DNA from: Bacteroidota bacterium
GTDB lineage: Bacteria > Bacteroidota > Bacteroidia > AKYH767-A > OLB10
Direction of reading: 5' to 3'
Length of the DNA: 64,000 nucleotides
Assembly (NCBI GenBank): GCA_016699635.1
Contig: CP064983.1
Coordinates: 3,176,078 to 3,240,077, forward strand
Made by a program: the position numbers and the translations under genes
Part shown: in pieces, positions 1 to 64,000 of the stretch
How positions within the stretch are numbered: position 1 is the first letter of the stretch
Layout: each line of letters opens with the position of its first letter
Notes under the pieces: generated by a model
Told to the model about the DNA's origin: nothing
Database searches by the model: none
Seen by the model: the letters and a program-made list of their open reading frames with translations, nothing else

Positions 1-244
1 CAAAGATTATTTCAAAGTCATGTTCCTGTATTTTCTCAAGCAAATCAAAACCATTACTGTCTGGCATTTCAACATCTAAAAAAATCAAATCAGGTTTGTG
101 AAAATAAATCTGCTTTAGTGCTTCTGCTGCATTAGCTACTTCAGCAACTAATGTAATTTGAGGGAAGTATTTTGTTATCAATAATTTTATCTGCTCTCTA
201 CCGAACATTTCATCATCAACCACAATTGCCTTTATATTTTTCAC
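1..244 (-). CDS. Response regulator receiver domain (probably LytTR-type), 5' part only; the gene continues past the window start
   Basis: Reverse-strand translation from GTG at 244 gives VKNIKAIVVDDEMFGREQIKLLITKYFPQITLVAEVANAAEALKQIYFHKPDLIFLDVEMPDSNGFDLLEKIQEHDFEIIF. This is a typical REC domain with the phospho-acceptor Asp in LIFLDVEMP. It is absent from the ORF track because there is no stop inside the window. Confidence 0.6.
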   Translation of the reverse strand, partial: MKNIKAIVVDDEMFGREQIKLLITKYFPQITLVAEVANAAEALKQIYFHKPDLIFLDVEMPDSNGFDLLEKIQEHDFEIIF

Positions 245-362
245 CTCACTAATGTAATTATTGTACAAATATATTTTTAGCCGGCAGAATTATTTACTTT
301 CCATAGCTTTAAAGAATCAACCATTGTCATACATTGCCTTCTTATAAGTAATACAACAGGCA

Positions 363-3164
363 TTAACTTGTTTTCTTTATAGTTTCTCTCTGCTTTTCGA
401 GTTCTGAAATTTTTTGCACACAGTCATTCAAACCAACAGAAGCAATGAGAGGTTTAATGCTGTGTAATAAGACAATTACATGTTTCTCTTCATCTCCTTT
501 TAAAGAAATTTCAATCTCATTAAAAACCTCAGGGATTCTTTGGAGATACATATCAACATAACGCAACATCTCCTGAATATCGCCATCAGTAAAGTCTCTC
601 AGATATGCTAAATCAACTGAAGATGCAATTGGCGCAACCTTAATTCTGCTGTCAATTTTCTGTTCATCAACATCACCTTTAAACCGGTTTATTACATCCG
701 TCAGTTCAGAAATTTTAAAAGGTTTTGAAAGATAGTCGTTCATACCTGCGGCAATACATTTCTCTGCTTCATGTTGCGATACATTTGCAGTGAGTGCAAC
801 TATCGGAATTTCTCCAACTGATTCTTTAAGCTCATTCCGAATAATCTGAGTAATTTCATACCCATCCATTTCAGGCATTGAAATGTCCATTAAAATCAGG
901 TTGAACTTTTGGTTTTTCAGTATTTCTATTGCATCCCTTCCATTTCCAACAATTTGCAATTTTATATCACGCATTTTCTTTGAAAGTGCATCTTTAACTA
1001 GTATCTGATTAAACTCATTATCTTCAATCAGCAAAACAGAAAACGCATCTTTATCAATTATCAACTGAATGGGAACTTGCTCAGATTTATTCGTCTCTGC
1101 TAAAGCATCTGCAACTTCTACTTCTATTGTAAAGGAGAATATTGTGCCCTGATTTTCTACACTACTAACCTCTATATTCCCACCCATTAACTGAACAAGA
1201 CTTTGCGAAATCGTCAAACCAAGACCTATACCACCATATTTTCTAGAATTTCCTGCATATGTTTGCTGAAAAGATTCAAATATTTTTTCTTGCTGACCAG
1301 CAGGTATTCCAATACCACTATCCGATACTTCAAAAAGAAGATCACAATAATTTAGTCCATGCTTTTGTGATGTTCTTAATTGCTTAATTGAAACAATAAC
1401 AAATCCACGTTCAGTAAATTTAATTGCATTCCCAACTAAATTTATAAGTACTTGTGTGATACGAAACGGATCTGCTATGATTAATTCAGGTACATTTTCT
1501 CCTACAGAAAATTTCAAATCGAGTTCTTTACTCGCAGCTTTATGAGAAAAAGTCTGATAAACATGATTAATAGTTTCTCTGAATCTGAATGGAGTTTTTT
1601 CAATCTCCATTTTACCGGCTTCTATTTTTGATAAATCAAGAATATCATTAATAATAACCAACAAGCTTTCTGACGATTGTTTAATGACTTGTAAATACTT
1701 ACTACTTTGCTCATCTTGCTTAGTTTCCTGCAACAATTCAGTCATTCCGAAAATGGCATTTAATGGCGTTCTGATTTCATGACTCATATTAGCCAGAAAT
1801 TGTTGCTTAAATTTTTCACTGCGTTCAGCACGCTCTTTCTCCTGTGCAATGATGATGTTTTTCTGCTCTAGCTGCTGTGCTGCCCTTTTCTTTAATGAAA
1901 AACGGTTATACAGATTTAACAAGATGAGAAATAGCATCACTGCTCCTACAATAAAAATATTCTTTAGTTGTCGTTGCCATTCGGCATTCGATTTCTCAAT
2001 AGCCTTATCTCTATTGAGTATTTCAATCATTTTATCTTTCTGCTCAGTTTCGAATTTTGTTTTTATCTCATCAAGTCGGGCTTGCTGCTTTGTTTCATTG
2101 ATAGTGTCTTTAATTTCCGCTGCTTGCTTAAAAGTCAGATATGCATTCTGATAATCATGTTTCATTGCATACAACTCACTTAACGAATTTAGTGTCTGTA
2201 ATTGTAAAGTTTGAAATCTATTGCTATCTGCTATCTGCAAAGCCATTTTCATATAAATGATTGCAGAATTTATTTTACCATATTTCCTGTAAGCATCTCC
2301 TATCAAGGTAAGTTCATAACATAAATCATTCTGGCTGCCTGACTTTTCAAAATTCTCTCTGGCGAACTCAAATTGCTTCAATGCCATATCAAAATTTCCT
2401 TGTTTGAGATCAATACTTCCAATACTCTCTGCTGCATAGGCCGTTCCACTTATGTTAGATAACTTTTGATACATAGCAGAAGATTGATTCAGGTAATGAA
2501 ATGCACTATCATACATTTCTAAACCAAGATATGCATTACCAATTCCATTTATGCAATCAGCCAGTTTATTACTATCATTTATCTGCTCATTTAGTGCTGC
2601 AGCTTCTCTAAAATAAGGAATGGCCTTATTATATTCTCCTTGGCTGTTATACACAATGCCTATAGAATATAATCCTGCCGGCTTTCGAATAGCATCAGTA
2701 CATGCATTGGATAAATCAACACTCTTCAGATAATACTCTAAGGCATCAGCATATAAACTCTGATTAAAGTATGTGCTGCCGATATTGGATAATACTACTG
2801 CCACATTACATTTATCATTGGTCTGTTCAAAATATTGAAGAGCTAATGTAAGATGCTTCTTTGCTTTAGTATAATCTCCCTTACGAGAATAACACCAACC
2901 TAAGCTATTATAACTATCACCAATGCCCTTTAAAAACTTGATTCTTTGTGCAATCTCAAGTCCCTTTTTACCATAGTATATTCCACTGTCCGTATTTGCA
3001 ATACTGTAATTAAAACATAAATCACGATCGGCTTCCACTCTTTCAGAATCAGTAGTAGCCGTTTGAAGATTATTTAAAAAAACAGGAATTCTAGATGCAT
3101 CCTGCGCATAAACAGAAATTAACGGATAAAAAGTCAGTAAAATAAAAATAACAAAACGCATCAT
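363..3164 (-). CDS. Hybrid sensor histidine kinase / response regulator. Architecture: signal peptide, periplasmic TPR repeats, TM, coiled coil, HisKA, HATPase_c, REC, C-terminal HPt
   Basis: The 933-aa ORF carries the H-box MSHEIRTPLNAI, the G-boxes DSGIGIP and GGIGLGLTIS, and a receiver with LILMDISMPEMDG. The C-terminal HPt motif is HSIKPLIASVG. The N-terminal half is built from TPR-like repeats. Confidence 0.85.
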   Translation of the reverse strand: MMRFVIFILLTFYPLISVYAQDASRIPVFLNNLQTATTDSERVEADRDLCFNYSIANTDSGIYYGKKGLEIAQRIKFLKGIGDSYNSLGWCYSRKGDYTKAKKHLTLALQYFEQTNDKCNVAVVLSNIGSTYFNQSLYADALEYYLKSVDLSNACTDAIRKPAGLYSIGIVYNSQGEYNKAIPYFREAAALNEQINDSNKLADCINGIGNAYLGLEMYDSAFHYLNQSSAMYQKLSNISGTAYAAESIGSIDLKQGNFDMALKQFEFARENFEKSGSQNDLCYELTLIGDAYRKYGKINSAIIYMKMALQIADSNRFQTLQLQTLNSLSELYAMKHDYQNAYLTFKQAAEIKDTINETKQQARLDEIKTKFETEQKDKMIEILNRDKAIEKSNAEWQRQLKNIFIVGAVMLFLILLNLYNRFSLKKRAAQQLEQKNIIIAQEKERAERSEKFKQQFLANMSHEIRTPLNAIFGMTELLQETKQDEQSSKYLQVIKQSSESLLVIINDILDLSKIEAGKMEIEKTPFRFRETINHVYQTFSHKAASKELDLKFSVGENVPELIIADPFRITQVLINLVGNAIKFTERGFVIVSIKQLRTSQKHGLNYCDLLFEVSDSGIGIPAGQQEKIFESFQQTYAGNSRKYGGIGLGLTISQSLVQLMGGNIEVSSVENQGTIFSFTIEVEVADALAETNKSEQVPIQLIIDKDAFSVLLIEDNEFNQILVKDALSKKMRDIKLQIVGNGRDAIEILKNQKFNLILMDISMPEMDGYEITQIIRNELKESVGEIPIVALTANVSQHEAEKCIAAGMNDYLSKPFKISELTDVINRFKGDVDEQKIDSRIKVAPIASSVDLAYLRDFTDGDIQEMLRYVDMYLQRIPEVFNEIEISLKGDEEKHVIVLLHSIKPLIASVGLNDCVQKISELEKQRETIKKTS

Positions 3165-3340
3165 CTATAATTAGTTGCCAAATGAGTTACCAAAGTAAGA
3201 AAACTTTTAATAGAATACTTACCGTTTAATAATTAAACACAACCATTCAATAAGTTAATGCAATATGTATATCATATAGCAACTAATATTGGATTATAAA
3301 TTCTTTCAAAAAATATGTTTAACTATTAAAAACAAAAAAT

Positions 3341-4980
3341 ATGAAACTCCTTTACACCTTAGCACTTTCACTTTTTACCGCACATTTAACATTTGCTCAA
3401 TTCAGTAGCGATCCCTCACAACCAATGCCGGTCTGCAATGCTGCACATGGACAATCTAACGTGATTAGTCTTCCTGATGGTAATGATGGAAATTATCTTT
3501 TCTGGCTCGACAACAGAGGATCTGTTAATACAACAATTTATGCGCTCTATGGTCAGCATTTAGATTCCGGTGGAAATCCTTTATGGGCAAACAATGGTAA
3601 AGTGATTCTTGATAAAGATACTGTTTCAATAAAATCATTCAATTGTGTATTGTTTGATGGTGGTATTTTAGTTACTTGGGTACAAGGTCAGAATTCATAT
3701 AATGATTCAATGTTTGTAAAGAAAATCAACCCTTCAGGCAATGATGTTTGGGCACAGCCAACTTTAATTGAATCGACAAATTTTTCGGCTTCAATTTTAG
3801 GAATTGAAACTTATGGGATAAAGGCAATCCCCAATGACTCCGTGCATTTATTAACTATAGTGTAGTTTATATAGGTGGATCAAGCGGAATTAAATTTAAT
3901 CGGATTAATTTCAACGGAGTAAAACAATGGGCTGCCTCAAAAACAAATTCCTTGCCCGGCTATACTTTCTTTACTTATCCGGGAATACAAAACACTTTCT
4001 ATTCATTATCCAGAGGAAATGGAATGGGATCAGGAATTTATATTCAAAAATATAATATGCAAAGTGTACCACAATGGGCAAATCCGGTAGATATTTCTCA
4101 AGGTGTTTCAGGAAATGGACTTGCAGGGAATTGCAAATTCCTGACAGATAACTCAGGAAATTCTTATGTAGTTTGGGATAGTTATTCATCTGCCGATATC
4201 CTTCTGACTAAGATTGATGCTGCCGGTAATTTTGCATGGACTCCATCATATAAATCAGTTGTTAACTTGGCAAATACTTTACAAGGCAGATCAGATGCTG
4301 TTTTAAATAACAACAACTTGTTTATCACTTGGAGCGATAACAGAATTACTGGTCAGGCTACAGCTTTTACACAAAAGTATAATGCAAGCGGTGCTGCACA
4401 GTGGATAGCCAATGGAGTACAATTAGGGGTAATCAACTCCAATTATTGTTATCCAAAAATAGCATATAGTGACAGTGGCTCTGTAGCCATAGCATATATT
4501 ATGGGAGCACCTTGGGAATTATATGTACAACGTGTTCGAAGCAATGGTACTTTAACTTGGAGCGGCAGTGGTAAAATACTTGCAAGTGACCATAGTTTCA
4601 TCAACTATGCAGACTATACCATCACTTCTGATTCAAATGGATGTAATGCTGTTTTTTGGCATGAATCAAGTACAGGAGATTTATATGGTGCAAAAGTTTG
4701 CAGTGATGGTACGCTTGTAACTGTTGCAGAACTATTAAATAAAGAAGTTAAAATATTTCCGAATCCGACAGCAGATCAAATTAATATTGAGTTGGGCTCA
4801 TCGAACCTGATTAATGAAATTGAAATTCTTGATATGCAGGGGAGAATATTAAAAACTGTGATTATTGAAAACGGACAGCAGTACCAAACGCTTAATGTAA
4901 ATGAATTTTCAAAAGGTGTTTATCTGATAAAGATAAAAGCAGGTAATGAAAGTATCATCAAAAAAGTTATTATTAAATAG
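3341..4980 (+). pseudogene. Secreted beta-propeller-like repeat protein with a T9SS C-terminal sorting domain. It is split into ORFs 3341..3865 and ~3856..4980 by a frameshift near 3845
   Basis: ORF1 has a signal peptide (MKLLYTLALSLFTAHLTFAQ). The ORF2 frame stays open upstream to ~3856 and ends with a Por/T9SS CTD (KIFPNPTADQINIE...GVYLIKIKAGNE). The junction sits in gcatttatta. Confidence 0.55.
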
Positions 4981-4997
4981 CCTTTAACCAAAACAGC

Positions 4998-5024
4998 AAA
5001 ACTCCGGCATAAAGCCGGAGTTTT
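4998..5024 (+). terminator. Rho-independent terminator hairpin
   Basis: aaaactccggc-ataaa-gccggagtttt, immediately 3' of the T9SS cargo gene. Confidence 0.6.
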
Positions 5025-5040
5025 AAATATAATAACGTCC

Positions 5041-5175
5041 ATGTCAAAACAACCTCCAAAAATTAATCATGAAATAATTCGTGAAAGGGCATTAGATCGA
5101 ATTTTATTTATTCTTGAAATTGCTTTGGTTATTACCTTAATAGCCTTATGTGGTGTAATTATTACTTCACTTTGA
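5041..5175 (+). CDS. Candidate 44-aa small membrane protein upstream of the oxidase operon
   Basis: ATG at 5041 gives MSKQPPKINHEIIRERALDRILFILEIALVITLIALCGVIITSL*, a single hydrophobic helix. It is below the ORF-track length cutoff. Confidence 0.2.
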   Translation: MSKQPPKINHEIIRERALDRILFILEIALVITLIALCGVIITSL

Positions 5176-5641
5176 GAAATTAATGTATAAGTTAAATTCT
5201 ACAAGAAATCATTACGAGATTTTAAGAGAAACTTATGTTAAATTACGATTTAAGGTTTAAGCTACATGTGCCAAACATAAATGTTATAAAAGTATTTATA
5301 TACTTCTTTTGGATTCCTAAGAAATAGTTTATACGTTTGCACTACCTAATGTAGTTTAACGGATACATGGTAGCATGTTTTATATTTTATGCACCTGTAA
5401 CCCATAAAAAGGTTATATTACATCAACGGGAAATTGTTTTTGGAGGCAACCAAAATTCCGCTGGCTTGATGGCAATGCTTTGCCCCATTTTAAGAGGTAA
5501 AAAATGTCATAGATTCTTCAAAAATCTACAACTTTTCTCTACTCAATTTATTCATTCAGGAATTCGGATTAACAAACCTATACAAGTTAATCTTAATCAT
5601 CATATACATCACATTCACTTTAATTATTTAAACTAAAAGTT

Positions 5642-6193
5642 ATGCAACAACATTCCATTATGTTATTTTTTATGCTGCTTGTTGGTATTGGCACTATATT
5701 TTTTGTGTCAATCTTTATGTCTTCACTCAAAGCTGACAATGATTCAACAGGTGTAAAGAACCTGTTAAAAAAACGTTTTTGGTTTACCTTAATTCTCATT
5801 GTTGTACTTGGCATTTTTGCTGCAGCAACTTTACCAAAATCCCCATACTTCACTTATGCGAATGAAACACCTTCAACTGTGATTCATGTTGGCACAATGC
5901 AATTTTCATTTTTTCTTTCCACTAAACCCATTGACCCTAAAAGTCCAAGTGGAGAAACAATTGAAATCCCGCACGACCAACTCGTAGAATTCAGAGTAAC
6001 AAGTTTTGATGTCAATCATGGATTTGCTGTTTACGATCCTTCAATGCGATTGATTACTCAGGTACAGGCAATGCCCGGCTATGTCAACAACCTACGCTAT
6101 AAATTTACTGAACCTGGCGAGTATCACATTTTTTGCCTTGAGTTTTGTGGCACAGGGCATCCCGTTATGCAAACAACATTTAAAGTTATTTAA
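5642..6193 (+). CDS. Heme-copper oxidase subunit II with a CuA centre (cupredoxin)
   Basis: The CuA ligand pattern is H...C-x-E-x-C-x3-H-x2-M, seen in HIFCLEFCGTGHPVM. There is one N-terminal TM helix. Confidence 0.8.
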   Translation: MQQHSIMLFFMLLVGIGTIFFVSIFMSSLKADNDSTGVKNLLKKRFWFTLILIVVLGIFAAATLPKSPYFTYANETPSTVIHVGTMQFSFFLSTKPIDPKSPSGETIEIPHDQLVEFRVTSFDVNHGFAVYDPSMRLITQVQAMPGYVNNLRYKFTEPGEYHIFCLEFCGTGHPVMQTTFKVI

Positions 6194-6208
6194 TAAAAAA
6201 ATTAAATC

Positions 6209-7660
6209 ATGAATATAGATTCACTTAAGCTTAAAAAAATAAGCGCACTTTGGATAATTGTCATTCTTGTACTTTTTATTGCAAGTATTGTACTTGGAAT
6301 TCTTATGAGGCTCAATCAGGGAAAAGTTATTGAACAATCGCCACTTACTTTCTATACAAACATGACAACACATGGTTTAACCATGATTGGGATTTGGTTT
6401 GCTGCAGGAATGGTTGCCGTAAACTATCTTTTACAACGGTATGTGAAGACAAGTTATGGTGTTAACTTGTTTGCCTTTATTCTTACTGTTATTGGTGTTG
6501 TAATGCTTTGGGTAACTACCTATGCAGGTAAGTTTAGCACAGGCTGGACTTTTCTCTATCCATTACCATTCAGAGATCTCGGTTCGGAGAGTTGGTCAAC
6601 ACCGTTGTTTCTTATTTCGTTAACAATATTAGGTGTAGGATGGCTGGTGTGGAGTGTTAGTCTGATGGCTCAGATTTTTAAAAAATATACATTGGCCCAA
6701 GCCTTTGCATGGCAACATTTCAAAAGTAATCCAACTGTAGAGACACCACCTTTTATATTGATAACAACAGTGACATTAGTTGGTGTCATTGCCTCGTTAA
6801 TTGCAGCAGTAATTGTTATTGTATTGTATTTCGCAGAATATTTCTCTCATGGAGATTTTGTCAATGATGCTTTGCTGATGAAAAACCTGATCTATTTCTT
6901 TGGTCATACCATTGCAAACGAAATGCTTTATTTAGGCTTGGCTGTTATCTATGAAATTTTTGGAGAAGTAAGCGACAGGCCAAAATGGAAAATGACCTGG
7001 TATATTTCATTGGCATGGAATTGTGCAATGGTATTTATTTTAACTGCATTTTTTCATCACCTATACATGGACTTTGTGCAACCACAGGCTTTGCAAATTG
7101 TTGGACAATTGGTATCATATCTTGCAAGTATTCCATCTGCTGCTGTGACGGTTTTCAGTATTGTAGCAGCAGTTTATGGAGTTAAGGTAAGATGGTCTAT
7201 TGTAAACCTATTGTTCTTTCTTGGTGTTGCCGGATGGGTAATTGGTGGCTTAGGGGCTGTCATTGATGCAACTATTTCAAATAATATTATGCTGCATAAT
7301 ACGCTTTGGGTTCCTGCACACTTTCATACCTACAATGCCATGGGAAACGTTTTGTTTAGCATCGGTTTCTTTTACTGGTTCTCTACGCAATATGTTGACA
7401 AATTAGTTTTAAGTAAGCTTACAAAATACACTTTAACACTTCTAATTGTCGGTGGCATTGGCTTCTTAATGGCATTCTATGTGGCCGGTGCAAATTCAAT
7501 TCCAAGAAGATATAGTACATATCCTGTTGAACTCACATCAGGGCCTTATCTTGCTAAGGTAGGTGCTTTGTTTGCAACAATATATCTTATCGCTATTTTG
7601 ATATTCTTTTATAATATTGCTAAACGATGTTTCGTTATTTTGTCTGCTTCTTCGCGCTAA
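6209..7660 (+). CDS. Heme-copper oxidase subunit I (divergent; oxidase / NO-reductase superfamily)
   Basis: It has 12+ TM helices. All six canonical His are present: THGL in helix II, FFGHT in helix VI, FFHHLY in helix VII and PAHFHT in helix X. The HPEVY tyrosine is absent; the sequence reads GHTIANEMLY. Confidence 0.75.
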   Translation: MNIDSLKLKKISALWIIVILVLFIASIVLGILMRLNQGKVIEQSPLTFYTNMTTHGLTMIGIWFAAGMVAVNYLLQRYVKTSYGVNLFAFILTVIGVVMLWVTTYAGKFSTGWTFLYPLPFRDLGSESWSTPLFLISLTILGVGWLVWSVSLMAQIFKKYTLAQAFAWQHFKSNPTVETPPFILITTVTLVGVIASLIAAVIVIVLYFAEYFSHGDFVNDALLMKNLIYFFGHTIANEMLYLGLAVIYEIFGEVSDRPKWKMTWYISLAWNCAMVFILTAFFHHLYMDFVQPQALQIVGQLVSYLASIPSAAVTVFSIVAAVYGVKVRWSIVNLLFFLGVAGWVIGGLGAVIDATISNNIMLHNTLWVPAHFHTYNAMGNVLFSIGFFYWFSTQYVDKLVLSKLTKYTLTLLIVGGIGFLMAFYVAGANSIPRRYSTYPVELTSGPYLAKVGALFATIYLIAILIFFYNIAKRCFVILSASSR

Positions 7661-8379
7661 CATGTTTTAGCTTTTTAGGTTATGCTAATGATAATCACTC
7701 TGACTTCAGGGAAGAGCAGAATCTTTACGGAAAAATTTATAACGCACCACTCGGAATTGTTGGTAATAATAAAGTATCTTCTGTTGAAGAATTATATAAT
7801 CAGAAACCATTAATCATAGCTTTAGTTTTTACAAGATGTTATGGCATCTGCAATCCATTCTTACTTCAATTGAGCGAAAATATAAAGCATCTACAAAGCA
7901 ATTCAGATTTTAATATTTTAGTTATAAGTTTTGATCCAAGAGATAACCTTCAGGATATGACTAATCTTTCAAAGCAATATGGCCTTGAGAATAATCTTCA
8001 ATGGAACTTTGCAATAACCGATAGTATTGATGCATTTATTAATTCCATAGGATTTATTCCGAAATGGGATAGCGTTATCAAACAGTTTGACCACGATGCT
8101 TTGCTGGTTGGTGTAAATGAGAAAGGGCTTATAACTAAAAATCTTTTGGGAATCAGAATTGTGGAAGACGTACATAAAATGATAAGCAGCATTAATAATG
8201 TATTTACTCCCTCCTACCGTTTACCAACAAAAAGTAATATATTTTCATGCTTTAACTACGATCCGAAAACACAAACAAACAGACCTGGCTTAGGACTTTT
8301 ATTTGTAGCCTTGCCTGCAATCATAACTTTTCTTATTGTTACAATAATTGTTATTAAATCAAAGAGAACAGTTTCTTAG
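7627..8379 (+). CDS. SCO1/SenC-family copper chaperone (thioredoxin fold) with a C-terminal TM anchor
   Basis: The CxxxC motif appears as TRCYGICNP, and a conserved His lies downstream (QFDHDALL). It overlaps the subunit I 3' end, so the three genes form one operon. Confidence 0.65.
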   Translation: MFRYFVCFFALTCFSFLGYANDNHSDFREEQNLYGKIYNAPLGIVGNNKVSSVEELYNQKPLIIALVFTRCYGICNPFLLQLSENIKHLQSNSDFNILVISFDPRDNLQDMTNLSKQYGLENNLQWNFAITDSIDAFINSIGFIPKWDSVIKQFDHDALLVGVNEKGLITKNLLGIRIVEDVHKMISSINNVFTPSYRLPTKSNIFSCFNYDPKTQTNRPGLGLLFVALPAIITFLIVTIIVIKSKRTVS

Positions 8380-8484
8380 AATTTTAAACACACTTTTTGT
8401 CACTTAAAATAAATTATCGGAACTATAAAACCATAATCAATGCAATTTTGTTTTCTGATATGAAGTTTAAAAATTAAAACAGTT

Positions 8485-8838
8485 ATGTCATCAGTAAAAA
8501 TAAAACGGATTTATGAAGCACCGGACAAAAGTGATGGTTATAGAATGTTGATTGACAGGCTATGGCCAAGAGGTGTTAAAAAAGAAAATGCTGCCATTGA
8601 TGAATGGAATAAAGATATTGCATCATCTTCAGAGCTAAGAGAATGGTTTGGTCACGACCCTGAAAAATTCAAAGAATTTACAGCTCGTTATACAAAAGAA
8701 CTTCACAACAAGAATGATGAATTAAAGCAAATAGCCGGAATTGCAAAAAAGCAAAACTTGACGTTACTTTATGGCGCAAAAGATACAGAGCACAACCAAG
8801 CTGTAGTTTTACAAAAAGTATTGAGTAAAATGATATGA
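8485..8838 (+). CDS. DUF488 family protein
   Basis: The DUF488 signature reads LIDRLWPRGVKKE...ELREWFGHDPEKFKEF. Confidence 0.7.
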   Translation: MSSVKIKRIYEAPDKSDGYRMLIDRLWPRGVKKENAAIDEWNKDIASSSELREWFGHDPEKFKEFTARYTKELHNKNDELKQIAGIAKKQNLTLLYGAKDTEHNQAVVLQKVLSKMI

Positions 8839-9302
8839 GCACCAAACCAATTAAGCGACATGAGGCAATACAGTCCATAAGCAGAGAACATTATCAAGGA
8901 TTACTTTTTGGTTCTAAAATCAGGATGGGGCTTAAAAAACAAATAGAGCCTGACCGAATGGCAAAGTACGCTGTTTGGTTTTATAAAGAACATCTCATTC
9001 CTCACTTTGAAATAGAAGAGAAATATTTATTTCCGGTTATGAGCCCTGAAAATGAAATGATTCAAAGAGTACTTAAAGAACATCGCATGCTTGCTGATTT
9101 ATGTAAATCAGAATTGGAATTGGCTACAAACAGCAAACTTGAATTACTCGAAAAAACATTGGAAGCCCACATTCGCTTTGAAGAGAGAGTACTCTTTAAA
9201 GAAATTGGATCTATTGCTACATCTGAACAGCTCGAACTGATAAACAAACATCATAAAGAGGAAAAGTTTGTTGACAATTTATCTGACCCATTCTGGAAGT
9301 AA
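8835..9302 (+). CDS. Hemerythrin-like (HHE cation-binding) domain protein
   Basis: H/HxxxE pairs are spaced as in hemerythrin-like domains (EHYQG...HFEIEE...EHRML...HIRFEE). The start overlaps the DUF488 stop as ATGA. Confidence 0.55.
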   Translation: MSTKPIKRHEAIQSISREHYQGLLFGSKIRMGLKKQIEPDRMAKYAVWFYKEHLIPHFEIEEKYLFPVMSPENEMIQRVLKEHRMLADLCKSELELATNSKLELLEKTLEAHIRFEERVLFKEIGSIATSEQLELINKHHKEEKFVDNLSDPFWK

Positions 9303-9320
9303 CACCTACTCATAATTTCA

Positions 9321-9761
9321 ATGAACAACATGTTGCACTCAAACATACAAACAGAAAATATTTTAGTTGCCAGAAATACACGCCCGACAAGCATGCGTAT
9401 TTTAGTTTACAATTTCCTTGCAAAACAACAAGCTGCATTATCTATCACTGAGATTGAGAAACATTTTCAGCATGCTGACAGAATTACAATCTATCGTACT
9501 TTAAAAACATTTGAGGAGAAAGGCATTATACATAGCATTCAGGAAGATAATATAACCAAATATACTTTATGTGGATCTGCTTGTTCAGAACATACCCACT
9601 ACGATCAACATCTTCACTTTTATTGTAAGTCTTGCAAACAAACTACCTGCAAAACCGATATTGCCATTCCGCTAAACAACATTACCGGATTTAAAATTGA
9701 CGATATAACATTTTTTGCAAGAGGTATTTGCGAAAAATGCATTAACCCGACTTTGCAATAG
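9321..9761 (+). CDS. Fur-family metalloregulator, likely Zur given the neighbouring gene
   Basis: There is a winged-helix N-terminus plus C-x2-C...C-x2-C (CGSACSEHTH...CKSCKQTTC). Confidence 0.75.
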   Translation: MNNMLHSNIQTENILVARNTRPTSMRILVYNFLAKQQAALSITEIEKHFQHADRITIYRTLKTFEEKGIIHSIQEDNITKYTLCGSACSEHTHYDQHLHFYCKSCKQTTCKTDIAIPLNNITGFKIDDITFFARGICEKCINPTLQ

Positions 9762-9808
9762 GATTGCATTGACATCTGCCATAATTTTGTATTCAGAAAA
9801 TATATGGC

Positions 9809-11809
9809 ATGACGCATAAACACATTTACGACTCCAGCGGAAAACAACTTTGTTGTACTCTTGAAGATAATATTTATGAAAATGCAGGTCGTGTTGATTT
9901 GAAAGAAAATCACGATCACAATGATCATGACCATACGCATCATGAGTCCGGTATGTTTTCAATATATCTGCCCGGATTAGTTTCTTTAGTGCTTCTTCTG
10001 GCAGGAATGCATTTTGATTATTGGAATACCTTCTCCTGGTTTAATGGGTGGATTCGTTTAGTTTGGTATATAATAGCCTATATCCCGGTTGGATTTCCTG
10101 TAATCAAGGAAGCTTATATTGGAATTACAAAAGGAAATATTTTTTCTGAGTTTTTTCTGATGACAATAGCTACCGTTGGTGCATTTGCAATAAAAGAATA
10201 TCCTGAAGGTGTTGCTGTAATGTTATTCTATGCTGTGGGAGAATTACTTCAGACAATGGCTGTAAGAAGAGCAAAATCAAATATTAAAACCTTACTTGAT
10301 CAACGTCCTGATGTTGCAACAGTATTACGAAATAGTAACACTGTTTCTGTAGATGCTAACGATGTTGGCATTGGCGAAGTAATACTTTTAAAACCAGGCG
10401 AAAAGTTAGCACTTGATGGTATTTTACTTTCTGATAACGGAACTTTTAACACTGCTGCACTAACAGGAGAGAGTATGCCCGATGCAAAAGTGAAAGGAGC
10501 TTCAGTTCTTGCAGGCATGATTAACCTTAATACTGTTGTAAAAATTAAAGTCACAGCCGCTTATGAAGATAGCAAGTTGAGCAAGATGCTTGAATTAATT
10601 CAAAATGCATCTGCACAGAAAGCTCCCACTGAATTATTCATCAGAAAATTTGCAAAAGTTTATACCCCTATTGTTGTTGGACTTGCTGTTGCCATCACTT
10701 TATTGCCCTACTTTTTTGCTCATGAGTATATTTTTCGTGATTGGTTTTACAGAGCTTTAATATTTTTAGTCATATCATGTCCTTGTGCATTGGTAATAAG
10801 TATTCCTTTAGGATACTTTGGAGGCATTGGCGCTGCCGGCCGGAATGGTATTTTGGTTAAAGGCAGTAATTATTTAGATGTACTTGCATCGGTGCAGCAT
10901 GTTGTGATGGACAAAACCGGAACAATTACTGAAGGCGTATTTAAAGTTCAGGAAGCTTTAATTTTTCCGGAAGAAAATAGAAATAAAATTTTGCAAATGG
11001 TTAATGCGCTTGAAAAACACAGTACACATCCTGTTGCAACAGCCATTCACAACTATGTTTCAAATACCTCAACAATTGAACTGGAAAAGGTAGAGGAAAT
11101 TTCAGGTCATGGAATGAAAGCATTTGTTAATGGCAAAGAGTTGTTAGTAGGAAATTTCAAGCTTTTATCCTTACATAACATATCATTTAATGTTGATCCT
11201 GCTACCATAAAGCATACCGTCATTGCCATTGCTTTTGATAGAAAATTTGCAGGCTACATCATCATTGCAGATAGCATTAAAACCGATGCTGCCGCTGCCA
11301 TACAAAAATTAAAACAGATGCATGTAGATGTTACGATGTTGAGTGGTGATAAAACAACTGTTGTAAATTCAGTTGCTGAGCAAACAGCAATTTCTCATGC
11401 TTATGGTGAGTTACTGCCTGAGGATAAAGTTGAAAAAGTTAAATCCATAATCAATCAAAAACAAACAGTAGCTTTTGTTGGTGATGGTGTTAATGATGCA
11501 CCCGTTATTGCATTAAGTCATGTTGGTATTGCAATGGGTGGACTTGGCAGCGATACTACTATTGAAACTGCAGATGTTGTAATTCAGGATGACAACCCGA
11601 TTAAAATTCCTTTAGCAATAAATATTGGAAAGCAAACAAAGAAAGTGGTCTGGCAAAATATCACTATGGCGTTTGTAATAAAAGCAATAGTTTTAATATT
11701 AGGCTCAGGTGGATTGGCAACTATGTGGGAAGCAGTGTTTGCAGATGTTGGTGTTGCACTATTAGCAATCATCAATGCAATGCGTTTATTAAAAATGAGA
11801 TTCGATTAG
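9809..11809 (+). CDS. Heavy-metal (Zn/Cd/Pb-type) P1B-type ATPase
   Basis: It has an N-terminal His-rich segment HDHNDHDHTHHE, the CPC motif SCPCALVIS, DKTGTIT and the hinge VGDGVNDAP. Confidence 0.9.
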   Translation: MTHKHIYDSSGKQLCCTLEDNIYENAGRVDLKENHDHNDHDHTHHESGMFSIYLPGLVSLVLLLAGMHFDYWNTFSWFNGWIRLVWYIIAYIPVGFPVIKEAYIGITKGNIFSEFFLMTIATVGAFAIKEYPEGVAVMLFYAVGELLQTMAVRRAKSNIKTLLDQRPDVATVLRNSNTVSVDANDVGIGEVILLKPGEKLALDGILLSDNGTFNTAALTGESMPDAKVKGASVLAGMINLNTVVKIKVTAAYEDSKLSKMLELIQNASAQKAPTELFIRKFAKVYTPIVVGLAVAITLLPYFFAHEYIFRDWFYRALIFLVISCPCALVISIPLGYFGGIGAAGRNGILVKGSNYLDVLASVQHVVMDKTGTITEGVFKVQEALIFPEENRNKILQMVNALEKHSTHPVATAIHNYVSNTSTIELEKVEEISGHGMKAFVNGKELLVGNFKLLSLHNISFNVDPATIKHTVIAIAFDRKFAGYIIIADSIKTDAAAAIQKLKQMHVDVTMLSGDKTTVVNSVAEQTAISHAYGELLPEDKVEKVKSIINQKQTVAFVGDGVNDAPVIALSHVGIAMGGLGSDTTIETADVVIQDDNPIKIPLAINIGKQTKKVVWQNITMAFVIKAIVLILGSGGLATMWEAVFADVGVALLAIINAMRLLKMRFD

Positions 11810-11871
11810 TATTAACGAATCAGCCAATAATATAAACCTATTTAGAAAGAATTAATCAGTAAAAAATGTTT

Positions 11872-12831
11872 TTAGTTCTTTCGAACAACACCCATAGAAC
11901 AGAATTTATCAATTCTGTTGTTAACCCTGTCAGCATCAGATACAGTAAGTAAGGCACCTAACTGAACATTAATTTCTTTTTTTACGGTTGCAAAAATTTC
12001 TTCCGGATTACTATGCGCACTACCTGCTGGTTCTTTAATAATGCCATCAATTAATTTTAAATCGAGCATGTCATTGGCAGTAAGTTTAAGCGCATTGGCT
12101 GCCTTTTCTTTATTATCCCAGTTGCGCCATAAAATACTGGAACATGACTCAGGCGAAATTACAGAGTACCATGTGTTTTCAAGCATCATTACTTTATCGC
12201 CTACACCAATTCCTAATGCACCACCGGATGCACCTTCGCCAATGATAATACAAATAACAGGCACCTTTAAAATTGACATTTCATAAAGATTGCGAGCAAT
12301 AGCTTCACCCTGTCCGCGTTCTTCTGCTTCAAGTCCGGGATAGGCACCCGGAGTGTCAATGAAAGTAACAATGGGCTTATTAAACTTTTCAGCAAGTTTA
12401 AACAGACGTAATGCTTTTCTATAACCTTCCGGGTTGGGCATACCGAAGTTACGATATTGCCTGGACTTTGTATTGTGTCCCTTTTGCTGACCAACAAACA
12501 TAATTGTTCTTCCATCAACAGTACCAAAACCTCCTATCATTGCTTTATCGTCCTTAACATTTCTGTCACCATGCAATTCAATAAAAGTATTGTCGGTAAT
12601 AGCATTTATATAATCGAGAGAATACGGTCTGTCCGGGTGACGACTTAATTGAACACGTTGCCACGGTGTCAGGTTTGAATAGATTTGCTTTTTTGCTACC
12701 TGAATTTTTTCCTCAATCTCAGTTAAAAGATTGTTTACATCTATTTTTCCTTTATTGCCTATTTGTTTTGTTTTTTCCAATTGTTCGTATAACTCTTCAA
12801 TTGGCTTTTCAAAATCAAGATAATTGGACAT
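11872..12831 (-). CDS. accA: Acetyl-CoA carboxylase carboxyltransferase subunit alpha
   Basis: It has the 319-aa AccA fold throughout ([19 protein letters not shown]...[13 protein letters not shown]...[11 protein letters not shown]). Confidence 0.9.
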
Positions 12832-12924
12832 GTTTTCTTTTTATTTGCAATGACAAAAGTAGCATAATTTGATTATGTCTGATGATTGTTAAAACTTATC
12901 GAAAATTTATCTTTGCCGGCACTT

Positions 12925-13749
12925 ATGCTTAATTTTCCAAATGCCAAAATTAATCTCGGGTTATTTATAACCTCTCGTTTTGACGATGGTTATCATGCAT
13001 TGGAAACATTGTTCTATCCTATCAACTGGTGCGATATTTTAGAAATAACTGAGAATAAAAATTATAGCAAATCACAACCTAAAGTAAATTTATATATATC
13101 AGGATTGGCAGTTGATGGGCCTACTGATCAGAATTTATGCAGCAAAGCCTATCACCTTCTAAAAGAAAAATTCAATCTTCCACCTGTAAATATATTTCTG
13201 CATAAACAAATACCAACCGGTGCTGGACTTGGTGGCGGATCATCCGATGGTGCACACACACTACTCCTTTTGAATAAATTGTTTGATTTAAAACTGAGTA
13301 ATGAAGATCTCTCTGTATTTGCCTTAAATCTGGGTTCTGATTGTCCTTTTTTTATCTCCAACAAACCATCATTTGCCTTTTCAAAAGGTGAAATATTAAA
13401 ACCTGCACCAACAGTATTAGAGGGTAATTTTATAGTTGTAATAAAACCTTCTGTTTCTGTATCAACAGCTATGGCATACAGTCAGGTCAAACCTGATAAG
13501 CCCAATAAGAGTCTTACAGAAATTTTAAACTTACCCAAAATCCAATGGAAAGATTTTCTGAAAAACGATTTTGAAAAAACTATTTTACCACAATTTCCAC
13601 AAATAGAAAAACTAAAAACTAACCTCTATCAGGCCGGTGCTTATTATGCTTCAATGAGTGGCAGCGGCTCTGCTGTTTTCGGATTGTTTCATGATGAAGT
13701 TAAATTGTCTTTTCTGAAGGATGAGCAGCATCATTCAGCGTGGCTTTAA
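12925..13749 (+). CDS. ispE: 4-diphosphocytidyl-2-C-methyl-D-erythritol kinase
   Basis: The GHMP kinase motif is PTGAGLGGGSSDGA and the N-terminus is FPNAKINLGL. The ORF-track start at 12886 is a TTG; the ATG at 12925 is more plausible. Confidence 0.85.
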   Translation: MLNFPNAKINLGLFITSRFDDGYHALETLFYPINWCDILEITENKNYSKSQPKVNLYISGLAVDGPTDQNLCSKAYHLLKEKFNLPPVNIFLHKQIPTGAGLGGGSSDGAHTLLLLNKLFDLKLSNEDLSVFALNLGSDCPFFISNKPSFAFSKGEILKPAPTVLEGNFIVVIKPSVSVSTAMAYSQVKPDKPNKSLTEILNLPKIQWKDFLKNDFEKTILPQFPQIEKLKTNLYQAGAYYASMSGSGSAVFGLFHDEVKLSFLKDEQHHSAWL

Positions 13750-14482
13750 TTACTTTTTGCAAGCATAAAGGTGCCATAAAGATTAAAAAACACCTGCTTA
13801 TTTTTGGCAAATGCCATAATAGGAATAGTTTTGGTATAAGCATCAAGCATCACCCCTACTTCAACTGCAGTTATTCCATCGTTCATGATGTTGTATTCAA
13901 ACATCACACCTGACTTTAAAAATAAGCCTGGATATAGTTTCAACTCATCCAAACCTTTTGTAAATTCTGCCTTGCCATAAATACTTTGTCTGTCATGATT
14001 TTGATTGTTAGGGTCATATTTTTCAACCACACGTTGACCGTTTCCTGTTGCAAAAATTAAATACACAGGCTTTGTAAACCCTAATGATGGACCACCTGTT
14101 GAATTCCATCTTATCTCGAAATGTCTGCGTTCTGCTTTATCAAACAAAACACGCTCATAACAAAATCCACCATGCATTACCAACAGCGAATTCATTTTTC
14201 CAAAAACAAAAGTTTTAGGTCGCTCCGAAAGATAGCTGACTGACTTGTACTCTTTCGGATGTTTCATGCTCACAATTTCTATTTCGTACATCCTTTTGCG
14301 ACTTACTGTCAGATTTTTCCTTTGCGAAACATAAAACCCCAGCCGCTGCTGTGCAAGGTTGCACCGATTGAATATTCATTGGTATAACGCAAGGGCAAAT
14401 CCTCAACATAATCGTAACGCACATCTTGTGCTATTACACCAAATGATAACAGAAAAAATATTACTGTCAGCCTTAATTGCAT
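13746..14482 (-). pseudogene. Secreted hypothetical protein with a 1-bp frameshift
   Basis: A signal-peptide ORF MQLRLTVIFFLLSFGVIAQ... starts at 14482 and stops at a TGA at 14309-14311 inside aaaggaaaaatc. The 181-aa ORF 13746..14291 continues in the -1 frame, which is open through the junction. Confidence 0.45.
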
Positions 14483-14585
14483 TGAGCAAAAATAAATTAT
14501 TTTTATTTCAGCCGTTAAATCAGGGCTTTATCATGCTGATTATTTTTAAACATCTAAATTACTGCTGAAAAACTAATTTTGTATC

Positions 14586-14879
14586 ATGTTCAGAAAGACA
14601 AATGAGGAAAGCCTGAAAGAGGTAATTGAGCAACTGTTGGAGACATATAAACTGCGCGACAAACTCAATCAGGTAAAACTGCAACGCAGTTGGGATGAAA
14701 TTATGGGCGAAATGATTAGTAAAAGAACAGAAAAGCTTATTCTGAAAGATCATACATTGTATATCTATCTCAATTCTGCACCTTTAAAAGAGGAACTCAG
14801 TTATGGTCGTGAAAAAATTGTTCAGATGCTTAACACTGCCCTCGAAGGTGGTTTTATTAAAGAGGTTGTTATCAGATAA
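14586..14879 (+). CDS. DUF721 domain protein
   Basis: The 97-aa sequence pattern is typical of DUF721. Confidence 0.55.
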   Translation: MFRKTNEESLKEVIEQLLETYKLRDKLNQVKLQRSWDEIMGEMISKRTEKLILKDHTLYIYLNSAPLKEELSYGREKIVQMLNTALEGGFIKEVVIR

Positions 14880-14906
14880 GTCCAAATTCTAATTAGAATG
14901 ACAAAT

Positions 14907-14937
14907 AAAAAAGCTGCCTCTTTTGAAGCAGCTTTTA
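14907..14937. terminator. Bidirectional rho-independent terminator between DUF721 (+) and tRNA-Lys (-)
   Basis: aaaagctgc-ctcttttgaa-gcagctttt, flanked by A-run and T-run. Confidence 0.6.
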
Positions 14938-14942
14938 TCTTG

Positions 14943-15015
14943 TGATCCCGCTGGGGCTCGAACCCAGGACCCCTACATTAAAAGTGTAATGCTCTACCAG
15001 CTGAGCTACGGAATC
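14943..15015 (-). tRNA. tRNA-Lys (anticodon TTT)
   Basis: The reverse complement folds as a cloverleaf: GATTCCG-TA-GCTC-AGCTGGTA-GAGC-A-TTACA-CTTTTAA-TGTAG-GGGTC-CTGGG-TTCGAGC-CCCAG-CGGGATC-A. The anticodon loop is CTTTTAA. Confidence 0.9.
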
Positions 15016-15104
15016 GGGATTTTTAATAACGAGGGCGCAAAAGTATTGTTATCCGTTTTAAATAACAAAAGATTTTTGCTTTTTTATTAACAATAAGCGA
15101 CTTT

Positions 15105-16273
15105 TTATGCAAAAATCGGATGTCTTTCAAAAGGTTTATTACGGTCAAAAAGATATCTATAAGTAATTAATGTCCTGCTGCGCCATGACCCTAACGACTC
15201 TGCCACAGATACCATTTTGGGATTGAAATCGCCTATCCATTGTAACTCACAATCTTCGTACTTGGTCTCATTCATAATATGAGCTGTACCATCTACAATC
15301 ATAAAACTGTCAATACCCTTGCCCTGAAATTCAGGAATTACGCCAAACACAAGCCCAATCATTCTCTTAGAAACTTTTCGCTTTAGCATCAACATCAACC
15401 TTAGCTTTTCAAACCATCCAAATTTGCCATTGAAGTATTTGAATATTTGATTGATATCAGGCAGATTGACCCAAAATGCTACAGGCTCGTTTTTATAATA
15501 CACATACCAGATTATTTTTTCATCAATTACCGGTTTCATTTTTTTGAAAAATTGCTGTACTTGCTTTGATTCCAACTCCTTGCCGCTACCATGTTTTATC
15601 CAGGCTTTATTATAGATTGTTCTGAAATCTTCAGCAAATTTTTCTAATTGCGATTTCTTAATGTGAACAGCTTTAAAATCCTTATTTGCTTTTATCAATG
15701 CATGACGTTCGTAAAACTTTTCGTCTAACTGATTTCTTACTTTTAACCCATAGCAATACTGCTTGAAATATATTTCAAAACCATAAGACTCAAAAAATTC
15801 CTGATAATAGGTTGGATTATAATTCATTTTATAGGGTGGCTCATGAAAACCATCAGTAAGCAATCCCCACCAACTGTCACGCTCACCAAAATTTATCGAT
15901 CATCCATTGCCTCCATGCCTCTTGAAATTAGCCATTCTTTTGCTGTATCAAAAAGTTTAAATGCAACTTCTTTATCATCAATACACTCAAAAAGCCCATG
16001 CCTCCGGTCGGTTGTTTATTATTCTTGGTCGCAGTTTTTATCAATAAATGCTGCAATGCGTCCAACAACTTTATTACTACTGTTCCTTAAAATCCATCGG
16101 GTACACTCCCCATGTCTGAAAAATTTATTTTTTGTAGCATCAAAAACAGATTCAATGTCATTGTCTAATGGCTGAATCCAGTTAGCATCTGAAGCATAAA
16201 TCTGCTTGAGAAGTAATAAAAAATCTTTCTTATGTGCGGCATGATTAACTTCAATAACTTGCATAGGCTGCAA
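15105..16273 (-). pseudogene. Acyl-CoA N-acyltransferase-like (GNAT/FemAB-like) protein, ~370 aa, broken in three frames
   Basis: The N-terminal ORF 16019..16273 (…GRIAAFIDKN) and the C-terminal ORF 15105..15863 (WGLLTDGFHEPPY…) are joined by a third-frame segment RRHGLFECIDDKEVAFKLFDTAKEWLISRGMEAMD. This needs two frameshifts. Confidence 0.4.
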
Positions 16274-16315
16274 AACTACTTATTTTTGCCATGAGCATTT
16301 TATACATTTTTTTCA

Positions 16316-17071
16316 TTGAAAAATAAAGTTGTCATTATTACAGGAGCCACATCAGGAATTGGAAATGCCTGTGCACGATATTTCGCACAGCAAGGATGTC
16401 ACATCGTTATTGCAGCACGCAATGAAGAGAAACTTAACCGCATTGGCAATGAGTTGAAATCTCTTTATGGCAACTGTTTATCCATTAAGACCGATGTTGC
16501 TTTAGAAGATGACTGTAAAAATCTTATTCAAAAAACTATAGATACATACAACCGAATTGATATTCTGATTAACAATGCCGGAATTTCTATAGCGCTTCTG
16601 CTGAATGATGTTTCATTGAACGTGATGCATCAGGTGATGGATATTCATTTTTGGGGGACAGTTTATTGCACAAAATATGCACTCCCCTATCTTTTAAAAT
16701 CACAAGGCTCTGTAGTGGGTGTATCATCCATTGCCGGAAAGATAGGACTACCTGCACGTTGTGCTTATAGTGCAAGTAAATTTGCTATGGAAGGCTTTTT
16801 AGAATCTTTGCGTATTGAAAACTTAAAAAACAATTTACATGTTTTAGTTGCAGCACCGGGCTATACGGCAAGTAATATCCGAAATACTGCATTAAATAAA
16901 GATGGTCAGCAGCAGGAAGAATCTCCATTGGACGAATCTAAATTAATGAAACCCGAAACTGTAGCTTACGAAATTTACAATGCTGTTTTACATCGCAAAC
17001 GTGACCTTGTGTTAACCACCAATGGCAAACTTACAGTATGGCTAACAAATTTTTCCAAGCTGGCTGGATAA
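16316..17071 (+). CDS. SDR-family short-chain dehydrogenase/reductase
   Basis: Motifs TGATSGIGNA, NNAG and the catalytic YSASK are present. Confidence 0.85.
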   Translation: MKNKVVIITGATSGIGNACARYFAQQGCHIVIAARNEEKLNRIGNELKSLYGNCLSIKTDVALEDDCKNLIQKTIDTYNRIDILINNAGISIALLLNDVSLNVMHQVMDIHFWGTVYCTKYALPYLLKSQGSVVGVSSIAGKIGLPARCAYSASKFAMEGFLESLRIENLKNNLHVLVAAPGYTASNIRNTALNKDGQQQEESPLDESKLMKPETVAYEIYNAVLHRKRDLVLTTNGKLTVWLTNFSKLAG

Positions 17072-17130
17072 AATAGTTTATAATTTCGTAGCTAAAGAAC
17101 CCGACTCACCATTTAAATAATCAAATTAAA

Positions 17131-17661
17131 ATGTCAATAAGAACAATTATATTCAGTGCACTATCCTGTATTTTACTTGCATCATGCACCAATACCAAGC
17201 AGCAGTTAAAAGATGAAATAGACTCTAAAGAAAAACTTTTGTACGAGAATAAAAACGGACGAATTAATACAAAACTGGCTCGCGAAGTAATTATTCATTA
17301 CCGCTATTATGCAGAAAAATTCCCTGACGATTCTTTGTCAGTTGAGTATCTTTTTAAAGCAGGCGATGTTTCTGTGGGTATTGCTGCTTATGATAATGCA
17401 TTGGAGTATTTCAAAATCATTACAGAGAAATATCCAAAAAGTAACAGAGCTGCCTACTCACTCTTTCTGCAAGGATATATAAGTGAAAATAATCTGGAAG
17501 ACACATTAAACGCCAGAAAATATTATAATGAGTTTTTGGAAAAATATCCCAACAATGAAATGGCTGAAAGCGCTCGTTTCTCAATTTTAAATCTTGGAAA
17601 AAGTGCAGAAGATGTAATGAAGCAAATTGACGGAAACAAAGACTCAATTTCTGAAAAATAA
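17131..17661 (+). CDS. TPR-repeat lipoprotein
   Basis: The signal peptide carries the lipobox LLASC, followed by TPR-like repeats. Confidence 0.6.
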   Translation: MSIRTIIFSALSCILLASCTNTKQQLKDEIDSKEKLLYENKNGRINTKLAREVIIHYRYYAEKFPDDSLSVEYLFKAGDVSVGIAAYDNALEYFKIITEKYPKSNRAAYSLFLQGYISENNLEDTLNARKYYNEFLEKYPNNEMAESARFSILNLGKSAEDVMKQIDGNKDSISEK

Positions 17662-17663
17662 TT

Positions 17664-19603
17664 ATGACAAAAAACAAGAAACAGAAAGAGAGTATTGCAG
17701 AAGCACATCAGAAAAAACAACAGCAGAAAGCTGATGAAGCAAGAAACCATAAGATTAAAATTCTTCGCAGGATACTTGCCTTAATTTGTGGATTGTGTGG
17801 TGTGATATTATATTTAAACACATTGCATCATGGGTTTGTATTAGATGATTTTTCTGTAATTCTTGAAAACCGCATTACGAAGCAAGGCTTAAAAGCGATA
17901 CCTCAGATTTTTTCTACCTCCTACAGAAGTGGATATTATTTAGGTACTGATGAACTGTATCGTCCTATACCTAAATCAATCTTTGCCATTTCATGGAATT
18001 GGTTTGGTAACAATCCTCTTCCACTCCATTTGTTGAATATTGTTCTTTTCGGAATTACGGGCATCGTGTTGTTTAATTTTTGTTACTTACTTTTTCCAAA
18101 TCTGGTTTTTTCTTTCATAGCATCAATGTTGTTTATGTTTCACCCTGCGCACAGAGGTTGTTGCCAACATAAAAAGTGTTGATGAAATACTTAGTTTTTT
18201 GCTATGTATTTCTGCATGTATTTTTCTGGCAAGATATGTTCAGACAAAAAGAATTTCTGAATTAGTTTTAACTTCAGTCTGTTTTTTTGCTGCCCTGCTT
18301 TCAAAAGAATCATCTATTACTTTTTAGCAGTTTTTCCGTTGCTGATTTTATTGAAGTCTGACAAAAAGGAAACATCATACAATTGGAGTGTTGAATTAAA
18401 ACCCATGTTGACACTAACAGCATTTGCACTGTTATTTCTGATGATTCGTCATTCTGTTCTCAGTAAGATAGCAAGTGGTGATCCATCTATTGCAGACAAC
18501 TTGTTGATGGCTGCAAAATCTTCTGATCAGAAATTTGCTACTGCCGTTATGATTTTAGGAATGTATTTAAAGCTACTTTTTATTCCTCATCCCCTTGTTT
18601 TTGATTATTCCTATAATCAAATTCCATTAGTTGGTATGGGAAACATCTGGTTTCTTCTTTCTCTATTAATTCATGTCGGATTATTAGTTTGGGCTATTTT
18701 ATTATTGAAGAAAAATAAATTGTTGTCATTTATTATTCTGTTTTATTTTATTTCGATGAGCATCTATTCCAACATTTTTTATGTGATAGGCTCATCGTTT
18801 GGAGAACGTTTTTTATACACTGCAAGTTTTGGCTTTTGTATGGCTGTAGCTTATGCATTTTCATTATTAAGTAAAAATCAGAATGTTGAAACTGTTTCTT
18901 CTTTTTCAAAAACAACCTGACTGTCTTTCTAATATTCCTTCCTGTTGCCTTTGCATTTGGCTATAAAACCATCACCAGAAACACTGTCTGGAAGTCGAAC
19001 TACACTTTGTATGCTAATGATGTTAACCTTTCTCCCAACAGTACGAGAACGCACTATTATTATGGCAATCTTTTGGCAAAAGACGATTTTCAAAAAGACA
19101 AAACAGATCAGGAAAAAGACTCTATTCAAAAACTTGCATTGAGTGAACTAGAAAAATCTGTTGCTATTTTCCCGTTTGGCGATGCCTATAATCAAATGGG
19201 AATTATTTATGATAAAAGAAAAGAATTTAAGAAATCATTCGAGAGCTATCAACAAGCAATGAAGGCTGCACCTAACGACCCGATGATTCAAAACAATTTA
19301 GGCTCATTGTATTTCAATATGGGGCAGATACCTGAGGCAAAAGCATGTTATGAAAAAGCTGTTCAATTGAATCCTTCATACTCCGAAGCGTTGATGAATT
19401 TAGGCAGCGCCTGCGGCATGATGAAACAATATGATGATGCTGTAACAAACTATTTAAAAGCAATTAAATTTGATCCTAATCTGGCGCAGGCATATTATTA
19501 TCTCGGCTTAACCTATCGTTTTAAAGGCGATCAGCAAAATTCTGAATTCTATTATAATCAGGCAGCAAAAATGGATCCTGAAAAATACGGTAAGAAGAAA
19601 TAA
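17664..19603 (+). pseudogene. Polytopic membrane protein (DUF1736 / TMTC-like O-mannosyltransferase-like core) with C-terminal TPR repeats, fragmented into >=3 ORFs
   Basis: ORFs 17664..18182, 18339..18920 and 19007..19603 read as successive parts of one protein: a membrane core, more TM helices, then TPR repeats (AYNQMGIIY...AYYYLGLTY). Confidence 0.45.
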
Positions 19604-19605
19604 AA

Positions 19606-19629
19606 AAAGCTGCCTTTGCAGACAGCTTT
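19606..19629. terminator. Hairpin between convergent genes
   Basis: aaagctg-cctttgcaga-cagcttt. Confidence 0.45.
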
Positions 19630-19651
19630 AAGTTTGATTATTATATTGCGA

Positions 19652-20357
19652 TTACTTATCAATAGAAATTAATTCAACTTCAAAAACCAATGTTTCATTT
19701 GGACCATGGCTCCACCTGCTCCACTTTCGCCATAAGCTAAGTTTGCAGGAATAAACAACTTCCATTTAGAACCAACAGGCATCAATTGCAATGCTTCTGT
19801 CCATCCCGGTATTACCTGATTAACGCCAAACTGCGCAGGTTGACCTCTTTCAACAGAACTATCAAATACTTTACCATCAATGGTTGTTCCATGATAATGT
19901 GTAGTTACTTTATCTGTAGCTGCTGGTTTTGGACCGGTACCTTCTTTAATAATTTCATACTGAATACGCTTGGCAATGTTACCACACCTTTGCGTTTACC
20001 ATTCTCTTCTAAGAATTTTTTACCTTTTTCTAAGTTAACACCGGCTTTTGCTTTCGCTTCCTGATCTTTTACTTTTTGTTTTTCGCCCATATACGCTCCA
20101 ATGCAAGCCTGAACTTGCTCCATGGTTAAGGCGGTTTTTTCACCTTTCAAAGCTTCGGAAATACCTCTTGAAATCAAGTCAACATTCATGTCGGTTAGTC
20201 CGTCTTTTTTCATGTTTTCGCCAATAGAAACTCCTATACCATAGCTTACAGAGTCTAAATTGGTTGTGATGGCTTGTGATCCACCTGTGTTTTTCTGTCC
20301 ACATGCGCTGAACGCCATTGCCAGAAAACTAAAAACTGTTACATTAAATTTATTCAT
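19652..20357 (-). pseudogene. FKBP-type peptidyl-prolyl cis-trans isomerase lipoprotein (FkpA/FklB-like) with a frameshift near 19985
   Basis: The 150-aa ORF has lipobox AFSAC and an FkpA-like N-domain. The FKBP domain continues in another frame to the stop at 19652 (...[85 protein letters not shown]...). Confidence 0.7.
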
Positions 20358-20578
20358 TATTTGCTTTTTTAAAATCCGCGCAAATATAGACTTATATCAT
20401 TTGCAATTTCATTCCTTAGAAAATAAAACTGAGTTTCTTTCATTCACATTTTGAATGTTAATAACTCTGTATGAATAGCCCGTTAACTTGACATTTTGTT
20501 TATAATTTTATGAAAGTGCAAACCATAATGAAGCTATTTTTGTGAATTGCTAAAAAGTGAAGTATTGTACTGATTAAG

Positions 20579-21259
20579 ATGAAAATTACTTACTACGGTC
20601 ATTCTTGTTTTCTGCTCGAAGTTGCCTCCAAACGCATACTGTTCGACCCATTTATTACCGGCAATCCATTAGCCGTTAGTATTAAGATTCAGAGCATTAA
20701 GGCTGATTATATCCTCATTTCTCATGGACATGGCGATCACATTGGCGATGCTGTTGAAATTGCACGCCAAACAAATGCTTTGGTAATCAGTAATTTTGAA
20801 ATCTGTAATTGGATTCAGGACAAAGGCATCAATCAGGTACATAGTATGAATATTGGTGGGCACAAACTTTTTGACTTCGGTAAGTTGAAATGTGTAAACG
20901 CCATCCACAGCAGTTCGTTCCCTGATGGTTCTTATGGTGGTAATCCAATGGGATTTTTATTAGAAACAGCAGAAGGAAACCTCTACTATTCCGGTGATAC
21001 GGCTCTAACCTACGACATGAAACTTATTGGAGATTATAAAAGAATTGACCTGTGCATGCTTCCTATCGGCAATAATTTTACCATGGGAATTGACAATGCT
21101 TTAATTGCTTCGGAGTTTGTAAAATGCGACCGCATTATTGGAATGCATTACGACACATTCGAGCCGATAAAAATTGATCATGCAGAAGCAAAGGACAAAT
21201 TCAGTAATGCTGGTAAGGAACTCATTTTAATGAACATTGGCAGTACAATGACTTTTTAA
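20579..21259 (+). CDS. Metal-dependent hydrolase, MBL fold (UPF0173-like)
   Basis: Motifs ISHGHGDHIGD and YYGHSCF are present. Confidence 0.75.
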   Translation: MKITYYGHSCFLLEVASKRILFDPFITGNPLAVSIKIQSIKADYILISHGHGDHIGDAVEIARQTNALVISNFEICNWIQDKGINQVHSMNIGGHKLFDFGKLKCVNAIHSSSFPDGSYGGNPMGFLLETAEGNLYYSGDTALTYDMKLIGDYKRIDLCMLPIGNNFTMGIDNALIASEFVKCDRIIGMHYDTFEPIKIDHAEAKDKFSNAGKELILMNIGSTMTF

Positions 21260-21288
21260 AAATATATACAATAGAAAAAATAAAATAA

Positions 21289-22122
21289 ATGGCTAAAGTA
21301 ATTTCGATTGCAAATCAAAAAGGAGGAGTGGGAAAAACAACATCTGCTATTAATCTGGCAGCAAGTTTGGCAGTGCTCGAATATAAAACACTATTGATTG
21401 ATGCCGACCCGCAGGCAAACAGTACAAGTGGTGTTGGATTTGATCCACGAAAAATCACTAACAGTATTTACGAATGTATCATCAACGACCTTGACCCTGC
21501 CAAAGCAATTCAGGAAACACAAACACCTAATCTGTTTTTACTTCCTGCTCATATTGACTTGGTTGGTGCAGAAATTGAAATGATTAATCTCTCTAACAGA
21601 GAGTATATGATGAAGCAGGTAATTGATAAAATTTCTGCTGACTATGAGTTTATTATCATTGACTGTTCACCATCGTTAGGATTGGTAACTATCAATGCGC
21701 TCACAGCTTCCGACAGCGTAATTATTCCGGTTCAGTGTGAATATTTTGCCTTAGAAGGTCTTGGCAAATTGCTCAACACAATCAATATTGTTCAGAGCAG
21801 ATTAAATCCTAATCTGGGTATTGAAGGAATCTTACTCACCATGTATGACTCACGTCTGCGACTGAGCAATCAGGTTGTTGAAGAGGTAAAAACACATTTT
21901 CAAAATATGGTATTCAGTACCATCATTCAGCGTAATACCAAATTGGGCGAAGCTCCCAGCTTTGGCGAAACAATTATTATGCACGATGCCAGCAGCAAAG
22001 GTGCTATTAACTACCTGAATCTGGCAAGAGAAATTCTGCAAAAAAATAATTTAACCGGTGTACCAACACAACGTGAAAAATTATTCAAAGCAGAAGAAAC
22101 TAAAAAAGTTAGAATGAACTAA
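21289..22122 (+). CDS. parA: Chromosome partitioning ATPase ParA/Soj
   Basis: The deviant Walker A is KGGVGKTT; the whole sequence is Soj-like. Confidence 0.9.
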   Translation: MAKVISIANQKGGVGKTTSAINLAASLAVLEYKTLLIDADPQANSTSGVGFDPRKITNSIYECIINDLDPAKAIQETQTPNLFLLPAHIDLVGAEIEMINLSNREYMMKQVIDKISADYEFIIIDCSPSLGLVTINALTASDSVIIPVQCEYFALEGLGKLLNTINIVQSRLNPNLGIEGILLTMYDSRLRLSNQVVEEVKTHFQNMVFSTIIQRNTKLGEAPSFGETIIMHDASSKGAINYLNLAREILQKNNLTGVPTQREKLFKAEETKKVRMN

Positions 22123-22187
22123 ATTATTCCTTAAACCGTTTCAGATTAAAACCTTAAACCGGTTTCAGATTAAAACCAAAATATAGA

Positions 22188-23077
22188 ATGTCACAAAAAA
22201 ATCGGGTCTTGGCAAAGGTCTAAGTGCCTTGCTTGACAACAGCATATCGGTAAATGAATTTAAAGAGATTGGTGTTGCTACATCTAATGCGCAAATCACA
22301 ACCCTGCCTGTTGATCGTATTGAAGCCAACCCATTTCAGCCACGCAGCGAGTTTAAAGAAGAAGAATTATTAAACCTTGCCGACTCTATCAGAGTACATG
22401 GACTCATTCAACCTATTACCGTAAGAAAACTTTCTGCCGATAAGTATCAGATAATCTCCGGTGAAAGAAGATTTCGTGCAGCACAATTAGTTGGCTTAAC
22501 AAATGTTCCTGTTTTTATCCGCCTTGCCAACGATCAGAGTATGCTGGAAATGGCATTGGTGGAAAATATTCAGCGAGAAAACTTAAATGCTATTGAAATT
22601 GCCATAAGCTACAAAAGACTCATTGATGAATGTAAACTAACGCAAGAAGACCTTGGACTTCGTGTAGGCAAAGACCGTACGACAGTAACAAACTATCTTC
22701 GTTTGTTAAAGTTGCCACCACAAATTCAAACTGCTCTTCGTGATGAAAAAATAAGTATGGGACATGCACGTGCCATCATTAGCATTAGCGATCCTGTTAT
22801 GCAGTTGAAAATTTTCAATGAAATACTTGAAAATGATTTAAGCGTTCGCTCTGTTGAAGATATTGTACGAGGCTCATCAAAAAATGAGAAGAAGCAGCCA
22901 AGCATCAGCGAAAAGTTTATCAAAGGAATAGAGTACAAACATATTCAGAAACGTTTGGAAGATAAGTTTGAAACAAAGATTGAAGTTAAGCATCGTAAAA
23001 ACGGTTCGGGACAAATTATGTTTACCTATTTTTCTACTGACGATTTAAATCGGTTACTCGATATTCTTGACGCATAA
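22188..23077 (+). CDS. parB: ParB/Spo0J partition protein; the 5' end is frameshifted in an A7 run
   Basis: ATG at 22188 gives MSQK, then a shifted frame yields the canonical KKSGLGKGLSALLD if the A-run is A8. The ParB box region GERRFRAA and the HTH follow. Confidence 0.85.
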
Positions 23078-23089
23078 ATTTTTAGCTGC

Positions 23090-23685
23090 ATGAGGTTAAG
23101 ATTATTGGTAGTTCTGTTTTTTACGGTTTACTGCGTAAATGCCCAACAGGACACCATGATTTTTAAGACCAGAACAAGTGTTATTGTTCAGGCCGATTCC
23201 ATAAAACCCACTGTTGATTTATCTCAAAAAGTCAATAAACATTCTCCACATAAGGCTACAATCTATTCAGCTATTTTACCAGGCTTAGGTCAGGCTTACA
23301 ATAAAAAATACTGGAAGATACCTGTAATTTACGGACTAACAGGAGTGCTTACCTATTTTGCTATTGACAACAACAAAGAGTATGTAGTTTATAAAGATGC
23401 CTATAAATGGCGACTCGATGACAACAGTGCTACTGTAGATAAGTTTGAAGGTATTTACTCAGATGAGGATTTGCGAATTTAAAAAACTATTATCGCAGAA
23501 ACCGCGACCTTTCCTTTAGCGGAATGGGTGTTGTTTATTTGCTCAATGTAGTTGATGCAGCACTTGATGCTCACTTGTTTTATTTTGATGTAAGTGATGA
23601 TTTATCCTTAAAAGTGCAACCCGGAATACAACCCATGAGCCATACTGCATTTGCAGGTGTAAAACTGAGTTTACAAATAAAGTAA
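23090..23685 (+). CDS. DUF5683 family protein (conserved downstream of parB in Bacteroidota); 1-bp homopolymer frameshift at ~23475
   Basis: The N-terminal ORF has SAILPGLGQAYNKKYWKIPVIYG. The C-terminal part continues in another frame (YRRNRDLSFSGMGVVYLLNVVDAALDAHLFYFDVSDDLSL...) to the stop at 23685. Restoring cgaaa from cgaa rejoins them. Confidence 0.7.
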
Positions 23686-23688
23686 GAT

Positions 23689-24402
23689 ATGAAAATTGCA
23701 CTGTTTGGATACGGAAAAATGGGCAAGGAAATAGAAACTGCTGCTATTGAGAGTGGACATCAAATTGTTCTAAAAATTAACTCTGCAAATTACAATCAGC
23801 TTAATAAGGAGTCTCTACAAACTGCCGATGTTGCCATAGAATTTTCAAGGCCTGAAACGGCAGTAAGCAATGCTAAATTATGTATTGATTCAAACGTTCC
23901 TGTAATTATTGGTACAACAGGTTGGTATGAACACAAAGCAACATTAGAGCAATATTGTATTCAAAATAATGGAACGGTTATTTATGCTTCTAACTTCAGC
24001 ACGGGTGTGAATATATTTTTTATCATCAATGAGATGTTGTCTAAACTTATGGCACCTATGAAATATGATGCATGGATTGAAGAAGTACACCACATTCATA
24101 AAAAAGATATTCCAAGTGGCACAGCCATAACACTAGCTAATGATGTACTGAAATATAACAAACAATATTCAGGATGGGCAATTAATGATGAAGATGGTAA
24201 ACTTCCCATATACGCACAGCGCATTGACGAAGTAACAGGTTTTCATTCAGTTTCATTCCGTAACGAAGTTGACACCATTGAGATTACACACAATGCATTC
24301 AGCAGAAAAGGATTTGCACTTGGTGCCATAAAAGCTGCAGAAATAGCTTTGACAAAAAAAGGATTTTACGAGTATAAGAACCTTTTAATAGAACAGCCTT
24401 GA
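23689..24402 (+). CDS. dapB: 4-hydroxy-tetrahydrodipicolinate reductase
   Basis: An N-terminal Rossmann fold is followed by EEVHHIHKKDIPSGTA. Confidence 0.9.
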   Translation: MKIALFGYGKMGKEIETAAIESGHQIVLKINSANYNQLNKESLQTADVAIEFSRPETAVSNAKLCIDSNVPVIIGTTGWYEHKATLEQYCIQNNGTVIYASNFSTGVNIFFIINEMLSKLMAPMKYDAWIEEVHHIHKKDIPSGTAITLANDVLKYNKQYSGWAINDEDGKLPIYAQRIDEVTGFHSVSFRNEVDTIEITHNAFSRKGFALGAIKAAEIALTKKGFYEYKNLLIEQP

Positions 24403-24406
24403 TTTT

Positions 24407-25048
24407 ATGTTGCTAAAAGAGCGATATAAATATGTAATCGGTTACTTCAGGAAAAACATGCCTGTGGCAGAAACTGAATTGGTTTACAAAAATCCATATC
24501 AACTTTTAGTTGCAGTTATTCTATCTGCTCAATGTACTGACAAAAGAGTCAATATGGTTACTCCTGAATTATTCAAAGCTTTTCCTACGGCTAAAAAACT
24601 TTCAGAAACAGAGCCTGAAGAAGTTTTTGAGTATATAAAATCTATAAGCTATCCAAACAACAAGGCAAAACATCTTGTCGGTATGTCGCGAATGCTTTTA
24701 GAAAAGTTTGAAGGAGAAGTTCCGTCAGAACTTGATGACCTGATTCAACTACCTGGAGTTGGCCGCAAAACTGCTAATGTAATTTCATCTGTTGTTTTCA
24801 ATAAAGCTGCAATGGCTGTTGACACACACGTTTTTCGTGTGGCAGCACGATTAGGTCTTACACGCAATGCAAAAACACCATTAGCTACAGAAATGCAGTT
24901 AGTAAAACATATACCTGAAGAATTAATTGCAACGGCACACCATTGGCTCATACTTCATGGCCGTTATGTTTGTACGGCTCGAAATCCAAAATGTAATATT
25001 TGCGGATTAAAAGATGTTTGTGCTTATTATAAAAAACATCCTGTTTAA
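24407..25048 (+). CDS. nth: Endonuclease III
   Basis: HhH-GPD motif LPGVGRKTANV and the FeS cluster C-x6-C-x2-C-x5-C (CTARNPKCNICGLKDVC). Confidence 0.9.
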   Translation: MLLKERYKYVIGYFRKNMPVAETELVYKNPYQLLVAVILSAQCTDKRVNMVTPELFKAFPTAKKLSETEPEEVFEYIKSISYPNNKAKHLVGMSRMLLEKFEGEVPSELDDLIQLPGVGRKTANVISSVVFNKAAMAVDTHVFRVAARLGLTRNAKTPLATEMQLVKHIPEELIATAHHWLILHGRYVCTARNPKCNICGLKDVCAYYKKHPV

Positions 25049-25659
25049 GATAACACTCCTTTGCCTTCGCGCACAACTGTAATATCATCTGTTGTACAAT
25101 CTACAATTGTACTCGGCACGTTCCCTCCTGCTCCACAATCAACAATCATATCAACCATATCGCTGAACCTTTCATAAATTTCATCAGGGTCGGTTAGATA
25201 ATCTGTAATAGGATCATTTACATCATGCAGTGAAGCCGACATCAGAGGATGTCCTAATTGCTGAATGATTGATAGAGTTACTTTCTGATCAGGAATACGA
25301 ATACCGATATTCTTTTTTCTTGCCCTGAATATACCGGGCACTTTTGTTGATGCTTCAAGTATGAAAGTAAATGGCCCGGGCAATGAACGGTTCAATAATT
25401 TATATACACTACGGTCGAAAGGTTTGGTGTATTCTGCAATGTTTTTTAAATCATTACACAAAAAAGAAAGATTAGCCTTTTCAGGTTTTACACCTTTAAA
25501 ACGACTTACTTTCTCAATGGCAGGCAAACTGTAAATACTGCATGCCAAAGCATAAACTGTATCGGTTGGTATAATGATGATGCCATCATTGTTGATACAT
25601 TCAACAACCTTCTTTATTTTTCTGTCATCAATATTATTCTCGTTAATTTCTATCAACAT
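25045..25659 (-). CDS. tsaC: L-threonylcarbamoyladenylate synthase (YrdC/TsaC family)
   Basis: YrdC signature IIIPTDTVYALAC...GPFTFIL. Confidence 0.85.
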   Translation of the reverse strand: MLIEINENNIDDRKIKKVVECINNDGIIIIPTDTVYALACSIYSLPAIEKVSRFKGVKPEKANLSFLCNDLKNIAEYTKPFDRSVYKLLNRSLPGPFTFILEASTKVPGIFRARKKNIGIRIPDQKVTLSIIQQLGHPLMSASLHDVNDPITDYLTDPDEIYERFSDMVDMIVDCGAGGNVPSTIVDCTTDDITVVREGKGVLS

Positions 25660-25700
25660 TGCACTTTTGTTTTACTGACAACAAAAAAACAACAATAAGG

Positions 25701-26759
25701 TTAATCTTTCCAATCGGCAATAAACAAATTGGTGTCATGTGTGCCACCATTGTTTCTGTTACTTGAAAAAATTAATTTCTTGCCATCAGGCGAAAACATC
25801 GGAAATGCATTAAACACACTCTGATCAGTAATTTGCACTAAGCCAGTTCCATCAGTATTAATCATATACAACTGAAAATTAAATCCTGATTTCGATTCAT
25901 GATTTGATGAGAAAAGAATTTTCTTTCCTGATGGATGAAAGAAAGGTGCCCAGTTTGCTCTACCAAGATGAGTAATCTGTTTCAGATTGCTACCATCAAC
26001 ATTACAAGTATAGATTTCCATATTGGTTGGTGCAACCAAACCTTCGCTTAACAACTGTTTGTACTCTTGAATTTCTTCAGCTGTAGTTGGCCTTGATGAG
26101 CGGAACACCAATTGTTTGCTGTCGGGTGAGAAAAATGCACCCCCATCATAACCCAAACCAAACGTAATTTGCTTCTGATTGCTTCCATCAATATCCATTG
26201 TCCACAATTCAAGATCACCTGTACGATCGCTAGTAAAAACAATCTTTTTACCATCGGGCGAAACTGTTGCTTCAGCATCATATCCCGGTGCATTGGTAAG
26301 TTGTTTCACTATTTTTCCATTCAGGTCAGCAACAAAAATATCGTAGGTATTAAAAATCGGCCATAAATATTTTCCACCACGTCTAAGGTCACCTGTTTCG
26401 GGACATTTATCTCCTCTTAAATGCGTGCTTGCATAAAGAATGGTTTTATTACCGGGCATAAAATATGAGCAGGTGGTACGGCCTTTACCGGTACTGATTA
26501 ATGGAGGTTTGCTATCGGATTTCCAGTTATTAAGATCTAATAAAAATATCTGATCGCATTCAACACCCCATGCTTTATTGTTAGATTGAAAAGCTAATTT
26601 ATTGTTGTCAAAACTAAAATAAGCCTCGGCATTATCACCTCCAAAAGTCAATTGTTTAATGTTTATAAGATGTTTATTCTCAATAGTATCAACATCTTGG
26701 GCTAATGCAAAGTTTAAGCTAAAAGGCAACAGAATTAACAGGTACTTAAATCGTTTCAT
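25701..26759 (-). CDS. Secreted WD40-like (PD40/TolB-like) beta-propeller repeat protein
   Basis: A signal peptide is followed by repeated S-PDGKK-I-F-S motifs. Confidence 0.7.
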   Translation of the reverse strand: MKRFKYLLILLPFSLNFALAQDVDTIENKHLINIKQLTFGGDNAEAYFSFDNNKLAFQSNNKAWGVECDQIFLLDLNNWKSDSKPPLISTGKGRTTCSYFMPGNKTILYASTHLRGDKCPETGDLRRGGKYLWPIFNTYDIFVADLNGKIVKQLTNAPGYDAEATVSPDGKKIVFTSDRTGDLELWTMDIDGSNQKQITFGLGYDGGAFFSPDSKQLVFRSSRPTTAEEIQEYKQLLSEGLVAPTNMEIYTCNVDGSNLKQITHLGRANWAPFFHPSGKKILFSSNHESKSGFNFQLYMINTDGTGLVQITDQSVFNAFPMFSPDGKKLIFSSNRNNGGTHDTNLFIADWKD

Positions 26760-26934
26760 AATTTTAAAATATTTTGTCGCGAAAGTATCCCTTTTGAGAG
26801 TGCAACTTGGTGTGATTTTTGTCAGTAATGGAGAAAATGACGAAATCGTTACAAGACCCTTTTGCCGATATTTTTCTACAAAAATCTTTGTTTTATGATT
26901 TCCTTAACATATCTTTGAAGTTACTCTAAATTGA

Positions 26935-28602
26935 ATGATAATGAAAAAACTTTTCACTGTATTGACTATTCTTCTGATAGCAAGCACAAATCAGGCACAA
27001 AATGTAGGAATTGGCACCAATGTTCCTATGCAAAAATTAGATGTGATTGGGAAAATTAGATCATCAACACTTACTGGTGTTGGTAATCGTTTTGTGATGG
27101 CAGACCCTACAGGTACACTAAATGTGAGTTCAAGTGGTTTACTTGATTCAACAGCATGGCTAACACTTGGGAATAGTTCAATAGATACTACAAAAAATTT
27201 TCTCGGCACATTAACCAACACACATATATTATTTAAAACAAATGGCAACGCTGCTGCAAATGAAAGAATGCGCATTCGTTCAGGAGGAGAAATTATAGTT
27301 AATAATACTTCTGTAGGTAATAATAACGGTGATGTGTTTTCTGTTTATGCAACAGGAAGTAGTAATGGTATCAACAATGCATTGAGCCCAATTGGTGCAT
27401 TTGCACTAAATGGTTACTCTGCAACGACAGGCATTGGAGTATCTGGTGCTAACACAGGAACCGGTGTTGGCGTTTGGGGCAGTTCATCTTCCGGTTATGG
27501 AACTGTAGGATTTTCCGGAGGTAATACAGCATTTGCAGGAATGTTTCAGAATTCTAATGCCAATGGAACAGGATTACTTGTTACAGGAAATAATCTTCCA
27601 GGAACATATTTAGTAAATGGTTCTGCTGGTTCTTTCCGAGGCACCAATTTCGGCATTATTAATTTTTCAAACATCAGTTCTGCTGCTGTTGCCGGTAGTG
27701 CAGTTTGGGGAAGTAATAGAAAAACAATCATAACAAGTTATCTCGGTGGTGCCGGTGTAACTGGAATTGATTCTGCATATGGATCCGGTGTTATAGGTGT
27801 TTCATTTTTTTGGAGGCAATAATGGCGTTACAGGTATAGGTAGTTATAATAGTGGAACCGGTGTAATGGGTCAGGCAGGGATGGGCCCCACACCCTATGC
27901 AGTATGGGGAGATGTAACAACCGTTTCAGGAACAAATGCTACCTCAATTGCTGTTATTGGAAGTAATAATTCAGTTGGTGCCAATGCAATTGGTATTTTA
28001 GGACAAGAAGTTGCTGCACCCAATGGTCCTACACGTTATGCAATATTTGCTAACGGTGATTTAGCCGCTTCAGGAACAAAAACTTTTGTAATTGATCACC
28101 CACTAGATCCATCAGGAAAATTTCTGAAACATTTTTCTATTGAATCAAATGAAGTACTTAATTATTACAGAGGTAATGTTGTACTCGATGCAAATGGTGA
28201 GGCAACTATTCAACTACCTTCTTATTTCAATAGTATAAATAACTCAAACTACAACTACAACCTCACTCCTATTGGTGCACCTGCACAACTTTATGTTAAA
28301 TCGGAAGTTACAGGTAATAACTTCGTAATTGCCGGGGCGTTGCCGGAATGAAGGTAAGCTGGACACTAACGGCTGAAAGAAACGATCCTTATCTGCAACA
28401 AAATCCAGATAGTCGTTTGGTTGAACTTCCAAAAACAGGAGACGCTGCAGGAAAATATTTAGTTCCATCATTGTATGGACAACCGGAGTCAGCAGGAATT
28501 TATTACAAACCTATTCCTCAAAAAACTGCTGTAAACGAAAAATCGAAAGATGCACCGTTAATTAAATCAAGAGATTTTACACAACAAAACGATTCTAAAT
28601 AA
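26935..28602 (+). pseudogene. Gly-rich 'tail-fibre-like' secreted repeat protein, split across three frames
   Basis: ORF1 has a signal peptide plus AQNVGIGTNVPMQKLDVIG, the hallmark of tail-fibre-domain proteins. ORF2 overlaps at a T7 run. The C-terminal block is IDHPLDPSGKFLKHFSIESNE...KVSWTLTAERNDPYLQQNP. Confidence 0.5.
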
Positions 28603-28629
28603 CAAGCTCATTTCATCATTAAAAACTAC

Positions 28630-31600
28630 ATGAGTATGAAAAAGTTTGTTTACTATATTTTATTATTTCTGCTACCTGTAACAGCATGGTCGCAGTGTAT
28701 GATGACACCTGTTTCTTTACAGGACAGAATCAGTAATGCAACTATTGTTGTTGAAGCTACTGCCTTGCAACAAAACAGTTACTGGAACAACAGTAATGAT
28801 TTCATCTACACTTCCACTACACTTTCAATTTCTGCAGTTTATAAAGGCACAATTCAGGGCAGTCAGATTGCATTGATTACAGAAGGCGGTATTGTTGGTA
28901 ACATCATGATTAAGTCAGAACCATCTTTGAATATTAAACCCGGACAGAATGGAATATTTTTTCTAATTCCACACAGCCAGCCGTCAGGAAGTAAACTGTC
29001 AGGAATGTTTGAAGGATATGCTTTGAGTCAGAGTTTAATTTTGTTTGATGAAACAAGTAATTCAGCAACAGGTCCGTTTGAAAACTACAGTGACATCAAT
29101 GCATTACGAAATCAGATTATCAATGCTACAGGTGGCGTTCAGCGCATTTCTTCTATTGCACCACAGCAGGCACCTCCATCTGTAAATAAAATAATGATTC
29201 CGCCAACTATTGCTTCAATAGTACCGGCAACAACTACGGCAGGAACATTTTCAACAATCACAATAAACGGAAATAATTTTGGTGCCACCTATGTTAACGG
29301 AACTTCAAACGTTGAATTTCCTGATGCCAATACTGGAGGTGTAAGTTATATTTCTGCTCCGCAAAATCATATTCAGTCGTGGAGCAACACACAAATTCAG
29401 GTTTGGGTACCTACACAAGGTGGAAGCGGATTAATAAGAGTAACAAACAATCTTGGAGAAACTACAACTTCTGCAATTTCAATTACCATTAATTATAATG
29501 AAACAAATGTTGTTAGTGGTAGTAATTATTATCAACCCGACTTGATTAACAATAATGGAACCGGAGGTTATACTTTTCGTTACAACACAACATTTAATGG
29601 TAATGCTGCTGCTGTTGCTGCATTTGAAAGAGCATTACAAACATGGCGCTGTGGAACTTTTGTAAACTTCAACCGCTCGGGTACTACTGCAACAACTTGT
29701 CAGGCTTTAGACGGAACTAACTTAGTGACCTTTGATGGTTCATGTGCATTGCCTGCCGGAGTTCTCGGAATTTCGTACAGTTATTACAGTGCATGCGCAA
29801 CAGGCGTTTGGTATCTTAACGAAAACGATTTAAAGTTTCGTACCAATGGAACCGGAGGCATAAACTGGAACTATGGCCCTGCTGCAACCGGTGGTGGCAA
29901 TTTCGATTTTGAATCAGTTTGTTTGCATGAATTAGGACACAGTCATCAGTTAGGTCACACTATTGTGCCTGTGACAGTAATGAATTATGCTATTGGCCCA
30001 AATACAGACAGACGTACACTTACACCAATCAGTGAAACTGCCGGTGGAAATGATATAATGAGTCGTAGTGTGGTGACTAATGCCTGCGGACCAACAGCTA
30101 TGGTTGCGCTTTCTGCGGGAAGCTGTGCCATCAATGCACCTATTGCTGATTTTAATGGTACACCACTGACAGGATGCAATACGCTGAACGTAACTTTTAC
30201 AGATGCATCCATCAATACTCCAACATCGTGGACGTGGTCTTTTCCAGGAGGGGTACCAAATACTTTTGTAGGACAGAATCCTCCTGTAATTTTTTATGCC
30301 GCACCGGGCAACTACGCAGTTACCCTAACTGTAAGCAATGCATTTGGAAGCAATACACTTACTAAAACAAATTATGTACAGATTGCAACCTGCCCTCCAC
30401 CTACACCTGATTTTACAGCTAATCCAACAACCGTTTGTCAGGGAAATACTGTACAGTTTGTAGATTTGAGTACCAACACACCAACAAGCTGGAGTTGGAC
30501 TTTTCCGGGAGGTACACCGGGAACATCTACTGCACAAAACCCTGTGATTACTTATGCCACTGCAGGAACTTATAATGTTACATTAACCTCAACTAATGCC
30601 TATGGCAGCAACACATTAACAAAAACAAATTACATAACAGTAAACAATTGCCCTGCTCCACCGGTCGCTGATTTTAGTGCATCGCCAACAACACTGTGTT
30701 CCGGTGGTACAGTAAACTTCACCGATCTTTCAACTAACACACCCACATCATGGTCGTGGACATTTGCCGGTGGCACACCGTTATCATCTGTAGCACAAAA
30801 TCCAACAATAACGTATAACACACCCGGCACTTACGCAGTTACATTAATTGCAACTAATGGTGGTGGCTCGAACACAAAAACTGTATCAGGATATATTACG
30901 GTAAATCTTTGCTCTGCACCTGTTGCATCTTTTTCAGGATTTCCTACAACCATCTGCGAAGGTCAGGCTGTGACTTATGTAGATCAGTCAACCAACTCAC
31001 CATCATCATGGGCATGGACTTTTACCGGTGGGCGCACTGCAGCATCTGCCTTGCAGAATCCTGTTATTAGCTATGCTACTGCAGGCACCTACACTGTTTC
31101 ATTAACTGCAACAAATGCTTTTGGCAACAACACTTTTACTAGAACAAATTACATCAATGTTGTTACATGTCCGTCACCTGGAACAGGACTTATTGTCAAT
31201 GACGGGTCACTGATTTTTGTTCAACCTACTGCAATGATGCATGTTGAAGGTGGTGTTATTAATCAGGATAACCTGAGCAACATTGGTACATGGGATAACT
31301 CCGGTCAGGTGCGTATACAAGGCGACTGGACAAACAATTCATCTGGAAATGCTTTTATCAACAGCAGCCCGGGTGAAGTGGAACTGTTTGGCGCCAATCA
31401 AACTATAAGAGGTAGTACACCTACTTTCTTCTTTACCTTAAATCTGACAGGCACAGGTATAAAAACCCAAAATATTGATGCAACGGTTCAGGTCACAAGG
31501 AAATGTGATGCATGTTACCAATACAGCACCGGCAGCTATTACGCGTACAGGTGGACTTAACTCAACTCCTGTTCAGGGTTTTGTGAGTAGCACAGGCAGT

Positions 31601-32629
31601 GGTAAGTTGTGGCGAAACACCAACACTACATCTGTGTATTTATTTCCTGTAGGTTCTTCAATACCTCCCGCACGTTTTCGTCCAGTTGAAATAAAGCCAT
31701 TGAGTGCAACACCCAATACTTTTGCTGTACGTATGGTTAATAATGACCCGAATACTGATGGTTTTAACCGTGCTGTACGTGAACCCACCTTAGGTGCAGT
31801 AAATGCAGGATGGTATCAGAAAATAAACAGAGTTTCCGGTAGTTCGTTAGCGGAGTTTTCGCTTTATGCCGATGATGCACAGGATGCCATTGCTTCATGG
31901 CCATTACTCAAACTTTGTCAGTGGGGACAGGCTGCCCCTCCTGTATGGTGGAAAGATATTGGCGGTGCTGTAACTCCGGGCGCTTCACCTGTGTTAGGAT
32001 CGGTGCTGCGTACCAACTGGAATAATTTCAGTAATACAGAAAATTTCAATATTGCACCAGAATCAAATCCACTGCCTGTTGAATTACTTTCGTTTACCGG
32101 TAACTGTAAGAACAACATTGTTAATCTGAATTGGACAACTGCATCTGAAATAAACAATCATTATTTTGAATTGCAACAATCAGCCGATGGAAATGATTTT
32201 GTTACTATAGGTCGTGTTGAAGGTAATGGTACCACCATCAAACAAAATTTTTATTCTTTTACCATTGATCAAAAAACTGAACACACATTTTTCCGATTGG
32301 TGCAATATGATTTTGATGGAAGAGCTAATGTATTGCCGGCTATTTTAGTTTCGTGTAACACAGAAAGTCCTGCAACAGTAAATATCAACCTGATGCCCAA
32401 TCCGGCAAAAGATGTTTTTGTTTCTGACATATATCTTCCTGAAAAAACACAACTCTCCATGAAGGTATTTAATACCATCGGACAATTGGTTATGGAAGAA
32501 CAATGGACACTTGATGCAGGCTATCATAAACAAGCAACACAGGTTTCTACTCTTGCAAAAGACATTTACAATATCCGCTATACTTCAAACTCGTTTAACA
32601 TAGTAAAACAAATAGCTATTGTAAAATAA
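28630..32629 (+). pseudogene. Large T9SS cargo zinc metallopeptidase with 4 tandem PKD domains and a C-terminal Por sorting domain; one frameshift at 31475..31560
   Basis: The 976-aa ORF has a signal peptide, an HELGHSHQLGH zinc-binding motif and four ~85-aa PKD repeats (SWTWSFPGG.P). The overlapping 384-aa ORF carries the CTD (PNPAKDVFV...DIYNIRY...). Confidence 0.65.
30136..31165 (+). repeat. Four tandem, diverged PKD-domain coding repeats (~255 bp each)
   Basis: The protein-level block starting D/SF(S/T)A.P(T/S)T.C recurs four times. Confidence 0.6.
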
Positions 32630-33139
32630 TTGCTGATGTCAGAAATTGTATTGCGTAGTTTGCAAATTGACGATGCAGAAATATTTGCTTTGCATGCCAA
32701 CAACAGTGCAATTGCAGATAACATGACCAATCAGTTTCCCTTTCCATATACGAAAGCACATGCACTGGAATTTATCAGAAGACTTAACGGTTTTAAACCT
32801 GCTCAGGTATTTGCAATTGACTTAGATGGAGAGGCAATAGGTGCTATTGGACTACACCCGCAGACTGACATTTTTTTAAAAAATGCAGAGCTTGGATATT
32901 GGCTTGCTGAAAAATATTGGGGTAAAGGATTTGTTTCCATTGCTATTAAAAAAATAGTTGAATATGGTTTCAGCAGTTTTGAAATAGATAGAATTTTTGC
33001 ACGCCCCTTTGGCAGCAATAAAGCTTCGCAACGCGTATTGGAAAAAACAGGATTTGTTTTGGAAGCCCGCCTTGAAAAAATCATTTATAAAAACAATCGT
33101 TATGAAGATGAGTTGATTTATGCAATCAGGAGAAAGTGA
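32630..33139 (+). CDS. GNAT-family N-acetyltransferase (RimJ/RimL-like)
   Basis: The acetyl-CoA binding region reads RVLEKTGFVLEARL. Confidence 0.75.
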   Translation: MLMSEIVLRSLQIDDAEIFALHANNSAIADNMTNQFPFPYTKAHALEFIRRLNGFKPAQVFAIDLDGEAIGAIGLHPQTDIFLKNAELGYWLAEKYWGKGFVSIAIKKIVEYGFSSFEIDRIFARPFGSNKASQRVLEKTGFVLEARLEKIIYKNNRYEDELIYAIRRK

Positions 33140-33149
33140 TTAAGTGAAG

Positions 33150-33300
33150 CCCGATGAAGTGAGGGGTTATGATCAACAACGACTGACAAGGGGTGATTAA
33201 GTGATTATGTGAAACGTGATGAAGTAAAGTGAAAATTCAGAATTCAGAGTGCAGAATTCAGAATTGAAAAAGTGAAAATAACATCAGGCATTAAATTGTG
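33150..33300. repeat. Short-period repeat tract
   Basis: Three motifs recur in 150 bp: gtgattaagtga, gatgaagt(a/g)a and (ca)gaattcag. Confidence 0.5.
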
Positions 33301-33389
33301 ATTAGCCACGGCTGACAGAGGTGATTAGGTGTAAGGACAATAGATATTAGCATAAGACTTTAGCCTGATGGATAGAAAAGCCAATCCCC

Positions 33390-33431
33390 AAAAAAATCCA
33401 CCGATGGTTTTTAACAGCGGTGGATTTTTTA
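33390..33431. terminator. Bidirectional terminator
   Basis: aaaaaaatccaccg-atggtttttaacag-cggtggatttttt. It is nested inside a longer imperfect inverted repeat (tagcctgatggatag / ctatctcaggcta). Confidence 0.6.
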
Positions 33432-33506
33432 TTTGTGGACTAAAGTCCGATATGAGGCTTAGGGATCATCTATCTCAGGCTAAAGCCTTTGGTAGAATTC
33501 AAAAAC

Positions 33507-34391
33507 TTATCTCAACACATAAGATGATGCCCCGCTGAGGTTGCCATCAATATACACTTCTATCAGATAGGTGCCCGGTGTAAATATTCTATCGTTCTCC
33601 TCATAACTAAGGCAATTGTCAACGGTGGCATTTTCGTAGCGCAGCGATGAAACAACAGTACACATTACCTCTTCACCACTATCCATTTTAAAAGATGTAG
33701 ATCCGGCAGAGCGGTTACCCATAACCTTACCACCCGGCTCAATGATTCTGAGATAAACATTTTTTTCTCCTGCTTTGGCAATTTTATTTTCAAGAACAGA
33801 AAAACACACATCCATTTTATTGGTACGTTTTGATAAAGCGGTGGACACAAATTTGCCATTGCCTTTTTTCTTGAAAGTAGAAACTTTAAAATATTCTGAC
33901 TTTAAAACCGATGCAGTGTTAACCGTTGTTTCTAAATTTTTAGAAAGCGTTTCGACAGTGCCTGATAATTGTGCATTATCATCTTTGAGTTTTTGATTTT
34001 CTACCATCAGGGTATCTATCTTATCCAAATATTCATCACGCAGTTTTTTGAGTGACTCTAATTCTGCCATCAGCTTTTTGTTTAATGCTGCGCTGTTGCC
34101 TTCGCTTCTTATTAATTTCTGAATGCGCTCTTTCTGTTCATCAATTTTATGATTGGCCTCGGTTAAAAGACTGTCCAGATTGTCATTGATACCTTTGTAC
34201 TTGTTTAGCTCTTCGATGGTGGCACCCAATTCTTTTTCAACGTCAACACGTGCTGTAATGAGGCTGTCTTTAGTAACCTCAAATACCTCTGTAGTTGATG
34301 TGTGATTGCGCCATTGATATACGTTAAACAATGCCGAAGCAGCAAATAAAACAATCCAAATACGATTATTCCCTTTACTCTGGTTTTCCAT
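33507..34391 (-). CDS. Membrane-anchored coiled-coil protein with a C-terminal beta-rich domain (hypothetical)
   Basis: An N-terminal TM helix (IWIVLFAASALFNVY) is followed by ~150 aa of heptad-like coiled coil (ELESLKKLRDEYLDKIDTLMVENQKLKDDNAQL). Confidence 0.5.
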   Translation of the reverse strand: MENQSKGNNRIWIVLFAASALFNVYQWRNHTSTTEVFEVTKDSLITARVDVEKELGATIEELNKYKGINDNLDSLLTEANHKIDEQKERIQKLIRSEGNSAALNKKLMAELESLKKLRDEYLDKIDTLMVENQKLKDDNAQLSGTVETLSKNLETTVNTASVLKSEYFKVSTFKKKGNGKFVSTALSKRTNKMDVCFSVLENKIAKAGEKNVYLRIIEPGGKVMGNRSAGSTSFKMDSGEEVMCTVVSSLRYENATVDNCLSYEENDRIFTPGTYLIEVYIDGNLSGASSYVLR

Positions 34392-34499
34392 GATAATATT
34401 TTTATAGATTAATTAACAAAGGTAATATGTATTTTAAAGTAAACAACTCCTGTATGTCAAGGTTTTGAACAGGCGCAATGTCAACAAATGGGTATAAAG

Positions 34500-35537
34500 T
34501 CAGAACCCGAAACGGGCGCTTGGGGCCACATCAAGTGTTGAAAAATCAGCAGCAAGATATTTGAAATATGCAGCAAGACAAATCATACCGCCATTGTCAG
34601 TACACAGCGAAAGTGGCGGAATATGTACCTGCCAATTATTTTTAACTGCCTCTTCTGTTACGGCTTTCCGTAGTCCGCTGTTTGCTGATACTCCGCCAGC
34701 AATGGCAATATTGCTGATGCCTGTTTCTAAAGCTGCCTTTTTTAATTTAAGTATGAGTGTTTTTACAATGGTATATTGCACGGAAGCACATAAATCATCT
34801 CTGTTTTCAGCAATAAAAGCAGGATTTTGCGCAAGTTGTTTCTTTAAAAAATACAAGACAGAAGTTTTCAGTCCACTAAAGGAATAATTGAGCCCCGGCA
34901 GGTTTGCCACAGGAAAATTAAATGCTTTTGGATTGCCACTTTGTGCATATCTGTCAATGAGCGGCCCTCCGGGATAGGGCAACTCAAATACTTTGGCAAT
35001 TTTATCAAATGCCTCACCTGCTGCATCATCGAGTGTCTGCCCAATTATTTCCATTTGCTGTGGTGAAGTTACTCTTACAATTTGTGTATGGCCACCCGAA
35101 ACTGTGAGGCATAAAAAAGGAAATGACGGAGTTTTGCCCTCCTGCCCTTCTAAACTTAAAAAGTTAGCAAGAACATGTGCCTGCATGTGGTTGACTTCTA
35201 TGAGCGGCTTGTTTAATGCAGCAGCAGCAGACTTGGCAAAAGAAACACCAACCATTAGTGAGCCAATAAGTCCTGGTCCACGAGTAAAGGCAATGGCATC
35301 AACATCGCTGATATTTATTGCCGCTTCTCGTAATGCCTGATCCACTACAGGAACAATGTTTGACTGATGTGCCCTGCTGGCTAATTCAGGAACCACACCG
35401 CCATATTTCTGATGTACGGTTTGGTTGGCAATAACATTTGATAAAATCTGTGTATTGCGACTTACGGCAGCAGAAGTTTAATCACAGGATGATTCAATGC
35501 CAAGTATGATTATGTCTTTTTTATCAGTAACCGTCAC
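34500..35537 (-). pseudogene. tsaD: tRNA N6-adenosine threonylcarbamoyltransferase (Kae1/YgjD family) carrying an in-frame TAA at 35478..35480
   Basis: The listed ORF starts at MVPELASRAHQ (it needs a start at about 35396). Upstream, in the same frame, GTG at 35537 gives MTVTDKKDIIILGIESSCD*TSAAV. The expected GAA (Glu) is TAA here. Confidence 0.75.
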
Positions 35538-35782
35538 CTTCTTTTACACTAAAAATCAGTCAGCAAAGTTAAGAGGAAAAATCAGTTTGTCTGACAGGCT
35601 TCAAAACACATCTTATTAACCATCTATAATGCAATGAATTTAGGGTAAACTAACAAGAGTGTGGCATTATTTTTAAGGCAACATTGGTTAATCCACTTAA
35701 ATAATTACACTATTTTTATCCGCTTCAAAAACAACAGGTCATCAGGAAATTTTTAAAAATATTACTTATTACAATTGGCACA

Positions 35783-38700
35783 TTGTTGCTGCTGCTTTTT
35801 TTGTTTTCTGTCAGCTTACGATTTCAAAAAGTTCAAAGTTGGGTTGTTGATCGTGTAACAGGATATCTATCATCCGAATTAAATACAACAGTACATATTG
35901 GCGGGGTAAGGTTTGTATTGATAAAAAGTGTATATCTTGATGATGTGTTTATTGCCGACAAACAGCAAGATACGCTGTTGTATGCCAAACACCTTACAGC
36001 AACAGTGGCTTTTCAGTCCTTGTTTATCAGGAATAAAAAACTGATTCTTGATGAAGTGCAGTTGGACAAAGCGCGAATAGCATTATCAAAGTCGAAGAGC
36101 ACAAGAGATATGAACTTCGATTTTATTATAGATTATTTCAGTTCTCCTTCAAAAGACACTACATCATCACCATTTTATTTTGCCGTGAATAGGGTTATTT
36201 TAAGCAATATACATTTCACTTATCGCGATTTTAAGTGGGATGATAAAACACCTTGTATTGATTTTGAAGATATTGACGTGTCAGACTTTAATGGAACACT
36301 TTACAATATAAAGCCAACAGACAGCTCGTTTTCATTTTATGGAAGTAAAATATCTCTGAAAGAAAAATCAGGATTTAAAATAAACTCTTTTCTACTTATG
36401 CTGCTTTTTATAACGACAGCATGTCGTTTAATAAAATTCTGTTGCGCACACCTACTCTTCTATTGATGCCGGACACTACAGTATGTCGTATAACAGTATG
36501 ACAGACTTTGAAGACTACATCAATAAGGTAATGATGAAAGGCGAGTTTAATGAAAGCACAATTTCTTCAAACGACATTCAGTACTTTGCCGAAGAACTTT
36601 TTGGCCTAGATAAACGTGTTGAGTTTAGTGGTACTGCCAGAGGAACGGTGAGCAATCTAAAAACCAAAAAACTTAAAATTGCTTATGGAAAGAGCACACG
36701 ATTTGAAGGTGATGTAAGCCTTAATGGTTTGCCTGATGTAAATACAACTTTTATAAATCTAAACATAAAACATCTTTCAACCAACAAGACCGATATTGAA
36801 ACCATTAAACAATATCCATTTACAGAGCAACAATATATTAAATTGCCTGATAACATTTCTGAACTTGGTAAGATTGTTTACAGAGGTGTTTTTACAGGAT
36901 TTTATAACGACTTTGTTTCGTATGGAAATATTACAACAGCAATCGGCAACCTGTCAACCGATGTAAATTTAAAATTCAAAAACAAGGCAAATGAGTCAAC
37001 TTACTCCGGTAAACTCACTGCCGACAACTTTGATATTGGTAAATTCTGGCGATTGGGAAATGCCGTAGGAACAATCAGTTTTAATGCACAGCTAAATGGT
37101 ACAGGATTTACATCAGAGAAAGTTAATGCACGTCTGACAGGTTTGGTAAGTCATGTTAATTTAAATGGCTATGATTATTCAAACATCAACTTAGATGCTG
37201 ATGTGGCCCGGAAACTTTTTAACGGAACATTAAACATGAATGACAGAAATGCACAGGTTTCATTTAAAGGAAGTATTGATTTCAGAGAGAAACTGCCTTT
37301 GTTTGATTTTAATGCTATAGTTAAAAATGCCGCATTGACTAAACTTAATCTGCTAAAAAGAGATACATCTGCCCTACTTTCTACTGAAGCAAATCTGAAC
37401 ATGCGCGGGTTTAATTTTGATGAGTTTGAGGGAAAACTGCAACTTAAAAATATTAGTTATTCAGAAGAATATAAATCTGCTTTTGTAGAAAAAATATTGG
37501 TTCAGTCAGGGATGGAGAATAATAACAGAAACCTGAATGTGAATTCCGATTTACTGGATTTGAATATTAATGGTCAGTATATTTTATCAAAAATTGTCTA
37601 TTCATTCGGTCATGTACTTAACTGCCATCTGCCACCATTCATGCTTAAATTATCACCTGATGTAGAAAAAACTAATACTATTTTTTCATTCAGTGGAAAT
37701 ATAAAAGATGTAAATCCTGTGTTGAACATCTTTACTCCGGGATTGTCTGTAAGTAATCAAACTGAGTTTTCAGGAAGGCTGAATCGTCAGCATTGCGAAA
37801 TAGAAGTGGATGCAACATCACCCTGGATTAATTACAAAAATTTCGAAAATAAAAACATTAAACTCACATCAAACAATAAGAACAATTTATTAAATATTGA
37901 TTTATCTGCCTCTCAGGTTAAAATTTCTGACAGTTTAATTCTGAAAAATATTTTACTTGATGCAGAGACACAAAAAAGCAAATCATCCATTGTACTTACA
38001 GTTGCCAACGATTCACTCTCTACCTCAAAAATGAGACTGGCAACAGAGCAGACTTACACAAATGGAGCGACACGTTTTCATTTGCTTGAGTCTTTGCTTC
38101 AGTTCAAAGGCGAACAATGGCAGGTTGATCCGGCAAACGAAATTTTATTCGACTCAGCATCTATTTCTTTTGACAAGGTGTTGTTCACCAACAAAAGTCA
38201 GTCGCTTATGTTGCAGGGCAAAGTAGGAAATAGTAAAGATGATGTGTTGAGCCTGAATTTATTTAAGTTTAAGGTTCCCTTAATAAATGATTTACTGGCT
38301 ATGTATGATATCAAGTTAGGTGGTGCTGCAAGTGGTAATTTGAATTTCAGTTCACTCTATCAACGAGCAATCATCACCGGTGAAATGCGAGTGGATAGTT
38401 TTGCGTTTAATGACGAACCATTGGGAAATGCCATCGTGAATTTTGATTGGCTGACAGACCAAAAGAAATTGCATATTGAAGGTACCATTGAACAAAACAA
38501 CAGAAACAGTGCTGTTGTAAAAGGTGACTATATTTTTAAACCAAAAAATGATGAGCTGAGTTTTAATATTAAAGTTGACAAACTTAGCATAACACCTTTA
38601 GAAAGATATCTGAATGGTTTTGCAAGTAAAATTGTAGGATTGGCAACAGGAGAGTTAAATCTTACAGGATTGGCAAAAGCACCTAACCTAACCGGCAAGG

Positions 38701-40112
38701 CCCGATTACAACGTGCATCTATGGTAATTGATTATGTGAACACACGCTATTCTGTTTTACCGGAGCAAGATATTATTTTTGATGAAAAATATATTGCATT
38801 TAACAAAGTTGGAATTTCTGATGATCAGAATCACAAAGGCACTGTTGATGGAAAAATATTTCATAATCATTTTAATGATTTCACTTTCAGCCTTAGAGTT
38901 GATGCAAATAAACTTCAATGTCTTAACACGAATGCTTCTCAAAACGAATTGTTCTATGGCAAAGCTTTTGCAACCGGATATGCAAAAATAATCGGTACGT
39001 TAAACCTGATGAAATTGGATGTAGTGGCACGTTCTGAATCAGGAACACAAATATTTATTCCGCTTTCAAACCCTGAAGAAGTAACACAGAGTAATTATAT
39101 CAACTTTATCAATGTGAATGATACTGCTGCCAAAAAGTTTGTGGTAACAAATAAAGTTGATTTATCAGGCATACAAATGGATTTACAACTTGAAGCAACG
39201 CCTGAGGCAGAGATTCAGCTGATATTTGACTCTAAAGTTGGTGATGTGATGCGTGGTAATGGATCAGGAATTTTAAGGATGCAGATTTCGCAGGCAGGGG
39301 AATTTTCCATGTATGGTGATTACAATATTCTTGCAGGTGATTATTTGTTTACACTTCAAAATATAGTTAACAAAAGATTTAAAATTCAGAGCGGGCTGAT
39401 ACAATGGGCAGGCTCGCCTTACGATGCAACCATCAATATCAATGCAAAATACAACCTTCGTGCATCAACGTTTGATCTCATTCCTGACTCCTCAAACCGC
39501 AGCAGAGTACCGGTGGAAGTATTGCTGCAGTTAAAAAACAACTTAATGAGTCCTGATGTTATTTTTGACGTAAATGTGCCAAATGCCACTCCTGCTGTGC
39601 GAACAAGTCTGAGTAGTATTTTAGGTAATGAGCGCGAAATGAACAGGCAGGTTTTCAGTCTGCTTGTGTTAAACCGTTTTTCGCCACCGGAAGGAAAAAA
39701 CACCTCTGAAGAAAGTGGTTCCGGCAATGCAGTTGGCCAGAATTTGAGTGAATTTGTTTCGCAACAGCTTTCGAATTGGGCATCGCAGTTAAGTGATAAA
39801 TTTAATATCGGTGTAAACTATCGTCCGGGCGATGCACTTAACAGAGATGAGTTTGATGTATCTATTTCAACAGAATTGTTCAGAAACAGAGTTGCTGTTG
39901 AAAGTAATGTTGGTGTTGCCAACAACAGCAATCAGACTTCAAGTATTATTGGCGACTTTCAGGTTGAATTTAAAATCAGCAAAGACGGCAATCTTCGTGC
40001 AAAAGCGTTTAATAAAACCAACACCAACAATTTGATAAATAACCTTAACTCACAATACACTCAGGGAATTGGTGTTTTTACAGAAAAGAATTTAACACTG
40101 TTTCAGACTTAG
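35783..40112 (+). pseudogene. tamB: Translocation/assembly module TamB-like (AsmA-like N-terminus, DUF490 C-terminus), ~1440 aa, frameshifted at ~36380-36480
   Basis: ORF1 has an N-terminal TM segment. The 1209-aa ORF2 is full of the amphipathic beta-taco repeats typical of TamB. The true start may lie upstream of 35783. Confidence 0.6.
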
Positions 40113-40152
40113 TTGAATCGTTCAGAAAAAGAAAAAAAACTGCTGCACCAAA

Positions 40153-41349
40153 CTAAATTTCCATCAGCGAGCTGCTTCCTCCTACCCAGGTTTTGTTCTT
40201 ATTGTGGCTTACACCAATCATTGCACCTTTACTTAATCGTGTAAGATTAAGCACTAACTGCGGTTTGGTTTCAGCATCATCCCAGATATAGAGTAAACGA
40301 ACTTCAACCTTTGCAGCTCCATCGGGTGTTTCCATGCAAGGCACATAATTTACTTTTCGCTGTATCAAAAATTCATTTCTTTTTTCCTTTGGAATGTTTT
40401 CAACGTCTGACGATGTTACATCTATCAACACACCACTGCCTGCAAAGGAAAATAGCGGCTTCAACACAAAATCAGCAAGGCTTAATTTTGATGTGTCAAC
40501 ATCACTTAAAAAGTAACATTCCGAAGCAAATCTGCTTTTAATAAATGGCATGGTGTATTTACTGATTCTAAAAAACCAATTTGGATGTCCTGCCCATTCC
40601 ACATCTACATCATCAGTCAGATTGAAATCTTTAATCAGGTCTTTTCGTTGCAGCAACTCGTCAAAAATAATTCTGTTATAAATTCTGTAAATGGGAGTTT
40701 TTACCCCATTCAAATCATAAAACAATTTTTTTCCCTCTTTAATCACCTTCGAAATACAAACCGGTTCTACTCCTGTATATGTTTTTGTTTCCCAAAAGTC
40801 AATCCATGTTTTTTGTTTTTCGGGTTCTATTTCAAGCAAGATAACATTCTCGGGTTTATGATTTCCAAGAATAACTTTTCGCATCAATGCACGATGCTTT
40901 TCAGTATTCCATCCATCAAAAAAATGGCTGAAACCTTCAGGTATCTGAAAATATTTAGCATAAGTGCGCGGCAACAAATCCTGCCAGAAAAAAAGAGAGG
41001 CAAACCCTTGCAGTTCTATCAATTGCGGCAAATAATTTCCATTATCATCTTTGCAGATAGCGAAATCAATTGCAATAAAATGTGGATGTTTATTTTCATT
41101 CGGAACTTTTAATCCATGCGGAATAGCTTGTTCACTTTTTAAAAGATATTCAGGAGTCAGTGATTGAGATAATATTTCATTACCGGCTTCAACTAGCAAA
41201 TCTTTTAATTTTTTTGGAATAAAAACTGGCGACTCTGCAATTCGGAATTCTACTTTTCTATTGTAAAGGTTATCATAATAAGCTAAAAAATCCGAGTATG
41301 TTTCTTCCTTAAATTCTCTTAAATATTTATCTCTAATTTCTTTAATCAT
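40153..41349 (-). CDS. Hypothetical protein, possibly ATP-grasp-like
   Basis: VLKPLFSFAGSGVLIDV and the C-terminal EVRLLYIWDDA...GAMIGVSHNKNKTWVGGS resemble ATP-grasp B/C subdomains. The family is not recognised with confidence. Confidence 0.35.
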   Translation of the reverse strand: MIKEIRDKYLREFKEETYSDFLAYYDNLYNRKVEFRIAESPVFIPKKLKDLLVEAGNEILSQSLTPEYLLKSEQAIPHGLKVPNENKHPHFIAIDFAICKDDNGNYLPQLIELQGFASLFFWQDLLPRTYAKYFQIPEGFSHFFDGWNTEKHRALMRKVILGNHKPENVILLEIEPEKQKTWIDFWETKTYTGVEPVCISKVIKEGKKLFYDLNGVKTPIYRIYNRIIFDELLQRKDLIKDFNLTDDVDVEWAGHPNWFFRISKYTMPFIKSRFASECYFLSDVDTSKLSLADFVLKPLFSFAGSGVLIDVTSSDVENIPKEKRNEFLIQRKVNYVPCMETPDGAAKVEVRLLYIWDDAETKPQLVLNLTRLSKGAMIGVSHNKNKTWVGGSSSLMEI

Positions 41350-41366
41350 GTGTCAAAAATAAAAAA

Positions 41367-41390
41367 GGGTGACTTATTTCTAAATCACCC
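41367..41390 (-). terminator. Rho-independent terminator for the 41409..41813 gene
   Basis: gggtga-cttatttctaaa-tcaccc, followed on the minus strand by a T6 run. Confidence 0.5.
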
Positions 41391-41408
41391 AAGTAAAAAA
41401 TTTTCAGC

Positions 41409-41813
41409 TTAAAGTTTTTTTATCTCTCTTTCTGTAACCCACTTATCTTTAAAAACTGTTTTATCATATTTTATATGATATTTATTTTCTCCAACTTCAA
41501 TTACAGTTGCAGGTTCAGGAACCATACCATATTCCACTTCAACCCTATCTCCAACCTTAAATTTTGTCAATGGTTGTGCAGGCGCTTCTTTTGCAAAATC
41601 TTTTAAACGATCAATCGTAACCCACTCGTTCCAACCTTCATCCCAACCATCATAAGAAACATAATAGGTGTGATCATCGGCATTAATTTTCAAAATTTTA
41701 CCGGGATACCATGCGCCTTTTGAATTTATTTGTACTTTCTCGTTAACTTTTTGCGCATAAGTAAAAGTTAAAAACCCTAAAAAGAACAAACTTGTGAATA
41801 TTAGTTTTTTCAT
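41409..41813 (-). CDS. Small secreted protein with two tandem Tudor/SH3-like (agenet-like) beta-barrel modules
   Basis: A signal peptide is followed by KGAWYPGKILKI...YYVSYDGWD and a second repeat KVGDRVEVEYG...PATVIEV..KYHIKYD. Confidence 0.45.
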   Translation of the reverse strand: MKKLIFTSLFFLGFLTFTYAQKVNEKVQINSKGAWYPGKILKINADDHTYYVSYDGWDEGWNEWVTIDRLKDFAKEAPAQPLTKFKVGDRVEVEYGMVPEPATVIEVGENKYHIKYDKTVFKDKWVTEREIKKL

Positions 41814-41960
41814 TTTATTTAATTTTCCCCAAATATAGTATTTAATTCAGGTTAGGGACGCCATTCTACCGCTAATTTATAAACCTCATAAAAAATTTAT
41901 CTTCGTGTATAGAATCCTACCAGTCCGAATCAAAATTTTGTTTGATTTGCATACTGTAAA

Positions 41961-43215
41961 ATGGTTCAGGAAAAACGGGCTTTAATCTTTAATTACTTAT
42001 TCTGGCTTACAGGGTTTTTGTTACCATTTGACCAGCCTTGGATTAATTATGCGCTTGGCCTGTTGCTTTTATTTTTTGTTGTGCAATGGCTGACAGGAAA
42101 ATATCAGATTAAAATTCAGAACCCTTTGTTGTGGCTGCCTCTCTCTTATTTTCTACTGCATTGTATAGGCATGCTTTACACTCAATCGCAATATACTGGT
42201 TGGATTGAATTATCGGCAAAAAGTTCTTTCCTTATTTTTCCACTACTCTTCTCGTCCAATGCCATTTCGCGTGATATAATTAAGACCTTTAAGTTATTTT
42301 TTATAGCAGGAAGCGGAATAATTTGCCTGTATAATCTGCTGCTGTCATTCAATCAATATATTCAGCATGGCAACATGAGTGCATTTTATTATGTCGCTTT
42401 TTCCAAAGGTATGCATGTGCAGTATCTGACAATTTATTTAAACCTTGCTATATTATTTATTTTAGAAATACTTTTTGACACTTCCTCTCAAACAAAACCA
42501 ATCAAAAAAGCTTATTGGGTATTATTGGTCTTGTTCTTTTTAGTCAATATTACCTTGCTTGCCAGCAGACTTGCCACCGTAGTATCTTATGCAACAATTT
42601 TGTTTTATACCGTTGTGAGAATTATTTCATCACCAAATTACCTACGATACTCCATTCTTGCAGCATTGTTTGCAGCTTCTGTGCTGATTATAGATTATTT
42701 TGCATTTAAGAAGATTAACCGCTTCGAGCAGGTCGAAATATTTTAAAAGAAAACACAAACTATGTTGACTTTTCAAAAACTGAATATAACAGCACCACGT
42801 TAAGAATTCCACTTTGGATAAATGCTTATGAAGTCATTCAGCGCAATCCTTTATTTGGTGTAGGCACGGGCGATGTTAAGTCAAGTTTAGATTCTATGTA
42901 TCTGAAAAATAAATTTACTTATGCCCATCAGAATCACTTCAACCCACACAATCAGTATCTACAAACGGGAGTTGCTTTTGGACTGACAGGAATTTCTTTT
43001 TTAATGTTAATGATGCTTATTCCGCTCTATTATGCAATCAGGAACAGACATTATATTTTCATTGCATTTCAATGTATTTTTTATTGAATATGCTCACAGA
43101 GTCAATCTTAGAAAGGCAGGCGGGCATTATTTTATTCTGTCTTTTTTATGCCATTTTCAGCTCTGAATATGTTGCCGCAGCATTAAAGACCGTACCCGAA
43201 CAAAACAATACGTAA
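41961..43215 (+). pseudogene. O-antigen ligase / Wzy_C-domain polytopic membrane protein, split into >=4 frames
   Basis: Wzy_C hallmarks appear in different frames: TTLRIPLWINAYEVIQRNPLFGVGTGD and AHQNHFNPHNQYLQTGVAFGLTG. The C-terminal tail runs to 43215. Confidence 0.55.
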
Positions 43216-43237
43216 TTTTACAGCCTAATTTCAATTT

Positions 43238-44460
43238 ATGAAAGTACCATTTGCGCCACCTCGCATGGACCAACGTGTCATTGATGAAGTTGCAGACACA
43301 CTTCTTTCGGGCTGGATAACAACAGTGCCTAAGACTAAAAAGTTTGAAAAACTACTTACAGCATACTGCAATGTGCCTAATGTGCTTGCCCTGAATTCTG
43401 CTACTGCAGGTCTTGAAATAATGCTTCGCTGGTTTGGTGTAAAAGAAGGTGATGAAGTAATTTTACCGGCATACACCTACTCTGCTACTGCCAACGTAGT
43501 GATTCATTGTGGTGCAAAACCTGTGTTTGTTGATGTGGGTGATGATTTTAATATTCTGCCCTCTGAAATTGAAAACGCCATCAACAAAAATACAAAGGTG
43601 ATTATGCCTGTTGATTTTGGTGGGCTGCCCTGCGATTTTCAAAAAGTAAATAATATATTTCAATCAGAAAATATCAAAAATAAATTTGTGCCTGCAACCG
43701 ATGTGCAGCAGCAATTAGGACGCATTTTAGTTTTGTCTGATGCTGCACATTCTTTTGGCGCTACTGTCAACAATATTAAAACTGGAGCGCTGACCGATGT
43801 TTCTGTTTTTTCTTTTCATGCTGTAAAAAACCTAACTACAGGTGAAGGTGGTGCCATTGCATTAAACCTGCCAAAGCCTTTCGATAATCAAAGCATATAT
43901 GACTATCTGTGCATTTACACCTGCATGGACAGAATAAAGATGCACTGGCAAAAAATGCAAAAGGCAATTGGCGTTACGATATTATTGAAGCCGGATTTAA
44001 ATGTAATATGACAGATATTATGGCGTCCATTGGTCAAGTAGAACTTGAACGCTATGCAGAAACATTAGAACGCAGAAAACAAATTGTTGCAAACTACAAT
44101 GAGGCATTTGCAAAATATCCATGGGCGCAATTGCCCGAATTTAAATCAAACTGGCGTGAAAGCTCCTATCACCTCTATCCTATCAGAATAAAAAACTGTA
44201 CAGAAAAACAACGTGATGCCATTATGCAAAAAATGTTTGATGCTGATATAGCAGTGAATGTACATTTTATTCCTGTTCCTATGTTTTCGTTTTATACCAA
44301 ATTAGGTTATAGTCTTCAACATTATCCCAAAGCAAAGGACAACTATGAAAGAGAAATTTCTTTACCGCTTTTTTACAACCTCACCGAAGAACAACAACAA
44401 TATGTTATTGACAATTTGATAAAGGCTGTGAATAAGACGCTGTACATCACTTGCAATTAA
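43238..44460 (+). pseudogene. DegT/DnrJ/EryC1/StrS-family PLP-dependent sugar aminotransferase with a frameshift at ~43905-43925
   Basis: DALLSGWITTVPKTKKFE...SATAGLEIML is followed by the Schiff-base lysine region FSFHAVKNLTTGEGGAI, then NMTDIMASIGQVELERY in a second frame. Confidence 0.75.
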
Positions 44461-44920
44461 CTCCTGAATGATTTTGTGCTTTTCTTCTTCATTAAAATAT
44501 TCTGTGCTTTTTGAATGATTTTTTTGCCCATGTTTTACACTTTTTTTGTGTAACTCTATTTTAGGGCAAGACATTGCAGGTTTTCAAAAGATTCATCTCC
44601 TACTTTAACCTCCCGATAGCTATCGGGATTATCAGACTTAATTCTCTTGTGCCATCGAATATAAATTTGATACAATGTTAGGTCTTCTTGTTTTAATTCC
44701 GGTGTTATAACCTAACTGCCGCATCCATCTAAGAAGCTGTCCGTGTTCTTCAACCTCACCTGTGTATTTTTCCCAAATCTGTACTTTGGTACATTGAGTT
44801 GCAATTAGCTCCTGAATGATTTTGTGTTTTTCTTCTACGGCAAAATATTTACCCGCTTTTTGAATGATTTTTTTATCCATGTTTTACACTTTTTAGTGTA
44901 AACCTATTTCAGGACAAGAC
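44450..44920 (-). mobile_element. Degenerate IS3-family remnant: two direct copies of a ~130-bp segment (44450..44578 and 44796..44920), an orfA-like gene, an 18-bp perfect palindrome, and no orfB/integrase
   Basis: Both copies begin ttgcaatta(a/g)ctcctgaatgattttgtg and end gacaagacat. The palindrome tcccgatagctatcggga lies at 44610..44627. Confidence 0.55.
44638..44880 (-). CDS. IS3-family transposase OrfA-like HTH protein (80 aa; remnant)
   Basis: KYFAVEEKHKIIQELIATQCTKVQIWEKYTGEVEEHGQLLRWMRQLGY fits the HTH_Tnp_1 pattern (F..E.K..IV.E......I..KYGI.....L..W.RQ). Confidence 0.5.
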   Translation of the reverse strand: MDKKIIQKAGKYFAVEEKHKIIQELIATQCTKVQIWEKYTGEVEEHGQLLRWMRQLGYNTGIKTRRPNIVSNLYSMAQEN

Positions 44921-44943
44921 ATGTGTGTGCTTTTGTGTGTTGG

Positions 44944-45363
44944 CTACTTTGCATTTAGTTCTTCCCTTAGTTTATTCATTGAGTTTTCAAACAGTTTATT
45001 GCTTTTCAATTTACATTCCCAAATAGTTAATACTGTCCAACCTGATTTTTTTAATTCTGCCTTTACTTTTTTGTCTCGTTCAATATTGTTCTGAATTTTT
45101 GTTTTCCAAAATTTTGCATTTGAAGTTGGCAACTTTGCCTTGTTGCAATTATGTCCATGCCAAAAACATCCATGAACAAAAACTATCGTTTGATACTTGG
45201 GTAAAACTATATCTGGTGTCCCTGCAAGAGTTTTTACATTTTTCCGAAACTTAAATCCTTCTTTAAACAAAAACTTTCTGACTGATATTTCCGGCTTAGT
45301 TTCCTTCCCGGAAATTGAAGCCATAATTTCACTTCGTTTCCGTTTAGAAAAAATGTCAGCCAT
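44944..45363 (-). CDS. vsr: Very-short-patch-repair endonuclease (T:G mismatch-specific)
   Basis: The Vsr signature is FVHGCFWHGH...TPDIVLPKY...VLTIWECKL. The start overlaps the upstream gene's end by 8 nt. Confidence 0.85.
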   Translation of the reverse strand: MADIFSKRKRSEIMASISGKETKPEISVRKFLFKEGFKFRKNVKTLAGTPDIVLPKYQTIVFVHGCFWHGHNCNKAKLPTSNAKFWKTKIQNNIERDKKVKAELKKSGWTVLTIWECKLKSNKLFENSMNKLREELNAK

Positions 45364-47137
45364 TTAATGCACGAATTGATTCAATAATTGTTACAATATC
45401 GTTGTAACTATTTGGTTTATCACTCAGCCACTTTTCTAAAAATGTTTTCTCACTTGCTTCAATATTTCTCTTATCACCAGTCATTGCCTCCGCAACTAAA
45501 AGAAATTTCTCTTTGAAATCTTGTGTAGCGTTGATTCTTTGAATGTATTCAATTTTACCCATCGCAGTCAAAATAGTTTCAGCTAAAACTTGATTCCAAA
45601 TAATTTCTTCTGGAACTGATAATGGTAAGTAGGAAACATTTCGCAAATAAAATTTCAGATACTTTTCTCGCAACACTTTTTCTTGGTCTGCTCTTGCCCC
45701 TGCATTTGGATTTCCGTCAGGATAAAACTTAACATTGACTCCTGTTTGATTTTGGATTTCCTGTTGGTATCGTTCATTGGTTTGTTCTGCTGCTACAATA
45801 GAATCAGGATTAAAGTGAGCATGTCTTTGGTCTCCGTCAAAAACTATAAACTTATTCCGTTCGTTTGCATGACTGTAAACACTAATGAAATGTTCTTTAA
45901 TAACGCTTTCACCTCCCGTGTAAAAAGTAACATTGAAAAGTGAAGCAGTTGCTTGTCCTAATTCTCTTAATACACCATCAATAATTTGCTTTGAAAGCAA
46001 ATCTTCAACAATGATTTGTTTTCCTTGCCGGATTTGTTTGCTCCAAATGATAAAACGCTTCATCAGGTGTGATTTCATTTTTAACATTGAATTTTCCAGA
46101 AGGTAATAGTGAGAAAACTTTTATTGCGTTTGGCGGAAGTTCCTCAATAATACTTGGTGAGTGGGTTGAGATTACAACTTGTAATCTTTTTCGTCTTGTT
46201 TCTTCAAGCAAAAATTGCTTCAATCGTTTTTGCGCTCCCGGATGCAATGAAACTTCCGGCTCATCAAGTAAAATGAGAGAATATTCTTTTGCTCCTAAAA
46301 CTTCAAGCACCAACTTTACAACTGCCATTTCTCCGCTTCCTGCAAACGCTTCGGAATATGAGTAACTGGCGGTTTCAAAAATTACGGAGTAGCCCCATTC
46401 TTCAAAAAGTTTATGCTTTACAAACTTTCCCGAAACATATTTTTTACCAAGTATGGTAGAAATATGCTGAAGTTCAATTGCTGTGAAAGTTTTGAGTTGC
46501 TCGTTTTTGTTTTCACCGTAGCGATGAATTATAACATTTGTTCCGTCAATAATTCTTCGAAGAAAAACTGAATGCTTCCGTAAGTAGTCCTGTTTGTTAT
46601 TTATCGTTTTAGACTTTCTTGGTTTCTTGAAATAAAAGTATTTGTCAAATGCACTTAACTCTGAACGGAAATCAATATACACTACATCTTTTTCAATCGG
46701 TTGATTTCTTTTTCCCTCTGCTATCTTCTGCATTCCGTAGCTGATATTCGGTCTTGCAGTTTCCCAATAGTCCGGATTGTTTCGTTTGAAAATTCTTTGT
46801 TTCAAAACTTCAAGCGGTCTGCCACGATTGTCTTTGTAAACATAAAAGAAGCTATGCCTATCGCCTCCTTCCGAAACTTCTACAATCGGGTCAACAGCAG
46901 TTGAAAACCAAAATTCAAACGGAGTATTTTTTTCGGTGCTCCATAAAGTGCATGAAGTGTTGAACTTTTTCCCGAACCGTTTTGCCCTACAAAAACTGTC
47001 AGAGGAAAATCAAAAATTATTCGTGTGTTTTTTTCAAGGTTTCGGAAATATGGAAACTGAATATACTCAATGAAATTTCTGAAAGCATTTCTTGCTTTCA
47101 TTCTTGAAATTTCAGCTATGAGAGTTGGTATATTCAC
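45356..47137 (-). pseudogene. OLD-family nuclease-like protein: ABC-type ATPase (Walker A/B, D- and H-loops) fused or coupled to a C-terminal Toprim domain; three ORFs in shifted frames
   Basis: ORF 46880..47137 has Walker A VGQNGSGKSS. ORF 46005..46805 has Walker B/D-loop LILLDEPEVSLHP and H-loop ISTHSP. ORF 45356..46087 has Toprim motifs IIVEDLLSK and FIVFDGDQ. The ORFs overlap by 83 and ~75 nt. Confidence 0.6.
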
Positions 47138-47142
47138 AAATG

Positions 47143-48770
47143 CTATGGTTTTTCAGAGTCGTTAAGTCGTTTGAATAAATGAGATAACAAACTAAGGAAG
47201 TCCAAACAATCTTTTTCTGAAAACAAACCTGTTTTACTTAACTCAAGGTGTTCCTCGTGTTGCAAAGGGTTTCTGCCGCCTGCAACAATACCTTCGGATA
47301 GATAGTGTTGTCCTTCTTCAATATTGGTTATTGTATCTTTTGTAAAATCTGTTCCATCAGTTTTCTTATACTTTTTCGTTACCGAAAGTTTACGACCAGA
47401 AAAAACTTCTCCCATCATACTTCTTTCGCTGCCATTTGTGCTACCTGACTTCTTTCTTACTTCTGAGGTATATCGTTTTAATGCTTCAATAAAAGCCGTG
47501 TAATAGTCAGCACTCTGATAATATTTTTCAGACACCACTTTAATTTCATTTTCTAAATTTCTCCAATGGAGATTTGCATATTCAGGGGCTATATCATGCA
47601 ATAATCTTGTCACCACCTGTTGTGTGTCTTCTGAAATTTCAGGTGTGTCATCCAATAGGTTTACAATTGTTTCAACTTGCCCTTGCACATTTTGAGGAAG
47701 TTTTTCTAACCAATCTTTTACATTCAAGTTTACCTTTTCACTTATCTTCTTTTTCTTTTTCTCCTTACGAAATTCACGCCACTGCCTTTCTATTATTGAA
47801 AGGCATGATGCAATATATTTCCTGAGTGCGGATGTCTTGGCATTTTCCCAGTCAATGGATTGACGGTTTGTTGAGATTACATCTTCTTCCCAATTGTCAA
47901 TAAAATCTACATTCAACCATCCTGTGGCATAAGAATAAAAGTGGCTTGATTCTGATGGACCAAAAAATTCAGGTGTGTTAACCATTCTGCCGTTAGCAAA
48001 AAGTGTAACGCCTCTGAGAGCAGCTTTGAGAGGTTTTTCTGTGGTAATTATTGTTCCATGAATTTGAACTTTGTCGGAATAATCCTTCTCATTTACTTTG
48101 ATAATTTCTTGTATGTCCCACTCAAATTCAGGAGTAATGTTATCATACTTCAGTTTGTTATCAATCTTTATCGGCTTGCTATCATTCAGCAATAAGTAAA
48201 CAATAAACTTGTCTTGAAAGTTGAAAAGTTTTGCAATGCTTTCTGCATATTCTTCAAGAGGAAATCCGGTTTTTCTTTTCAGATTGGTTAATGTGATTCT
48301 TGTTCCTTTGAAAATTTCCTTTTCTGATAAATGGTCAAATCTGGGTTCATAATCTTTCCCTTTCCAAGCAAGTATTTCATTCCAGTCAAGATTGAAACTT
48401 ACTCCCGATTTTCCTTGGCAAGTTGTAATGTTTATAGTGTCGCCAATTCCAAATAGAGCTAACTTTCCTAATCCTTTTTTTCCTGTTGGAATTCTATCGC
48501 AACTTGATTTTTGACCTTCCTCTCGTCTGTTTCTTCCTATTCTTAAAAAGTAATCATTCACTTCCGCAAACGACATTCCCGTTCCGTTATCCTCAACAAT
48601 TACTTTTTCTCCCCTTCGTCATACAAACGCACATGAACCTCTGTAGCACACGCATCATAAGCGTTTGCAATTAATTCCGCTAATGCCGGTGGCATGTTGG
48701 AATACATTTTAACACCAAGATGTTTTATGGTGTTAGCTTCAAAGGTCATGTAAAGTTTATCATTGCTCAT
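47143..48770 (-). pseudogene. MutL/MORC-like GHKL ATPase with a C-terminal HEPN (Rx4H) domain; frameshift at ~48577-48600
   Basis: ATG at 48770 overlaps the dcm stop as ATGA. Bergerat motifs: N-box ELIANAYDA, then in the 477-aa ORF frame G1 (DNGTGM), G2 GKKGLGKLALFGIGD and GTRITL. The C-terminal HEPN motif is GGRNPLQHEEH. Confidence 0.6.
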
Positions 48771-49844
48771 TTCGGATTACAATTTATGATGCTTGCAGCA
48801 ACACGCATTGATAATTGCGGTGGAACCGCATTGCCAATCAATCTTGCTGTTGATGCAATTGAAGTAGAAAGAAATTTGTAATCAGTGTCAAAAGTTTGCA
48901 GCGTTGCACCTTCTCTTAATGAAATGGCTCTGTTCTGTTCTGGATGAGCAAATCTTCCGTTGGTTATACTATAAAACTTTTGTTGTGATTGTTGGTCCAG
49001 GTTTGTCCCAAAACATTCTACCATAGATGTCTTGAAATGAGTTGTCTTTGCCAACATAAGCCGGAATTTGCAAGTCAGTATCTTTCCACGAAGTTCTTGT
49101 TCCTCCGTCATGTGGAGTTAAGAGCAATCGCTTTAAATTATTGTCTGATAGTCCGGCTGAACTGTGAAGGAACTCCGTCTTATCTTTTTGCCCCGCTGTA
49201 ATTGGTTTGAAAACCTTTTTATTGCCAATGAAATTCCGAACTGTCGGCAGCTTTGTTTTTGTGTCGGGAAGTGGCAAAGATATTTTGTCGGTAACTCGTG
49301 ATGCAATCAACAGGAATCTTCTTCTTGTTTGTGGCACTCCGTAATGGCTGGCATTAATTACTTTGTATTTGTAGTGATAGTTTTCTTTTTCTAGAAAGTC
49401 AAGAAATGATTTCAAAGGGCTTTCATCTAAACGATTTAAAATCCCTGGAACATTTTCAACCACTATGTAACCAGGTTTGAAGTAATCAACAAATCTCTGA
49501 AAGTCCTTCAATAAGTTTTTTGTTTCATGTGCCTTAGTTTTATCGGTTTGAATCTTGCTCCAGTATTGGCATGGGCTGCACCCAATGAAAATCATTTTTT
49601 TGTCATTGCGTTTTACTTTCAGCTCTTTTTCAATTCTTGAAAAAGCTAAGTCCTGAATGTCAGCATGTATAAATTTTGAATCGGGATTATTAGTTGTATA
49701 CGTTTCTTTACACTCTAAATCAATATCAATTCCGCCAACAACGTTTACTCCTGCCTTCCGAAAACCGCTTGTCATGCCGCCTCCGGAACAGAAGAAATCC
49801 ACAGCTTTAAATTTTCTTTTTGTCTTTGATTTTTTACCTTTCAT
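48767..49844 (-). pseudogene. dcm: DNA (cytosine-5)-methyltransferase, frameshifted between the TRD and motif IX
   Basis: Motif I is DFFCSGGGM, IV is GCSPCQYWS, VI is ENVPGIL and VIII is QTRRRF. In a second frame, IX is RAISLREGATLQTF and X is GNAVPP. The junction is at acaaaagtttta. The likely start is the ATG at 49844. Confidence 0.8.
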
Positions 49845-49904
49845 AAACGGCTGCGAATTTATGATTTTCACTCTTAAATTCATACGAAATCGCAATAAAG
49901 CGTT

Positions 49905-49966
49905 GGCAAAAAGTGGCTCTTTTTGTTTTGCCTCTGTGGTGGGTCGTGTGTTGCGGCAAAACAAAA
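49905..49966 (-). promoter_or_regulatory. Overlapping alternative hairpins in the dcm 5' leader
   Basis: ggcaaaaag/ctttttg (49905-49925) and ttttgttttgcc/ggcaaaacaaaa (49921-49966, 22-nt loop) share the ttttg segment, so they are mutually exclusive. Confidence 0.3.
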
Positions 49967-50339
49967 TGTGCCACTTGTGCGGTTGCCATAGAAATCATTT
50001 TTTTTTGTGCGTTGGCGGTGTTTTAATTTTTTGAAGGTTGCCTGTTGGTTAGAAGTGCTGTCATAATTATTACTTGTCATCTTAAATGTTTGTTCAAAGT
50101 CCGTCCGTTTAATGTCCGCATGGTCGCAAATAGAGTTACCGATAACGAAGAAGGGATTAACGAAGTTTAAAAAAGAAGGAGATAGAAAGCACACACTCTC
50201 CGCACCGATACGCTTTATTACCTGCACTCACTTTCAAGTGGCTGTAATGCCCTTCTTTTTTAAATTTCGTTTAATCTATTGTTATGCGCGCGTGCTACGA
50301 TCTACACGAAGAGTCAGATCTATATTCACTTATTATAAA

Positions 50340-50930
50340 TTACAATGGTGTTATTAAAACTTTTAATCTTCCATCACCGTCCCATTCTGCTTGAGTTCCG
50401 TTTAGTCCTGTTCTTCTCATTGTTGCTCCATTTCTTGATGGTAATGCTTTGATTTGGTCACCTGGTTTAATTCCTCTTACAACATACTCATTGCTTACAA
50501 GATTTTGTGCAAGACCATTTATGCAACGTCCTCCATTTGTAACTTCTGGTCTTATAATTTTCAAATCTTCAAAATGTTTATTTACAGCTTGACCTTCTAA
50601 GCAGAAATTAACAAATTCTTTCTCACCTTCATCTGTTTTAGACCCAACATCCATGATGACAATCTTGTAATCACCCGCTTGAGTAAATTCATAAGCACCC
50701 CAAGCACTTGCAGATTCTACAATAAAATTAGAGGAATGGATCGTGGTTGTATAGGCAGGTGTTATCATTGCAGAGACAGGTGTTTTGGTTATAGAGTCAG
50801 GGGCTGTTATTTTAAAGCCAGGTGTCACTGCTGTGGTTGTGGTCGTAGTGGAAACTGATTTTTTTCCGGTGCCACAGGATGATAAGAAAAATACTATTGA
50901 GATAAGAGTAATGGGTATTAATTTTTTCAT
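50340..50930 (-). CDS. Lipoprotein of unknown function
   Basis: A signal peptide with lipobox FLSSC is followed by a Thr-rich linker TTTTTT. Confidence 0.55.
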   Translation of the reverse strand: MKKLIPITLISIVFFLSSCGTGKKSVSTTTTTTAVTPGFKITAPDSITKTPVSAMITPAYTTTIHSSNFIVESASAWGAYEFTQAGDYKIVIMDVGSKTDEGEKEFVNFCLEGQAVNKHFEDLKIIRPEVTNGGRCINGLAQNLVSNEYVVRGIKPGDQIKALPSRNGATMRRTGLNGTQAEWDGDGRLKVLITPL

Positions 50931-51169
50931 TGCATGTAAATTTATTTTGTTTTGCTTACTCTTTGACGGATTTTCAGCTTACTCCATATTATATATTGGT
51001 GTCAATGTTTATTTCTTCCGATCACTTTCAAAATTAGCACTCCCCCCAAGCATGACGCATAACATTTATATTATCAACACTCACAATTCACAAATTTATT
51101 CATTTTGAAACAAATATAAAAATTATTCGCAACTCAAGGTGCGGATTATCGCAACTGTCAAAAGCGTAG

Positions 51170-51300
51170 TTTGCCTTAGGAAGTTTGAATGTTTGGCAAG
51201 TTGCAAGGTTTAGAAGGTTACAATGTTTTGAATGTTTGAAGGTTTTGAATGTTACAATGTTTTGAAGGTTTGAGGGTTTTTAAAATGTTGTTGCCTTGAA
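51170..51300. repeat. Short-period tandem repeat tract
   Basis: Units aaggtt(t/a)/gaatgtttg/acaatgttttgaa recur about 8 times. Confidence 0.5.
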
Positions 51301-51339
51301 CTTGCAATGTCTAAATTGAATTCTCTTTCAAAATTTTCA

Positions 51340-51545
51340 AACTTTTCAGCCGTGGCTAATTTTCAAACTTGTCAGCCGTTGCTGATTATCTAATTATCAA
51401 ATTTTCAAATTACCTCAGTATTATTTACTCCATCACTCCTATCAGCCGTGGCTAATTTTCAAATTATCTAATTATCAAATTTTCAAATTACCTCAGTATT
51501 ATTTACTTCATCACTTCTATCAGTTGTGGCTCAGCCGTGGCTGAT
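51340..51545. repeat. Two direct copies of a ~65-bp unit, each bounded by the motif tcagccgtggct(a/g)at
   Basis: The unit tctaattatcaaattttcaaattacctcagtattatttact(c/t)catcact(c/t)ctatcag occurs at 51388..51452 and 51466..51528. The motif tcagccgtggctaat or a variant occurs at 51346, 51372, 51442 and 51530, and on the reverse strand at 33306. Confidence 0.55.
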
Positions 51546-51654
51546 TATCAAATCATCTCATTTTCAAATTATCAAACTCTCTTTATCATTCATAAAAAAA
51601 AACACCGAAATCTAAAAAACTGATTCCGGTGTTTTTCTAAACGGGATTATTCTT

Positions 51655-54600
51655 TTACCGTTTTATAATCTTTGAATTGTAAAATTTATTGTCTGCTTTT
51701 ATTTGCAGATAGTACATGCCTTGTGAGATATCATTCAGCGGCATTTTATAAACATCTGAAATGATATTAGCTGCTGAATACACCAGCTTACCATCCATTG
51801 CAAATAATTTCACTTCAACATTTTTAAAATCTTTGGTAATTATGGTTAACTCATCCTGAGCAGGATTGGGATAAACAGTTACACTATTGATAGAACTAAA
51901 ATCTTTAGCCGAAGTTACCATTGTTGATGGTGGAAACTGAATATTATCGAGCATAGCCAAATCCTGTCCGCCCGTGCAACACACTTCATCCTTAATATAT
52001 GCCCACGTGAGTGTATGTTGTCCTAAAGTTATCGGATATGATTTATATGCCCAGCCATACACACCGGAATAGGAATCAATCAATGTACCATCTATGTAGA
52101 AACTGAGAAAATCCCATCCCATTTCACTTGATATGAGCATATAAAACGAAATAGAATCGTTGTTATAAACATTTACTGTTATTGCCAGATCAGAAGTGTC
52201 GCCATCAGCAATTGTTGCAGAACGTGCAGAATACGCCCCTTGAAAAGTTCCGCTGTTAGTAATAGTCCATGGATGACTTCCATTATTAAGCCAGGGATAT
52301 GTAGTGAAATTTCCGTATTCGAAATTCTCTAAAATCTCCCCTGCAACCATGTTAAATGTCTTGTTGTCGGAATATGGGTTGGCATCAATATTAAATTGCA
52401 TATCGAAGGTTGAACCAATCTGAATGTTTGATGCAAGTGAGACATTAAAGGTAGCATCAACATCAGATAATGACTGTACAACACCTGTATTGTACGAAGT
52501 ATTGTTGATAGTAAGATATGGACTGCTTGTTGCCAGCGTTGCTGTTGAAGCTGTAGTTGCACTATGTCCTTTGTTATTTGTCTTTATTGTAACATCGGCA
52601 GTTTCACCTGGTTCAAGAATACCGTTGTTGTTTCCTGTAGGGTCAGACACTGTAATGGAATATACTTGCAGCATAGGTGCTTTCAACAAATGTGTTATGG
52701 ATGTACTCCACACTGTACCTGCTGAATCGGTTAATACAATATCAAATACTGCAGGTGTGTTATCAGGAACAAAAGCTGCAACAGTGTAATTAAATGCATT
52801 GGTAATTCCAGCAGCGTTTCCACTCTGAATATTCACTTTGTTTAAACTGCTGCTGTTTATTGTAACATACGGACAAGTAGTAGTTACCGTAAGTCCAACC
52901 CCCACAGCATCGCCCTGTCCAAAGTTTTCAAGCATTAAGTCAACATCTATAATCTCATTATAATCTGCAAGTTGATTTGCATTTCCTCCTGCATCATTAA
53001 TAACATTGCTTGTCAGCGAAACGTAAGGTCCTGTAGTTGCTACAACAGGAATTGCCACCATGTATGGAATGCCGTTAAATGCAGTAATTGTTAAATACAG
53101 AGTATCGAGTGCAGTAATGGTGTTGAAATTTAAAATTACATTCCCTCCTATCACCAATCCTGTTGCAAGTATTTGTCCATTGCTGCTCAAACATGCAAGT
53201 CACTGTCTGTATTACAGGCAATATTTAGTGAAGCACCGGGAAACAATACAGGGCTGTGACTAGCAGTAATTGCATAAGGTGTTGCTGTACGAACATTTAA
53301 TGAAGGGTCGCCAAAACAATGCCATGTGTCTGTCATTTCGAAACCTGCTGCACCATACTGATCATTCATGTGCATGCAGCCATTCATACTCAGTCCGCCA
53401 AAAGTTCTTTTAATGTTTGAAGAATTTGTGCCAACCAATAAGTCAACCATTTCGTCCTGTGCATCCATTGGCGGATTCCATGATTGGTTTATGCTCGACA
53501 TAAATGTGGCTACTGCACCTGAAGGCTGTCCATTATATTGTGCTCTCAAAAATGATTCTGCAAGACAAGTAGCATTTGCAAACTCTCCATTGACACAAGC
53601 TACACTCCAGATAAAAGGCAACATGCCTGTGTTTGTTAATGCTGTTGCATTGGCATTAGAAAAACCTGTTGTGCCTAATGAAGCAGAACTTCCATGACCA
53701 GTATAAGTGATTATAGAAGCACCATTATTTATTTCTGATGATAACATTGCAGCAGTAGGATTACCCGACATATCGTTTCCACCTTGTGAGCCATCATACA
53801 ACTCAGCAACATCAGTATAAGTGAATGCTAATTCTTTTCCGCGTATCACCTGCTGATGCTGAAAGTCCATTTCATTGTCATCACCCGGTCCTTGGTCAGA
53901 GCCAATGCATATTCCTTTTGAATACCAGTTTACACCTGGCGTTGGCAACATTTCATAATCAACAGTACGCTGAACTTGTGTAGTAACATCTGCCACTGTC
54001 TGTGCACTGAATCGTCCAACAAATACTTCTGCATAAGAATCATTCCCCACAAGATAACCATACGATGGGTCAGATGCACCACCTGATAAAACAGGAGTGG
54101 GAATTTGTTGTGCATCGCCTACCAACAAAACATATTTCAGATTATGTGTGTTGTAATAATTCTGAATGAATGTTTTTATCTGTTGTGCTGTGCTGCCTGC
54201 TGTGGCTACATCAACCATTGAAACCTGCAAGCCTCTTTTTATCTTCCAGTCAATAAAGGGCTGCATAGCTGCCATAAAAGATGCATCACTGATAATGAGC
54301 ATTTCACCATCTTCATTCACCGGTAAATAATTAATAAATGAACCTGCATTGCGAAAAACGTTCTGATAGATATTTGCAAAATCACGATCAACTTTCTGGA
54401 GTGATGTTGTGCGAGATAATGTATTAACAGAAGTGCCGGCTTTACTTTGCAGGGTAACTTTAAATTTTGAAATTACTTTTAAAGTTTGTGTTGCTGCATT
54501 ATAGCTGAATGGATTTACTACCACTGTCTGCCCACGAAAATCACGAAGTATAAACGGGCTACGCAAAAAGCCACTGTTAGCAGGAAAAAAAACATTCTGA

Positions 54601-55025
54601 CTGTAAATATCTCCAAAGCGATAAGGCACATCAGATGGCTTAATATCTCTGTAAAGATTTCCTTTAGATGGTGCTATCTGAATATTCTGAAAAGTAAGTT
54701 CCTCAATTGACTCAATATTCAGGCTCATATCTCCGTCATCAGGAATAATCACAGATAAAGCAAACTTTGGCAAATCCGGTGTTCCTTCTTCCATTCTTGG
54801 AGTCATTTCGGGGCTTGAAATGGTATAGTACTCTCCTGCTAAAGATTTTACTCTGTGCTTTTCAAATCCTGAAACAGAAATTTCCATTACAGTATTATCA
54901 GGTGTACCACTTACTATAACAGCAGATTTTGAAGGATTGTCAGAGGTAATCTTAACCCATTCTGCATTTCCCTGTAAAGCAAACAATGCTATAAAGAAAG
55001 TGGTAACGATTGTCTTTTTTTGCAT
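51655..55025 (-). pseudogene. Gingipain-like C25 cysteine peptidase with Ig-like/FN3-like domains and a T9SS C-terminal sorting domain; frameshift at ~53190
   Basis: The 612-aa ORF has a signal peptide, the catalytic His block ITYTGHGSS and the Cys block IWSVACVNGEF. The 511-aa ORF, overlapping by 4 nt, ends in the CTD VYPNPAQDELTI...MYYLQIKAD. Confidence 0.7.
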
Positions 55026-55205
55026 GACTAAATTTGTTTACTCAAAATTAAGTCTTTTTTTGAATACTATCCGTGATTTTAACAAAATAATTTACCACAG
55101 CCCCTTGTTAACTTTGTTGAAATATTTTTTCAGGTTAGTGAATAATTGTTTCTGAATCTGAAGCAAAAAACTAATTTTGCACTTATAATTCAATCTTATT
55201 TATAC

Positions 55206-55846
55206 ATGGCTGTATATCGTTTTAAAGTATCGTTCGAAGATTTTGAAGATATTTATCGTGAAATAGAAGTTACCTCAGAGCAAACCTTTGCCGATTTTTA
55301 TAAAGCTATTCTGTCTTCAATAAAATTTGAAGATCGCGGAACAGTTTCATTTTTTATGAGCAATGACAGTTGGAAAAAAGGTGTTGAAATTTCCAACAAC
55401 GACAAAACCGATCGTGATGGAAAACCTGTTGCTAAAACCGACAAAGCATTTCTAAAAAGTTATATTGCTGATCCGCATCAGAAAATTTTTTTTTAATTGA
55501 CTGCGAAAGCGTTTGGGCATTTCATATTGAATTGATAAAGATTATGGCTGCTGCTGATGTAAAACTTACTTATCCGCACATAAGAAAAGTTTCGGGTGAT
55601 GCACCAAGCCAGTTTAAGGTTAAAGTAGCACCGGTACCTGACGAAGGTGACGAAGTATTGGATTCAGATACCAACGAAGATGATAATTTCAGTTCAACTG
55701 CTAATGAAATTGCAGGAGAAAATGATTATGATGAAGATGACACAGCAGCTCTTGAAGGTGAAGAAGGTGAAGAAAGTTCTGACGAGGATAGTGAGGAGTT
55801 TAATGATGTTGAAATGGGCAGTGATGAAAATTACGAAGAAAATTAA
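55206..55846 (+). pseudogene. pRiA4b ORF-3-like family protein with an acidic C-terminal tail; 1-bp frameshift in a T9 run at ~55487
   Basis: MAVYRFKVSFEDFEDIYREIEV continues, after the t-run, in another frame as FLIDCESVWAFHIELIKIMAAADVKLTYPHI (the family's YDFGD.WEH..E motif). A D/E-rich tail follows. Confidence 0.45.
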
Positions 55847-55906
55847 AAGTGTATTTTATATTCTTAAAAGCACATCTGTTGATGTGCTTTTTTAATTTTT
55901 ATAAAA

Positions 55907-56908
55907 ATGAAAGCAGGCGATAAAGTTAGCTTTAAAGACGAAAAACTGAATGGTGTCATTCTTGAAATTTTACAGAATGGAAAAGTATTGGTTGAGTTGG
56001 AAGATGGTTTTCCTATGGAAGCATTGCAAAATCAATTGGTAGTTACTGTTCCTTTTATTAAACAACAAACACAAAATGATGCTAAGGAAGATATATCTGA
56101 ACAAAATACTTCAACAGAAAATATCCCATTCGACCTGAACAATAATATTATTGACTTTTATGCCGTACCATCAAAGGCCGACAGGGTACTTACAGGTAGC
56201 GTTGATCATTTTTTAACAAATGGCACACCCAATCTACTATTGCTGATTTTCGGAAAACGAAGCAAGAACCAACACACAATTTTATACAAGGGTGAATTAA
56301 AACCCAATAGTTATGTATGCCTTTCTATATTTAAACGAGACGCATTAATTAACTTAGATTCGTTTTACATACAAATATTAATTGCTGCCGATGGCGAATA
56401 TAAAAGACCTTTTACTAAAGATATTGCTGTTGAATTGCCTGAGCTGAATCAAACTAAAAATACAGAAACAGGAATTCTTTCTTCTTCTAAAAAAGTAAGC
56501 CTTGTCAATCTGAATGTTGCAGATGAAATTCAGATAAAAGACTTATTAGAAAAATTTGACAGCAGTCAGCCAGCAAAAACTTCAGACATCAAAAAGAATA
56601 AAAAACAACAACCAATAAGCGATTCTGACATCAGCAAAGAAATTGATTTGCATATAAATAAACTTACTGCTGATTTTCAGAATATGACCAACAGCGAAAT
56701 GCTTGCGTTACAAATAAATACTTTCAGAAAAGAAATGGACAATGCAATTATAAAAGATTACAAGCAGCTAATTTTCATTCATGGCATTGGTGATGGTATA
56801 TTGCGAAATGCAATAATGAATGAAACTAAAAATTATTCAGACATAAAAGTGTTTATGGCTAATCAGGCAAGATATGGAACAGGTGCTTTGGAAATACGCT
56901 TTTTATAA
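55907..56908 (+). CDS. DUF2027-like N-domain plus C-terminal Smr (MutS2-related) domain protein
   Basis: The Smr signature is IDLHINKL...LIFIHGIGDGILRNAI...GTGALEIRF. Confidence 0.65.
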   Translation: MKAGDKVSFKDEKLNGVILEILQNGKVLVELEDGFPMEALQNQLVVTVPFIKQQTQNDAKEDISEQNTSTENIPFDLNNNIIDFYAVPSKADRVLTGSVDHFLTNGTPNLLLLIFGKRSKNQHTILYKGELKPNSYVCLSIFKRDALINLDSFYIQILIAADGEYKRPFTKDIAVELPELNQTKNTETGILSSSKKVSLVNLNVADEIQIKDLLEKFDSSQPAKTSDIKKNKKQQPISDSDISKEIDLHINKLTADFQNMTNSEMLALQINTFRKEMDNAIIKDYKQLIFIHGIGDGILRNAIMNETKNYSDIKVFMANQARYGTGALEIRFL

Positions 56909-58587
56909 ACTATTCTGCGAATGATGTGCACGAAGGTTGTTCGTCCACTGATTAAAAAACTGTTCTTGTTCTGCGTTCTTTTTGCTGATGTGTTTTACCT
57001 TCCAGGTCGAAAAATATTTTTTTGATGCAGGCATCATTTCAATAGTCTTTATTCTGTTACCTCTTGAAATCAAAAAACCTGTTTTGTGGTTTTCCTTAGG
57101 ATTAATCTGCATGTCATAATTTTTATCTGCCTTTTGCCCATCTACGCCAATAATCAAATCACCTATAGCAAGACCATTCTCAAATGCCGGTGAACCTATT
57201 GGCAAACTAATTACTTCTGGCATTGCTGCATTATCATTGGTCTTAAAACCAAAATATCTTTCTGCATTCTTTTTAGAAGGATTCTCTTCTAGTTCCAATC
57301 CTGCAAACAACATCACTTCTTCAAGCAACGATTGATAGCTGCAAGCCTTGTAAACAATGTCGTTAAAGAAAGTTTCTAAACTTCTACCTGCCTTTTCAGA
57401 AGCAATTCTTAAATAATCATCTGATGTATATCCAATATTCTTTTTATTTACGAATCAAAAAAATCAAGCATCAGCGACACTAATGAGCCTTCATCATAAA
57501 TTGAAGTTTTTCGTCCGGGAATTCCCGGCACATATCCATCAAGCCAGGTGTCAAAAGATGATTGTGCAATTGAATAATTAAACCGGCCTTCATTGCTAAG
57601 ATGTTTGTTGATACGGATGTTCAACTCATTAAAGTATTCTTCTTCGTTGAAATAACCACAGCGTGCCAAAAACAAATCGCCATAATATGTTGTAGCTCCT
57701 TCATAGACAAATCCTGTTTCTGCATAATTTGGGCTATCATAATTGTAAGGTTGCATTTCTACAGGTCTTATGGTTTTAATATTCCACACATGAAACAATT
57801 CATGTGATGCAACTCCAGTAACTCATTATACAATTCTCTGTCATTAAGTTTTGCCGAAGAGCAATCACTAAAACAGTAGATGCCAAATGTTCAACACCAT
57901 GATAAAATGTATGTGGCACTGCCTGAATTAAAAAGTGATAATCTTTTACAGGAATTGATTTCATCACATTCAATTGTATCTGCGTAAAAGATTTAAAATC
58001 TTCAATCAACTTTTCTACATCGGGTTTGAAATTTCCCTGAATCCAAATATGAAAACTGCAATCAGACACCGTATAACCATAGTGCATCAAATCATCAGAA
58101 GCTATAAACGGGCTGTCAACAAGTTCATCAAAATTCTTAGCAGAAAAAACATTTTTTCTGTTTGTGTGAGTGATGTTGCTACTCTGCTGAAGTTACTAAC
58201 TATCTCAACTGTGCAGGCATTGCCCCTGTTGGCATCAGTATAAAAACAACAATGTATGGGATTTATGTAAATCTGTTCGTCATTGACAAAGCAGGCACCG
58301 GCATCAAGCTGATTGCAATAGTACTGATAGTTGATTTTTATTGTATCATTTTTATTTGTTTTCAGCAGCCATGAGCTCTTTGAAACTTTTTTCCATTTCA
58401 CTTCCTTTCCATTAATATCCTGCACTCTAAAATTGCGGATATTTTTTGCAAAGTTTCCTTCTTCGTACCTGCCCGGACGCCAGACAGGAAGTTTTAATAA
58501 AGTTTCATTACCGTCAGTTTGTATGGTTAGTTCAACATCAACAAAGTGTGAAGCTGCATTGGATACTGAAAAACGATAATGCATCAT
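56903..58587 (-). pseudogene. M61-family glycyl aminopeptidase with a C-terminal PDZ domain, fragmented into four ORFs
   Basis: The N-terminus is MMHYRFSV...LPVWRPGRYEE, mid-protein has YHGVEHLASTVL, the zinc-site region is FHVWNIKTIRP, and the PDZ domain is GLAIGDLIIGVDGQ. Each lies in a different frame. Confidence 0.6.
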
Positions 58588-58588
58588 G

Positions 58589-60665
58589 CTAATAATTTAA
58601 AAGGTAATTCATCTGTTCAGATACTTTCTGTGCATTGGGTATCATCGTAAATTCTAAAGTTGAATTTAATGGAATTGCAGGCATATTCTCCGATCCCATA
58701 GCAACAACAGGTGCATCTAATGCAGTGAAACATTGCTGCTGTATGCGACCTGAAAGTGCTTCGGCAAATGAATTTTTTAGAGGCTCTTCTGTCAGCACCA
58801 AACAACGGTGATGCTTTCTTACTGACTCAAATATTGTAGTTTCATCTAATGGATTAAGAGTACGAAGGTCAATAATTTCAATTCTTCCTTTAAACTCTTG
58901 TGCTGCTGCCTTTGCCCAGTAAACTCCCATGCCGTAAGTAATAACTGTCAGCGTGTTTTCATCCTGCAAAGCCTCTGCCTGTTGCACTATTCTTGCTTTT
59001 CCAAATGGAATAATATAATCTTCATCAGGTTCAATAGTGCGTGCATCTTCTGTGCCTTTTATCTTACTCCAGTAAAGTCCTTTGTGTTCAAATATTACTA
59101 CAGGATTTGGATCATAATATGCTGCTTTCATCAATCCCTTCAGGTCAGCACCGGTAGATGGATATGCTACCTTAACACCTCTGATGTTTAGCACTACTGT
59201 TTCAACACTTGAAGAATGATATGGCCCACCACTTCCATAAGCACCAATAGGAACACGGATTACGCAAGATACCGGCCATTTGCCATTACTTAAATAGCAG
59301 GAACGGCTTACCTCTGTAAAAAGTTGATTTAAACCCGGCCATATATAATCTGCAAACTGTACTTCAACAATCGGTTTACATCCAACAGCACTCATGCCAA
59401 CTGTAGAACCTATGATAAATGCTTCCTGTATGGGTGTATTAAAAACCCTGTCATCACCAAACGTTTTAGCTAACGTTGCAGCCTCTCTGAAAACGCCACC
59501 AAGTCTGGCTCCAACATCTTGCCCGTAGAAAAGACATTCAGGATGTTTTTGAAGCAATTCTTTAACAGCAAACAATGCACAGTCAACCATCACTGTTGGC
59601 TCCTTACCGGCAGGCTGACGCACACCTTTTTCTTCTGTCACTGTTGTAGGTGCATAATCATGCTTAAACAAATCTTCGGGCAATGGGTCGTCAGCGGCCT
59701 TGGCCTTTGCGAAATCGTCTTCTACAAGGGTTCTTGTTTCTTTCTTTATTGCATCCAACTCATCAGAAGTAAAACCTGCTTCTTCAAGTTGTTGGATAAA
59801 CTTTGGTAATGGATCTTTTTTCTTTGCTTCTTCCAAATCATGTCTGTACCACTCTCTGCGAACACCTGAAGTATGATGTCCAAGTAATGGCACTTTAGCA
59901 TGAATTAAAAAAGGTCTGCGTTCAGTTCGGATAATATCAAGAACTTCTTTGATGGTATTGTAAGACTGAAAAAAGTCGGTACCATCAATACTGCGTGTTT
60001 CCAATCCTTTAAATCCTTTTGCATATTCAGCAGCATTCATGGTGCGAATCTCTGAGGCATGTGCTGAAATATCCCACTCATTGTCCTGAACAAAATAAAG
60101 TATAGGAAGCTTTTTAAGCACTGCCATCTGAAAGGCTTCAGAAACTTCACCTTCTGTTACATGCATCGCCAAGTGAACAAACTGTGACAGGATATTCACC
60201 TTCGGCATATTCTACAAGATTTTGGTTTTCGAGATAATGCATCCCCAAAGCAATTCCTGTCGTAGGTATAGCCTGCATTCCTGTAGCACTGCTTTGATGA
60301 GGAATCTTTGGCATATCATCACGTCTCAACGAAGGATGTGAATAGTATGTACGTCCACCTGAAAACGGATCATCACGTTTAGCCATAAGCTGCAACATCA
60401 GTTCATAGGGTGTCATTCCTATTGAAAGCAAAATACTGTCGTCACGATAATATGCTGAGAGATAGTCAATGCTTTTAAGTTGAAGACCTAAAGCAATCTG
60501 CACTGCCTCATGTCCACGCGAGCAGGCATGAACATAACGAGCAGTAAATGTTGCATGCTCCTCGTACAAATCGCTCATGGCACGTGCTGTGCACATCAGC
60601 CTGAATGCTTTGAGAACAGTTTCTGTTGATATAGGTGTAGATTCCAATTTTTTTTCTGCAATCAT
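58589..60665 (-). pseudogene. 2-oxoacid (branched-chain/pyruvate) dehydrogenase E1 component, fused alpha-beta, with a frameshift at 60147..60208
   Basis: The 172-aa ORF is the TPP-binding alpha N-terminus. The 539-aa ORF holds the alpha C-terminus and the transketolase-like beta subunit (GLMKAAYYDPNPVVIFEHKGLY...). Confidence 0.8.
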
Positions 60666-60688
60666 TTTTCTAATGTTAAAGAATGGCT

Positions 60689-61453
60689 TTAACCTGCTTT
60701 GGTTTTAAATTTCTCAATGGCAATGCGCGTAAAATCCGACATAACTAATTTGCCACTCATCCCGGCTCTTTCCATTAGCAATGCATCCCATCCTTCTGTT
60801 CCTTTCCAGAAAATTTGTTTCAACATTTTCATTGCTTCAGGGTTACTGGCAGCTAGTTGTTGTGCTAATTTATGTACAGCTTTATCTAAGTCTTCAATGT
60901 TATCGTGCAGAGAAGCAAACATGCCTTTCTCTTTTGCCCACTGTGCGTTTTGCCATTCTGTAGCATTAACTGTAAGTTGTGTAAATGCTCCTGTACCAAT
61001 TTTTCTCTCTACTGCAGGTCCCACTACAAAAGGACCTATGCCCACAGCAAGTTCGCTAAGTTTAACAGAAGCCGAAACATGAGCTAAGGTATAGTCTGCA
61101 GAACATGCCAAACCTACTCCACCACCAACTGCTTTGCCTTGCACACGCGCAATAACAAACTTTGGCGCTTTACGCATAGCATTAATTACACTTGCAAAAC
61201 CAGAAAAGAATTCTTTGCCTTGTGATTCACTGTTTATGCTTATCAGCTCATCGAATGATGCTCCTGCACAAAAGGCTTTCTCGCCTTTACTGCGAAGTAC
61301 TATAACTTTAGCTGATTCATTGGCCCCTGCTTCTTCTATTGTGGCAGCAAGTTTACGTAATAGCACTCCGGGAAGTGAATTACTCTGAGGGTGAAAAAAA
61401 GTAATTTCAGCTACCTGATCTTTTATAATTGATTCAACCGAACCTTCTGTCAT
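60689..61453 (-). CDS. Enoyl-CoA hydratase/isomerase (crotonase) family protein
   Basis: The oxyanion-hole region reads KAFCAGASFDEL...GKAVGGGVGLA. Confidence 0.85.
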   Translation of the reverse strand: MTEGSVESIIKDQVAEITFFHPQSNSLPGVLLRKLAATIEEAGANESAKVIVLRSKGEKAFCAGASFDELISINSESQGKEFFSGFASVINAMRKAPKFVIARVQGKAVGGGVGLACSADYTLAHVSASVKLSELAVGIGPFVVGPAVERKIGTGAFTQLTVNATEWQNAQWAKEKGMFASLHDNIEDLDKAVHKLAQQLAASNPEAMKMLKQIFWKGTEGWDALLMERAGMSGKLVMSDFTRIAIEKFKTKAG

Positions 61454-61697
61454 ATTTGCAATTGTTATTTCTCTAAAAAATTAAAACTTATTCTTTCGTG
61501 CAAAGATAAAAAAGCCCATGAAGTTTACCAGCTAATTGAAAGTTAATATAATAGCTTATGACAATGCTGTTAAGTACTTCTCAAAATTTAGATGTATTCT
61601 AAATTTATACTTCTTAAATTTAATCTATAATTGCATTAAATAGCAATACAAATTGACCTAAACACATCTACTTAGGTCATAAAATTTTAGCCAGCTT

Positions 61698-64000
61698 ATG
61701 CAATTTAACATTCCTGCTCATTTAACAGGATTAACCGATAAGGAGGTTGATTCGTCACGCTTAAAATATGGAATAAATCAAAAAAAACTGATACAAGAAA
61801 TTCGATTTTTAATTGGATTCTGGATTTGTTGAAAGAACCAATGCTCATACTTTTGCTTGCTGTATCCGTAATTTACTTAATTATAGGAGATCATGGTGAA
61901 GCCATCTTTATGTTTATTGCAATTGTTGCTGTTTCTGCCATTTCTTTTTATCAGGATAACAGAAGTAAAAAAGCTCTTGAAGCCTTAGAAAAATTAAATG
62001 AACCTCTGAGTACAGTTATCCGAAATTCACAAGTGATTAAAATACCTACTCATGAACTTGTTGTTGGAGATTTGTGTATTGTTGAAGAAGGGAAAATGAT
62101 AAATGCCGATGGAAAAATTGTACATAGCAATGATTTTTCTGTCAATGAATCATCACTTACAGGAGAGAGCCTTTCAGTTTATAAAAACAGCGAAAGCAAG
62201 GACAATCTTGTTTATGATGGAACTGTGGCTGTCTCTGGTCTTGCCGTATTTGTAGTAGAACAAATCGGAAAGAAAACACGTTTAGGAAAAATTGGAGCTT
62301 CTATTGCTGAAATTAAAGAAGAATCGTCACCATTACAAATTCAAATTAGAAAATTTGTCATGACCATGGCTATTTTCGGAAGTATCATTTTTCTTTTAGT
62401 TTGCATAGTCAATTACCTTAATACAAAAAATCTTATTGAAAGTTTATTGAGCGGACTAACTCTTGCTATGTCTGTTCTGCCTGAAGAAATTCCTGTAGCA
62501 TTTACCACTTTTATGGCATTAGGCGCATGGAAATTAATGCGCGATGGTGTAATAATAAAGCGCAGTAACATTGTTGAAACTTTAGGCAGCACTACAGTTA
62601 TCTGTACTGATAAAACCGGAACAATTACTGAAAACACAATGCATTTAAAGCATTTATTTCTCTTAAAAACCAACAAAATATATGATGAATCGAAGTTTGC
62701 CAATTCTGACTTATCTACGCTCATTAATTATGCTATGTGGAGTAGCGAGCCACTTCCATTTGACCCAATGGAAAAAACACTTCATCATGTATATGTACAG
62801 ACACAAAAAACAGATGAGCGCACCAGCTATCAAATGATACATGAATATCCTTTGGATGGCAAGCCTCCAATGATGACGCATATTTTTGAAAACACAAACA
62901 AGCAAAGAATTATAGCAGCCAAAGGTGCACCTGAGGCAATTATCAATGTATCTGTACTTTCTGCAAGTGAAAAGGAAAATATTTTAAATGTGATTCATGA
63001 TTTTGGAAATAAAGGATACAGAGTTTTAGGTGTTGCACAATCAAATTTTGACGGCTATGATTATCCAGAAATGCAACAAGAATTAAAATTCACTTTTCTT
63101 GGTTTAGTAGTTTTTTACGATCCTCCGAAGCAAGGTATTCAAACCGTATTTCGACATATTTACGATGCAGGTATTAAAGTAAAAGTCATTACAGGTGATA
63201 ATACAGCAACAACCAAAACTATTGCTAAGCAAGCTGGCATTTTGAATAATGCAGAAGCCATTGAAGGAAAAGATGTAGTCAACCTGAGTGAAAAACAATT
63301 GCTGAAAGAAGTTGAAGAGAAGACACTTTTTACCCGTATGTATCCTGAAGCAAAACTTTCTGTAATAAATGCCTTAAAAAAGAAAGGCGAAGTGGTGGCC
63401 ATGCTAGGCGATGGAGTGAATGATGGCCCGGCATTAAAAGCAGCACACATTGGTGTTGCCATGGGAAACAAAGGAACAGAAATAGCAAAAGCTGCAGCAT
63501 CATTAGTTATCACCAATGACGATTTAGACAAATTGATTGTTGGTATTGCCGCAGGAAGAAGAATCTATTCTAATCTGAAAAAAGCTATTCAGTATATCAT
63601 CTCTATTCACATTCCAATTATTCTAACAGTTACTTTACCCTTATTTTTGGGTTGGATTTTTCCTCACATTTTTACACCCGTACATGTAATTTTTCTGGAA
63701 TTAGTTATGGGGCCAACTTGTTCTATTGTTTACGAAAACGAACCACTTGAAAAAAATATCATGAATCAAAAACCAAGAATCATGACTGAAACTTTTTTAA
63801 ACTGGAAAGAACTGGCAATAAGTATAATTCAAGGATTAGTGATTACACTTGGTGTTTTGTTTATTTATCAATGGAGTGTTTGGATTGGAGGCAATGAAGA
63901 AAAAACAAGAGCATTAGTATTTACAACTTTAATATTTGCTAATGTATTTTTAAGTTTGGTAAACCGTTCTTTTTACTATAGTGTTTTAGCTTGCTTCAAA
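61698..64000 (+). CDS. Cation-transporting P-type ATPase (type II/III-like, Ca2+/Mg2+ family), 3'-truncated by the window end; frameshift in an A8 run at ~61783
   Basis: ATG at 61698 gives MQFNIPAHLTGLTDKEVDSSRLKYGINQK, and after the A-run the continuing frame reads TDTRNSIFNWILDLLKEPMLILLL.... Later motifs are TGES, ICTDKTGTITEN and GDGVNDGPALKAAHIGVAMG. It is absent from the ORF track because there is no stop in the window. Confidence 0.8.

Follow-up and report, generated by a model that had tools for sequence, protein, structure and literature searches.

The sNOR gene cluster (norS-norY-senC-orf1) was first named in Nitrosomonas eutropha and is among those heme-copper branches for which production of N2O has been proposed. 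An Asn at the site of the cross-linked Tyr, a CuA subunit and a senC gene together define an sNOR, and the Asn is the published signature of both sNOR and bNOR (PMC8756737 Table A4; PMC3475470). The literature also assigns to sNOR the Damo_0801-0802 genes of NC10/Methylomirabilis and, according to Murali et al., the "type II qCuANOR" of Bacillus azotoformans (BAZO_04705-04710), which belongs to the 493-aa class of the Bacillaceae. The bNOR (qCuANOR) of B. azotoformans is a biochemically proven, electrogenic NO reductase (PMC3475470; PMC11214002) and was described as not closely related to sNOR, i.e., convergent. Among the other NO reductases, nNOR has His/Met heme ligation, cNOR a cytochrome c subunit and qNOR a fused subunit. 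As late as 2026, the experimentally confirmed NORs in the literature were cNOR, qNOR, bNOR and eNOR only, with sNOR not among them, and NO reduction is a presumed activity of the sNOR family as a whole. Here, sequence comparisons suggested that three genes of a Bacteroidota genome probably encode an sNOR-family heme-copper oxidoreductase and its copper chaperone, with reduction of 2 NO to N2O as the most likely reaction.

Positions 5642-8379 of the window (the whole 64,000-nt stretch of DNA analysed) held three closely spaced genes on one strand for subunit II, subunit I and a Sco/SenC protein, each exactly where the preliminary description had placed it. The subunit II gene (NorS/CoxB2-like; 5642..6193, + strand; 183 aa) matched Pfam COX2 (PF00116, E 3e-8), the subunit I gene (NorY/CoxA2-like; 6209..7660, + strand; 483 aa) matched COX1 (PF00115, E 3.9e-53), and the gene for the Sco/SenC-type copper chaperone (7627..8379, + strand; 250 aa) matched SCO1-SenC (PF02630, E 1.4e-5). 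The COX1 match of subunit I was strong, yet its score was far under every NCBIfam oxidase cut-off. Homologues are named "cbb3-type subunit I" at NCBI, which is a generic label. Subunits II and I were separated by a 15-nt gap, and subunit I and sco overlapped by 34 nt; this spacing is compatible with a single operon and with the earlier statement that sco is co-transcribed with subunit I.

Subunit II was predicted from hydropathy to have two N-terminal TM helices (residues ~6-24 and ~46-64), followed by a periplasmic cupredoxin domain. It contained the full CuA ligand set, H126, C165, (E167), C169, H173 and M176. Its top PDB sequence matches were the CuA domains of the Thermus ba3 subunit II (E 1e-13 to 3.5e-14), in which all ligands were aligned (H126/C165/C169/H173/M176 with H114/C149/C153/H157/M160), bearing out the textbook CuA site claimed before. 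In the Sco-like protein, a signal or anchor at the N-terminus was followed by a thioredoxin-like domain and a C-terminal TM helix (~225-243). The PDB matches of this protein were 3me7 (E 5e-7) and B. subtilis Sco, and its CYGIC motif (C71, C75) and H156 aligned to the Cu-binding CxxxC and His of the latter. A gene of ~250 aa at the sco position was kept in nearly all loci of the Bacteroidota clade.

When subunit I was aligned by MAFFT with Thermus thermophilus ba3, whose reference sequence had been checked against the PDB beforehand, six His residues (H55, H233, H283, H284, H371 and H373) corresponded to ba3 H72, H233, H282, H283, H384 and H386 and were invariant across the clade. H55 and H373 are the ligands of the low-spin heme, H371 that of the high-spin heme, and H233, H283 and H284 those of the non-heme metal (CuB/FeB). 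The AlphaFold2 model (pLDDT 82, pTM 0.87, 12 TM helices) put the six His in helices II, VI, VII and X, precisely as had been claimed, and the quoted motifs FFGHTIANEMLY and FFHHLYMD were letter-exact. The absence of the cross-link Tyr, also claimed earlier, was confirmed: N237 (6917-6919) took the place of ba3 Y237, and pairwise phmmer alignments with bovine and human COX1 gave the same register (ffGHtiaN over ffGHpevY). At this position Asn was found in 48/48 sampled nearest relatives (the Asn clade) and Tyr in 11/11 Tyr-bearing B-type oxidases.

The helix VII Tyr offered by the preliminary description as a possible source of the cross-link did not hold up. This residue, Y286 (HHLY, HH+2), is not a substitute or migrated cross-link Tyr, because yeast Cox1 and 7/10 Tyr-bearing B-type relatives likewise have Tyr there; it also lies off the C-family position. 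In the C family, the cross-link Tyr sits 6 residues ahead of the His pair. No Tyr was present 6 residues before the His pair of subunit I, and helix VII (MVFILTAFFHH) was Tyr-free ahead of HH. Two Tyr of subunit I, Y241 and Y375, were clade-specific in the alignment. Among 48 Asn-clade sequences, no clade-specific Tyr occurred at any known migration site, with Y241 and Y375 judged by alignment alone. Residues resembling those of a K-channel were Y241, Y248, E249, T314 and S317, and D353 and Y375 were further markers of the clade. The position of ba3 S309 was not conserved (V/A/S/P in the clade), whereas Y248 and T312 were retained. The sNOR channel as published lacks a conserved S309 and has a conserved Glu at another place, for which E249 is a candidate, and the residues found here appear to agree with it.

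A search of 1.8 billion representative proteins placed the gene among Asn-type enzymes: all readable full-length matches from E 1e-176 to ~1e-37 carried GHxxxN, and Tyr-type GHP[VI]VY oxidases first appeared at ~1e-35. In the tree, which was NJ only, had a weak backbone inside the clade and contained no ammonia-oxidiser NorY, bNOR, eNOR, gNOR or nNOR sequences, the clade of our subunit I (bootstrap 100%) was nested in an Asn clade (74-80%) that included NC10/Methylomirabilis, Deinococcaceae, Trueperaceae, the Bacillaceae 493-aa type II proteins and Ruegeria pomeroyi. Subunit I grouped with named sNORs and not with Tyr-bearing B oxidases, although it was only 32-36% identical to the former. Y241, E249, D353 and Y375 were clade-specific residues common to it and the named sNORs; of these, E249 occurred in the sNORs of Ruegeria and Bacillaceae and was missing from the NC10 and Deinococcota branch. 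When ammonia-oxidiser NorY was sought with a contig profile scan based on an NC10-first alignment, only NC10-like, Eremiobacterota, Planctomycetota, Deinococcota and Actinomycetota loci were recovered, and a Cytobacillus-seeded protein search returned mostly Bacillaceae and metagenome sequences.

The other known families differed in diagnostic residues. A B-family ba3-type O2 reductase requires GHP-x-V-Y, and the motif here was GHTIAN, with the Tyr gone. A C-family cbb3 enzyme has the helix VII Tyr and CcoO/CcoP cytochrome c subunits; our subunit I had no Tyr before HH and its partner carried CuA. The likeness to the C family suggested earlier was thus not upheld, since the redox subunit is of the CuA type rather than a cytochrome c and the top 50 fold matches of subunit I were A- and B-family structures only, with no cNOR, qNOR or cbb3 structure among them. 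The fold search did not tell the A family from the B family (TM 0.80 vs 0.74) and excludes C- and cNOR-like folds only. Gln is required at the Tyr position in eNOR (PMC8756737), where Asn237 was found here; gNOR has Asp for one metal-ligand His and a subunit II without CuA ligands (PMC11214002), as opposed to three His and a full CuA site. In nNOR, cNOR and qNOR, a Glu at the Tyr position ligates FeB, as against Asn237, two His as heme ligands and a CuA partner subunit in our case. For bNOR, eNOR, gNOR and nNOR, this separation used published diagnostic residues and architecture. The preliminary description had proposed a CuA-bearing heme-copper enzyme that would be a candidate sNOR, eNOR or gNOR and not an oxidase of the aa3 or ba3 kind; the analysis supported this, and Asn237 together with the match to norS-norY-senC narrowed it to sNOR.

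The alternative that survives best, although we consider it unlikely, is a B-lineage terminal O2 reductase with high affinity and NO tolerance that works without the His-Tyr cofactor, as proposed for the sNOR of Nitrosomonas europaea. Expression of the N. europaea sNOR genes was 2.7- to 10.8-fold higher at O2 limitation, and the authors argued for an oxidase role (PMC6967387); descent from B-family oxidases, a retained K-type channel and a heme a synthase gene (CtaA) two genes upstream in one relative would agree with such a function. However, the cross-linked Tyr is present in every characterised heme-copper O2 reductase (PMC11214002), and all 48 clade members had Asn instead. Further, eNOR, which also lacks the Tyr, gave no O2 reduction (PMC11214002), and Rrf2, RIC and NirK-like genes near the trio in relatives suggest NO as the substrate.

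A different reaction (NO dismutation, N2O reduction, or peroxide or small-molecule reduction), or a role mainly in sensing or trapping NO, of no importance for respiration, appears very unlikely. NO dismutase or N2O reductase roles were proposed for other Tyr-less branches of the superfamily (PMC11214002), the neighbourhoods were enriched in genes for stress responses (AhpD-like CMD, Usp, hemerythrin) and not for denitrification, and an additional residue, Glu238, adjoins Asn237 invariantly in the Bacteroidota clade. However, the proposed NO dismutase and N2O reductase families derive from qNOR and cNOR and not from the B family (PMC11214002), and the active-site residues found here are identical to those in the published description of bNOR, a proven NO reductase. 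Membership in another CuA-type family (bNOR, eNOR, gNOR or nNOR) is highly improbable: bNOR likewise has Asn for Tyr in its active site (PMC3475470) and the tree lacked references for all four, but the Gln of eNOR, the Asp of the CuA-less gNOR and the Glu and His/Met ligation of nNOR do not agree with Asn, three His, CuA and bis-His ligation, and the bNOR architecture (~568 aa, 13 helices, one-helix subunit II, Bacillales) is unlike that of our enzyme.

For an NO-reducing sNOR, the reading that we prefer, the following mechanism may be proposed. Electrons would enter one at a time from a periplasmic donor (probably a c-type cytochrome or a cupredoxin) at the binuclear CuA of subunit II, a centre presumably metallated by the co-translated Sco/SenC protein. 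From CuA they would reach first the bis-His low-spin heme (H55/H373) and then the binuclear site, predicted to consist of a high-spin heme (H371) and a non-heme metal, either Fe or Cu, on H233, H283 and H284. With Asn237 in place of the redox-active His-Tyr cofactor, this site could not give the fourth electron for O2 reduction, and the most likely reaction would be 2 NO + 2 e- + 2 H+ -> N2O + H2O. Protons would probably arrive via a modified K-type pathway (Y241, Y248, E249, T314, S317), and NO reduction would, as a consequence of such delivery, be electrogenic. The physiological role is probably NO removal under micro-oxic or nitrosative-stress conditions.

The operon does not appear to belong to a gene cluster dedicated to denitrification. 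A search among the larger ORFs of the 64-kb window gave no nir, nos or Rrf2 gene. The tightly packed downstream run, all on the + strand, comprised a DUF488 gene (8485-8838), a 155-aa hemerythrin-HHE domain protein (8835..9302; Pfam Hemerythrin E 7e-11), a regulator of the Fur family (9321-9761) and a P1B ATPase (9809-11809). This order was repeated at a locus with 97% identity (L092). The hemerythrin-HHE protein gave no match to the NCBIfam RIC model; hemerythrin-domain proteins made up 3/144 neighbour ORFs at 27 related loci, and the gene is a possible accessory or co-regulated neighbour whose membership in the system is uncertain. The neighbourhood varied across these 27 loci, four of which, like the Ruegeria cluster, had Rrf2 regulators. 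Neighbours in relatives included the RIC iron-sulfur repair protein (above the NCBIfam cut-off), DUF2249/DUF1858 and AhpD-like CMD proteins, and a NirK-like gene was located 3 kb from the trio in a 79%-identical relative.

Upstream of the operon, a block of ~170-185 nt (5322..5505, + strand) was nearly invariant in close relatives and is a candidate promoter and leader. In a four-way DNA alignment of close relatives it was ~85-94% identical, with much more diverged flanking intergenic DNA; the block was found in very close relatives only. The sequence TACGTTTG at 5334-5341 inside it resembled TAnnTTTG, the consensus of the Bacteroidetes promoter box. No Rfam match was obtained within the block, and its predicted fold was no better than that of shuffled sequences (z = -0.9). 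In scans for regulatory sites, FNR/CRP-type palindromes were not enriched (82 matches vs 96 expected), and the scan for sigma-70 promoters and terminators remained at background level. An 89-aa ORF at 5367-5636 was not accepted as a gene because its protein is only 54-56% identical between loci with 96%-identical subunit I and its 3' half is unconserved.

Sequence relationships suggest that our enzyme is a member of the known sNOR kind and falls in a separate Bacteroidota sub-clade, marked by an invariant Glu after the Asn and by the absence of orf1. Glu238 (6920-6922) was specific to this clade, in which GHTIANEML was at least 98% conserved across 121 sequences, and neither the named sNORs nor the descriptions of bNOR-type enzymes have an equivalent. 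One search gave more than 1,500 homologous proteins within E 1e-10, and the named entries among the best 120 listed (69-96% identical) were from Flavobacteriaceae, Cyclobacteriaceae, Saprospiraceae, Chitinophagales and Bacteroidales. A more speculative idea, which we regard as quite unlikely, is that the clade is a distinct active-site variant of sNOR in which the carboxylate of Glu238 may serve either the non-heme metal or the path of proton delivery. If so, a site of the FeB type with three His and a Glu would have converged on cNOR/qNOR in a CuA-type, orf1-less and potentially electrogenic enzyme, and many Bacteroidota scored as lacking nor ("N2O terminators") would have a working, mechanistically distinct NO reductase. 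For the window itself the result is an ordinary one, a recognisable member of a described family. The clade is nevertheless large and highly conserved, with the full sNOR signature (Asn, CuA subunit and senC, although orf1 is absent); Bacteroidota are reckoned to be major N2O consumers, and an overlooked NO reductase would alter genome-based scoring of the nitrogen cycle. Cultured members such as Gelidibacter japonicus would be practical material for the biochemistry of sNOR.

Compared with structurally known enzymes, subunit I resembled Thermus ba3 (PDB 1EHK/1XME) in fold (Foldseek TM ~0.74), with an identity of only 21%, and the ba3 subunit II was the closest solved relative of our subunit II. 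The six His, R449/R450, D287, Y248 and T312 were common to both. By contrast, ba3 Y237, W229 and Y244 were replaced by N237, Y229 and L244, the ba3 pair D372/N366 appeared as the swapped pair N359/D353, S309 fell at a variable position (S310 in our subunit I, mostly Ala in the Bacteroidota clade), and 12 helices were present instead of 13. The bNOR of B. azotoformans is similar in its predicted site of three His with Asn for Tyr, its CuA subunit, its linked SenC and its B-family ancestry. However, it is a protein of ~568 aa and 13 helices with a one-helix subunit II and a 46-aa peptide, as against 483 aa and 12 helices here, with two helices in subunit II; it keeps the B-type K-channel Ser, which is variable in our clade, and it is found in Bacillales only, whereas the host here is a member of the Bacteroidota, to judge from T9SS sorting domains and the named homologues. 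A 44-aa peptide gene lay 466 nt upstream of our operon and was found in close relatives only.

The type II enzyme of B. azotoformans is like ours in having Tyr replaced by Asn, 12 helices, ~490 aa, a two-helix subunit II and a linked SenC paralog (PMC3475470). The Cytobacillus representative (P0137) matched our subunit I with E 4.7e-68 and 34% identity and had E249 in common with it. The Bacillaceae type II enzymes differ in phylum, in the presence of an orf1/DUF1404-like gene and in the lack of Glu238, and in Cytobacillus the place of SenC was taken by an 81-aa ORF without a Pfam match.

The reference sNOR cluster was that of the Ruegeria/Silicibacter pomeroyi DSS-3 megaplasmid NC_006569 (SPO_RS20760-20745), obtained from a plasmid collection; R. 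pomeroyi is the former Silicibacter pomeroyi. This cluster reads Rrf2 / subII-subI-SCO-orf1-nitrite transporter. The orf1 membrane-protein gene was present in Ruegeria and Cytobacillus (copies 38% identical) and absent from the window, as from every Bacteroidota-clade locus examined. The trio also had no adjacent nitrite transporter or cytochrome c gene; named sNORs have Ala, Ser, Leu or Ile at the position of Glu238, which is invariant in the Bacteroidota clade, and our Sco was longer than that of Ruegeria and had a C-terminal membrane anchor. The trio order, however, was identical (subunit II, subunit I, Sco), and all three proteins were homologous: subunit I was 35% identical (E 3e-77), subunit II 49% across the cupredoxin/CuA domain, and Sco 22% (E 1e-6) with the same motifs. 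Rrf2 regulators adjoined the Ruegeria cluster and several loci of Bacteroidota relatives. Both subunit I proteins were ~480 aa without an extra C-terminal helix, and they shared the six His, N237, Y241, Y248, E249, D353, N359 and Y375.

Subunit II (5642-6193, +; 183 aa; Pfam COX2, E 3e-8), subunit I (6209-7660, +; 483 aa; Pfam COX1, E 3.9e-53) and a Sco-like protein (7627-8379, +; 250 aa; Pfam SCO1-SenC, E 1.4e-5) were encoded by closely packed genes. The two subunit genes were spaced by 15 nt and the Sco gene started 34 nt inside the end of the subunit I gene, so the natural reading of the trio is an operon. The GC content of the host was low (about 35%), type IX secretion sorting domains were present on several ORFs of the window, and the named close homologues of the query were all from Bacteroidota. 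Subunit I scored 104 bits against an NCBIfam CtaD cut-off of 671 and fell far under the CyoB and QoxB cut-offs too, which sets it apart from standard A-type enzymes. The CuA ligands of subunit II matched one-to-one those of subunit II of Thermus thermophilus cytochrome ba3, a B-family O2 reductase and the best solved relative. In the Sco-like protein, the copper ligands of B. subtilis Sco (a CxxxC pair and a His) were retained. The AlphaFold2 model of subunit I (pLDDT 82, pTM 0.87) contained 12 transmembrane helices, with the His ligands in helices II, VI, VII and X.

The ba3 subunit I sequence used as reference was checked against the PDB; it spanned 1EHK_A completely (1-562), scoring close to the maximum, and 1 residue differed in its alignment with 3eh3_A. 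When ba3 and the query were aligned with the 47 nearest Tyr-less relatives, 10 Tyr-bearing relatives and 1 A-type sequence, H55, H233, H283, H284, H371 and H373 of the query corresponded to H72, H233, H282, H283, H384 and H386 of ba3, and N237 fell on the cross-linked Y237. Asn occupied this position in all 48 members of the query clade (hereafter the Asn clade), and Tyr in all 11 Tyr-bearing B-type relatives including ba3. Pairwise phmmer alignment with mitochondrial COX1 likewise paired ffGHtiaN with ffGHpevY and ffHHlym with waHHmf. The preliminary description had reported a CuA site, six His ligands, a missing Tyr and a Sco protein, all of which were upheld in full; its helix assignment of the His ligands agreed with the model and the ba3 alignment. 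The Tyr that it noted right after the His pair in helix VII (HHLY) was not supported as a replacement cross-link. Tyr was also found there in yeast Cox1 and in 7 of the 10 Tyr-bearing B-type relatives (the position is Phe in ba3 and its closest relatives); since this Tyr is common among enzymes with the canonical cross-link in place, it does not represent a cofactor residue that has migrated. The cross-link Tyr of the C family lies 6 residues ahead of the His pair, and no Tyr was present at that place in helix VII of the query (MVFILTAFFHH). This agreed with the published description of the Tyr-less NOR families, which have no migrated Tyr (PMC11214002). Y241 and Y375 were tyrosines particular to the Asn clade in the alignment.

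By published criteria, the cross-link position is occupied by Asn in sNOR and CuANOR/bNOR, Gln in eNOR, an Asp substitution in gNOR and Glu in cNOR and qNOR (PMC8756737 Table A4; PMC3475470). In gNOR one His ligand and the CuA ligands are lost as well, and nNOR has a cNOR-type site with His/Met heme ligation (PMC11214002). The query combined Asn, three His ligands, bis-His heme ligation and CuA; measured against these descriptions, eNOR, gNOR, nNOR, cNOR and qNOR were ruled out, and therefore sNOR or bNOR remained. As described, bNOR has 568 aa and 13 helices with a one-helix subunit II and a 46-aa peptide (PMC3475470), retains the B-type K-channel and is confined to Bacillales (PMC11214002). 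The query, with 483 aa, 12 helices and a two-helix subunit II, did not fit this description of bNOR, which was rejected. It resembled instead the 'type II' enzyme of B. azotoformans (493 aa, 12 helices, two-helix subunit II, linked senC; PMC3475470) in size, helix number, subunit II and the presence of Sco. Since the B. azotoformans enzymes counted by Murali et al. are a single qNOR, a single bNOR and a single sNOR, the 'type II' enzyme is the sNOR of this organism. The query is very probably a member of the sNOR family. The sNOR family is without a solved structure; the top 50 Foldseek matches in the PDB were subunits I of the A family (TM about 0.80) and ba3 (about 0.74) only, at 21% identity or less, and included no cNOR, qNOR or cbb3 structure.

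A homologue search of 1.84 billion cluster representatives returned 66 matches below 1e-30. GHxxxN and HHLYMDF-like motifs were present in every full-length match readable by the motif scan down to about 1e-37, and Tyr-containing GHP[VI]VY oxidases began only at about 1e-35. Named members of the Asn clade included sequences from NC10/Methylomirabilis oxyfera (P0132), Cytobacillus and many other Bacillaceae (493 aa), Deinococcaceae and Trueperaceae. Damo_0801-0802 of Methylomirabilis oxyfera is termed sNOR in the literature, and Deinococcus, Geobacillus and 'Silicibacter' are in the original sNOR list (PMC8756737). In neighbour-joining trees the split between the Asn clade and all sequences bearing Tyr had 74-80% bootstrap support; inside the Asn clade branching was poorly resolved, and the Bacteroidota sequences formed a clade there with 100% support. 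Sequence identity of the query was 32-36% with named sNORs, against 21-25% with oxidases of the A and B types.

The ba3 D372/N366 pair, which we take to lie close to the heme a3 propionates, was swapped to N359/D353 across the whole Asn clade. T312 and Y248 were retained, and ba3 W229 was replaced by Tyr or Phe. The S309 position was Ser in ba3 and in 10 of 10 Tyr-bearing relatives, and V, A, S or P in the Asn clade. According to Murali et al., sNOR is without the conserved ba3 S309, has a conserved Glu elsewhere instead, and is without Trp/Tyr hole-hopping residues. Judged from the alignment, the best candidate for this Glu is E249, directly after the channel Tyr248; it was shared by Bacteroidota-clade members, the sNORs of Ruegeria and Bacillaceae and some further sequences, and was missing from the NC10 and Deinococcota branch. 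A second helix VI Glu, Glu238 right after Asn237, was conserved both across the Bacteroidota clade and in its nearest outgroup representative (P0121, 57% identity), and the motif GHTIANEML was at least 98% conserved in 121 Bacteroidota-clade sequences.

In the mechanism that we propose, Sco would supply copper to CuA, which would be reduced by a periplasmic donor. Electrons from CuA would reach the high-spin heme and non-heme metal by way of the bis-His heme; there 2 NO would be converted to N2O, with protons delivered via a modified K-type path. The main rival explanation is that sNOR is a high-affinity oxidase, as proposed for Nitrosomonas (PMC6967387). O2 reduction is argued against because the His-Tyr cofactor is missing; further, the Tyr-less eNOR was shown to lack oxidase activity, and bNOR, with the same site as the query, is an electrogenic NO reductase (PMC11214002). 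Comparison with these enzymes makes NO reduction the predicted physiological reaction of the query enzyme, and we regard this as likely. In a 2026 paper, the NO reductases listed as experimentally confirmed are cNOR, qNOR, bNOR and eNOR only.

The trio (about 183, 480 and 250 aa) was kept in nearly all Bacteroidota-clade loci examined, and its surroundings varied. Upstream of the trio, a Cyclobacteriaceae contig encoded Rrf2, RIC (a di-iron protein of iron-sulfur repair, scoring above the NCBIfam cut-off), DUF2249 and DUF1858 proteins, and two CMD proteins of the AhpD-like type. Gelidibacter japonicus and Flavobacteriaceae bacterium F89 are examples of cultured carriers; in F89, Rrf2 was immediately upstream and a heme a synthase one gene farther upstream. 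A 79%-identical relative carried Rrf2 about 2 kb downstream of the trio, and about 3 kb downstream a NirK-like gene fused to a cupredoxin (TIGR02376, E 4.5e-43, under the cut-off). A Pfam census of 144 neighbour ORFs from 27 loci counted CMD 10 times, Rrf2, Crp-type HTH and Usp 4 times each and hemerythrin 3 times. No nir, nos or Rrf2 gene was found among the window ORFs scanned. The sco gene was followed by a tight, same-strand run (8485-11809, +) encoding a DUF488 protein (117 aa), a hemerythrin-HHE protein (155 aa; gene overlapping that of DUF488 by 4 nt), a Fur-family regulator (146 aa; best score Zur-like) and a P1B ATPase (666 aa; best score Zn/Cd type, N-terminus His-rich). The downstream run had the same ORF lengths and order in a 97%-identical relative (L092), and the DUF488 gene was at the matching position in a partial, 96%-identical locus (L089). 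The neighbourhood pattern is suggestive of a function in NO or redox stress more than of a cluster dedicated to denitrification.

A non-coding block at 5322-5505 was nearly invariant over about 170-185 nt in four close relatives, with strongly diverged flanks, and is a candidate promoter and leader for the trio operon. It contained TACGTTTG (5334-5341), resembling a Bacteroidetes promoter box, and ended in a small GGCAA/TTGCC hairpin with a short run of T after it. There was no Rfam match inside the block, and its fold was no better than that of shuffles (z = -0.9). A 44-aa ORF (5041-5175, +), 466 nt upstream of the subunit II gene, encoded a single-helix membrane peptide, MSKQPPKINHEIIRERALDRILFILEIALVITLIALCGVIITSL, reminiscent of ba3 subunit IIa and the 46-aa peptide of bNOR. 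It was found solely in very close relatives; 39 of its 44 residues were identical in L092, several of the DNA differences being synonymous by eye, and the gene caller predicted it in locus L088 too.

Elsewhere in the window, a gingipain-like C25 peptidase (51655-55025, -) was apparently split in two adjacent ORFs with a 4-nt overlap, the first (53187-55025, -) carrying the propeptide and Peptidase_C25 domain and the second (51655-53190, -) the Ig-like domain of the C25 C-terminus together with a T9SS sorting tail. The cause may be a frameshift or an error in sequencing, or the gene may truly be split. A region that may be a restriction-modification or defence islet (44944-48576, -) held the gene of a Vsr very-short-patch repair endonuclease (44944-45363), overlapping ORFs next to it (45356-46805) and a protein with a Hypoth_Ymh domain (47143-48576). 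At 28630-32629 (+), the ORF of a protein of 976 aa with four PKD domains overlapped the ORF after it (384 aa, with a T9SS sorting tail), and GC rose locally to 0.44 at 30-32 kb, compared with about 0.35 elsewhere.

A tblastn search against plasmids matched the megaplasmid of Ruegeria pomeroyi DSS-3, formerly Silicibacter pomeroyi. Its cluster comprised a divergent Rrf2 regulator, subunit II (157 aa), subunit I (476 aa), an SCO family protein, the hypothetical membrane protein orf1, a formate/nitrite transporter and a cytochrome c. Identity to the query was 35% in subunit I (E 3e-77), 49% in the cupredoxin domain and 22% in Sco, with the Cu motifs aligned, and all the clade-specific residues of the query (N237, Y241, Y248, E249, D353, N359, Y375) were shared. 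In the Ruegeria cluster (SPO_RS20755/20760) the CuA subunit II bears the database name 'cytochrome C oxidase subunit I'; such generic names, also given to homologues P0015-P0112, conceal the sNOR family in genome surveys. Orf1, a conserved membrane protein in Ruegeria (L129, 7964-8533) with a weak DUF1404 match in Cytobacillus (L085, 7712-8269), was 38% identical between the two (E 4e-29). It occurred in Proteobacteria and Bacillaceae clusters and was not found in any NC10-like or Bacteroidota-clade locus fetched.

The sNOR family is already known (Stein 2007; Hemp and Gennis 2008; Murali et al. 2024), and the window contributes one more member, which belongs to a large clade of Bacteroidota. 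Our literature search found no paper discussing sNOR in Bacteroidota; curated HCO data sets probably already include such sequences. Compared with the named sNORs, whose classical clusters have the order norS-norY-senC-orf1, the Bacteroidota clade was without orf1 and had an invariant Glu238, and the Sco of the query was membrane-anchored at its C-terminus.

Follow-up and report, generated by a model that had tools for sequence, protein, structure and literature searches.

A Dcm-type operon with two ATPase effector genes between dcm and vsr in a Bacteroidota genome, probably a mobile relative of the NmeAI system

Organization of the cassette

The 64,000-nt stretch of Bacteroidota DNA analyzed in this work (the window) carries a cassette of four minus-strand genes in the order dcm, GHKL-HEPN, ABC-Toprim and vsr. 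The cassette is best explained as an intact, mobile Dcm-type operon related to the NmeAI system, in which one methylase and one Vsr would serve two interchangeable and stackable effectors. We assign a probability of about 55 % to this reading, whose mechanistic part is inferred. The relevant features of the window are the following.

44944..45363, minus strand: vsr, very-short-patch-repair T:G mismatch endonuclease (Pfam Vsr, PADLOC Vsr)
45356..47137, minus strand: OLD-like ABC ATPase carrying a Toprim-like nuclease domain at its C-terminus (Pfam, PADLOC, AF2/Foldseek)
47143..48770, minus strand: paraMORC-type GHKL ATPase with a Ymh-family HEPN domain (Pfam, conservation, AF2/Foldseek)
48767..49883, minus strand: dcm, C5 cytosine DNA methyltransferase (Pfam, TIGRFAM, motifs, intact orthologues)
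49911..49976, no strand assigned: inverted repeat upstream of the dcm start (repeat search)
~46015 (A extra) and ~46927 (A missing): breaks in the ABC gene (comparison with intact assemblies)
~48604: break in the GHKL gene, one A missing
~48978: break in dcm, one extra A

The four genes are coupled in one operon. An ATGA at 48770-48767 is common to the dcm stop and the GHKL start, a 5-nt gap separates the GHKL TAG (47145-47143) from the ABC-Toprim GTG at 47137, and the end of the ABC-Toprim ORF (45356) overlaps the vsr start (45363) by 8 nt. These junctions and the HEPN motif RNPLQH had been reported in the initial annotation and were confirmed, and the overlapping or abutting genes bear out its tight operon structure. 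The block end of 49966 given there needed revision: this coordinate is a mechanical TTG ORF start, and dcm itself probably begins at 49883 or 49844. The inverted repeat just upstream of it, with 22-nt arms (91 % complementary) and a 22-nt spacer, could be an operator or a regulatory hairpin. The IS3 orfA remnant proposed at 44638-44880 was not recovered, as this ORF, used in its 108-aa uninterrupted form from assembly L005, gave no Pfam or NCBIfam match even at E ≤ 1.

Frameshifts in the window

In the raw window vsr is the sole intact ORF; dcm lies in two pieces, the GHKL gene in two and the ABC gene in three. All four breaks are 1-nt indels in short A-runs of 3-8 nt. The window is ~99.7 % identical to two independent assemblies, L001 and L005, both of which have the four genes intact, and the cassette is intact also in L089 and L090. 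Within the cassette the window differs from L001 by the four single-A indels and one substitution (47205), and within 5 kb it differs from L005 by four A-run indels and no substitutions. Similar indels break other genes along the window, DegT and the C25 peptidase among them, with the same density outside the cassette as inside. Because the ~99.7 % identical assemblies are intact and unrelated genes of the window are split alike, the frameshifts are most likely assembly errors, an artefact rather than biology.

Properties of the encoded proteins

Profile searches of the frame-corrected proteins bore out the four domain architectures proposed from the raw letters. Among the Pfam models, DNA_methylase, HATPase_c_3, Hypoth_Ymh, AAA_15/AAA_21 and Vsr were found as anticipated, whereas Toprim and DUF4435, also expected, gave no match to ABC-Toprim.

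The corrected Dcm (358-371 aa) is 100 % identical to the products of the intact genes of L001 and L005. It matches DNA_methylase (E 1.7e-54) and TIGR00675 dcm (E 4.7e-43), and the motifs FxGxG, PCQ, ENV, QxRxR and GNAVPP are present in the translation. The variable (target-recognition) region is nearly gapless among the window, Neisseria, Methanoperedens and ABC-only loci, with 50-62 % identity; judged by sequence, one Dcm clade is common to both effectors. Vsr, a protein of 139 aa, matches the Vsr models of Pfam (E 3.3e-33) and PADLOC (E 7.7e-32).

In the GHKL-HEPN protein of 542 aa, a GHKL ATPase with an S5-like transducer spans aa 1 to ~310 and is followed by a long helix and, at the C-terminus, by a Ymh-family HEPN domain (HATPase_c_3, E 4.6e-19; Hypoth_Ymh, E 2.7e-14), whose R-N-x3-H motif is coded at 47274-47257. 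The corrected protein is listed as 100 % identical (rounded) to P0001, the single differing residue corresponding to the substitution at 47205. Across 15 homologues there is no variation at E32, N36, D61, G63, G65, N501 and H505, and conservation of R500 reaches at least 90 %. The protein is a predicted RNase. Its AF2 model matches the N+M part of Hsp90/TRAP1, MORC2/3, SMCHD1 and MutL-NTD, and in this comparison neither a DNase fold nor a DNA-recognition domain was found.

ABC-Toprim consists of 593 aa and matches AAA_15 and AAA_21 (~1e-18). The best of its PADLOC matches is HEC-04 (E 1.4e-35), accompanied by AriA, ATPase-Toprim_I-B and Old. Identity of the repaired protein to P0121 is listed as 100 % (rounded), the repair reading Q for T at the 46015 junction. 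Foldseek comparison of the AF2 model (pLDDT 86.8) placed the Thermus OLD nuclease 6p74 at the top (E 1.4e-12, 593 columns), followed by the retron Eco8 OLD and GajA, and a PDB profile search ranked AriA first and also returned 6p74. When C-terminal domains were searched in isolation, eight of nine matched HEC-04 profile positions 310-391 and seven of nine the HEC-01B Toprim protein. The Walker A lysine K57 (46969-46967) is invariant, and so are E378 (46006-46004) and the pair D434 and D436 (45838-45830, all minus strand), this E/D triad having been scored in 27 homologues. By position count the triad coincides with E319, D375 and D377 of HEC-04. This indirect support points to a Toprim-like nuclease, predicted to be a DNase, as the C-terminal domain.

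Genomic neighbourhoods and spread

Among 79 genome loci of GHKL-HEPN, Dcm was found within 300 bp in 64 and within 3 kb in 72, and Vsr within 3 kb in 43. At metagenome loci of the ABC gene Dcm lay within 400 bp in 35 of 66; where at least 1.5 kb of flank was available on both sides it was present within 3 kb in 25/32, and at loci annotated by clustering in 23/27. Compact triads of methylase, GHKL-HEPN and Vsr occur at many loci, the one in Methanoperedens being flanked by housekeeping genes. Two-gene abc-dcm pairs overlapping by 4 nt were also encountered, as was a dcm-abc-vsr triad in L091, so that either effector may stand alone between dcm and vsr.

The initial annotation had described the genes as coupled and had raised the question of linkage in other genomes. 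Both families proved strongly linked to one Dcm clade, but the effectors are seldom neighbours: an ABC gene adjoins 10 of 79 GHKL-HEPN genes (~13 %) and a GHKL-HEPN gene adjoins 6 of 66 ABC genes. Where both are present they are tightly linked; two alternative gene orders occur, and the loci belong to distant phyla. The ABC/GHKL identities at the joint loci (82/78, 80/76, 54/75, 43/59, 50/53, 51/55, 45/49 and 38/45 %) show that divergence of the two proteins is roughly correlated. The proposed mobility of the cassette was corroborated. The four-gene arrangement recurs in Flavobacterium, Candidatus Kuenenia, Maribellus and Cyclobacteriaceae with 69-87 % protein identity, the GHKL-HEPN protein of Methanoperedens archaea is 80 % identical, and the cassette spreads horizontally.

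Comparison with known systems

The NmeAI-type Dcm/Vsr system of Neisseria has the same order of methylase, GHKL plus Hypoth_Ymh protein and Vsr, and the same domain architecture. The Neisseria homologues are 46 % (GHKL-HEPN, full length) and 52-56 % (Dcm, including the variable region) identical; unlike this system, the window cassette has the extra ABC-Toprim gene between GHKL-HEPN and vsr. Orlowski and Bujnicki (2008, PMC2441816) included the GHKL and Hypoth_Ymh architecture as a putative REase subfamily, R.NmeAIP; the "P" of this REBASE entry marks the enzyme as putative. ParaMORCs were placed in R-M systems with a proposed role in DNA looping (Iyer 2008), and the paraMORC-Ymh HEPN fusion was reported in R-M neighbourhoods, with a PrrC-like RNase role proposed (Anantharaman et al. 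2013, PMC3710099). PrrC and RloC likewise fuse an ATPase to a HEPN-type RNase coded within an R-M locus, and the logic proposed for them is RNase suicide once DNA-level defence fails (PMC3710099). Their ATPase is, however, of the ABC and not the GHKL type, and the minimal triads have no separate restriction endonuclease to back up.

The type II enzymes BbrUII/HgiDII (GTCGAC), also partnered by a C5 methylase, are homologous in the N-terminal GHKL and middle regions. The window protein matches NF050001 over aa 7-382 only (profile positions 2-407, E 1.2e-64) and PADLOC REase_II PDLC03485 (E 5e-30). In place of the C-terminal ~250 residues of the BbrUII/HgiDII profile it has a coiled helix and HEPN, and it is no equivalog, since 219 bits fall below the cutoff of 550.

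HEC-04 is a validated single-gene anti-phage defence in which mutation of E319, D375 and D377 abolishes protection (bioRxiv 10.1101/2024.01.29.577857); it acts without a methylase, an observation that sits uneasily with the main reading. ABC-Toprim resembles it in the position of the Walker A lysine and the E/DxD triad and in being nested in a defence operon. The two differ in length (a 494-position profile versus 593 aa, the best stretch covering profile positions 157-391 only) and in context, HEC-04 being linked to Hma systems whereas the window gene and most of its relatives are tied to a Dcm methylase. IbfA has been reported as a HEC-04 homologue. Relatives on E. coli plasmids share just ~24 % identity over aa 297-531.

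An ABC ATPase head with a C-terminal Toprim is the design of the OLD family, comprising Class 1 (P2 Old and Thermus OLD), Class 2 (GajA of Gabija), Class 3 (retron Eco8) and Class 4 (PARIS AriAB). The gene in the window is not solitary, and no UvrD-type GajB, retron or separate AriB lies in the window. Canonical Gabija was rejected for want of a helicase and canonical PARIS for want of AriB, in agreement with the initial annotation. The classes reviewed in PMC10568477 include no Dcm-linked context. The suggestion that the system may be undescribed was too strong: each protein family is already known, GHKL-HEPN as R.NmeAIP/paraMORC-Ymh and ABC-Toprim as a relative of HEC-04, but neither the four-gene combination nor a systematic Dcm linkage of the ABC-Toprim clade was found described in the literature searched.

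Alternative explanations

The most serious competitor, plausible though clearly less so than the main reading, is that a HEC-04-like gene is embedded in an NmeAI-type module and two independent systems are co-transcribed with no interaction or shared methylation logic. HEC-04 was discovered embedded within other defence systems and functions alone, and each effector lacks the other at ~90 % of loci. The ABC clade is nevertheless not embedded at random: the near-constant Dcm neighbour at the loci annotated by clustering, including the overlapping abc-dcm pairs, the same Dcm clade serving both effectors and the constant position of the ABC gene within the dcm...vsr bracket all argue against this alternative. 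It is rather doubtful that ABC-Toprim is a PARIS-like guard that senses phage anti-restriction or anti-methylase proteins and responds with Toprim cleavage of tRNA or other RNA, causing abortive infection. The PADLOC AriA models (E 3e-23 and 9e-20), the first rank of AriA among PDB profiles and the close linkage to a modification enzyme suit this role, and PARIS itself is triggered by anti-restriction proteins, its AriB being a Toprim tRNase. Here, however, ATPase and Toprim are fused, DUF4435 was not detected, the two-gene abc-dcm loci contain no other restriction component to guard, and the best structural matches are DNA-cleaving OLD nucleases.

Slightly less probable still is a decaying pseudogene array, in which the four frameshifts would be genuine mutations or phase-variable switches. 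In the window dcm, the GHKL gene and the ABC gene are all interrupted, homopolymer tracts often make R-M genes phase-variable, and the homologous locus of Neisseria gonorrhoeae truly has dcm and GHKL split. Against this stand the indels unaccompanied by substitutions relative to L005, their equal density outside the cassette, where DegT and the C25 peptidase are among the genes split, the shortness of the A-runs and the intact cassette in four other assemblies from the same population. A repair module, in which the MutL-like GHKL and MutS/RecF-like ABC ATPases would aid Vsr at Dcm-induced T:G mismatches, is the least likely explanation. MutL and MutS modulate Vsr in E. coli and Neisseria according to PMC6116569, Iyer 2008 remarked on the MutL-Vsr parallel for paraMORCs, and every gene of the cassette accompanies Dcm and, in many cases, Vsr. 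Yet the HEPN RNase and Toprim nuclease residues are conserved, the nearest characterized relative of ABC-Toprim is an anti-phage gene toxic on induction, ~45 % of GHKL-HEPN loci and the majority of ABC loci had no Vsr detected within 3 kb, and defence genes typically show such a sporadic distribution with transfer between domains of life.

Proposed mode of action

In the preferred reading, the Dcm-type operon with two stackable effectors, the C5-methylase would mark host DNA, possibly at CCGG by analogy with M.NmeAI, and T:G mismatches arising from 5mC deamination would be repaired by Vsr. The dcm-vsr slot would house two ATP-dependent effectors, each of which occupies it alone elsewhere beside the same Dcm clade, and the signal would be incoming DNA without methylation. 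Since neither effector has a recognizable DNA-reading domain, the methylase may lend sequence recognition in a type III-like manner. The absence of each effector from ~90 % of the loci of the other implies that they need not cooperate and perhaps do not. Unmethylated DNA would be nicked or degraded by ABC-Toprim through OLD-type two-metal chemistry, although a Toprim nuclease may act on tRNA instead of DNA, as PARIS AriB does. ATP-driven dimerization of the GHKL clamp would bring two HEPN domains together into a composite RNase site, and RNA cleavage there would arrest the infected cell, providing a second layer of defence.

Organization of the cassette and probable origin of its frameshifts

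The initial annotation described four consecutive genes on the minus strand, dcm, GHKL-HEPN, ABC-Toprim and vsr, and this arrangement proved to be real, extending from 44944 to about 49883 with exact junctions:

48770-48767, minus strand, ATGA common to the dcm stop and the GHKL-HEPN start
47145-47143, minus strand, TAG stop of GHKL-HEPN, followed after a 5-nt gap by GTG at 47137
45363-45356, minus strand, 8-nt overlap of the vsr start (45363) with the ABC-Toprim end (45356)

In the uncorrected window dcm is represented by two ORFs, the GHKL gene by two and the ABC gene by three, and vsr alone is intact. All four frame breaks sit in A runs. The JGI metagenome contig L001 and the Flavobacterium sp. 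MAG contig L005 are about 99.7 % identical to the window, and their sole differences from it in the cassette are single-A indels at 48978 (+A), 48604 (-A), 46927 (-A) and 46015 (+A), together with one substitution relative to L001. The four genes are uninterrupted in L001, L005 and two further assemblies, L089 and L090. Like indels occur outside the cassette at similar density and break unrelated genes; the split genes confirmed in the window are those for DegT (410 aa, unbroken in L005) and for a C25 peptidase with a T9SS sorting domain (a single 1124-aa gene in L001). Neighbouring ORFs on the same strand, in pairs or triplets that resemble single genes split by indels, were found at the following positions:

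6209-8379
26935-28351
28630-33139
43238-44460
51655-55025
58589-60665

They suggest that indel errors of the assembly run through the whole window, mostly in homopolymer runs. The frameshifts of the cassette are thus most likely assembly noise, and real pseudogenisation or phase variation is an improbable source of them, the same genes being open in four other assemblies. The breaks were mended by hand before protein analysis. The corrected GHKL protein is identical to the database protein P0001 (542 aa; 100 % when rounded) except for one residue, which corresponds to the substitution at 47205. The corrected ABC protein likewise matches the database protein P0121 (593 aa) at a rounded 100 %; a single residue was misread in the manual correction, which gave Q in place of the T of P0121 at the 46015 junction.

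Flanking sequences and mobility

The cassette had been regarded as probably mobile. Its horizontal spread is well supported by the loci described below, and self-mobility found no backing, as there are neither terminal repeats nor a GC anomaly: the GC content of the cassette (33-39 %) cannot be told from that of its flanks and gives no compositional sign of an island. A search for an empty insertion site through the flanking lipoprotein yielded two short contigs and no cassette-less allele, since the longer of the two keeps dcm. Pfam and NCBIfam scans gave no match for the adjacent ORF previously taken for an IS3 orfA remnant, and this assignment lacks family support. The following repeats were located around the cassette:

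44451-44545 and 44799-44894, tandem duplication (~349 nt) between DegT and vsr, segments 88-95 % identical
49911-49932 / 49955-49976, inverted repeat, 22 nt, 91 % complementary, within the gap of 400 nt that separates the lipoprotein gene from dcm
50159-50179 / 50251-50271, inverted repeat, 21 nt, 95 % complementary, in the same gap
51183-51280 and 51332-51576, two AT-rich repeat arrays, intergenic, between the lipoprotein and C25 peptidase genes

A small ORF with the peptide EEKHKIIQELIA begins in each copy of the duplication; no family match was obtained for it. One of the AT-rich arrays consists of about 5 copies of a 17-nt unit, and the other of about 2 copies of a 78-nt unit (94 % matching) with related 26-nt units. 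One of the two inverted repeats could terminate the lipoprotein gene, and the other could serve the cassette as an operator or regulatory hairpin. A scan for sigma-70 promoters gave 16 against 16.7 in shuffled sequences and a scan for intrinsic terminators 1 against 3.7; with no excess over the shuffles these counts carry no information, and Bacteroidota promoters lie outside the models of the scan.

Dcm and Vsr

The domain calls made for the four products were essentially right, as judged from Pfam/NCBIfam, PADLOC and AF2/Foldseek results. Among the Pfam families expected, HATPase_c_3, HEPN (Ymh), AAA_15/AAA_21, DNA_methylase and Vsr were detected and Toprim/DUF4435 was not. The corrected Dcm (PF00145, E 1.7e-54) contains all of the PCQ, ENV, QxRxR and GNAV motifs, and Vsr (PF03852, E 3.3e-33) is encoded by the gene that adjoins and overlaps ABC-Toprim. 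A methylase with its catalytic motifs and an adjacent Vsr are thus present, as in a Dcm-type type II R-M system of the M-R-V layout. Of the two proteins in the R slot, the place between dcm and vsr, GHKL-HEPN has no DNase fold by its AF2 model and a Foldseek search, and ABC-Toprim carries a predicted nuclease domain and no recognisable specificity domain.

The variable region of Dcm is 78 % identical to that of Candidatus Kuenenia and 50-62 % identical, in an almost gap-free alignment, to those from Neisseria, Methanoperedens and loci with ABC-Toprim only, from which it follows that one Dcm clade serves either effector. The site methylated by M.NmeAI is C5mCGG, and a Vsr belongs to the NmeAI system (PMC4676702, PMC7973814).

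The GHKL-HEPN protein

The GHKL protein was matched by HATPase_c_3 (E 4.6e-19) and, at its C terminus, by Hypoth_Ymh/TIGR02391 with E of about 2e-14 (PF09509, 53.5 bits, cutoff 25; TIGR02391, 54.1 bits, cutoff 39.45). The GHKL motifs and HEPN residues N501 and H505 do not vary among 15 homologues of 63-83 % identity, and R500 is conserved in at least 90 % of them. The AF2 model (pLDDT 73.5) comprises GHKL and an S5-like transducer, then a long helix and a helical domain; its Foldseek matches, over about 370-440 columns, are Hsp90/TRAP1 N+M, MORC2/3, SMCHD1 and MutL-NTD. The NF050001 (BbrUII/HgiDII) profile matched with E 1.2e-64, and the equivalog was rejected, as the 219 bits fall below the curated cutoff of 550 and only profile positions 2-407 of 659 are covered. 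The first 380 residues are homologous to these enzymes, whose C-terminal part is replaced here.

The GHKL and S5-like transducer followed by a Ymh domain with an Rx4-6H motif is the composition of a paraMORC-Ymh HEPN fusion, or R.NmeAIP-like protein of REBASE, which genome annotation labels simply "TIGR02391 family protein". A putative REase subfamily, R.NmeAIP, has been listed as having an N-terminal GHKL and a C-terminal Hypoth_Ymh domain, and HgiDII was given a GHKL N-terminus with an unassigned C-terminus (Orlowski and Bujnicki 2008, PMC2441816). The paraMORC GHKL ATPases were defined in R-M operons with Dcm and Vsr, where a role in DNA looping was proposed (Iyer et al. 2008, PMC2292703), and fusions of the Ymh HEPN to paraMORCs in R-M neighbourhoods were proposed to act as PrrC/RloC-like RNases (Anantharaman et al. 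2013, PMC3710099).

The ABC-Toprim protein

The ABC protein matched AAA_15/AAA_21 and has the complete ABC ATPase head of an OLD-family nuclease, in which the Walker A, signature, Walker B and H-loop motifs are all invariant. Its C-terminal 230 residues had no relevant Pfam or PDB sequence match: the isolated domain of six members gave only noise in Pfam at E<=10, neither Toprim nor DUF4435 among it, and the C-terminal alignment, used as a profile against PDB sequences, retrieved nothing relevant. The Toprim region of the PADLOC HEC-04 model (profile positions 310-391) was matched by 8 of 9 diverse C-terminal segments (best E 4.8e-6), and the HEC-01B Toprim protein by 7 of 9. The best structural match of the full-length AF2 model (pLDDT 86.8) is the Thermus OLD nuclease 6p74 (E 1.4e-12, 593 columns), followed by the retron Eco8 OLD and GajA.

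The HEC-04 model matched the ABC protein with E 1.4e-35 in two stretches, the best of which covers profile positions 157-391 of 494. This protein is about 100 aa longer than the model, and the Walker A lysine and the equivalents of the Toprim E/D/D triad are conserved; counting of positions puts invariant E378, D434 and D436 on HEC-04 E319, D375 and D377. HEC-04 is a single-gene ABC ATPase-TOPRIM defence embedded in Hma systems, and its activity is lost in Walker A and E319A/D375A/D377A mutants (bioRxiv 10.1101/2024.01.29.577857). IbfA is a reported homologue (PMC12111858). A review of OLD nucleases distinguishes the classes by their genetic surroundings, namely a single gene, a GajB helicase or a retron; methylases go unmentioned in it (PMC10568477).

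Canonical Gabija was rejected, as there is no helicase ORF at 42-53 kb of the window and GajA models gave weak partial matches. Canonical PARIS was likewise rejected, the protein being one fused polypeptide of which AriA models cover the ATPase part alone and in which DUF4435 was undetected.

Gene neighbourhoods

The neighbourhoods were compared in 79 genome loci encoding GHKL-HEPN and in 66 metagenome loci encoding ABC proteins of at least 30 % identity.

Genes found near the two effectors
Dcm within 300 bp of GHKL-HEPN: 64/79 loci
Dcm within 3 kb of GHKL-HEPN: 72/79 loci
Vsr within 3 kb of GHKL-HEPN: 43/79 loci
ABC homologue within 3 kb of GHKL-HEPN: 10/79 loci
Dcm within 400 bp of the ABC gene: 35/66 loci
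Dcm within 3 kb of the ABC gene: 25/32 loci (those flanked by 1.5 kb or more on both sides)
GHKL-HEPN within 3 kb of the ABC gene: 6/66 loci

The frequency of Dcm within 3 kb provides the R-M neighbourhood of a paraMORC-Ymh fusion, and many of the 79 loci are compact triads with GHKL-HEPN between methylase and Vsr. The 79 loci are distributed among Bacteroidota, Proteobacteria (Neisseria, Pasteurellaceae), Campylobacterota, candidate-phyla-radiation bacteria, Planctomycetota, methanotrophic archaea (Methanoperedens) and others. In Methanoperedens (L003, L004, L006, L054) the triad is inserted between housekeeping genes (Fae/Hps and carbamoyl-phosphate synthase), and the 80 % identity of its GHKL-HEPN to a Flavobacterium protein indicates recent transfer between domains of life. 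In Neisseria gonorrhoeae DSM 9188 (L061, 1458-4585) vsr is intact, dcm is split into 170 + 154 aa and GHKL-HEPN into 297 + 198 aa. The NgoAXIII methylase is reported to be truncated in all gonococcal strains, with which the split dcm, a candidate for the same locus, is consistent.

In one defence island of Chryseobacterium paludis (CP099966.1, L002) dcm, HATPase_c_3/HEF_HK, Response_reg_2 and Mrr_cat genes come immediately before GHKL-HEPN, after which lie an oppositely oriented HNH_2 gene and vsr. Two differing paraMORC-type systems adjoin here and appear to have one dcm and one vsr in common.

Clustering of the neighbours of 27 ABC loci placed Dcm in 23 of them. The further partners of the ABC gene vary:

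Partners of ABC-Toprim
None: two-gene abc-dcm pairs with 4-nt overlaps
Vsr alone: L091, in the order dcm-abc-vsr
HEF_HK paraMORC and Response_reg_2: Altibacter, Taibaiella
UvrD-PDDEXK helicase-nuclease: human-gut contigs

In the gut contigs (L105, L109, L111, L114) the ABC-Toprim relative is 38-39 % identical and ends a block of vsr, a YhcG-type PDDEXK gene (checked in L114), a UvrD-helicase/PD-(D/E)XK fusion (970 aa) and dcm, with an LlaJI-type restriction gene nearby in L111. As in Gabija, an OLD-like protein is paired here with a UvrD-like helicase, and a cytosine methylase lies between them. The most distant relatives kept, of about 30 % identity and 547 aa, have no adjacent Dcm (metagenome contigs L148 and L150); they come after a DEAD/ResIII helicase gene (981 aa in L148, a fragment at that position in L150) and a GmrSD-type gene, a context more like that of HEC-04 within Hma systems.

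The complete four-gene cassette was also found in Candidatus Kuenenia, with a transposase gene and a type IIG-like R-M gene as neighbours, and in Maribellus, Cyclobacteriaceae, Rhodohalobacter and Bacteroidales. Smithella and Ginsengibacter loci have both effectors, and an Ignavibacteria MAG and several metagenome contigs have the genes in the order dcm-abc-ghkl-vsr. In most loci the two effectors are apart. The annotated plasmid matches (H1, H13, H26) list neither dcm nor informative names nearby in PLSDB gene tables, which are incomplete.

Interpretation of the cassette

The neighbourhoods show one self-marking module, Dcm usually with Vsr, whose modular R slot holds paraMORC-HEPN, OLD-like ABC-Toprim or both. 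The cassette is not of an undescribed kind, as had been suggested, since GHKL-HEPN is R.NmeAIP-like, paraMORC-Ymh fusions are known and the ABC protein is HEC-04/OLD-like; it is an NmeAI-type paraMORC-HEPN R-M-like operon with a stacked, Dcm-linked HEC-04/OLD-like ABC-Toprim gene. In the literature searched, the ABC ATPase classification of Krishnan et al. 2020 excepted, two points appear to be new: this ABC-Toprim clade is systematically linked to Dcm, and the effectors can replace each other or be stacked in the R slot.

The favoured reading is that such a module provides a defence gated by methylation, with two effectors. Unmethylated DNA would be attacked by ABC-Toprim, and ATP-driven dimerisation of the GHKL clamp would assemble the HEPN RNase site and lead to cell arrest, with sequence recognition perhaps lent by the methylase. 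The main rival is that an autonomous HEC-04-like gene is simply embedded in an NmeAI-type operon, which accounts for the effectors being usually apart and leaves the near-constant Dcm adjacency of this ABC clade unexplained. A PARIS-like guard role, real pseudogenisation and a repair-accessory role are weaker alternatives to the methylation-gated defence.

A tentative joint proposition, to which we give a probability of about 0.3, is that the "R" of NmeAI-type triads is a methylation-gated RNase rather than a DNase and that the HEC-04-like ABC-Toprim clade is an unclassified, Dcm-coupled class of OLD nucleases. The GHKL clamp would read unmethylated DNA, perhaps via the methylase, and switch on the HEPN RNase, so that restriction would amount to an abortive-infection response; ABC-Toprim would be an ATP-dependent restriction subunit replacing the RNase or stacked with it under one methylase.

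Dcm/Vsr-linked cassettes of this type are widespread. If the R-slot effector is an RNase, or an OLD-type ATPase-nuclease under cytosine-methylation control, the textbook equation of R-M with DNA cutting would need an addition, and in either case a long-standing "putative" class of REBASE would gain a mechanism. OLD-nuclease research gains a new genetic context, in which the signal licensing cleavage, the absence of 5mC, may be unusually manipulable.

Follow-up and report, generated by a model that had tools for sequence, protein, structure and literature searches.

A gene that appears as three open reading frames (ORFs) in a 64,000-nucleotide stretch of a Bacteroidota bacterium genome (the window) is, in our firm judgment, one ordinary gene, whose split stems from single-base assembly or sequencing error and not from biology. 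The intact gene encodes an ABC ATPase followed by a divergent Toprim-like domain. It stands third in a compact operon that runs dcm, GHKL-HEPN (NmeAIP-like), ATPase-Toprim, vsr, and we tentatively connect its product with m5C restriction-modification (R-M).

Reading frames and their repair

Three minus-strand ORFs are present in the window at the positions and with the motifs described in the initial annotation, beside vsr. The first (ORF1, 46880-47137, 85 aa) contains VFVGQNGSGKSSTLHALYG with the Walker A motif. The second (ORF2, 46005-46805, 266 aa) contains SLILLDEPEVSLHPGAQ and VISTHSPSII with the Walker B motif and H-loop, and the third (ORF3, 45356-46087, 243 aa), which begins with ATG, contains the E...DxD motifs IIVEDLL and FIVFDGDQ. 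ORF2 and ORF3 have 83 nt in common (46005-46087), and ORF3 shares 8 nt with the start of vsr (44944-45363). In Pfam, ORF1 matches the front of AAA_15, AAA_23 and SMC_N and ORF2 the back of AAA_21 and AAA_15, which identifies them as two halves of one ABC-type ATPase; ORF3 gave zero Pfam matches. ORF1 and ORF3 share one frame, and only the middle 912 nt are out of register, owing to a 1-nt deletion and a 1-nt insertion.

Two homopolymer repairs, the addition of one A to the A7 run and the removal of one A from CAAA, yield a 593-aa ORF with 0 mismatches to P0001, a protein that 24 metagenome contigs from the same organism encode without interruption and in identical synteny. The single ATPase and Toprim-like polypeptide broken by indels that had been proposed is recovered in this way, as one chain of 593 aa and not of the ~570 aa estimated. 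Homologues of the repaired translation are found at E=0 with ~100% coverage, which puts the split-gene observation far beyond chance. The features of the locus are collected in Table 1.

Table 1. Genes, frameshifts and protein motifs of the cassette in window coordinates.
Feature	Position	Strand	Remarks
vsr, very-short-patch T:G mismatch endonuclease	44944..45363	-	Pfam Vsr 3.3e-33, TIGR00632 7.5e-43; last gene of operon
ABC ATPase + Toprim-like nuclease gene (putative), 593 aa	45356..47137	-	three ORFs in window through two single-base indels; repaired = P0001
GHKL ATPase (HATPase_c_3) + Hypoth_Ymh/HEPN fusion, 542 aa intact	47143..48770	-	split in window by 1-nt deletion near 48603
dcm, C5 cytosine DNA methyltransferase, 358 aa intact	48767..49844	-	split in window by 1-nt insertion near 48978
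First frameshift	46927..46933	-	A7 in window, A8 in 8/8 related contigs; 1-nt deletion
Second frameshift	46016..46018	-	CAAA in window, CAA in 8/8 related contigs; 1-nt insertion, original frame regained
Walker A / P-loop GQNGSGKSS, residues 51-59	46961..46987	-	G51, N53, G54, G56, K57, S58 invariant in 60 homologues
ABC signature AGSGE, residues 266-270	directly upstream of Walker B LILLDEPEVSLHP	-	
Walker B + D-loop LILLDEPEVSLHP, residues 288-300	46239..46277	-	from ORF reading, Pfam, 60-homologue alignment and PDB sequence matches
H-loop THSP, residues 325-328	46155..46166	-	H326 invariant
Toprim-like motif 1 IIVEDLL (E378, D379)	45995..46015	-	end of predicted strand beta1; invariant in 60- and 39-sequence alignments
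Toprim-like DxD motif FIVFDGDQ (D434, D436)	45827..45850	-	end of predicted strand beta3
PEEIIW (E510)	45596..45613	-	after predicted strand beta4; candidate further metal ligand
Conserved K542 of the ATPase-Toprim protein	45512-45514	-	

Over the 4.9 kb of the cassette, comparison of the window with 8 related contigs shows 4 single-base indels and not one substitution. Alignment with contig L001, where the intact cassette lies at 7294-12194, gave 99.7% identity over 21.8 kb with 20 gap openings, mostly at homopolymer runs, and 19 of 23 indel columns are private to the window. Between the related contigs there are 157 substitution sites and hardly any indels. Private indels recur at ~1 per kb across the window, with a further site at 43919-43958, and also break housekeeping genes (E1 dehydrogenase, TamB, DegT, Wzy). 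The combination of four indels with no substitution and of private indels in housekeeping genes points to assembly or sequencing error.

It is improbable that the frameshifts are real, whether in a hypermutated strain or in one carrying true A7 and CAAA alleles in a decaying or phase-switched-off copy. R-M genes are commonly inactivated or phase-variable, a homologue locus (L018) is broken by a 2.6-kb insertion, in one strain an IS element disrupts the NmeAI R gene (PMC3787668), and both indels sit in short A runs; against such a history, however, stand the same kind of private indels in the flanking genes, the lack of substitutions beside four indels, and the in-frame alleles in 8/8 independent contigs, where length heterogeneity is absent. 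The A7/A8 and CAA/CAAA tracts are, moreover, shorter than classical phase-variation tracts. Phase variation was rejected on the strength of these short tracts, the uniform lengths in the population and the identical errors in housekeeping genes.

A natural two- or three-gene layout like PARIS AriA/AriB, with ATPase and Toprim parts separate, has almost nothing to recommend it: ORF3 has an ATG start that would in principle permit its own translation, but the two ATPase halves, one with Walker A (85 aa) and one with Walker B, lie in different frames and are unable to work as separate ORFs, all complete homologues (~550-650 aa) carry the C-terminal domain at ~residues 370-600, and the fused gene is present in the strain's own population. 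When such a split version was sought among database homologues, only short entries of 200-300 aa for the C-terminal domain turned up, and the inspected ones begin mid-domain and look like fragments. The initial annotation had raised an AriA/AriB arrangement in case the split were genuine; it falls away, as the split is private to the window and complete homologues are single proteins. With ~1 homopolymer indel per kb, the window serves as a quality flag for the assembly, in which split-gene, pseudogene or 'two-gene system' readings are to be distrusted before polishing.

Domain architecture of the repaired protein

The ATPase, of the ABC type (SMC/Rad50/OLD-like), spans residues 1-345 and has every catalytic motif. 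On the repaired protein, Pfam reports AAA_15 (1e-18), AAA_21 (1.5e-18) and also SMC_N, and the PDB sequence matches of this part are AriA, OLD 6p74 and PtuA. The residues of Walker A, Walker B, signature and H-loop are invariant across the 60-homologue alignment. The N-terminal ABC-type ATPase that marks the OLD family, with Walker A, signature, Walker B, D-loop and H-loop, is present in full.

The C-terminal half is a divergent Toprim-like domain and, judged by motif and similarity, a candidate nuclease. Residues 370-593 are predicted as a four-stranded alpha/beta domain followed by a helical bundle, with an AF2 pLDDT of 88.6 for the full length and 93.3 for the domain alone, and with the strand order beta-alpha-beta-alpha-beta-...-beta. 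The Toprim pattern is recognizable in this model, in which E ends beta1, GG follows beta2, DxD ends beta3 and a further E follows beta4. E378, D379, G408-409, D434, D436, E510 and K542 are all invariant in the 60-sequence alignment; in a broader alignment of 39 sequences, E378, D379, G409 and D434 remain so, and conservation of D436, E510 and K542 is 90% or higher. The suggested check of the Toprim acidic residues was thereby answered in the affirmative, E and DxD being invariant or nearly so across the family.

Comparison with known proteins gave a graded picture. The best Foldseek matches of the whole model are three solved ATPase+Toprim proteins, with Thermus OLD (6p74) on top, joined by GajA and the retron Eco8 effector. 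Among C-terminal-only sequences, the HEC-04 PADLOC model matches 13/16 and HEC-01B 11/16. An IncI1 plasmid ATPase-Toprim ORF, which served as the comparison sequence in place of IbfA, was matched by BLASTP (3e-16) and hhalign (6.9e-5) and aligns through E..GG..DxD. The resemblance of the domain to the Toprim regions of HEC-04, HEC-01B and the IncI1 protein is significant. IIVEDLL aligns with ILVEDVLAK of this protein and with LLVEG of E. coli YbjD, and the PEEIIW segment aligns locally, below significance, with LPALDMEH of YbjD.

Profile and isolated-domain searches stayed below these levels. By Pfam at E up to 10, none of the Toprim, DUF4435 and RloB families was matched by the C-terminal domain or by 39 diverse full-length members, and PF20469 (OLD-like_TOPRIM) matched 0/39. 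Foldseek with the isolated C-terminal model (pLDDT 93) returned nothing significant from the PDB (best E 0.2; GajA second at E 0.4, probability 0.41) or from BFVD (best E 1.3), so the claim of a Toprim fold cannot rest on that search. The C-terminal profile had zero matches among PDB sequences, and hhalign against the OLD-Toprim domain of YbjD, a PF20469-positive sequence, gave a non-significant P=0.05-0.12 with a single sequence and with a 31-sequence alignment, the motifs being in register once.

Operon context and relation to known systems

The genes of the cassette overlap or abut. The methylase is well supported by profile (dcm: PF00145 1.7e-54, TIGR00675 4.7e-43) and shares the operon with Vsr, as in m5C R-M systems of the NmeAI/HgiDII type. 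The intervening partner has the GHKL + Hypoth_Ymh/HEPN architecture of R.NmeAIP (PMC2441816) and paraMORC-Ymh (PMC3710099) and carries the HEPN RNase motif RNPLQH (PMC3710099). A UvrD-like helicase (GajB) is absent from the operon and its flanks in the window and in L001-L008.

The association with a methylase extends well beyond this organism. Among the loci examined whose homologue reaches 37% identity or more, drawn from at least 7 phyla, 15/15 have a C5 methylase no more than 4 kb from the gene, directly adjoining it where the layout is resolved. At five loci, the scanned neighbours besides methylase and ATPase-Toprim are only unrelated housekeeping or mobile-element genes, so this pair looks like the whole module. 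L020 and L021 are examples of such a minimal dcm + ATPase-Toprim pair. A plasmid homologue with 34% identity has no methylase nearby, and a Tenacibaculum locus (L016) already has a complete HpaII M+R pair beside the gene. The family amounts to ~256 clusters at 50% identity.

Single-polypeptide ABC ATPase-TOPRIM defence proteins of the HEC-04/IbfA and retron I-B types have the same domain order as the ATPase-Toprim protein. HEC-04 is its best PADLOC match (8e-36 for the whole protein, 1e-4 for the C-terminal domain alone), and the spacing from E to DxD is 56 residues in both (E319/D375 in HEC-04). The HEC-04 profile, however, is matched only at positions 157-391 of 494, the two proteins diverge in the N-terminal third and in the C-terminal helical bundle, and the ATPase-Toprim protein is ~90 aa longer. 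HEC-04 is a validated single-gene defence for which the E/D/D residues are needed (bioRxiv 10.1101/2024.01.29.577857), and its relative IbfA brings about abortive infection (PMC12111858). Both act alone, whereas the family described here is tied to a C5 methylase.

OLD nucleases of class 1 (P2 Old, Thermus scotoductus OLD 6P74, E. coli YbjD) likewise combine an N-terminal ABC ATPase with a C-terminal Toprim-type acidic site, and the Old and GajA PADLOC models match the protein weakly. The ATPase-Toprim protein has ~45 extra residues between beta3 and beta4, and class 1 is defined as stand-alone, so that a gene in one operon with dcm, GHKL and vsr falls outside it. PARIS (AriA + AriB) and Gabija (GajA + GajB) also couple an ABC ATPase to a Toprim nuclease, and AriA and GajA are among the sequence and structure matches of the ATPase part. 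PARIS consists of two genes, however, in place of the one found here, Gabija requires an adjacent UvrD-like helicase, and neither system is methylase-linked. Both the AriA/AriB and the GajA readings were rejected for a single fused, methylase-linked gene with no GajB helicase.

The initial assignment to the class-1 OLD/GajA type therefore holds for the OLD-like architecture seen in the Foldseek matches and not for the class itself, given the 0/39 result for PF20469, the missing GajB neighbour and the C5 methylase in 15/15 loci. To our knowledge, the OLD classes described in the literature (stand-alone, Gabija, retron, PARIS) include no methylase-linked one.

NmeAI/HgiDII-type cassettes share the C5 methyltransferase, the GHKL + Hypoth_Ymh protein (as R.NmeAIP) and Vsr (PMC2441816; PMC3787668), but NmeAI is described as three genes, with no ATPase-Toprim protein. 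The GHKL protein matches the restriction-enzyme model of BbrUII/HgiDII over its N-terminal 380 aa (1.2e-64). With 219 bits against a cutoff of 550 and only positions 2-407 of 659 covered, the equivalog score of NF050001 is not reached; the HgiDII C-terminal domain is missing from the GHKL protein, and Hypoth_Ymh/HEPN stands in its place.

The characterised relatives of the ATPase-Toprim protein (P2 Old, PARIS, HEC-04/IbfA and the retron Eco8 effector) are all sentinels or abortive effectors, an observation that counts against a role in restriction. P2 Old and AriB cut tRNA (bioRxiv 10.64898/2026.07.10.737580; PMC11464382).

Proposed role in m5C restriction-modification

The near-constant presence of a cytosine DNA methylase next to the gene suggests a role in restriction or defence. 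Our tentative proposal is that the ATPase-Toprim protein may be the ATP-driven nuclease subunit of an m5C R-M system. The methylase would mark host DNA and probably provide sequence recognition, as Mod and HsdM do for Res and HsdR. On unmodified DNA, the ABC heads would then engage in an ATP-dependent manner and license two-metal cleavage by the Toprim domain, with the GHKL-HEPN protein acting perhaps as an accessory clamp or back-up RNase, and T:G mismatches arising from 5mC deamination would be repaired by Vsr. Taking identity, artefact and mechanism together, we regard the account as a whole as probable.

The main rival to restriction, which we consider rather unlikely, is a guard or abortive-infection effector, a sentinel like PrrC, PARIS or HEC-04 inside a methylase system. 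Such a protein would remain dormant for as long as the methylase or R-M complex is undamaged, and a phage that disables the complex would trigger cleavage of tRNA or DNA and so stop the infected cell. The best defence-library match is a validated single-gene defence, HEC-04 (bioRxiv 10.1101/2024.01.29.577857), although it works without a methylase, as does IbfA, the relative that leads to abortive infection (PMC12111858). The tRNases P2 Old and AriB (bioRxiv 10.64898/2026.07.10.737580; PMC11464382) and the adjoining GHKL-HEPN architecture, predicted to be PrrC/RloC-like (PMC3710099), fit a guard as well, and L016 already has R.HpaII beside the ATPase-Toprim gene. Yet the five loci with methylase and ATPase-Toprim only hold nothing else to guard, and the 15/15 methylase linkage, in which ORFs abut or overlap, is what an M-R pair usually looks like.

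A self-contained very-short-patch (VSP) repair module, in which GHKL like MutL and the ABC ATPase like MutS would aid Vsr at Dcm-made T:G mismatches in repair and not in defence, is very improbable. The set of Dcm, GHKL, ABC ATPase and Vsr mirrors the players of E. coli VSP repair, and R-M-linked GHKL proteins have been likened to MutL (PMC2292703), but the ATPase belongs to the OLD/AAA_15/AAA_21 group and not to that of MutS, its protein bears a conserved nuclease-type acidic site, the partner bears the HEPN RNase motif RNPLQH (PMC3710099), and many loci without Vsr and GHKL retain the methylase and ATPase-Toprim pair.

Extending the restriction proposal to the family is more doubtful. Its members could serve as motor-nuclease subunits in an R-M type that is ATP-dependent and so far unclassified, in which the C5 methylase recognizes the target, the ATPase-Toprim protein cuts, and GHKL modules of the HEPN, histidine-kinase/receiver or HgiDII type could provide optional control. 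If this were true, the family would add a fifth context class, linked to methylases, to the OLD-like nucleases, and this class would be the first with epigenetic self/non-self discrimination. If the linkage reflects restriction, it could also offer a candidate DNA nuclease for GHKL 'restriction' cassettes without an assigned one, the NmeAIP type among them. The family of the intact gene is modest in size, joins an ABC ATPase to a Toprim-like domain beyond Pfam recognition and is tied to C5 methylases in at least 7 phyla.

The three-ORF split and its intact counterparts

The ATPase-Toprim-like gene next to vsr was read in the initial annotation as consistent with one OLD-like polypeptide broken by indels, lying in three ORFs. 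The ORFs, which are on the minus strand, their motifs and the 83-nt overlap between ORF2 and ORF3 were all recovered at the coordinates tabulated here. ORF1 matches the N-terminal part of the Pfam models AAA_15, AAA_23 and SMC_N, ORF2 matches the C-terminal part of AAA_21 and AAA_15, and ORF3 has no Pfam match. Judged from these profile matches, ORF1 and ORF2 are the halves of a single ABC-type ATPase. Three-frame translation revealed a common frame for ORF1 and ORF3, with only the middle stretch displaced.

Using the hand-joined translation as the query of a homologue search, we found an intact 593-aa protein (P0001, 99% identity) together with thousands of weaker relatives. P0001 is encoded by 24 metagenome contigs, eight of which (L001-L008) were retrieved. 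These carry the gene order of the window, namely Wzy_C, DegT, a 108-aa ORF, vsr, the 593-aa gene, a 542-aa GHKL-Ymh gene, a 358-aa dcm and a C25 peptidase gene, all of them intact. The window and L001 share a 21.8-kb stretch of 99.7% identity; their alignment contains 35 mismatches and 20 gap openings, and most differences are changes in homopolymer length, the majority being deletions in the window. Comparing the 4.9-kb cassette of the window with all eight contigs gives no substitutions and exactly four single-base indels (one in dcm, one in the GHKL gene and two in the target gene). Once these last two sites are corrected, the 593-aa ORF is restored and matches P0001 without a single mismatch, in agreement with the proposal of a single broken polypeptide. 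The other arrangement considered, a natural two-gene split, is unlikely given the intact gene on 24 contigs.

Nineteen of the 23 indel columns occur in the window alone; among themselves, the contigs differ at 157 substitution sites and almost never by indels. Housekeeping genes (DegT, Wzy_C and TamB) are hit likewise, and the assembly has about 1 indel per kb. Homopolymer miscalling is indicated because roughly one frame-breaking indel per kb falls in essential genes without accompanying substitutions, a pattern unlike the signature of either pseudogenisation or phase variation. On this sequence comparison, and with small residual doubt, the split is an assembly artefact, and so is the eye-catching feature of the initial reading, the three-ORF layout. 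The initial reading is partly supported.

Features of the window and of comparison loci
Feature	Position	Strand	Details
Target gene	45356-47137	-	ORF1-ORF3
ORF1	46880-47137	-	85 aa, P-loop GQNGSGKSS
ORF2	46005-46805	-	266 aa, LILLDEPEVSLHP and THSP
ORF3	45356-46087	-	243 aa, IIVEDLL and FIVFDGDQ
First frameshift	46927-46933	-	window A7, contigs A8
Second frameshift	~46016-46018	-	window CAAA, contigs CAA
vsr	44944-45363		start overlapped 8 nt by ORF3
Private indel sites	36387, 36450, 40074, 42740, 43076, 43919, 43955, 43958, 44441, 44646, 48603, 48978, 50032-50035, 53200, 53227, 55488
Two short ORFs after vsr	44362-44880	-	both with EEKHKIIQELIA
Upstream short ORF	44638-44880	-	single 108-aa ORF on contigs
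E1 dehydrogenase gene	58589-60665	-	E1_dh positions 3-133 and 137-297
PKD/T9SS protein gene	28630-32629	+	PKD/Por_Secre_tail
DUF805b RNA motif (Rfam)	50953-50987	-	36.2 bits, gathering score 35.6
Lipoprotein-like ORF	50340-50930		196 aa
Repeat-bearing intergenic region	51183-51531		between C25 peptidase gene and lipoprotein ORF
78-bp tandem repeat	51385-51531		1.9 copies, 94% match
17-bp repeat	51188-51270		4.9 copies
IncI1 plasmid ORF	L043 1850-3361		E. coli, CP057019.1
Tenacibaculum xiamenense locus	L016 3642-7743		HpaII-type pair and family gene
Ca. Kuenenia stuttgartiensis cassette	L010/L011 5316-10214		four genes
Disrupted locus	L018 3016-7407		~2.6-kb insertion

The window-private single-base indels, mostly in homopolymers, extend from 36387 to 55488 and also split dcm, the GHKL-HEPN gene, DegT, Wzy_C, TamB and the 108-aa ORF; the genes split at these sites are intact in up to eight metagenome contigs. 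A 2-nt deletion at 44646 shortens the 108-aa ORF, which has no Pfam match on the contigs, to 80 aa. Outside the contig overlap, the E1 dehydrogenase gene is divided between adjacent ORFs at profile position 133/137 and the PKD/T9SS gene is split likewise, consistent with the same error process.

Domain architecture of the restored protein

Residues 1-345 form an ABC ATPase (AAA_15, 1e-18; AAA_21, 1.5e-18; SMC_N), in which 60 homologues share, without exception, Walker A, the SGE signature, DEPE and the H-loop histidine. Against the PDB, the family profile matches AriA, Thermus OLD (6p74), PtuA, Rad50 and UvrA, the matched region being that of the signature, Walker B and the H-loop. The best Foldseek matches of a confident full-length AlphaFold model built from the 60-sequence alignment (pLDDT 88.6) are Thermus OLD, GajA and the retron Eco8 effector, solved ATPase-Toprim structures that outrank the ATPase-only PtuA and SMC.

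The C-terminal 220 residues probably constitute a divergent Toprim domain, in which some 45 residues are inserted between beta3 and beta4 and a helical bundle forms the C-terminus. Its secondary structure is predicted as beta1(373-377)-alpha-beta2(401-405)-alpha-beta3(429-433)-alpha-alpha-beta4(501-503). E378/D379 and D434xD436 sit at the ends of beta1 and beta3, respectively; G408/G409 follow beta2, and E510 follows beta4, with K542 further along. None of these residues varies in the 60-sequence alignment, and a broader set of 39 aligned sequences keeps E378, D379, G409 and D434 invariant and the rest at least 90% conserved. When 16 members were searched with this domain alone against the PADLOC defence models, 13 matched HEC-04 (best 2e-6) and 11 matched HEC-01B (best 3e-5), and no other model matched consistently. 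Payne et al. (bioRxiv 10.1101/2024.01.29.577857) superposed the C-terminus of HEC-04 on the Toprim domain of Burkholderia OLD and showed that its defence requires E319/D375/D377; E and D are spaced 56 residues apart there, as they are in the target protein. Pfam Toprim, DUF4435 and RloB models matched none of 39 members, the C-terminal profile had no match among PDB sequences, and the isolated-domain model (pLDDT 93) had no significant Foldseek match in PDB or BFVD. Comparison with E. coli YbjD, an OLD-Toprim protein, reached only P=0.05-0.12 in hhalign, though the motifs are in line. The domain family comprises about 256 clusters at 50% identity, and in complete proteins, of about 550-650 aa, it is always C-terminal.

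An unannotated 503-aa ORF lies directly after the replication gene of an IncI1 plasmid, its best PADLOC match being the retron I-B model (ATPase-Toprim_I-B, 3e-40). It aligns with P0001 from Walker B onward (32% identity, BLASTP 3e-16), spanning IIVEDLLSK/ILVEDVLAK, GG and FDGDQR/LDGDVR, and the C-terminal-only profile finds it with hhalign P=7e-5. This ORF may represent an IbfA-like defence gene that the distributed annotation lacks.

Operon structure and methylase linkage

In the window organism, dcm, the GHKL-Ymh gene (4-nt overlap), the ATPase-Toprim gene (5-nt gap) and vsr are tightly packed. The GHKL protein combines HATPase_c_3 and Hypoth_Ymh, an architecture that REBASE lists as R.NmeAIP (PMC2441816), and its residues 1-380 match the BbrUII/HgiDII restriction-enzyme model (1.2e-64, below cutoff). 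Ymh is a HEPN domain with an Rx4H motif, here RNPLQH, and Ymh-paraMORC GHKL ATPase fusions in restriction-modification neighbourhoods have been likened to PrrC/RloC (PMC3710099). NmeAI is described as three genes without an ATPase-Toprim protein (PMC3787668). Elsewhere in the window, a DUF805b motif lies immediately upstream of the lipoprotein-like ORF.

A C5 methylase occurs within 4 kb at all 15 other loci with homologues (37-82% identity), from Bacteroidota, Planctomycetota, Bacillota, Beta- and Gammaproteobacteria, Nitrospirota, a Gastranaerophilales MAG and unclassified MAGs. Dcm, GHKL-Ymh and the family gene, with or without Vsr, are found in Kuenenia and Rhodohalobacter; three loci (L009, L014, L040) instead carry Dcm, GHKL+HEF_HK, Response_reg_2 and the family gene, with or without Vsr, their GHKL+HK protein sharing the architecture of R.EcoUTORF4938P, and L015 and the insertion-disrupted L018 match this layout in part. 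Further arrangements are Dcm, a 640-aa GHKL protein and the family gene (L041); Dcm, the family gene and Vsr (Clostridium); M.HpaII-like, R.HpaII and the family gene (Tenacibaculum); and, at five loci, Dcm plus the family gene with unrelated housekeeping or mobile-element flanks where neighbours were scanned. No methylase lies near a more distantly related plasmid homologue (34% identity).

The Kuenenia cassette has 74.5% nucleotide identity to that of the window; the two ATPase proteins are 78-82% identical, and Dcm and Vsr 60-69%. With a GC content of 34.8% against 40.7% in its flanks, and adjoining a DDE transposase and a Type IIG-like enzyme, it looks like a horizontal transfer from a low-GC donor. 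The L018 insertion, which may be an IS element, breaks the family gene between residues ~136 and 129 of the alignment.

Proposed role of the ATPase-Toprim protein

The analysis shows that the ATPase site is intact, that a nuclease-type acidic site is conserved, and that the gene has an operon structure and obligate methylase linkage. We tentatively prefer a role in restriction. The methylase would shield self DNA and probably supply sequence recognition, which fits the pairing of a well-conserved ATPase-Toprim protein with methylases that are mutually only 24-76% identical. The ABC heads would engage on unmodified DNA, after which the Toprim site would cut; GHKL modules would be optional accessories, and Vsr would keep down the mutations that 5mC brings.

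The strongest competing reading, which we hold somewhat less likely, is that the protein acts as a guard or abortive effector. All characterised relatives (P2 Old, AriB, HEC-04/IbfA and retron Eco8) so behave, Old and AriB cleaving tRNA (bioRxiv 10.64898/2026.07.10.737580; PMC11464382; PMC12111858), and at the Tenacibaculum locus, where the family gene sits immediately downstream of a full HpaII-type pair, R.HpaII (PF09561, 1.8e-141) is already present alongside the C5 methylase, the sole such context among the loci examined. However, the two-gene loci of methylase and ATPase-Toprim gene argue against a guard. A MutS/MutL-like repair role is unlikely.

The gene is already catalogued, as 'AAA family ATPase' or 'ATP-dependent nuclease', and we rate the product as an OLD/HEC-04-like ATPase-Toprim protein in a restriction-modification setting. 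None of the published OLD classes (stand-alone, Gabija, retron and PARIS; PMC10568477) is methylase-linked, unlike this family, and no description of the linkage was found in the searchable literature. What the window carries is a copy damaged by errors; in the natural population of the organism the gene is intact, and the methylase linkage of its family merits a targeted experiment.

Follow-up and report, generated by a model that had tools for sequence, protein, structure and literature searches.

A GHKL ATPase with a C-terminal Ymh/HEPN domain encoded beside a Dcm-type methylase in Bacteroidota, a candidate RNA-targeting effector

The operon and the divided reading frame

The window (the whole stretch of DNA that was analysed, 64,000 nucleotides) carries an operon on its minus strand that runs from 49883 to 44944 in the order dcm, GHKL-Ymh, OLD-like ATPase and vsr. 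Its genes, and the run of A residues at which the GHKL-Ymh gene is interrupted, are as follows.

48767..49883, minus strand: Dcm-type C5 cytosine DNA methyltransferase, 371 aa in intact references, with an extra A at 48978
47143..48770, minus strand: GHKL(paraMORC)-Ymh/HEPN gene, 542 aa after repair of a single frameshift, the stop codon lying within the end coordinate
48603..48608, minus strand: A-run short by one A (A5 in the window, A6 in the references), between the N-box and G1
45356..47101, minus strand: accessory OLD-like ABC ATPase, 581 aa when intact, with frameshifts at 46926 and 46015
44944..45363, minus strand: Vsr very-short-patch repair endonuclease, 139 aa (PF03852, E=3e-33; TIGR00632)

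The methylase gene lies immediately upstream of the GHKL-Ymh gene, and the stop codon of the former overlaps the start codon of the latter as ATGA. Both Dcm fragments of the window matched PF00145, and the intact copy in a reference contig (L001) matched TIGR00675 with E=5e-43. The OLD-like ATPase matched AAA_15/AAA_21 and the PADLOC models HEC-04 (E=4.5e-35) and ATPase-Toprim_I-B, and Toprim-like E and DxD motifs were read by eye in its C-terminal half. The role of Vsr is the repair of T:G mismatches that arise from deamination of 5-methylcytosine. A scan of the operon for sigma-70 promoters and terminators, which does not cover Bacteroidota promoters, gave matches at chance level.

As it stands in the window, the GHKL-Ymh gene is divided between two open reading frames of the minus strand, an N-terminal one of 56 aa (48770..48600), which holds the N-box ELIANAYDA and ends in a TAA stop codon, and a C-terminal one of 477 aa (48576..47143) in a different frame. 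With one more A in the run GAGAAAAAG (48603-48608), the two join into a protein of 542 aa, which was 99.8% identical to an intact database protein (P0001), with L523V as the sole difference. Two independent assemblies also carried the gene intact: contig L001, from a JGI metagenome, and L004, a MAG of Flavobacterium sp., both of which shared 99.6-99.7% identity with the window across 8.5-12 kb. Within the operon we counted four indels (48978, 48603, 46926 and 46015), each the gain or loss of one A in an A-run, and at all four L001 and L004 concurred against the window; similar indels in homopolymers or short runs were present in unrelated genes of the window, such as that of a DegT aminotransferase at 43919. 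Since near-identical assemblies carry the gene intact and the operon indels are all of one A in A-runs, the frameshift looks like an artefact, as the first-pass annotation had supposed, and one of homopolymer sequencing in a gene that is not dead.

A genuine pseudogene, with the entire operon in decay, would account for four frameshifts spread over three of the four operon genes, and in Neisseria gonorrhoeae DSM 9188 both the GHKL-Ymh gene and its Dcm are likewise split. We nevertheless consider decay very unlikely: besides the intact copies in both reference assemblies, the uniform kind of indel and the similar lesions in unrelated genes, there were zero substitutions to stop codons and a single amino-acid change in 542 residues.

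Domain architecture of the repaired protein

The repaired protein comprises four regions, the last of which holds the Rx4H motif.

48277..48770, minus strand: GHKL/Bergerat ATPase domain, aa 1-165 (PF13589, E=4.6e-19), with motifs invariant in 68 homologues
47857..48276, minus strand: S5-fold transducer (middle) domain, aa 166-305 (AlphaFold2 model, pLDDT 88; Foldseek)
47572..47856, minus strand: helical linker, aa 306-400 (AlphaFold2 model), holding a Lys/Glu-rich 37-residue helix at aa 311-347
47146..47571, minus strand: Ymh/TIGR02391 HEPN domain, aa 401-542 (PF09509, TIGR02391; AlphaFold2 pLDDT 89.8)
47257..47274, minus strand: Rx4H motif R500-N-P-L-Q-H505, conserved among 68 homologues

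In Pfam, PF13589 (HATPase_c_3) matched aa 26-134 with E=4.6e-19 (69.3 bits, cut-off 25) and PF09509 (Hypoth_Ymh) matched aa 405-536 with E=2.7e-14 (53.5 bits, cut-off 25), while in NCBIfam TIGR02391 matched with E=1.5e-14 (54.1 bits, cut-off 39.45). All three scores were above the curated cut-offs and far past chance, and they bore out the combination of a GHKL ATPase with a C-terminal HEPN-type domain that had been proposed in the first-pass annotation. Each sequence element named there was located in the repaired protein: the N-box spans E32-D39 (window 48654-48677), G1 is DNGTGM (aa 61-66), G2 is GKKGLGKLALFGIG (aa 97-110), the lid/GT motif is GTRITL (aa 156-161), the Lys/Glu-rich stretch of the middle covers aa 329-346 within the predicted long helix, and GGRNPLQHEEH lies at aa 498-508.

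Conservation was evaluated across 68 homologues with identity as low as 29%. Thirteen ATPase-domain positions were invariant, namely E32, N36, D39, D61, G63, G65, G97, K99, G100, G102, K103, G108 and T157, while the linker (aa 306-400) was the segment of lowest conservation, with a mean pairwise identity of 0.36. At the C-terminus, H505 was present in 68/68 homologues, N501 in 61/68 (90%) and R500 in 59/68 (87%); the Arg is thus absent from 9/68, four of which have Lys. The Rx4H motif, on whose conservation the earlier HEPN assignment had been made to depend, was therefore kept down to 29% identity.

An AlphaFold2 model of the full protein, built from the 68 homologues (pLDDT 88.4, pTM 0.71), showed a GHKL domain, a mixed alpha/beta domain, the 37-residue helix and an all-helical C-terminus. 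In Foldseek, the first ~390 residues of this model aligned with the N+M domains of Hsp90/TRAP1 and with the ATPase modules of SMCHD1, MORC2 and MORC3 (E 3e-13 to 5e-11), and because of these alignments the N-terminal ~390 aa were confirmed, at the level of the predicted model, as a GHKL + S5 transducer module. In comparisons of sequence, the full protein gave only weak GHKL matches among PDB sequences (PMS2, Hsp83, MutL), the GHKL region weakly matched MutL models, and the matches of the N-terminus to sacsin models (PF25794, E=0.02; NF047352, 2e-7) were both below cut-off. Foldseek against viral structures (BFVD) returned no meaningful match.

The C-terminal domain, predicted to be all-helical, was also modelled by itself (aa 395-542, pLDDT 89.8), and the top-ranked PDB neighbours of this model were HEPN domains (2hsb, 1o3u, 1ufb and HepT toxins); with E of at least 0.67 these matches were not significant, so that the comparison of folds is consistent with the HEPN-like fold suggested earlier but does not reach significance. 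The profile of the domain found zero relatives among PDB sequences, and a database search with it brought up nothing beyond fragments from its own family, neither further architectures with Ymh nor HEPN families of another kind. The PADLOC model PD-Lambda-3_B (PDLC03987) matched aa 418-541 with E=4.2e-5. No DNase family or DNA endonuclease domain (PD-(D/E)xK, HNH, GIY-YIG, PLD or half-pipe) was detected in the 542 aa with Pfam, NCBIfam and PADLOC.

The N-terminal part also has relatives among named restriction enzymes. NF050001, the model of BbrUII/HgiDII, matched aa 7-382 (E=1.2e-64) over profile positions 2-407 of 659, and the PADLOC REase_II models matched aa 1-348. Membership of the BbrUII/HgiDII equivalog was rejected, as the score of 219 bits fell below the cut-off of 550 and profile positions ~408-659 were unmatched. 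A sister group of 600-660-aa proteins matched NF050001 end to end (positions 2-654) and had only aa 1-~385 in common with GHKL-Ymh, and the C-termini of these proteins matched PD-(D/E)xK families (SduA_C, 4.5e-8; HSDR_N_2; NucS_C). BbrUII/HgiDII and GHKL-Ymh thus share a homologous GHKL + S5 portion with the beginning of the linker and both lie beside Dcm-type methylases, but the former end in a domain of ~250 aa with weak PD-(D/E)xK matches, whereas the latter ends in a HEPN domain of ~140 aa. Since a PD-(D/E)xK-like C-terminus is found in the sister proteins where HEPN is found here, the predicted HEPN domain occupies the nuclease slot of a BbrUII/HgiDII-type GHKL + S5 chassis, beside the same kind of methylase.

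Relatives, prior description and gene neighbourhood

The repaired gene product is almost certainly a member of the paraMORC-Ymh family (the R.NmeAIP type of REBASE), and it presents the features of paraMORC proteins, with Bergerat motifs, an S5 domain next to GHKL and a methylase/Vsr neighbourhood. Its relatives, which carry the NCBI name 'TIGR02391 family protein', included >120 clusters at 63-100% identity, all with PF13589 and PF09509, and 304 clusters at the 50% identity level matched at E<1e-30. They were encoded in 232 of 185,579 species genomes, among them those of Bacteroidota, Neisseria, Campylobacterales, CPR bacteria, Methanoperedens and DPANN archaea. The copies of Bacteroidota and Methanoperedens were ~80% identical, and this cross-domain identity, together with the sporadic spread over bacteria, CPR and archaea, appears typical of mobile defence genes. 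Homologues in the plasmid collection were labelled 'putative membrane protein' or 'ATP-binding protein', or were unannotated, which was uninformative.

The architecture has been described before. R.NmeAIP was reported among putative Type II REases, with GHKL at its N-terminus and Hypoth_Ymh at its C-terminus, and R.HgiDII as GHKL with a C-terminus left without assignment (Orlowski & Bujnicki 2008, PMC2441816). In the same year, Iyer et al. (2008) defined the paraMORC group of GHKL + S5 ATPases, encoded in R-M operons alongside Dcm and Vsr, paraMORC3 having an RE-fold C-terminus (PMC2292703). Ymh (PF09509) was subsequently assigned to HEPN as a family in which the motif is conserved, and paraMORC-Ymh fusions in R-M neighbourhoods were proposed to be "analogous to PrrC/RloC" (Anantharaman et al. 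2013, PMC3710099). M.NmeAI methylates C5mCGG (PMC4676702), which, with the HpaII-family and weak BsaWI-like neighbours at some loci, points tentatively to CCGG as the site of the Dcm. Homologues from Neisseria, Uruburuella and Chelonobacter were 45-51% identical to GHKL-Ymh over the full length, and R.NmeAIP/paraMORC-Ymh shares with it both the GHKL + Hypoth_Ymh architecture and the adjacency to an m5C methylase; there is no architectural difference, the present copy being that of a Flavobacterium-like Bacteroidota genome whose operon adds the OLD-like ATPase. The find is real but is not new, because computational studies of 2008 and 2013 had described its architecture and methylase context and Pfam/TIGRFAM had named the family, and the novelty that the first-pass annotation implied for an RloC-like ATP-gated RNase was overstated, as that hypothesis is already published (PMC3710099). 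In the literature after 2014 on TIGR02391, HEPN+GHKL and HEPN+MORC we found no experimental work, and literature searches returned neither biochemistry nor genetics on any member of the family, nor a report of RNase activity for any Ymh protein.

We compared the neighbourhoods of the 65 related loci with sufficient flanking sequence. A Dcm methylase directly adjoined the GHKL-Ymh gene at 55 of them (upstream at 51) and lay within 7 kb at 64, so that Dcm is its near-universal neighbour; this, with the descriptions of 2008 and 2013, contradicts the earlier view of the methylase partner as unusual. Vsr was found within 3.5 kb at 34/65 loci and the OLD-like ATPase at 8/65, any other neighbour family occurring at four loci or fewer, and at 24 loci Dcm and GHKL-Ymh stood alone. 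Judged from these counts, Dcm and GHKL-Ymh are the minimal conserved two-gene module, and the OLD-like ATPase is an optional accessory. Covariation of protein segments with the TRD of the partner methylase gave Spearman coefficients of 0.15-0.38 and partial r of at most 0.16, values confounded by phylogeny; since the signal is weak and so confounded, it allows no conclusion.

Predicted activity and competing explanations

The domain content and the neighbourhood suggest that GHKL-Ymh is probably an ATP-driven, methylation-linked, RNA-targeting effector partner of Dcm. By homology, Dcm would place 5-methylcytosine on host DNA, and the invariant motifs and the fold suggest that the GHKL + S5 module would bind ATP and dimerise in the manner of MutL, MORC or Hsp90. 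From its context, the module may be triggered or licensed by unmarked DNA, or by the loss or inhibition of Dcm, a specific trigger that we put forward tentatively. The dimer would then juxtapose two HEPN domains and, as family and motif indicate, build a metal-independent RNxxxH RNase site, so that cleavage of RNA could arrest the cell or the phage and addiction could stabilise the module. HEPN RNase catalysis is metal-independent and proceeds via the 2'-OH of RNA. Because this chemistry requires a 2'-OH, we favour RNA over DNA as the predicted substrate, and on the same grounds a classical REase that cuts DNA is less likely. In its fullest form, which we regard as conceivable rather than probable, the pair would form a complete 'restriction-modification' system of just two genes, in which the restriction arm is directed at RNA: the ATP-driven GHKL clamp would read missing 5-methylcytosine on incoming or newly unprotected DNA, possibly at CCGG-type sites, and trigger the HEPN RNase, leading to abortive infection or addiction and not to DNA cleavage.

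Several known systems share parts of this design. RNase L and Ire1 join a kinase-type nucleotide-binding domain to a KEN/HEPN RNase, and their dimerisation builds the RNase site. The pairing of HEPN domains by nucleotide-driven N-terminal dimerisation would be the common principle, as an analogy only, since the N-terminal fold is unrelated and both are eukaryotic signalling enzymes. Sacsin combines Hsp90-like ATPase repeats with a C-terminal HEPN domain, the same pair of superfamilies in one polypeptide, but it is a giant eukaryotic chaperone-like protein whose HEPN belongs to another family and, in the human version, is without the catalytic motif. Component B of PD-Lambda-3, an experimentally discovered anti-phage system, has a Ymh-type HEPN C-terminal region joined to a different N-terminal part without a GHKL domain. 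PrrC and RloC, in which an NTP-dependent dimerising ATPase with a C-terminal HEPN RNase is tied genetically to R-M (PMC3710099), have in common with GHKL-Ymh a C-terminal HEPN domain with an Arg/His motif, here of the Ymh family; their ATPase is ABC/Rad50-like and their HEPN of another family, in contrast to GHKL and Ymh, and the partner of PrrC is a Type I R-M complex, as opposed to the lone Dcm of this operon.

The likeness to PrrC/RloC extends to a published proposal (PMC3710099) by which the RNase would act as a guard, silenced by a bound R-M partner (Dcm or a nearby REase) and freed when a phage anti-restriction factor attacks that partner, without direct sensing of DNA methylation. A full R-M system adjoins at some loci: an REase of the R.HpaII family is encoded at L061 (6e-77), ORFs at L029 and L047 are homologous to it by blastp clustering, and a weak BsaWI-like ORF at L042 has homologous ORFs at L013 and L019. 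The weakness of the covariation with the methylase TRD also fits this arrangement. However, most loci have no restriction enzyme, Dcm and GHKL-Ymh being the only genes at the 24 loci counted above, and the ATPase is of the GHKL and not of the ABC type, so that we consider a guard of this kind rather unlikely. The GHKL-Ymh gene also occupies the position of an R gene beside dcm, with a methyltransferase encoded adjacently as in classical Type II R-M; this arrangement is conserved among the related loci, where two-gene modules are common. The putative REBASE label 'R.NmeAIP', the homology of the N-terminal 380 aa to the experimentally named REases BbrUII/HgiDII and the matches to the REase_II models would be in agreement with a true Type II REase that cuts unmethylated DNA at the Dcm-protected site, the DNase being the C-terminal domain or an unrecognised site. 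Against this, GHKL-Ymh is without a recognised DNA endonuclease domain, zero DNase families having been detected, and it lacks the PD-(D/E)xK-like C-terminus of its BbrUII/HgiDII relatives, with an NF050001 score far below the cut-off; with metal-independent 2'-OH chemistry, moreover, DNA should not serve as substrate. We therefore regard DNA restriction as an improbable function, even more so than that of a guard.

A role outside defence was also weighed, in which the protein would be a MutL-like accessory of very-short-patch repair, working with Vsr on Dcm-derived T:G mismatches. The proximity of Vsr at 34 loci and the weak GHKL matches to MutL models are in line with it, and a functional interaction with Vsr is established for MutL of E. 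coli (cited in PMC2292703). Vsr is nevertheless missing from about half of the loci, the conserved HEPN catalytic motif would be left without a role, the sister family consists of restriction enzymes and the sporadic distribution is typical of mobile defence genes; of the readings considered, we give this one hardly any credence.

The effector partner of Dcm thus remains the reading that we prefer, and the details added here to earlier descriptions are the BbrUII/HgiDII homology of the first ~380 aa, with the PD-(D/E)xK-like end swapped for HEPN, and the pair of Dcm and GHKL-Ymh as the conserved minimum. The GHKL-Ymh family is widespread (~230 species genomes) and its compact two-gene module is easy to test. 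If the proposed mechanism holds, DNA methylation would be what marks self for an immune effector that acts on RNA, the boundary between restriction-modification and abortive infection would blur, and a GHKL-driven member would be added to the design of an NTP-dependent dimeriser joined to HEPN that is represented by PrrC, RloC, RNase L and Ire1.

Frameshifts and flanking sequence in the window

Relative to two independent assemblies that are nearly identical to it (the JGI metagenome contig L001 and the Flavobacterium sp. MAG L004), the window presented about 12 short indels at many sites between positions 43076 and 50035, most of them of ±1 base and located in homopolymers. The indels disrupted dcm, the GHKL-Ymh gene, the ATPase gene and a DegT aminotransferase gene, and their pattern looks like a systematic sequencing or consensus error.

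Features beside the operon (window coordinates):
43238–44011 and 43909–44460: DegT aminotransferase, split in two ORFs and broken by indels
44362–44880, minus strand: a pair of small ORFs, one of 70 aa and one of 80 aa, just downstream of vsr
51183–51280: tandem array, period 17/34
51332–51387: tandem array, period 26
51385–51531: two 78-nt units, 94% identical to each other

Both short ORFs share the motif EEKHKIIQELIA, and neither had a Pfam match. They look like duplicated or fragmented remnants of a helix-turn-helix transposase (IS3 OrfA-like) and could represent the boundary of the island. Several short tandem arrays occupy the intergenic region 51183–51531, which adjoins the 5′ end of a T9SS-tailed C25 peptidase-family gene.

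The OLD-like ATPase of the operon

The operon also encodes an ATPase, whose gene is flanked by the GHKL-Ymh gene and vsr and carries two frameshifts in the window copy.

45356–47101, minus strand: OLD-like ABC ATPase, 581 aa (AAA_15/AAA_21; PADLOC HEC-04, E=4.5e-35, ATPase-Toprim_I-B)

Reading by eye, we found the Toprim-like motifs IIVEDLL and FIVFDGDQ in the C-terminal half of the protein. The gene was found in 8 of the 65 related loci. In some cases (L025, L036 and L046) it is placed between dcm and GHKL-Ymh, and this suggests that the ATPase is an optional functional partner and not a chance insertion.

Arrangement of the locus in other genomes

In the Chryseobacterium loci L002, L016 and L018 (about 1300–10400), the sole Dcm lies 4.6 kb upstream of GHKL-Ymh, separated from it by a second GHKL system (HATPase_c_3/HEF_HK, Response_reg_2 and Mrr_cat), which is followed by an HNH_2 gene and vsr; one methylase appears to be common to two different GHKL effectors. 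In Neisseria gonorrhoeae DSM 9188 (L065, 1620–4585), the Dcm and GHKL-Ymh genes are each split in two ORFs and vsr is intact. For strain 2022NG-0032, tblastn gave a match in a single full-length piece without an annotated feature. Two archaeal MAGs of Candidatus Methanoperedens (L005 and L050, match 7001–8626) encode copies that share 79–80% identity with the Flavobacterium-type protein and are accompanied by Dcm and Vsr, reflecting either a very recent inter-domain transfer or bin contamination.

Neighbouring endonuclease-like ORFs and a possible link to CCGG-type methylation

Two kinds of endonuclease-like ORF adjoin some members of the GHKL-Ymh family.

L061, 3265–4416: R.HpaII-family endonuclease, confirmed (PF09561, E=6e-77)
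L042, 6381–7004: weak BsaWI-like ORF, 207 aa (E=8e-4)

By blastp clustering, L029 and L047 carry homologues of the former, and homologues of the latter are present in L013 and L019. The window Dcm is 51% identical to the Neisseria partner Dcm, target-recognition domain included. Because of these R.HpaII-family and weak BsaWI-like neighbours, and because the methylation product of M.NmeAI is C5mCGG (PMC4676702), our results hint that the GHKL-Ymh family is tied to CCGG-type methylation.
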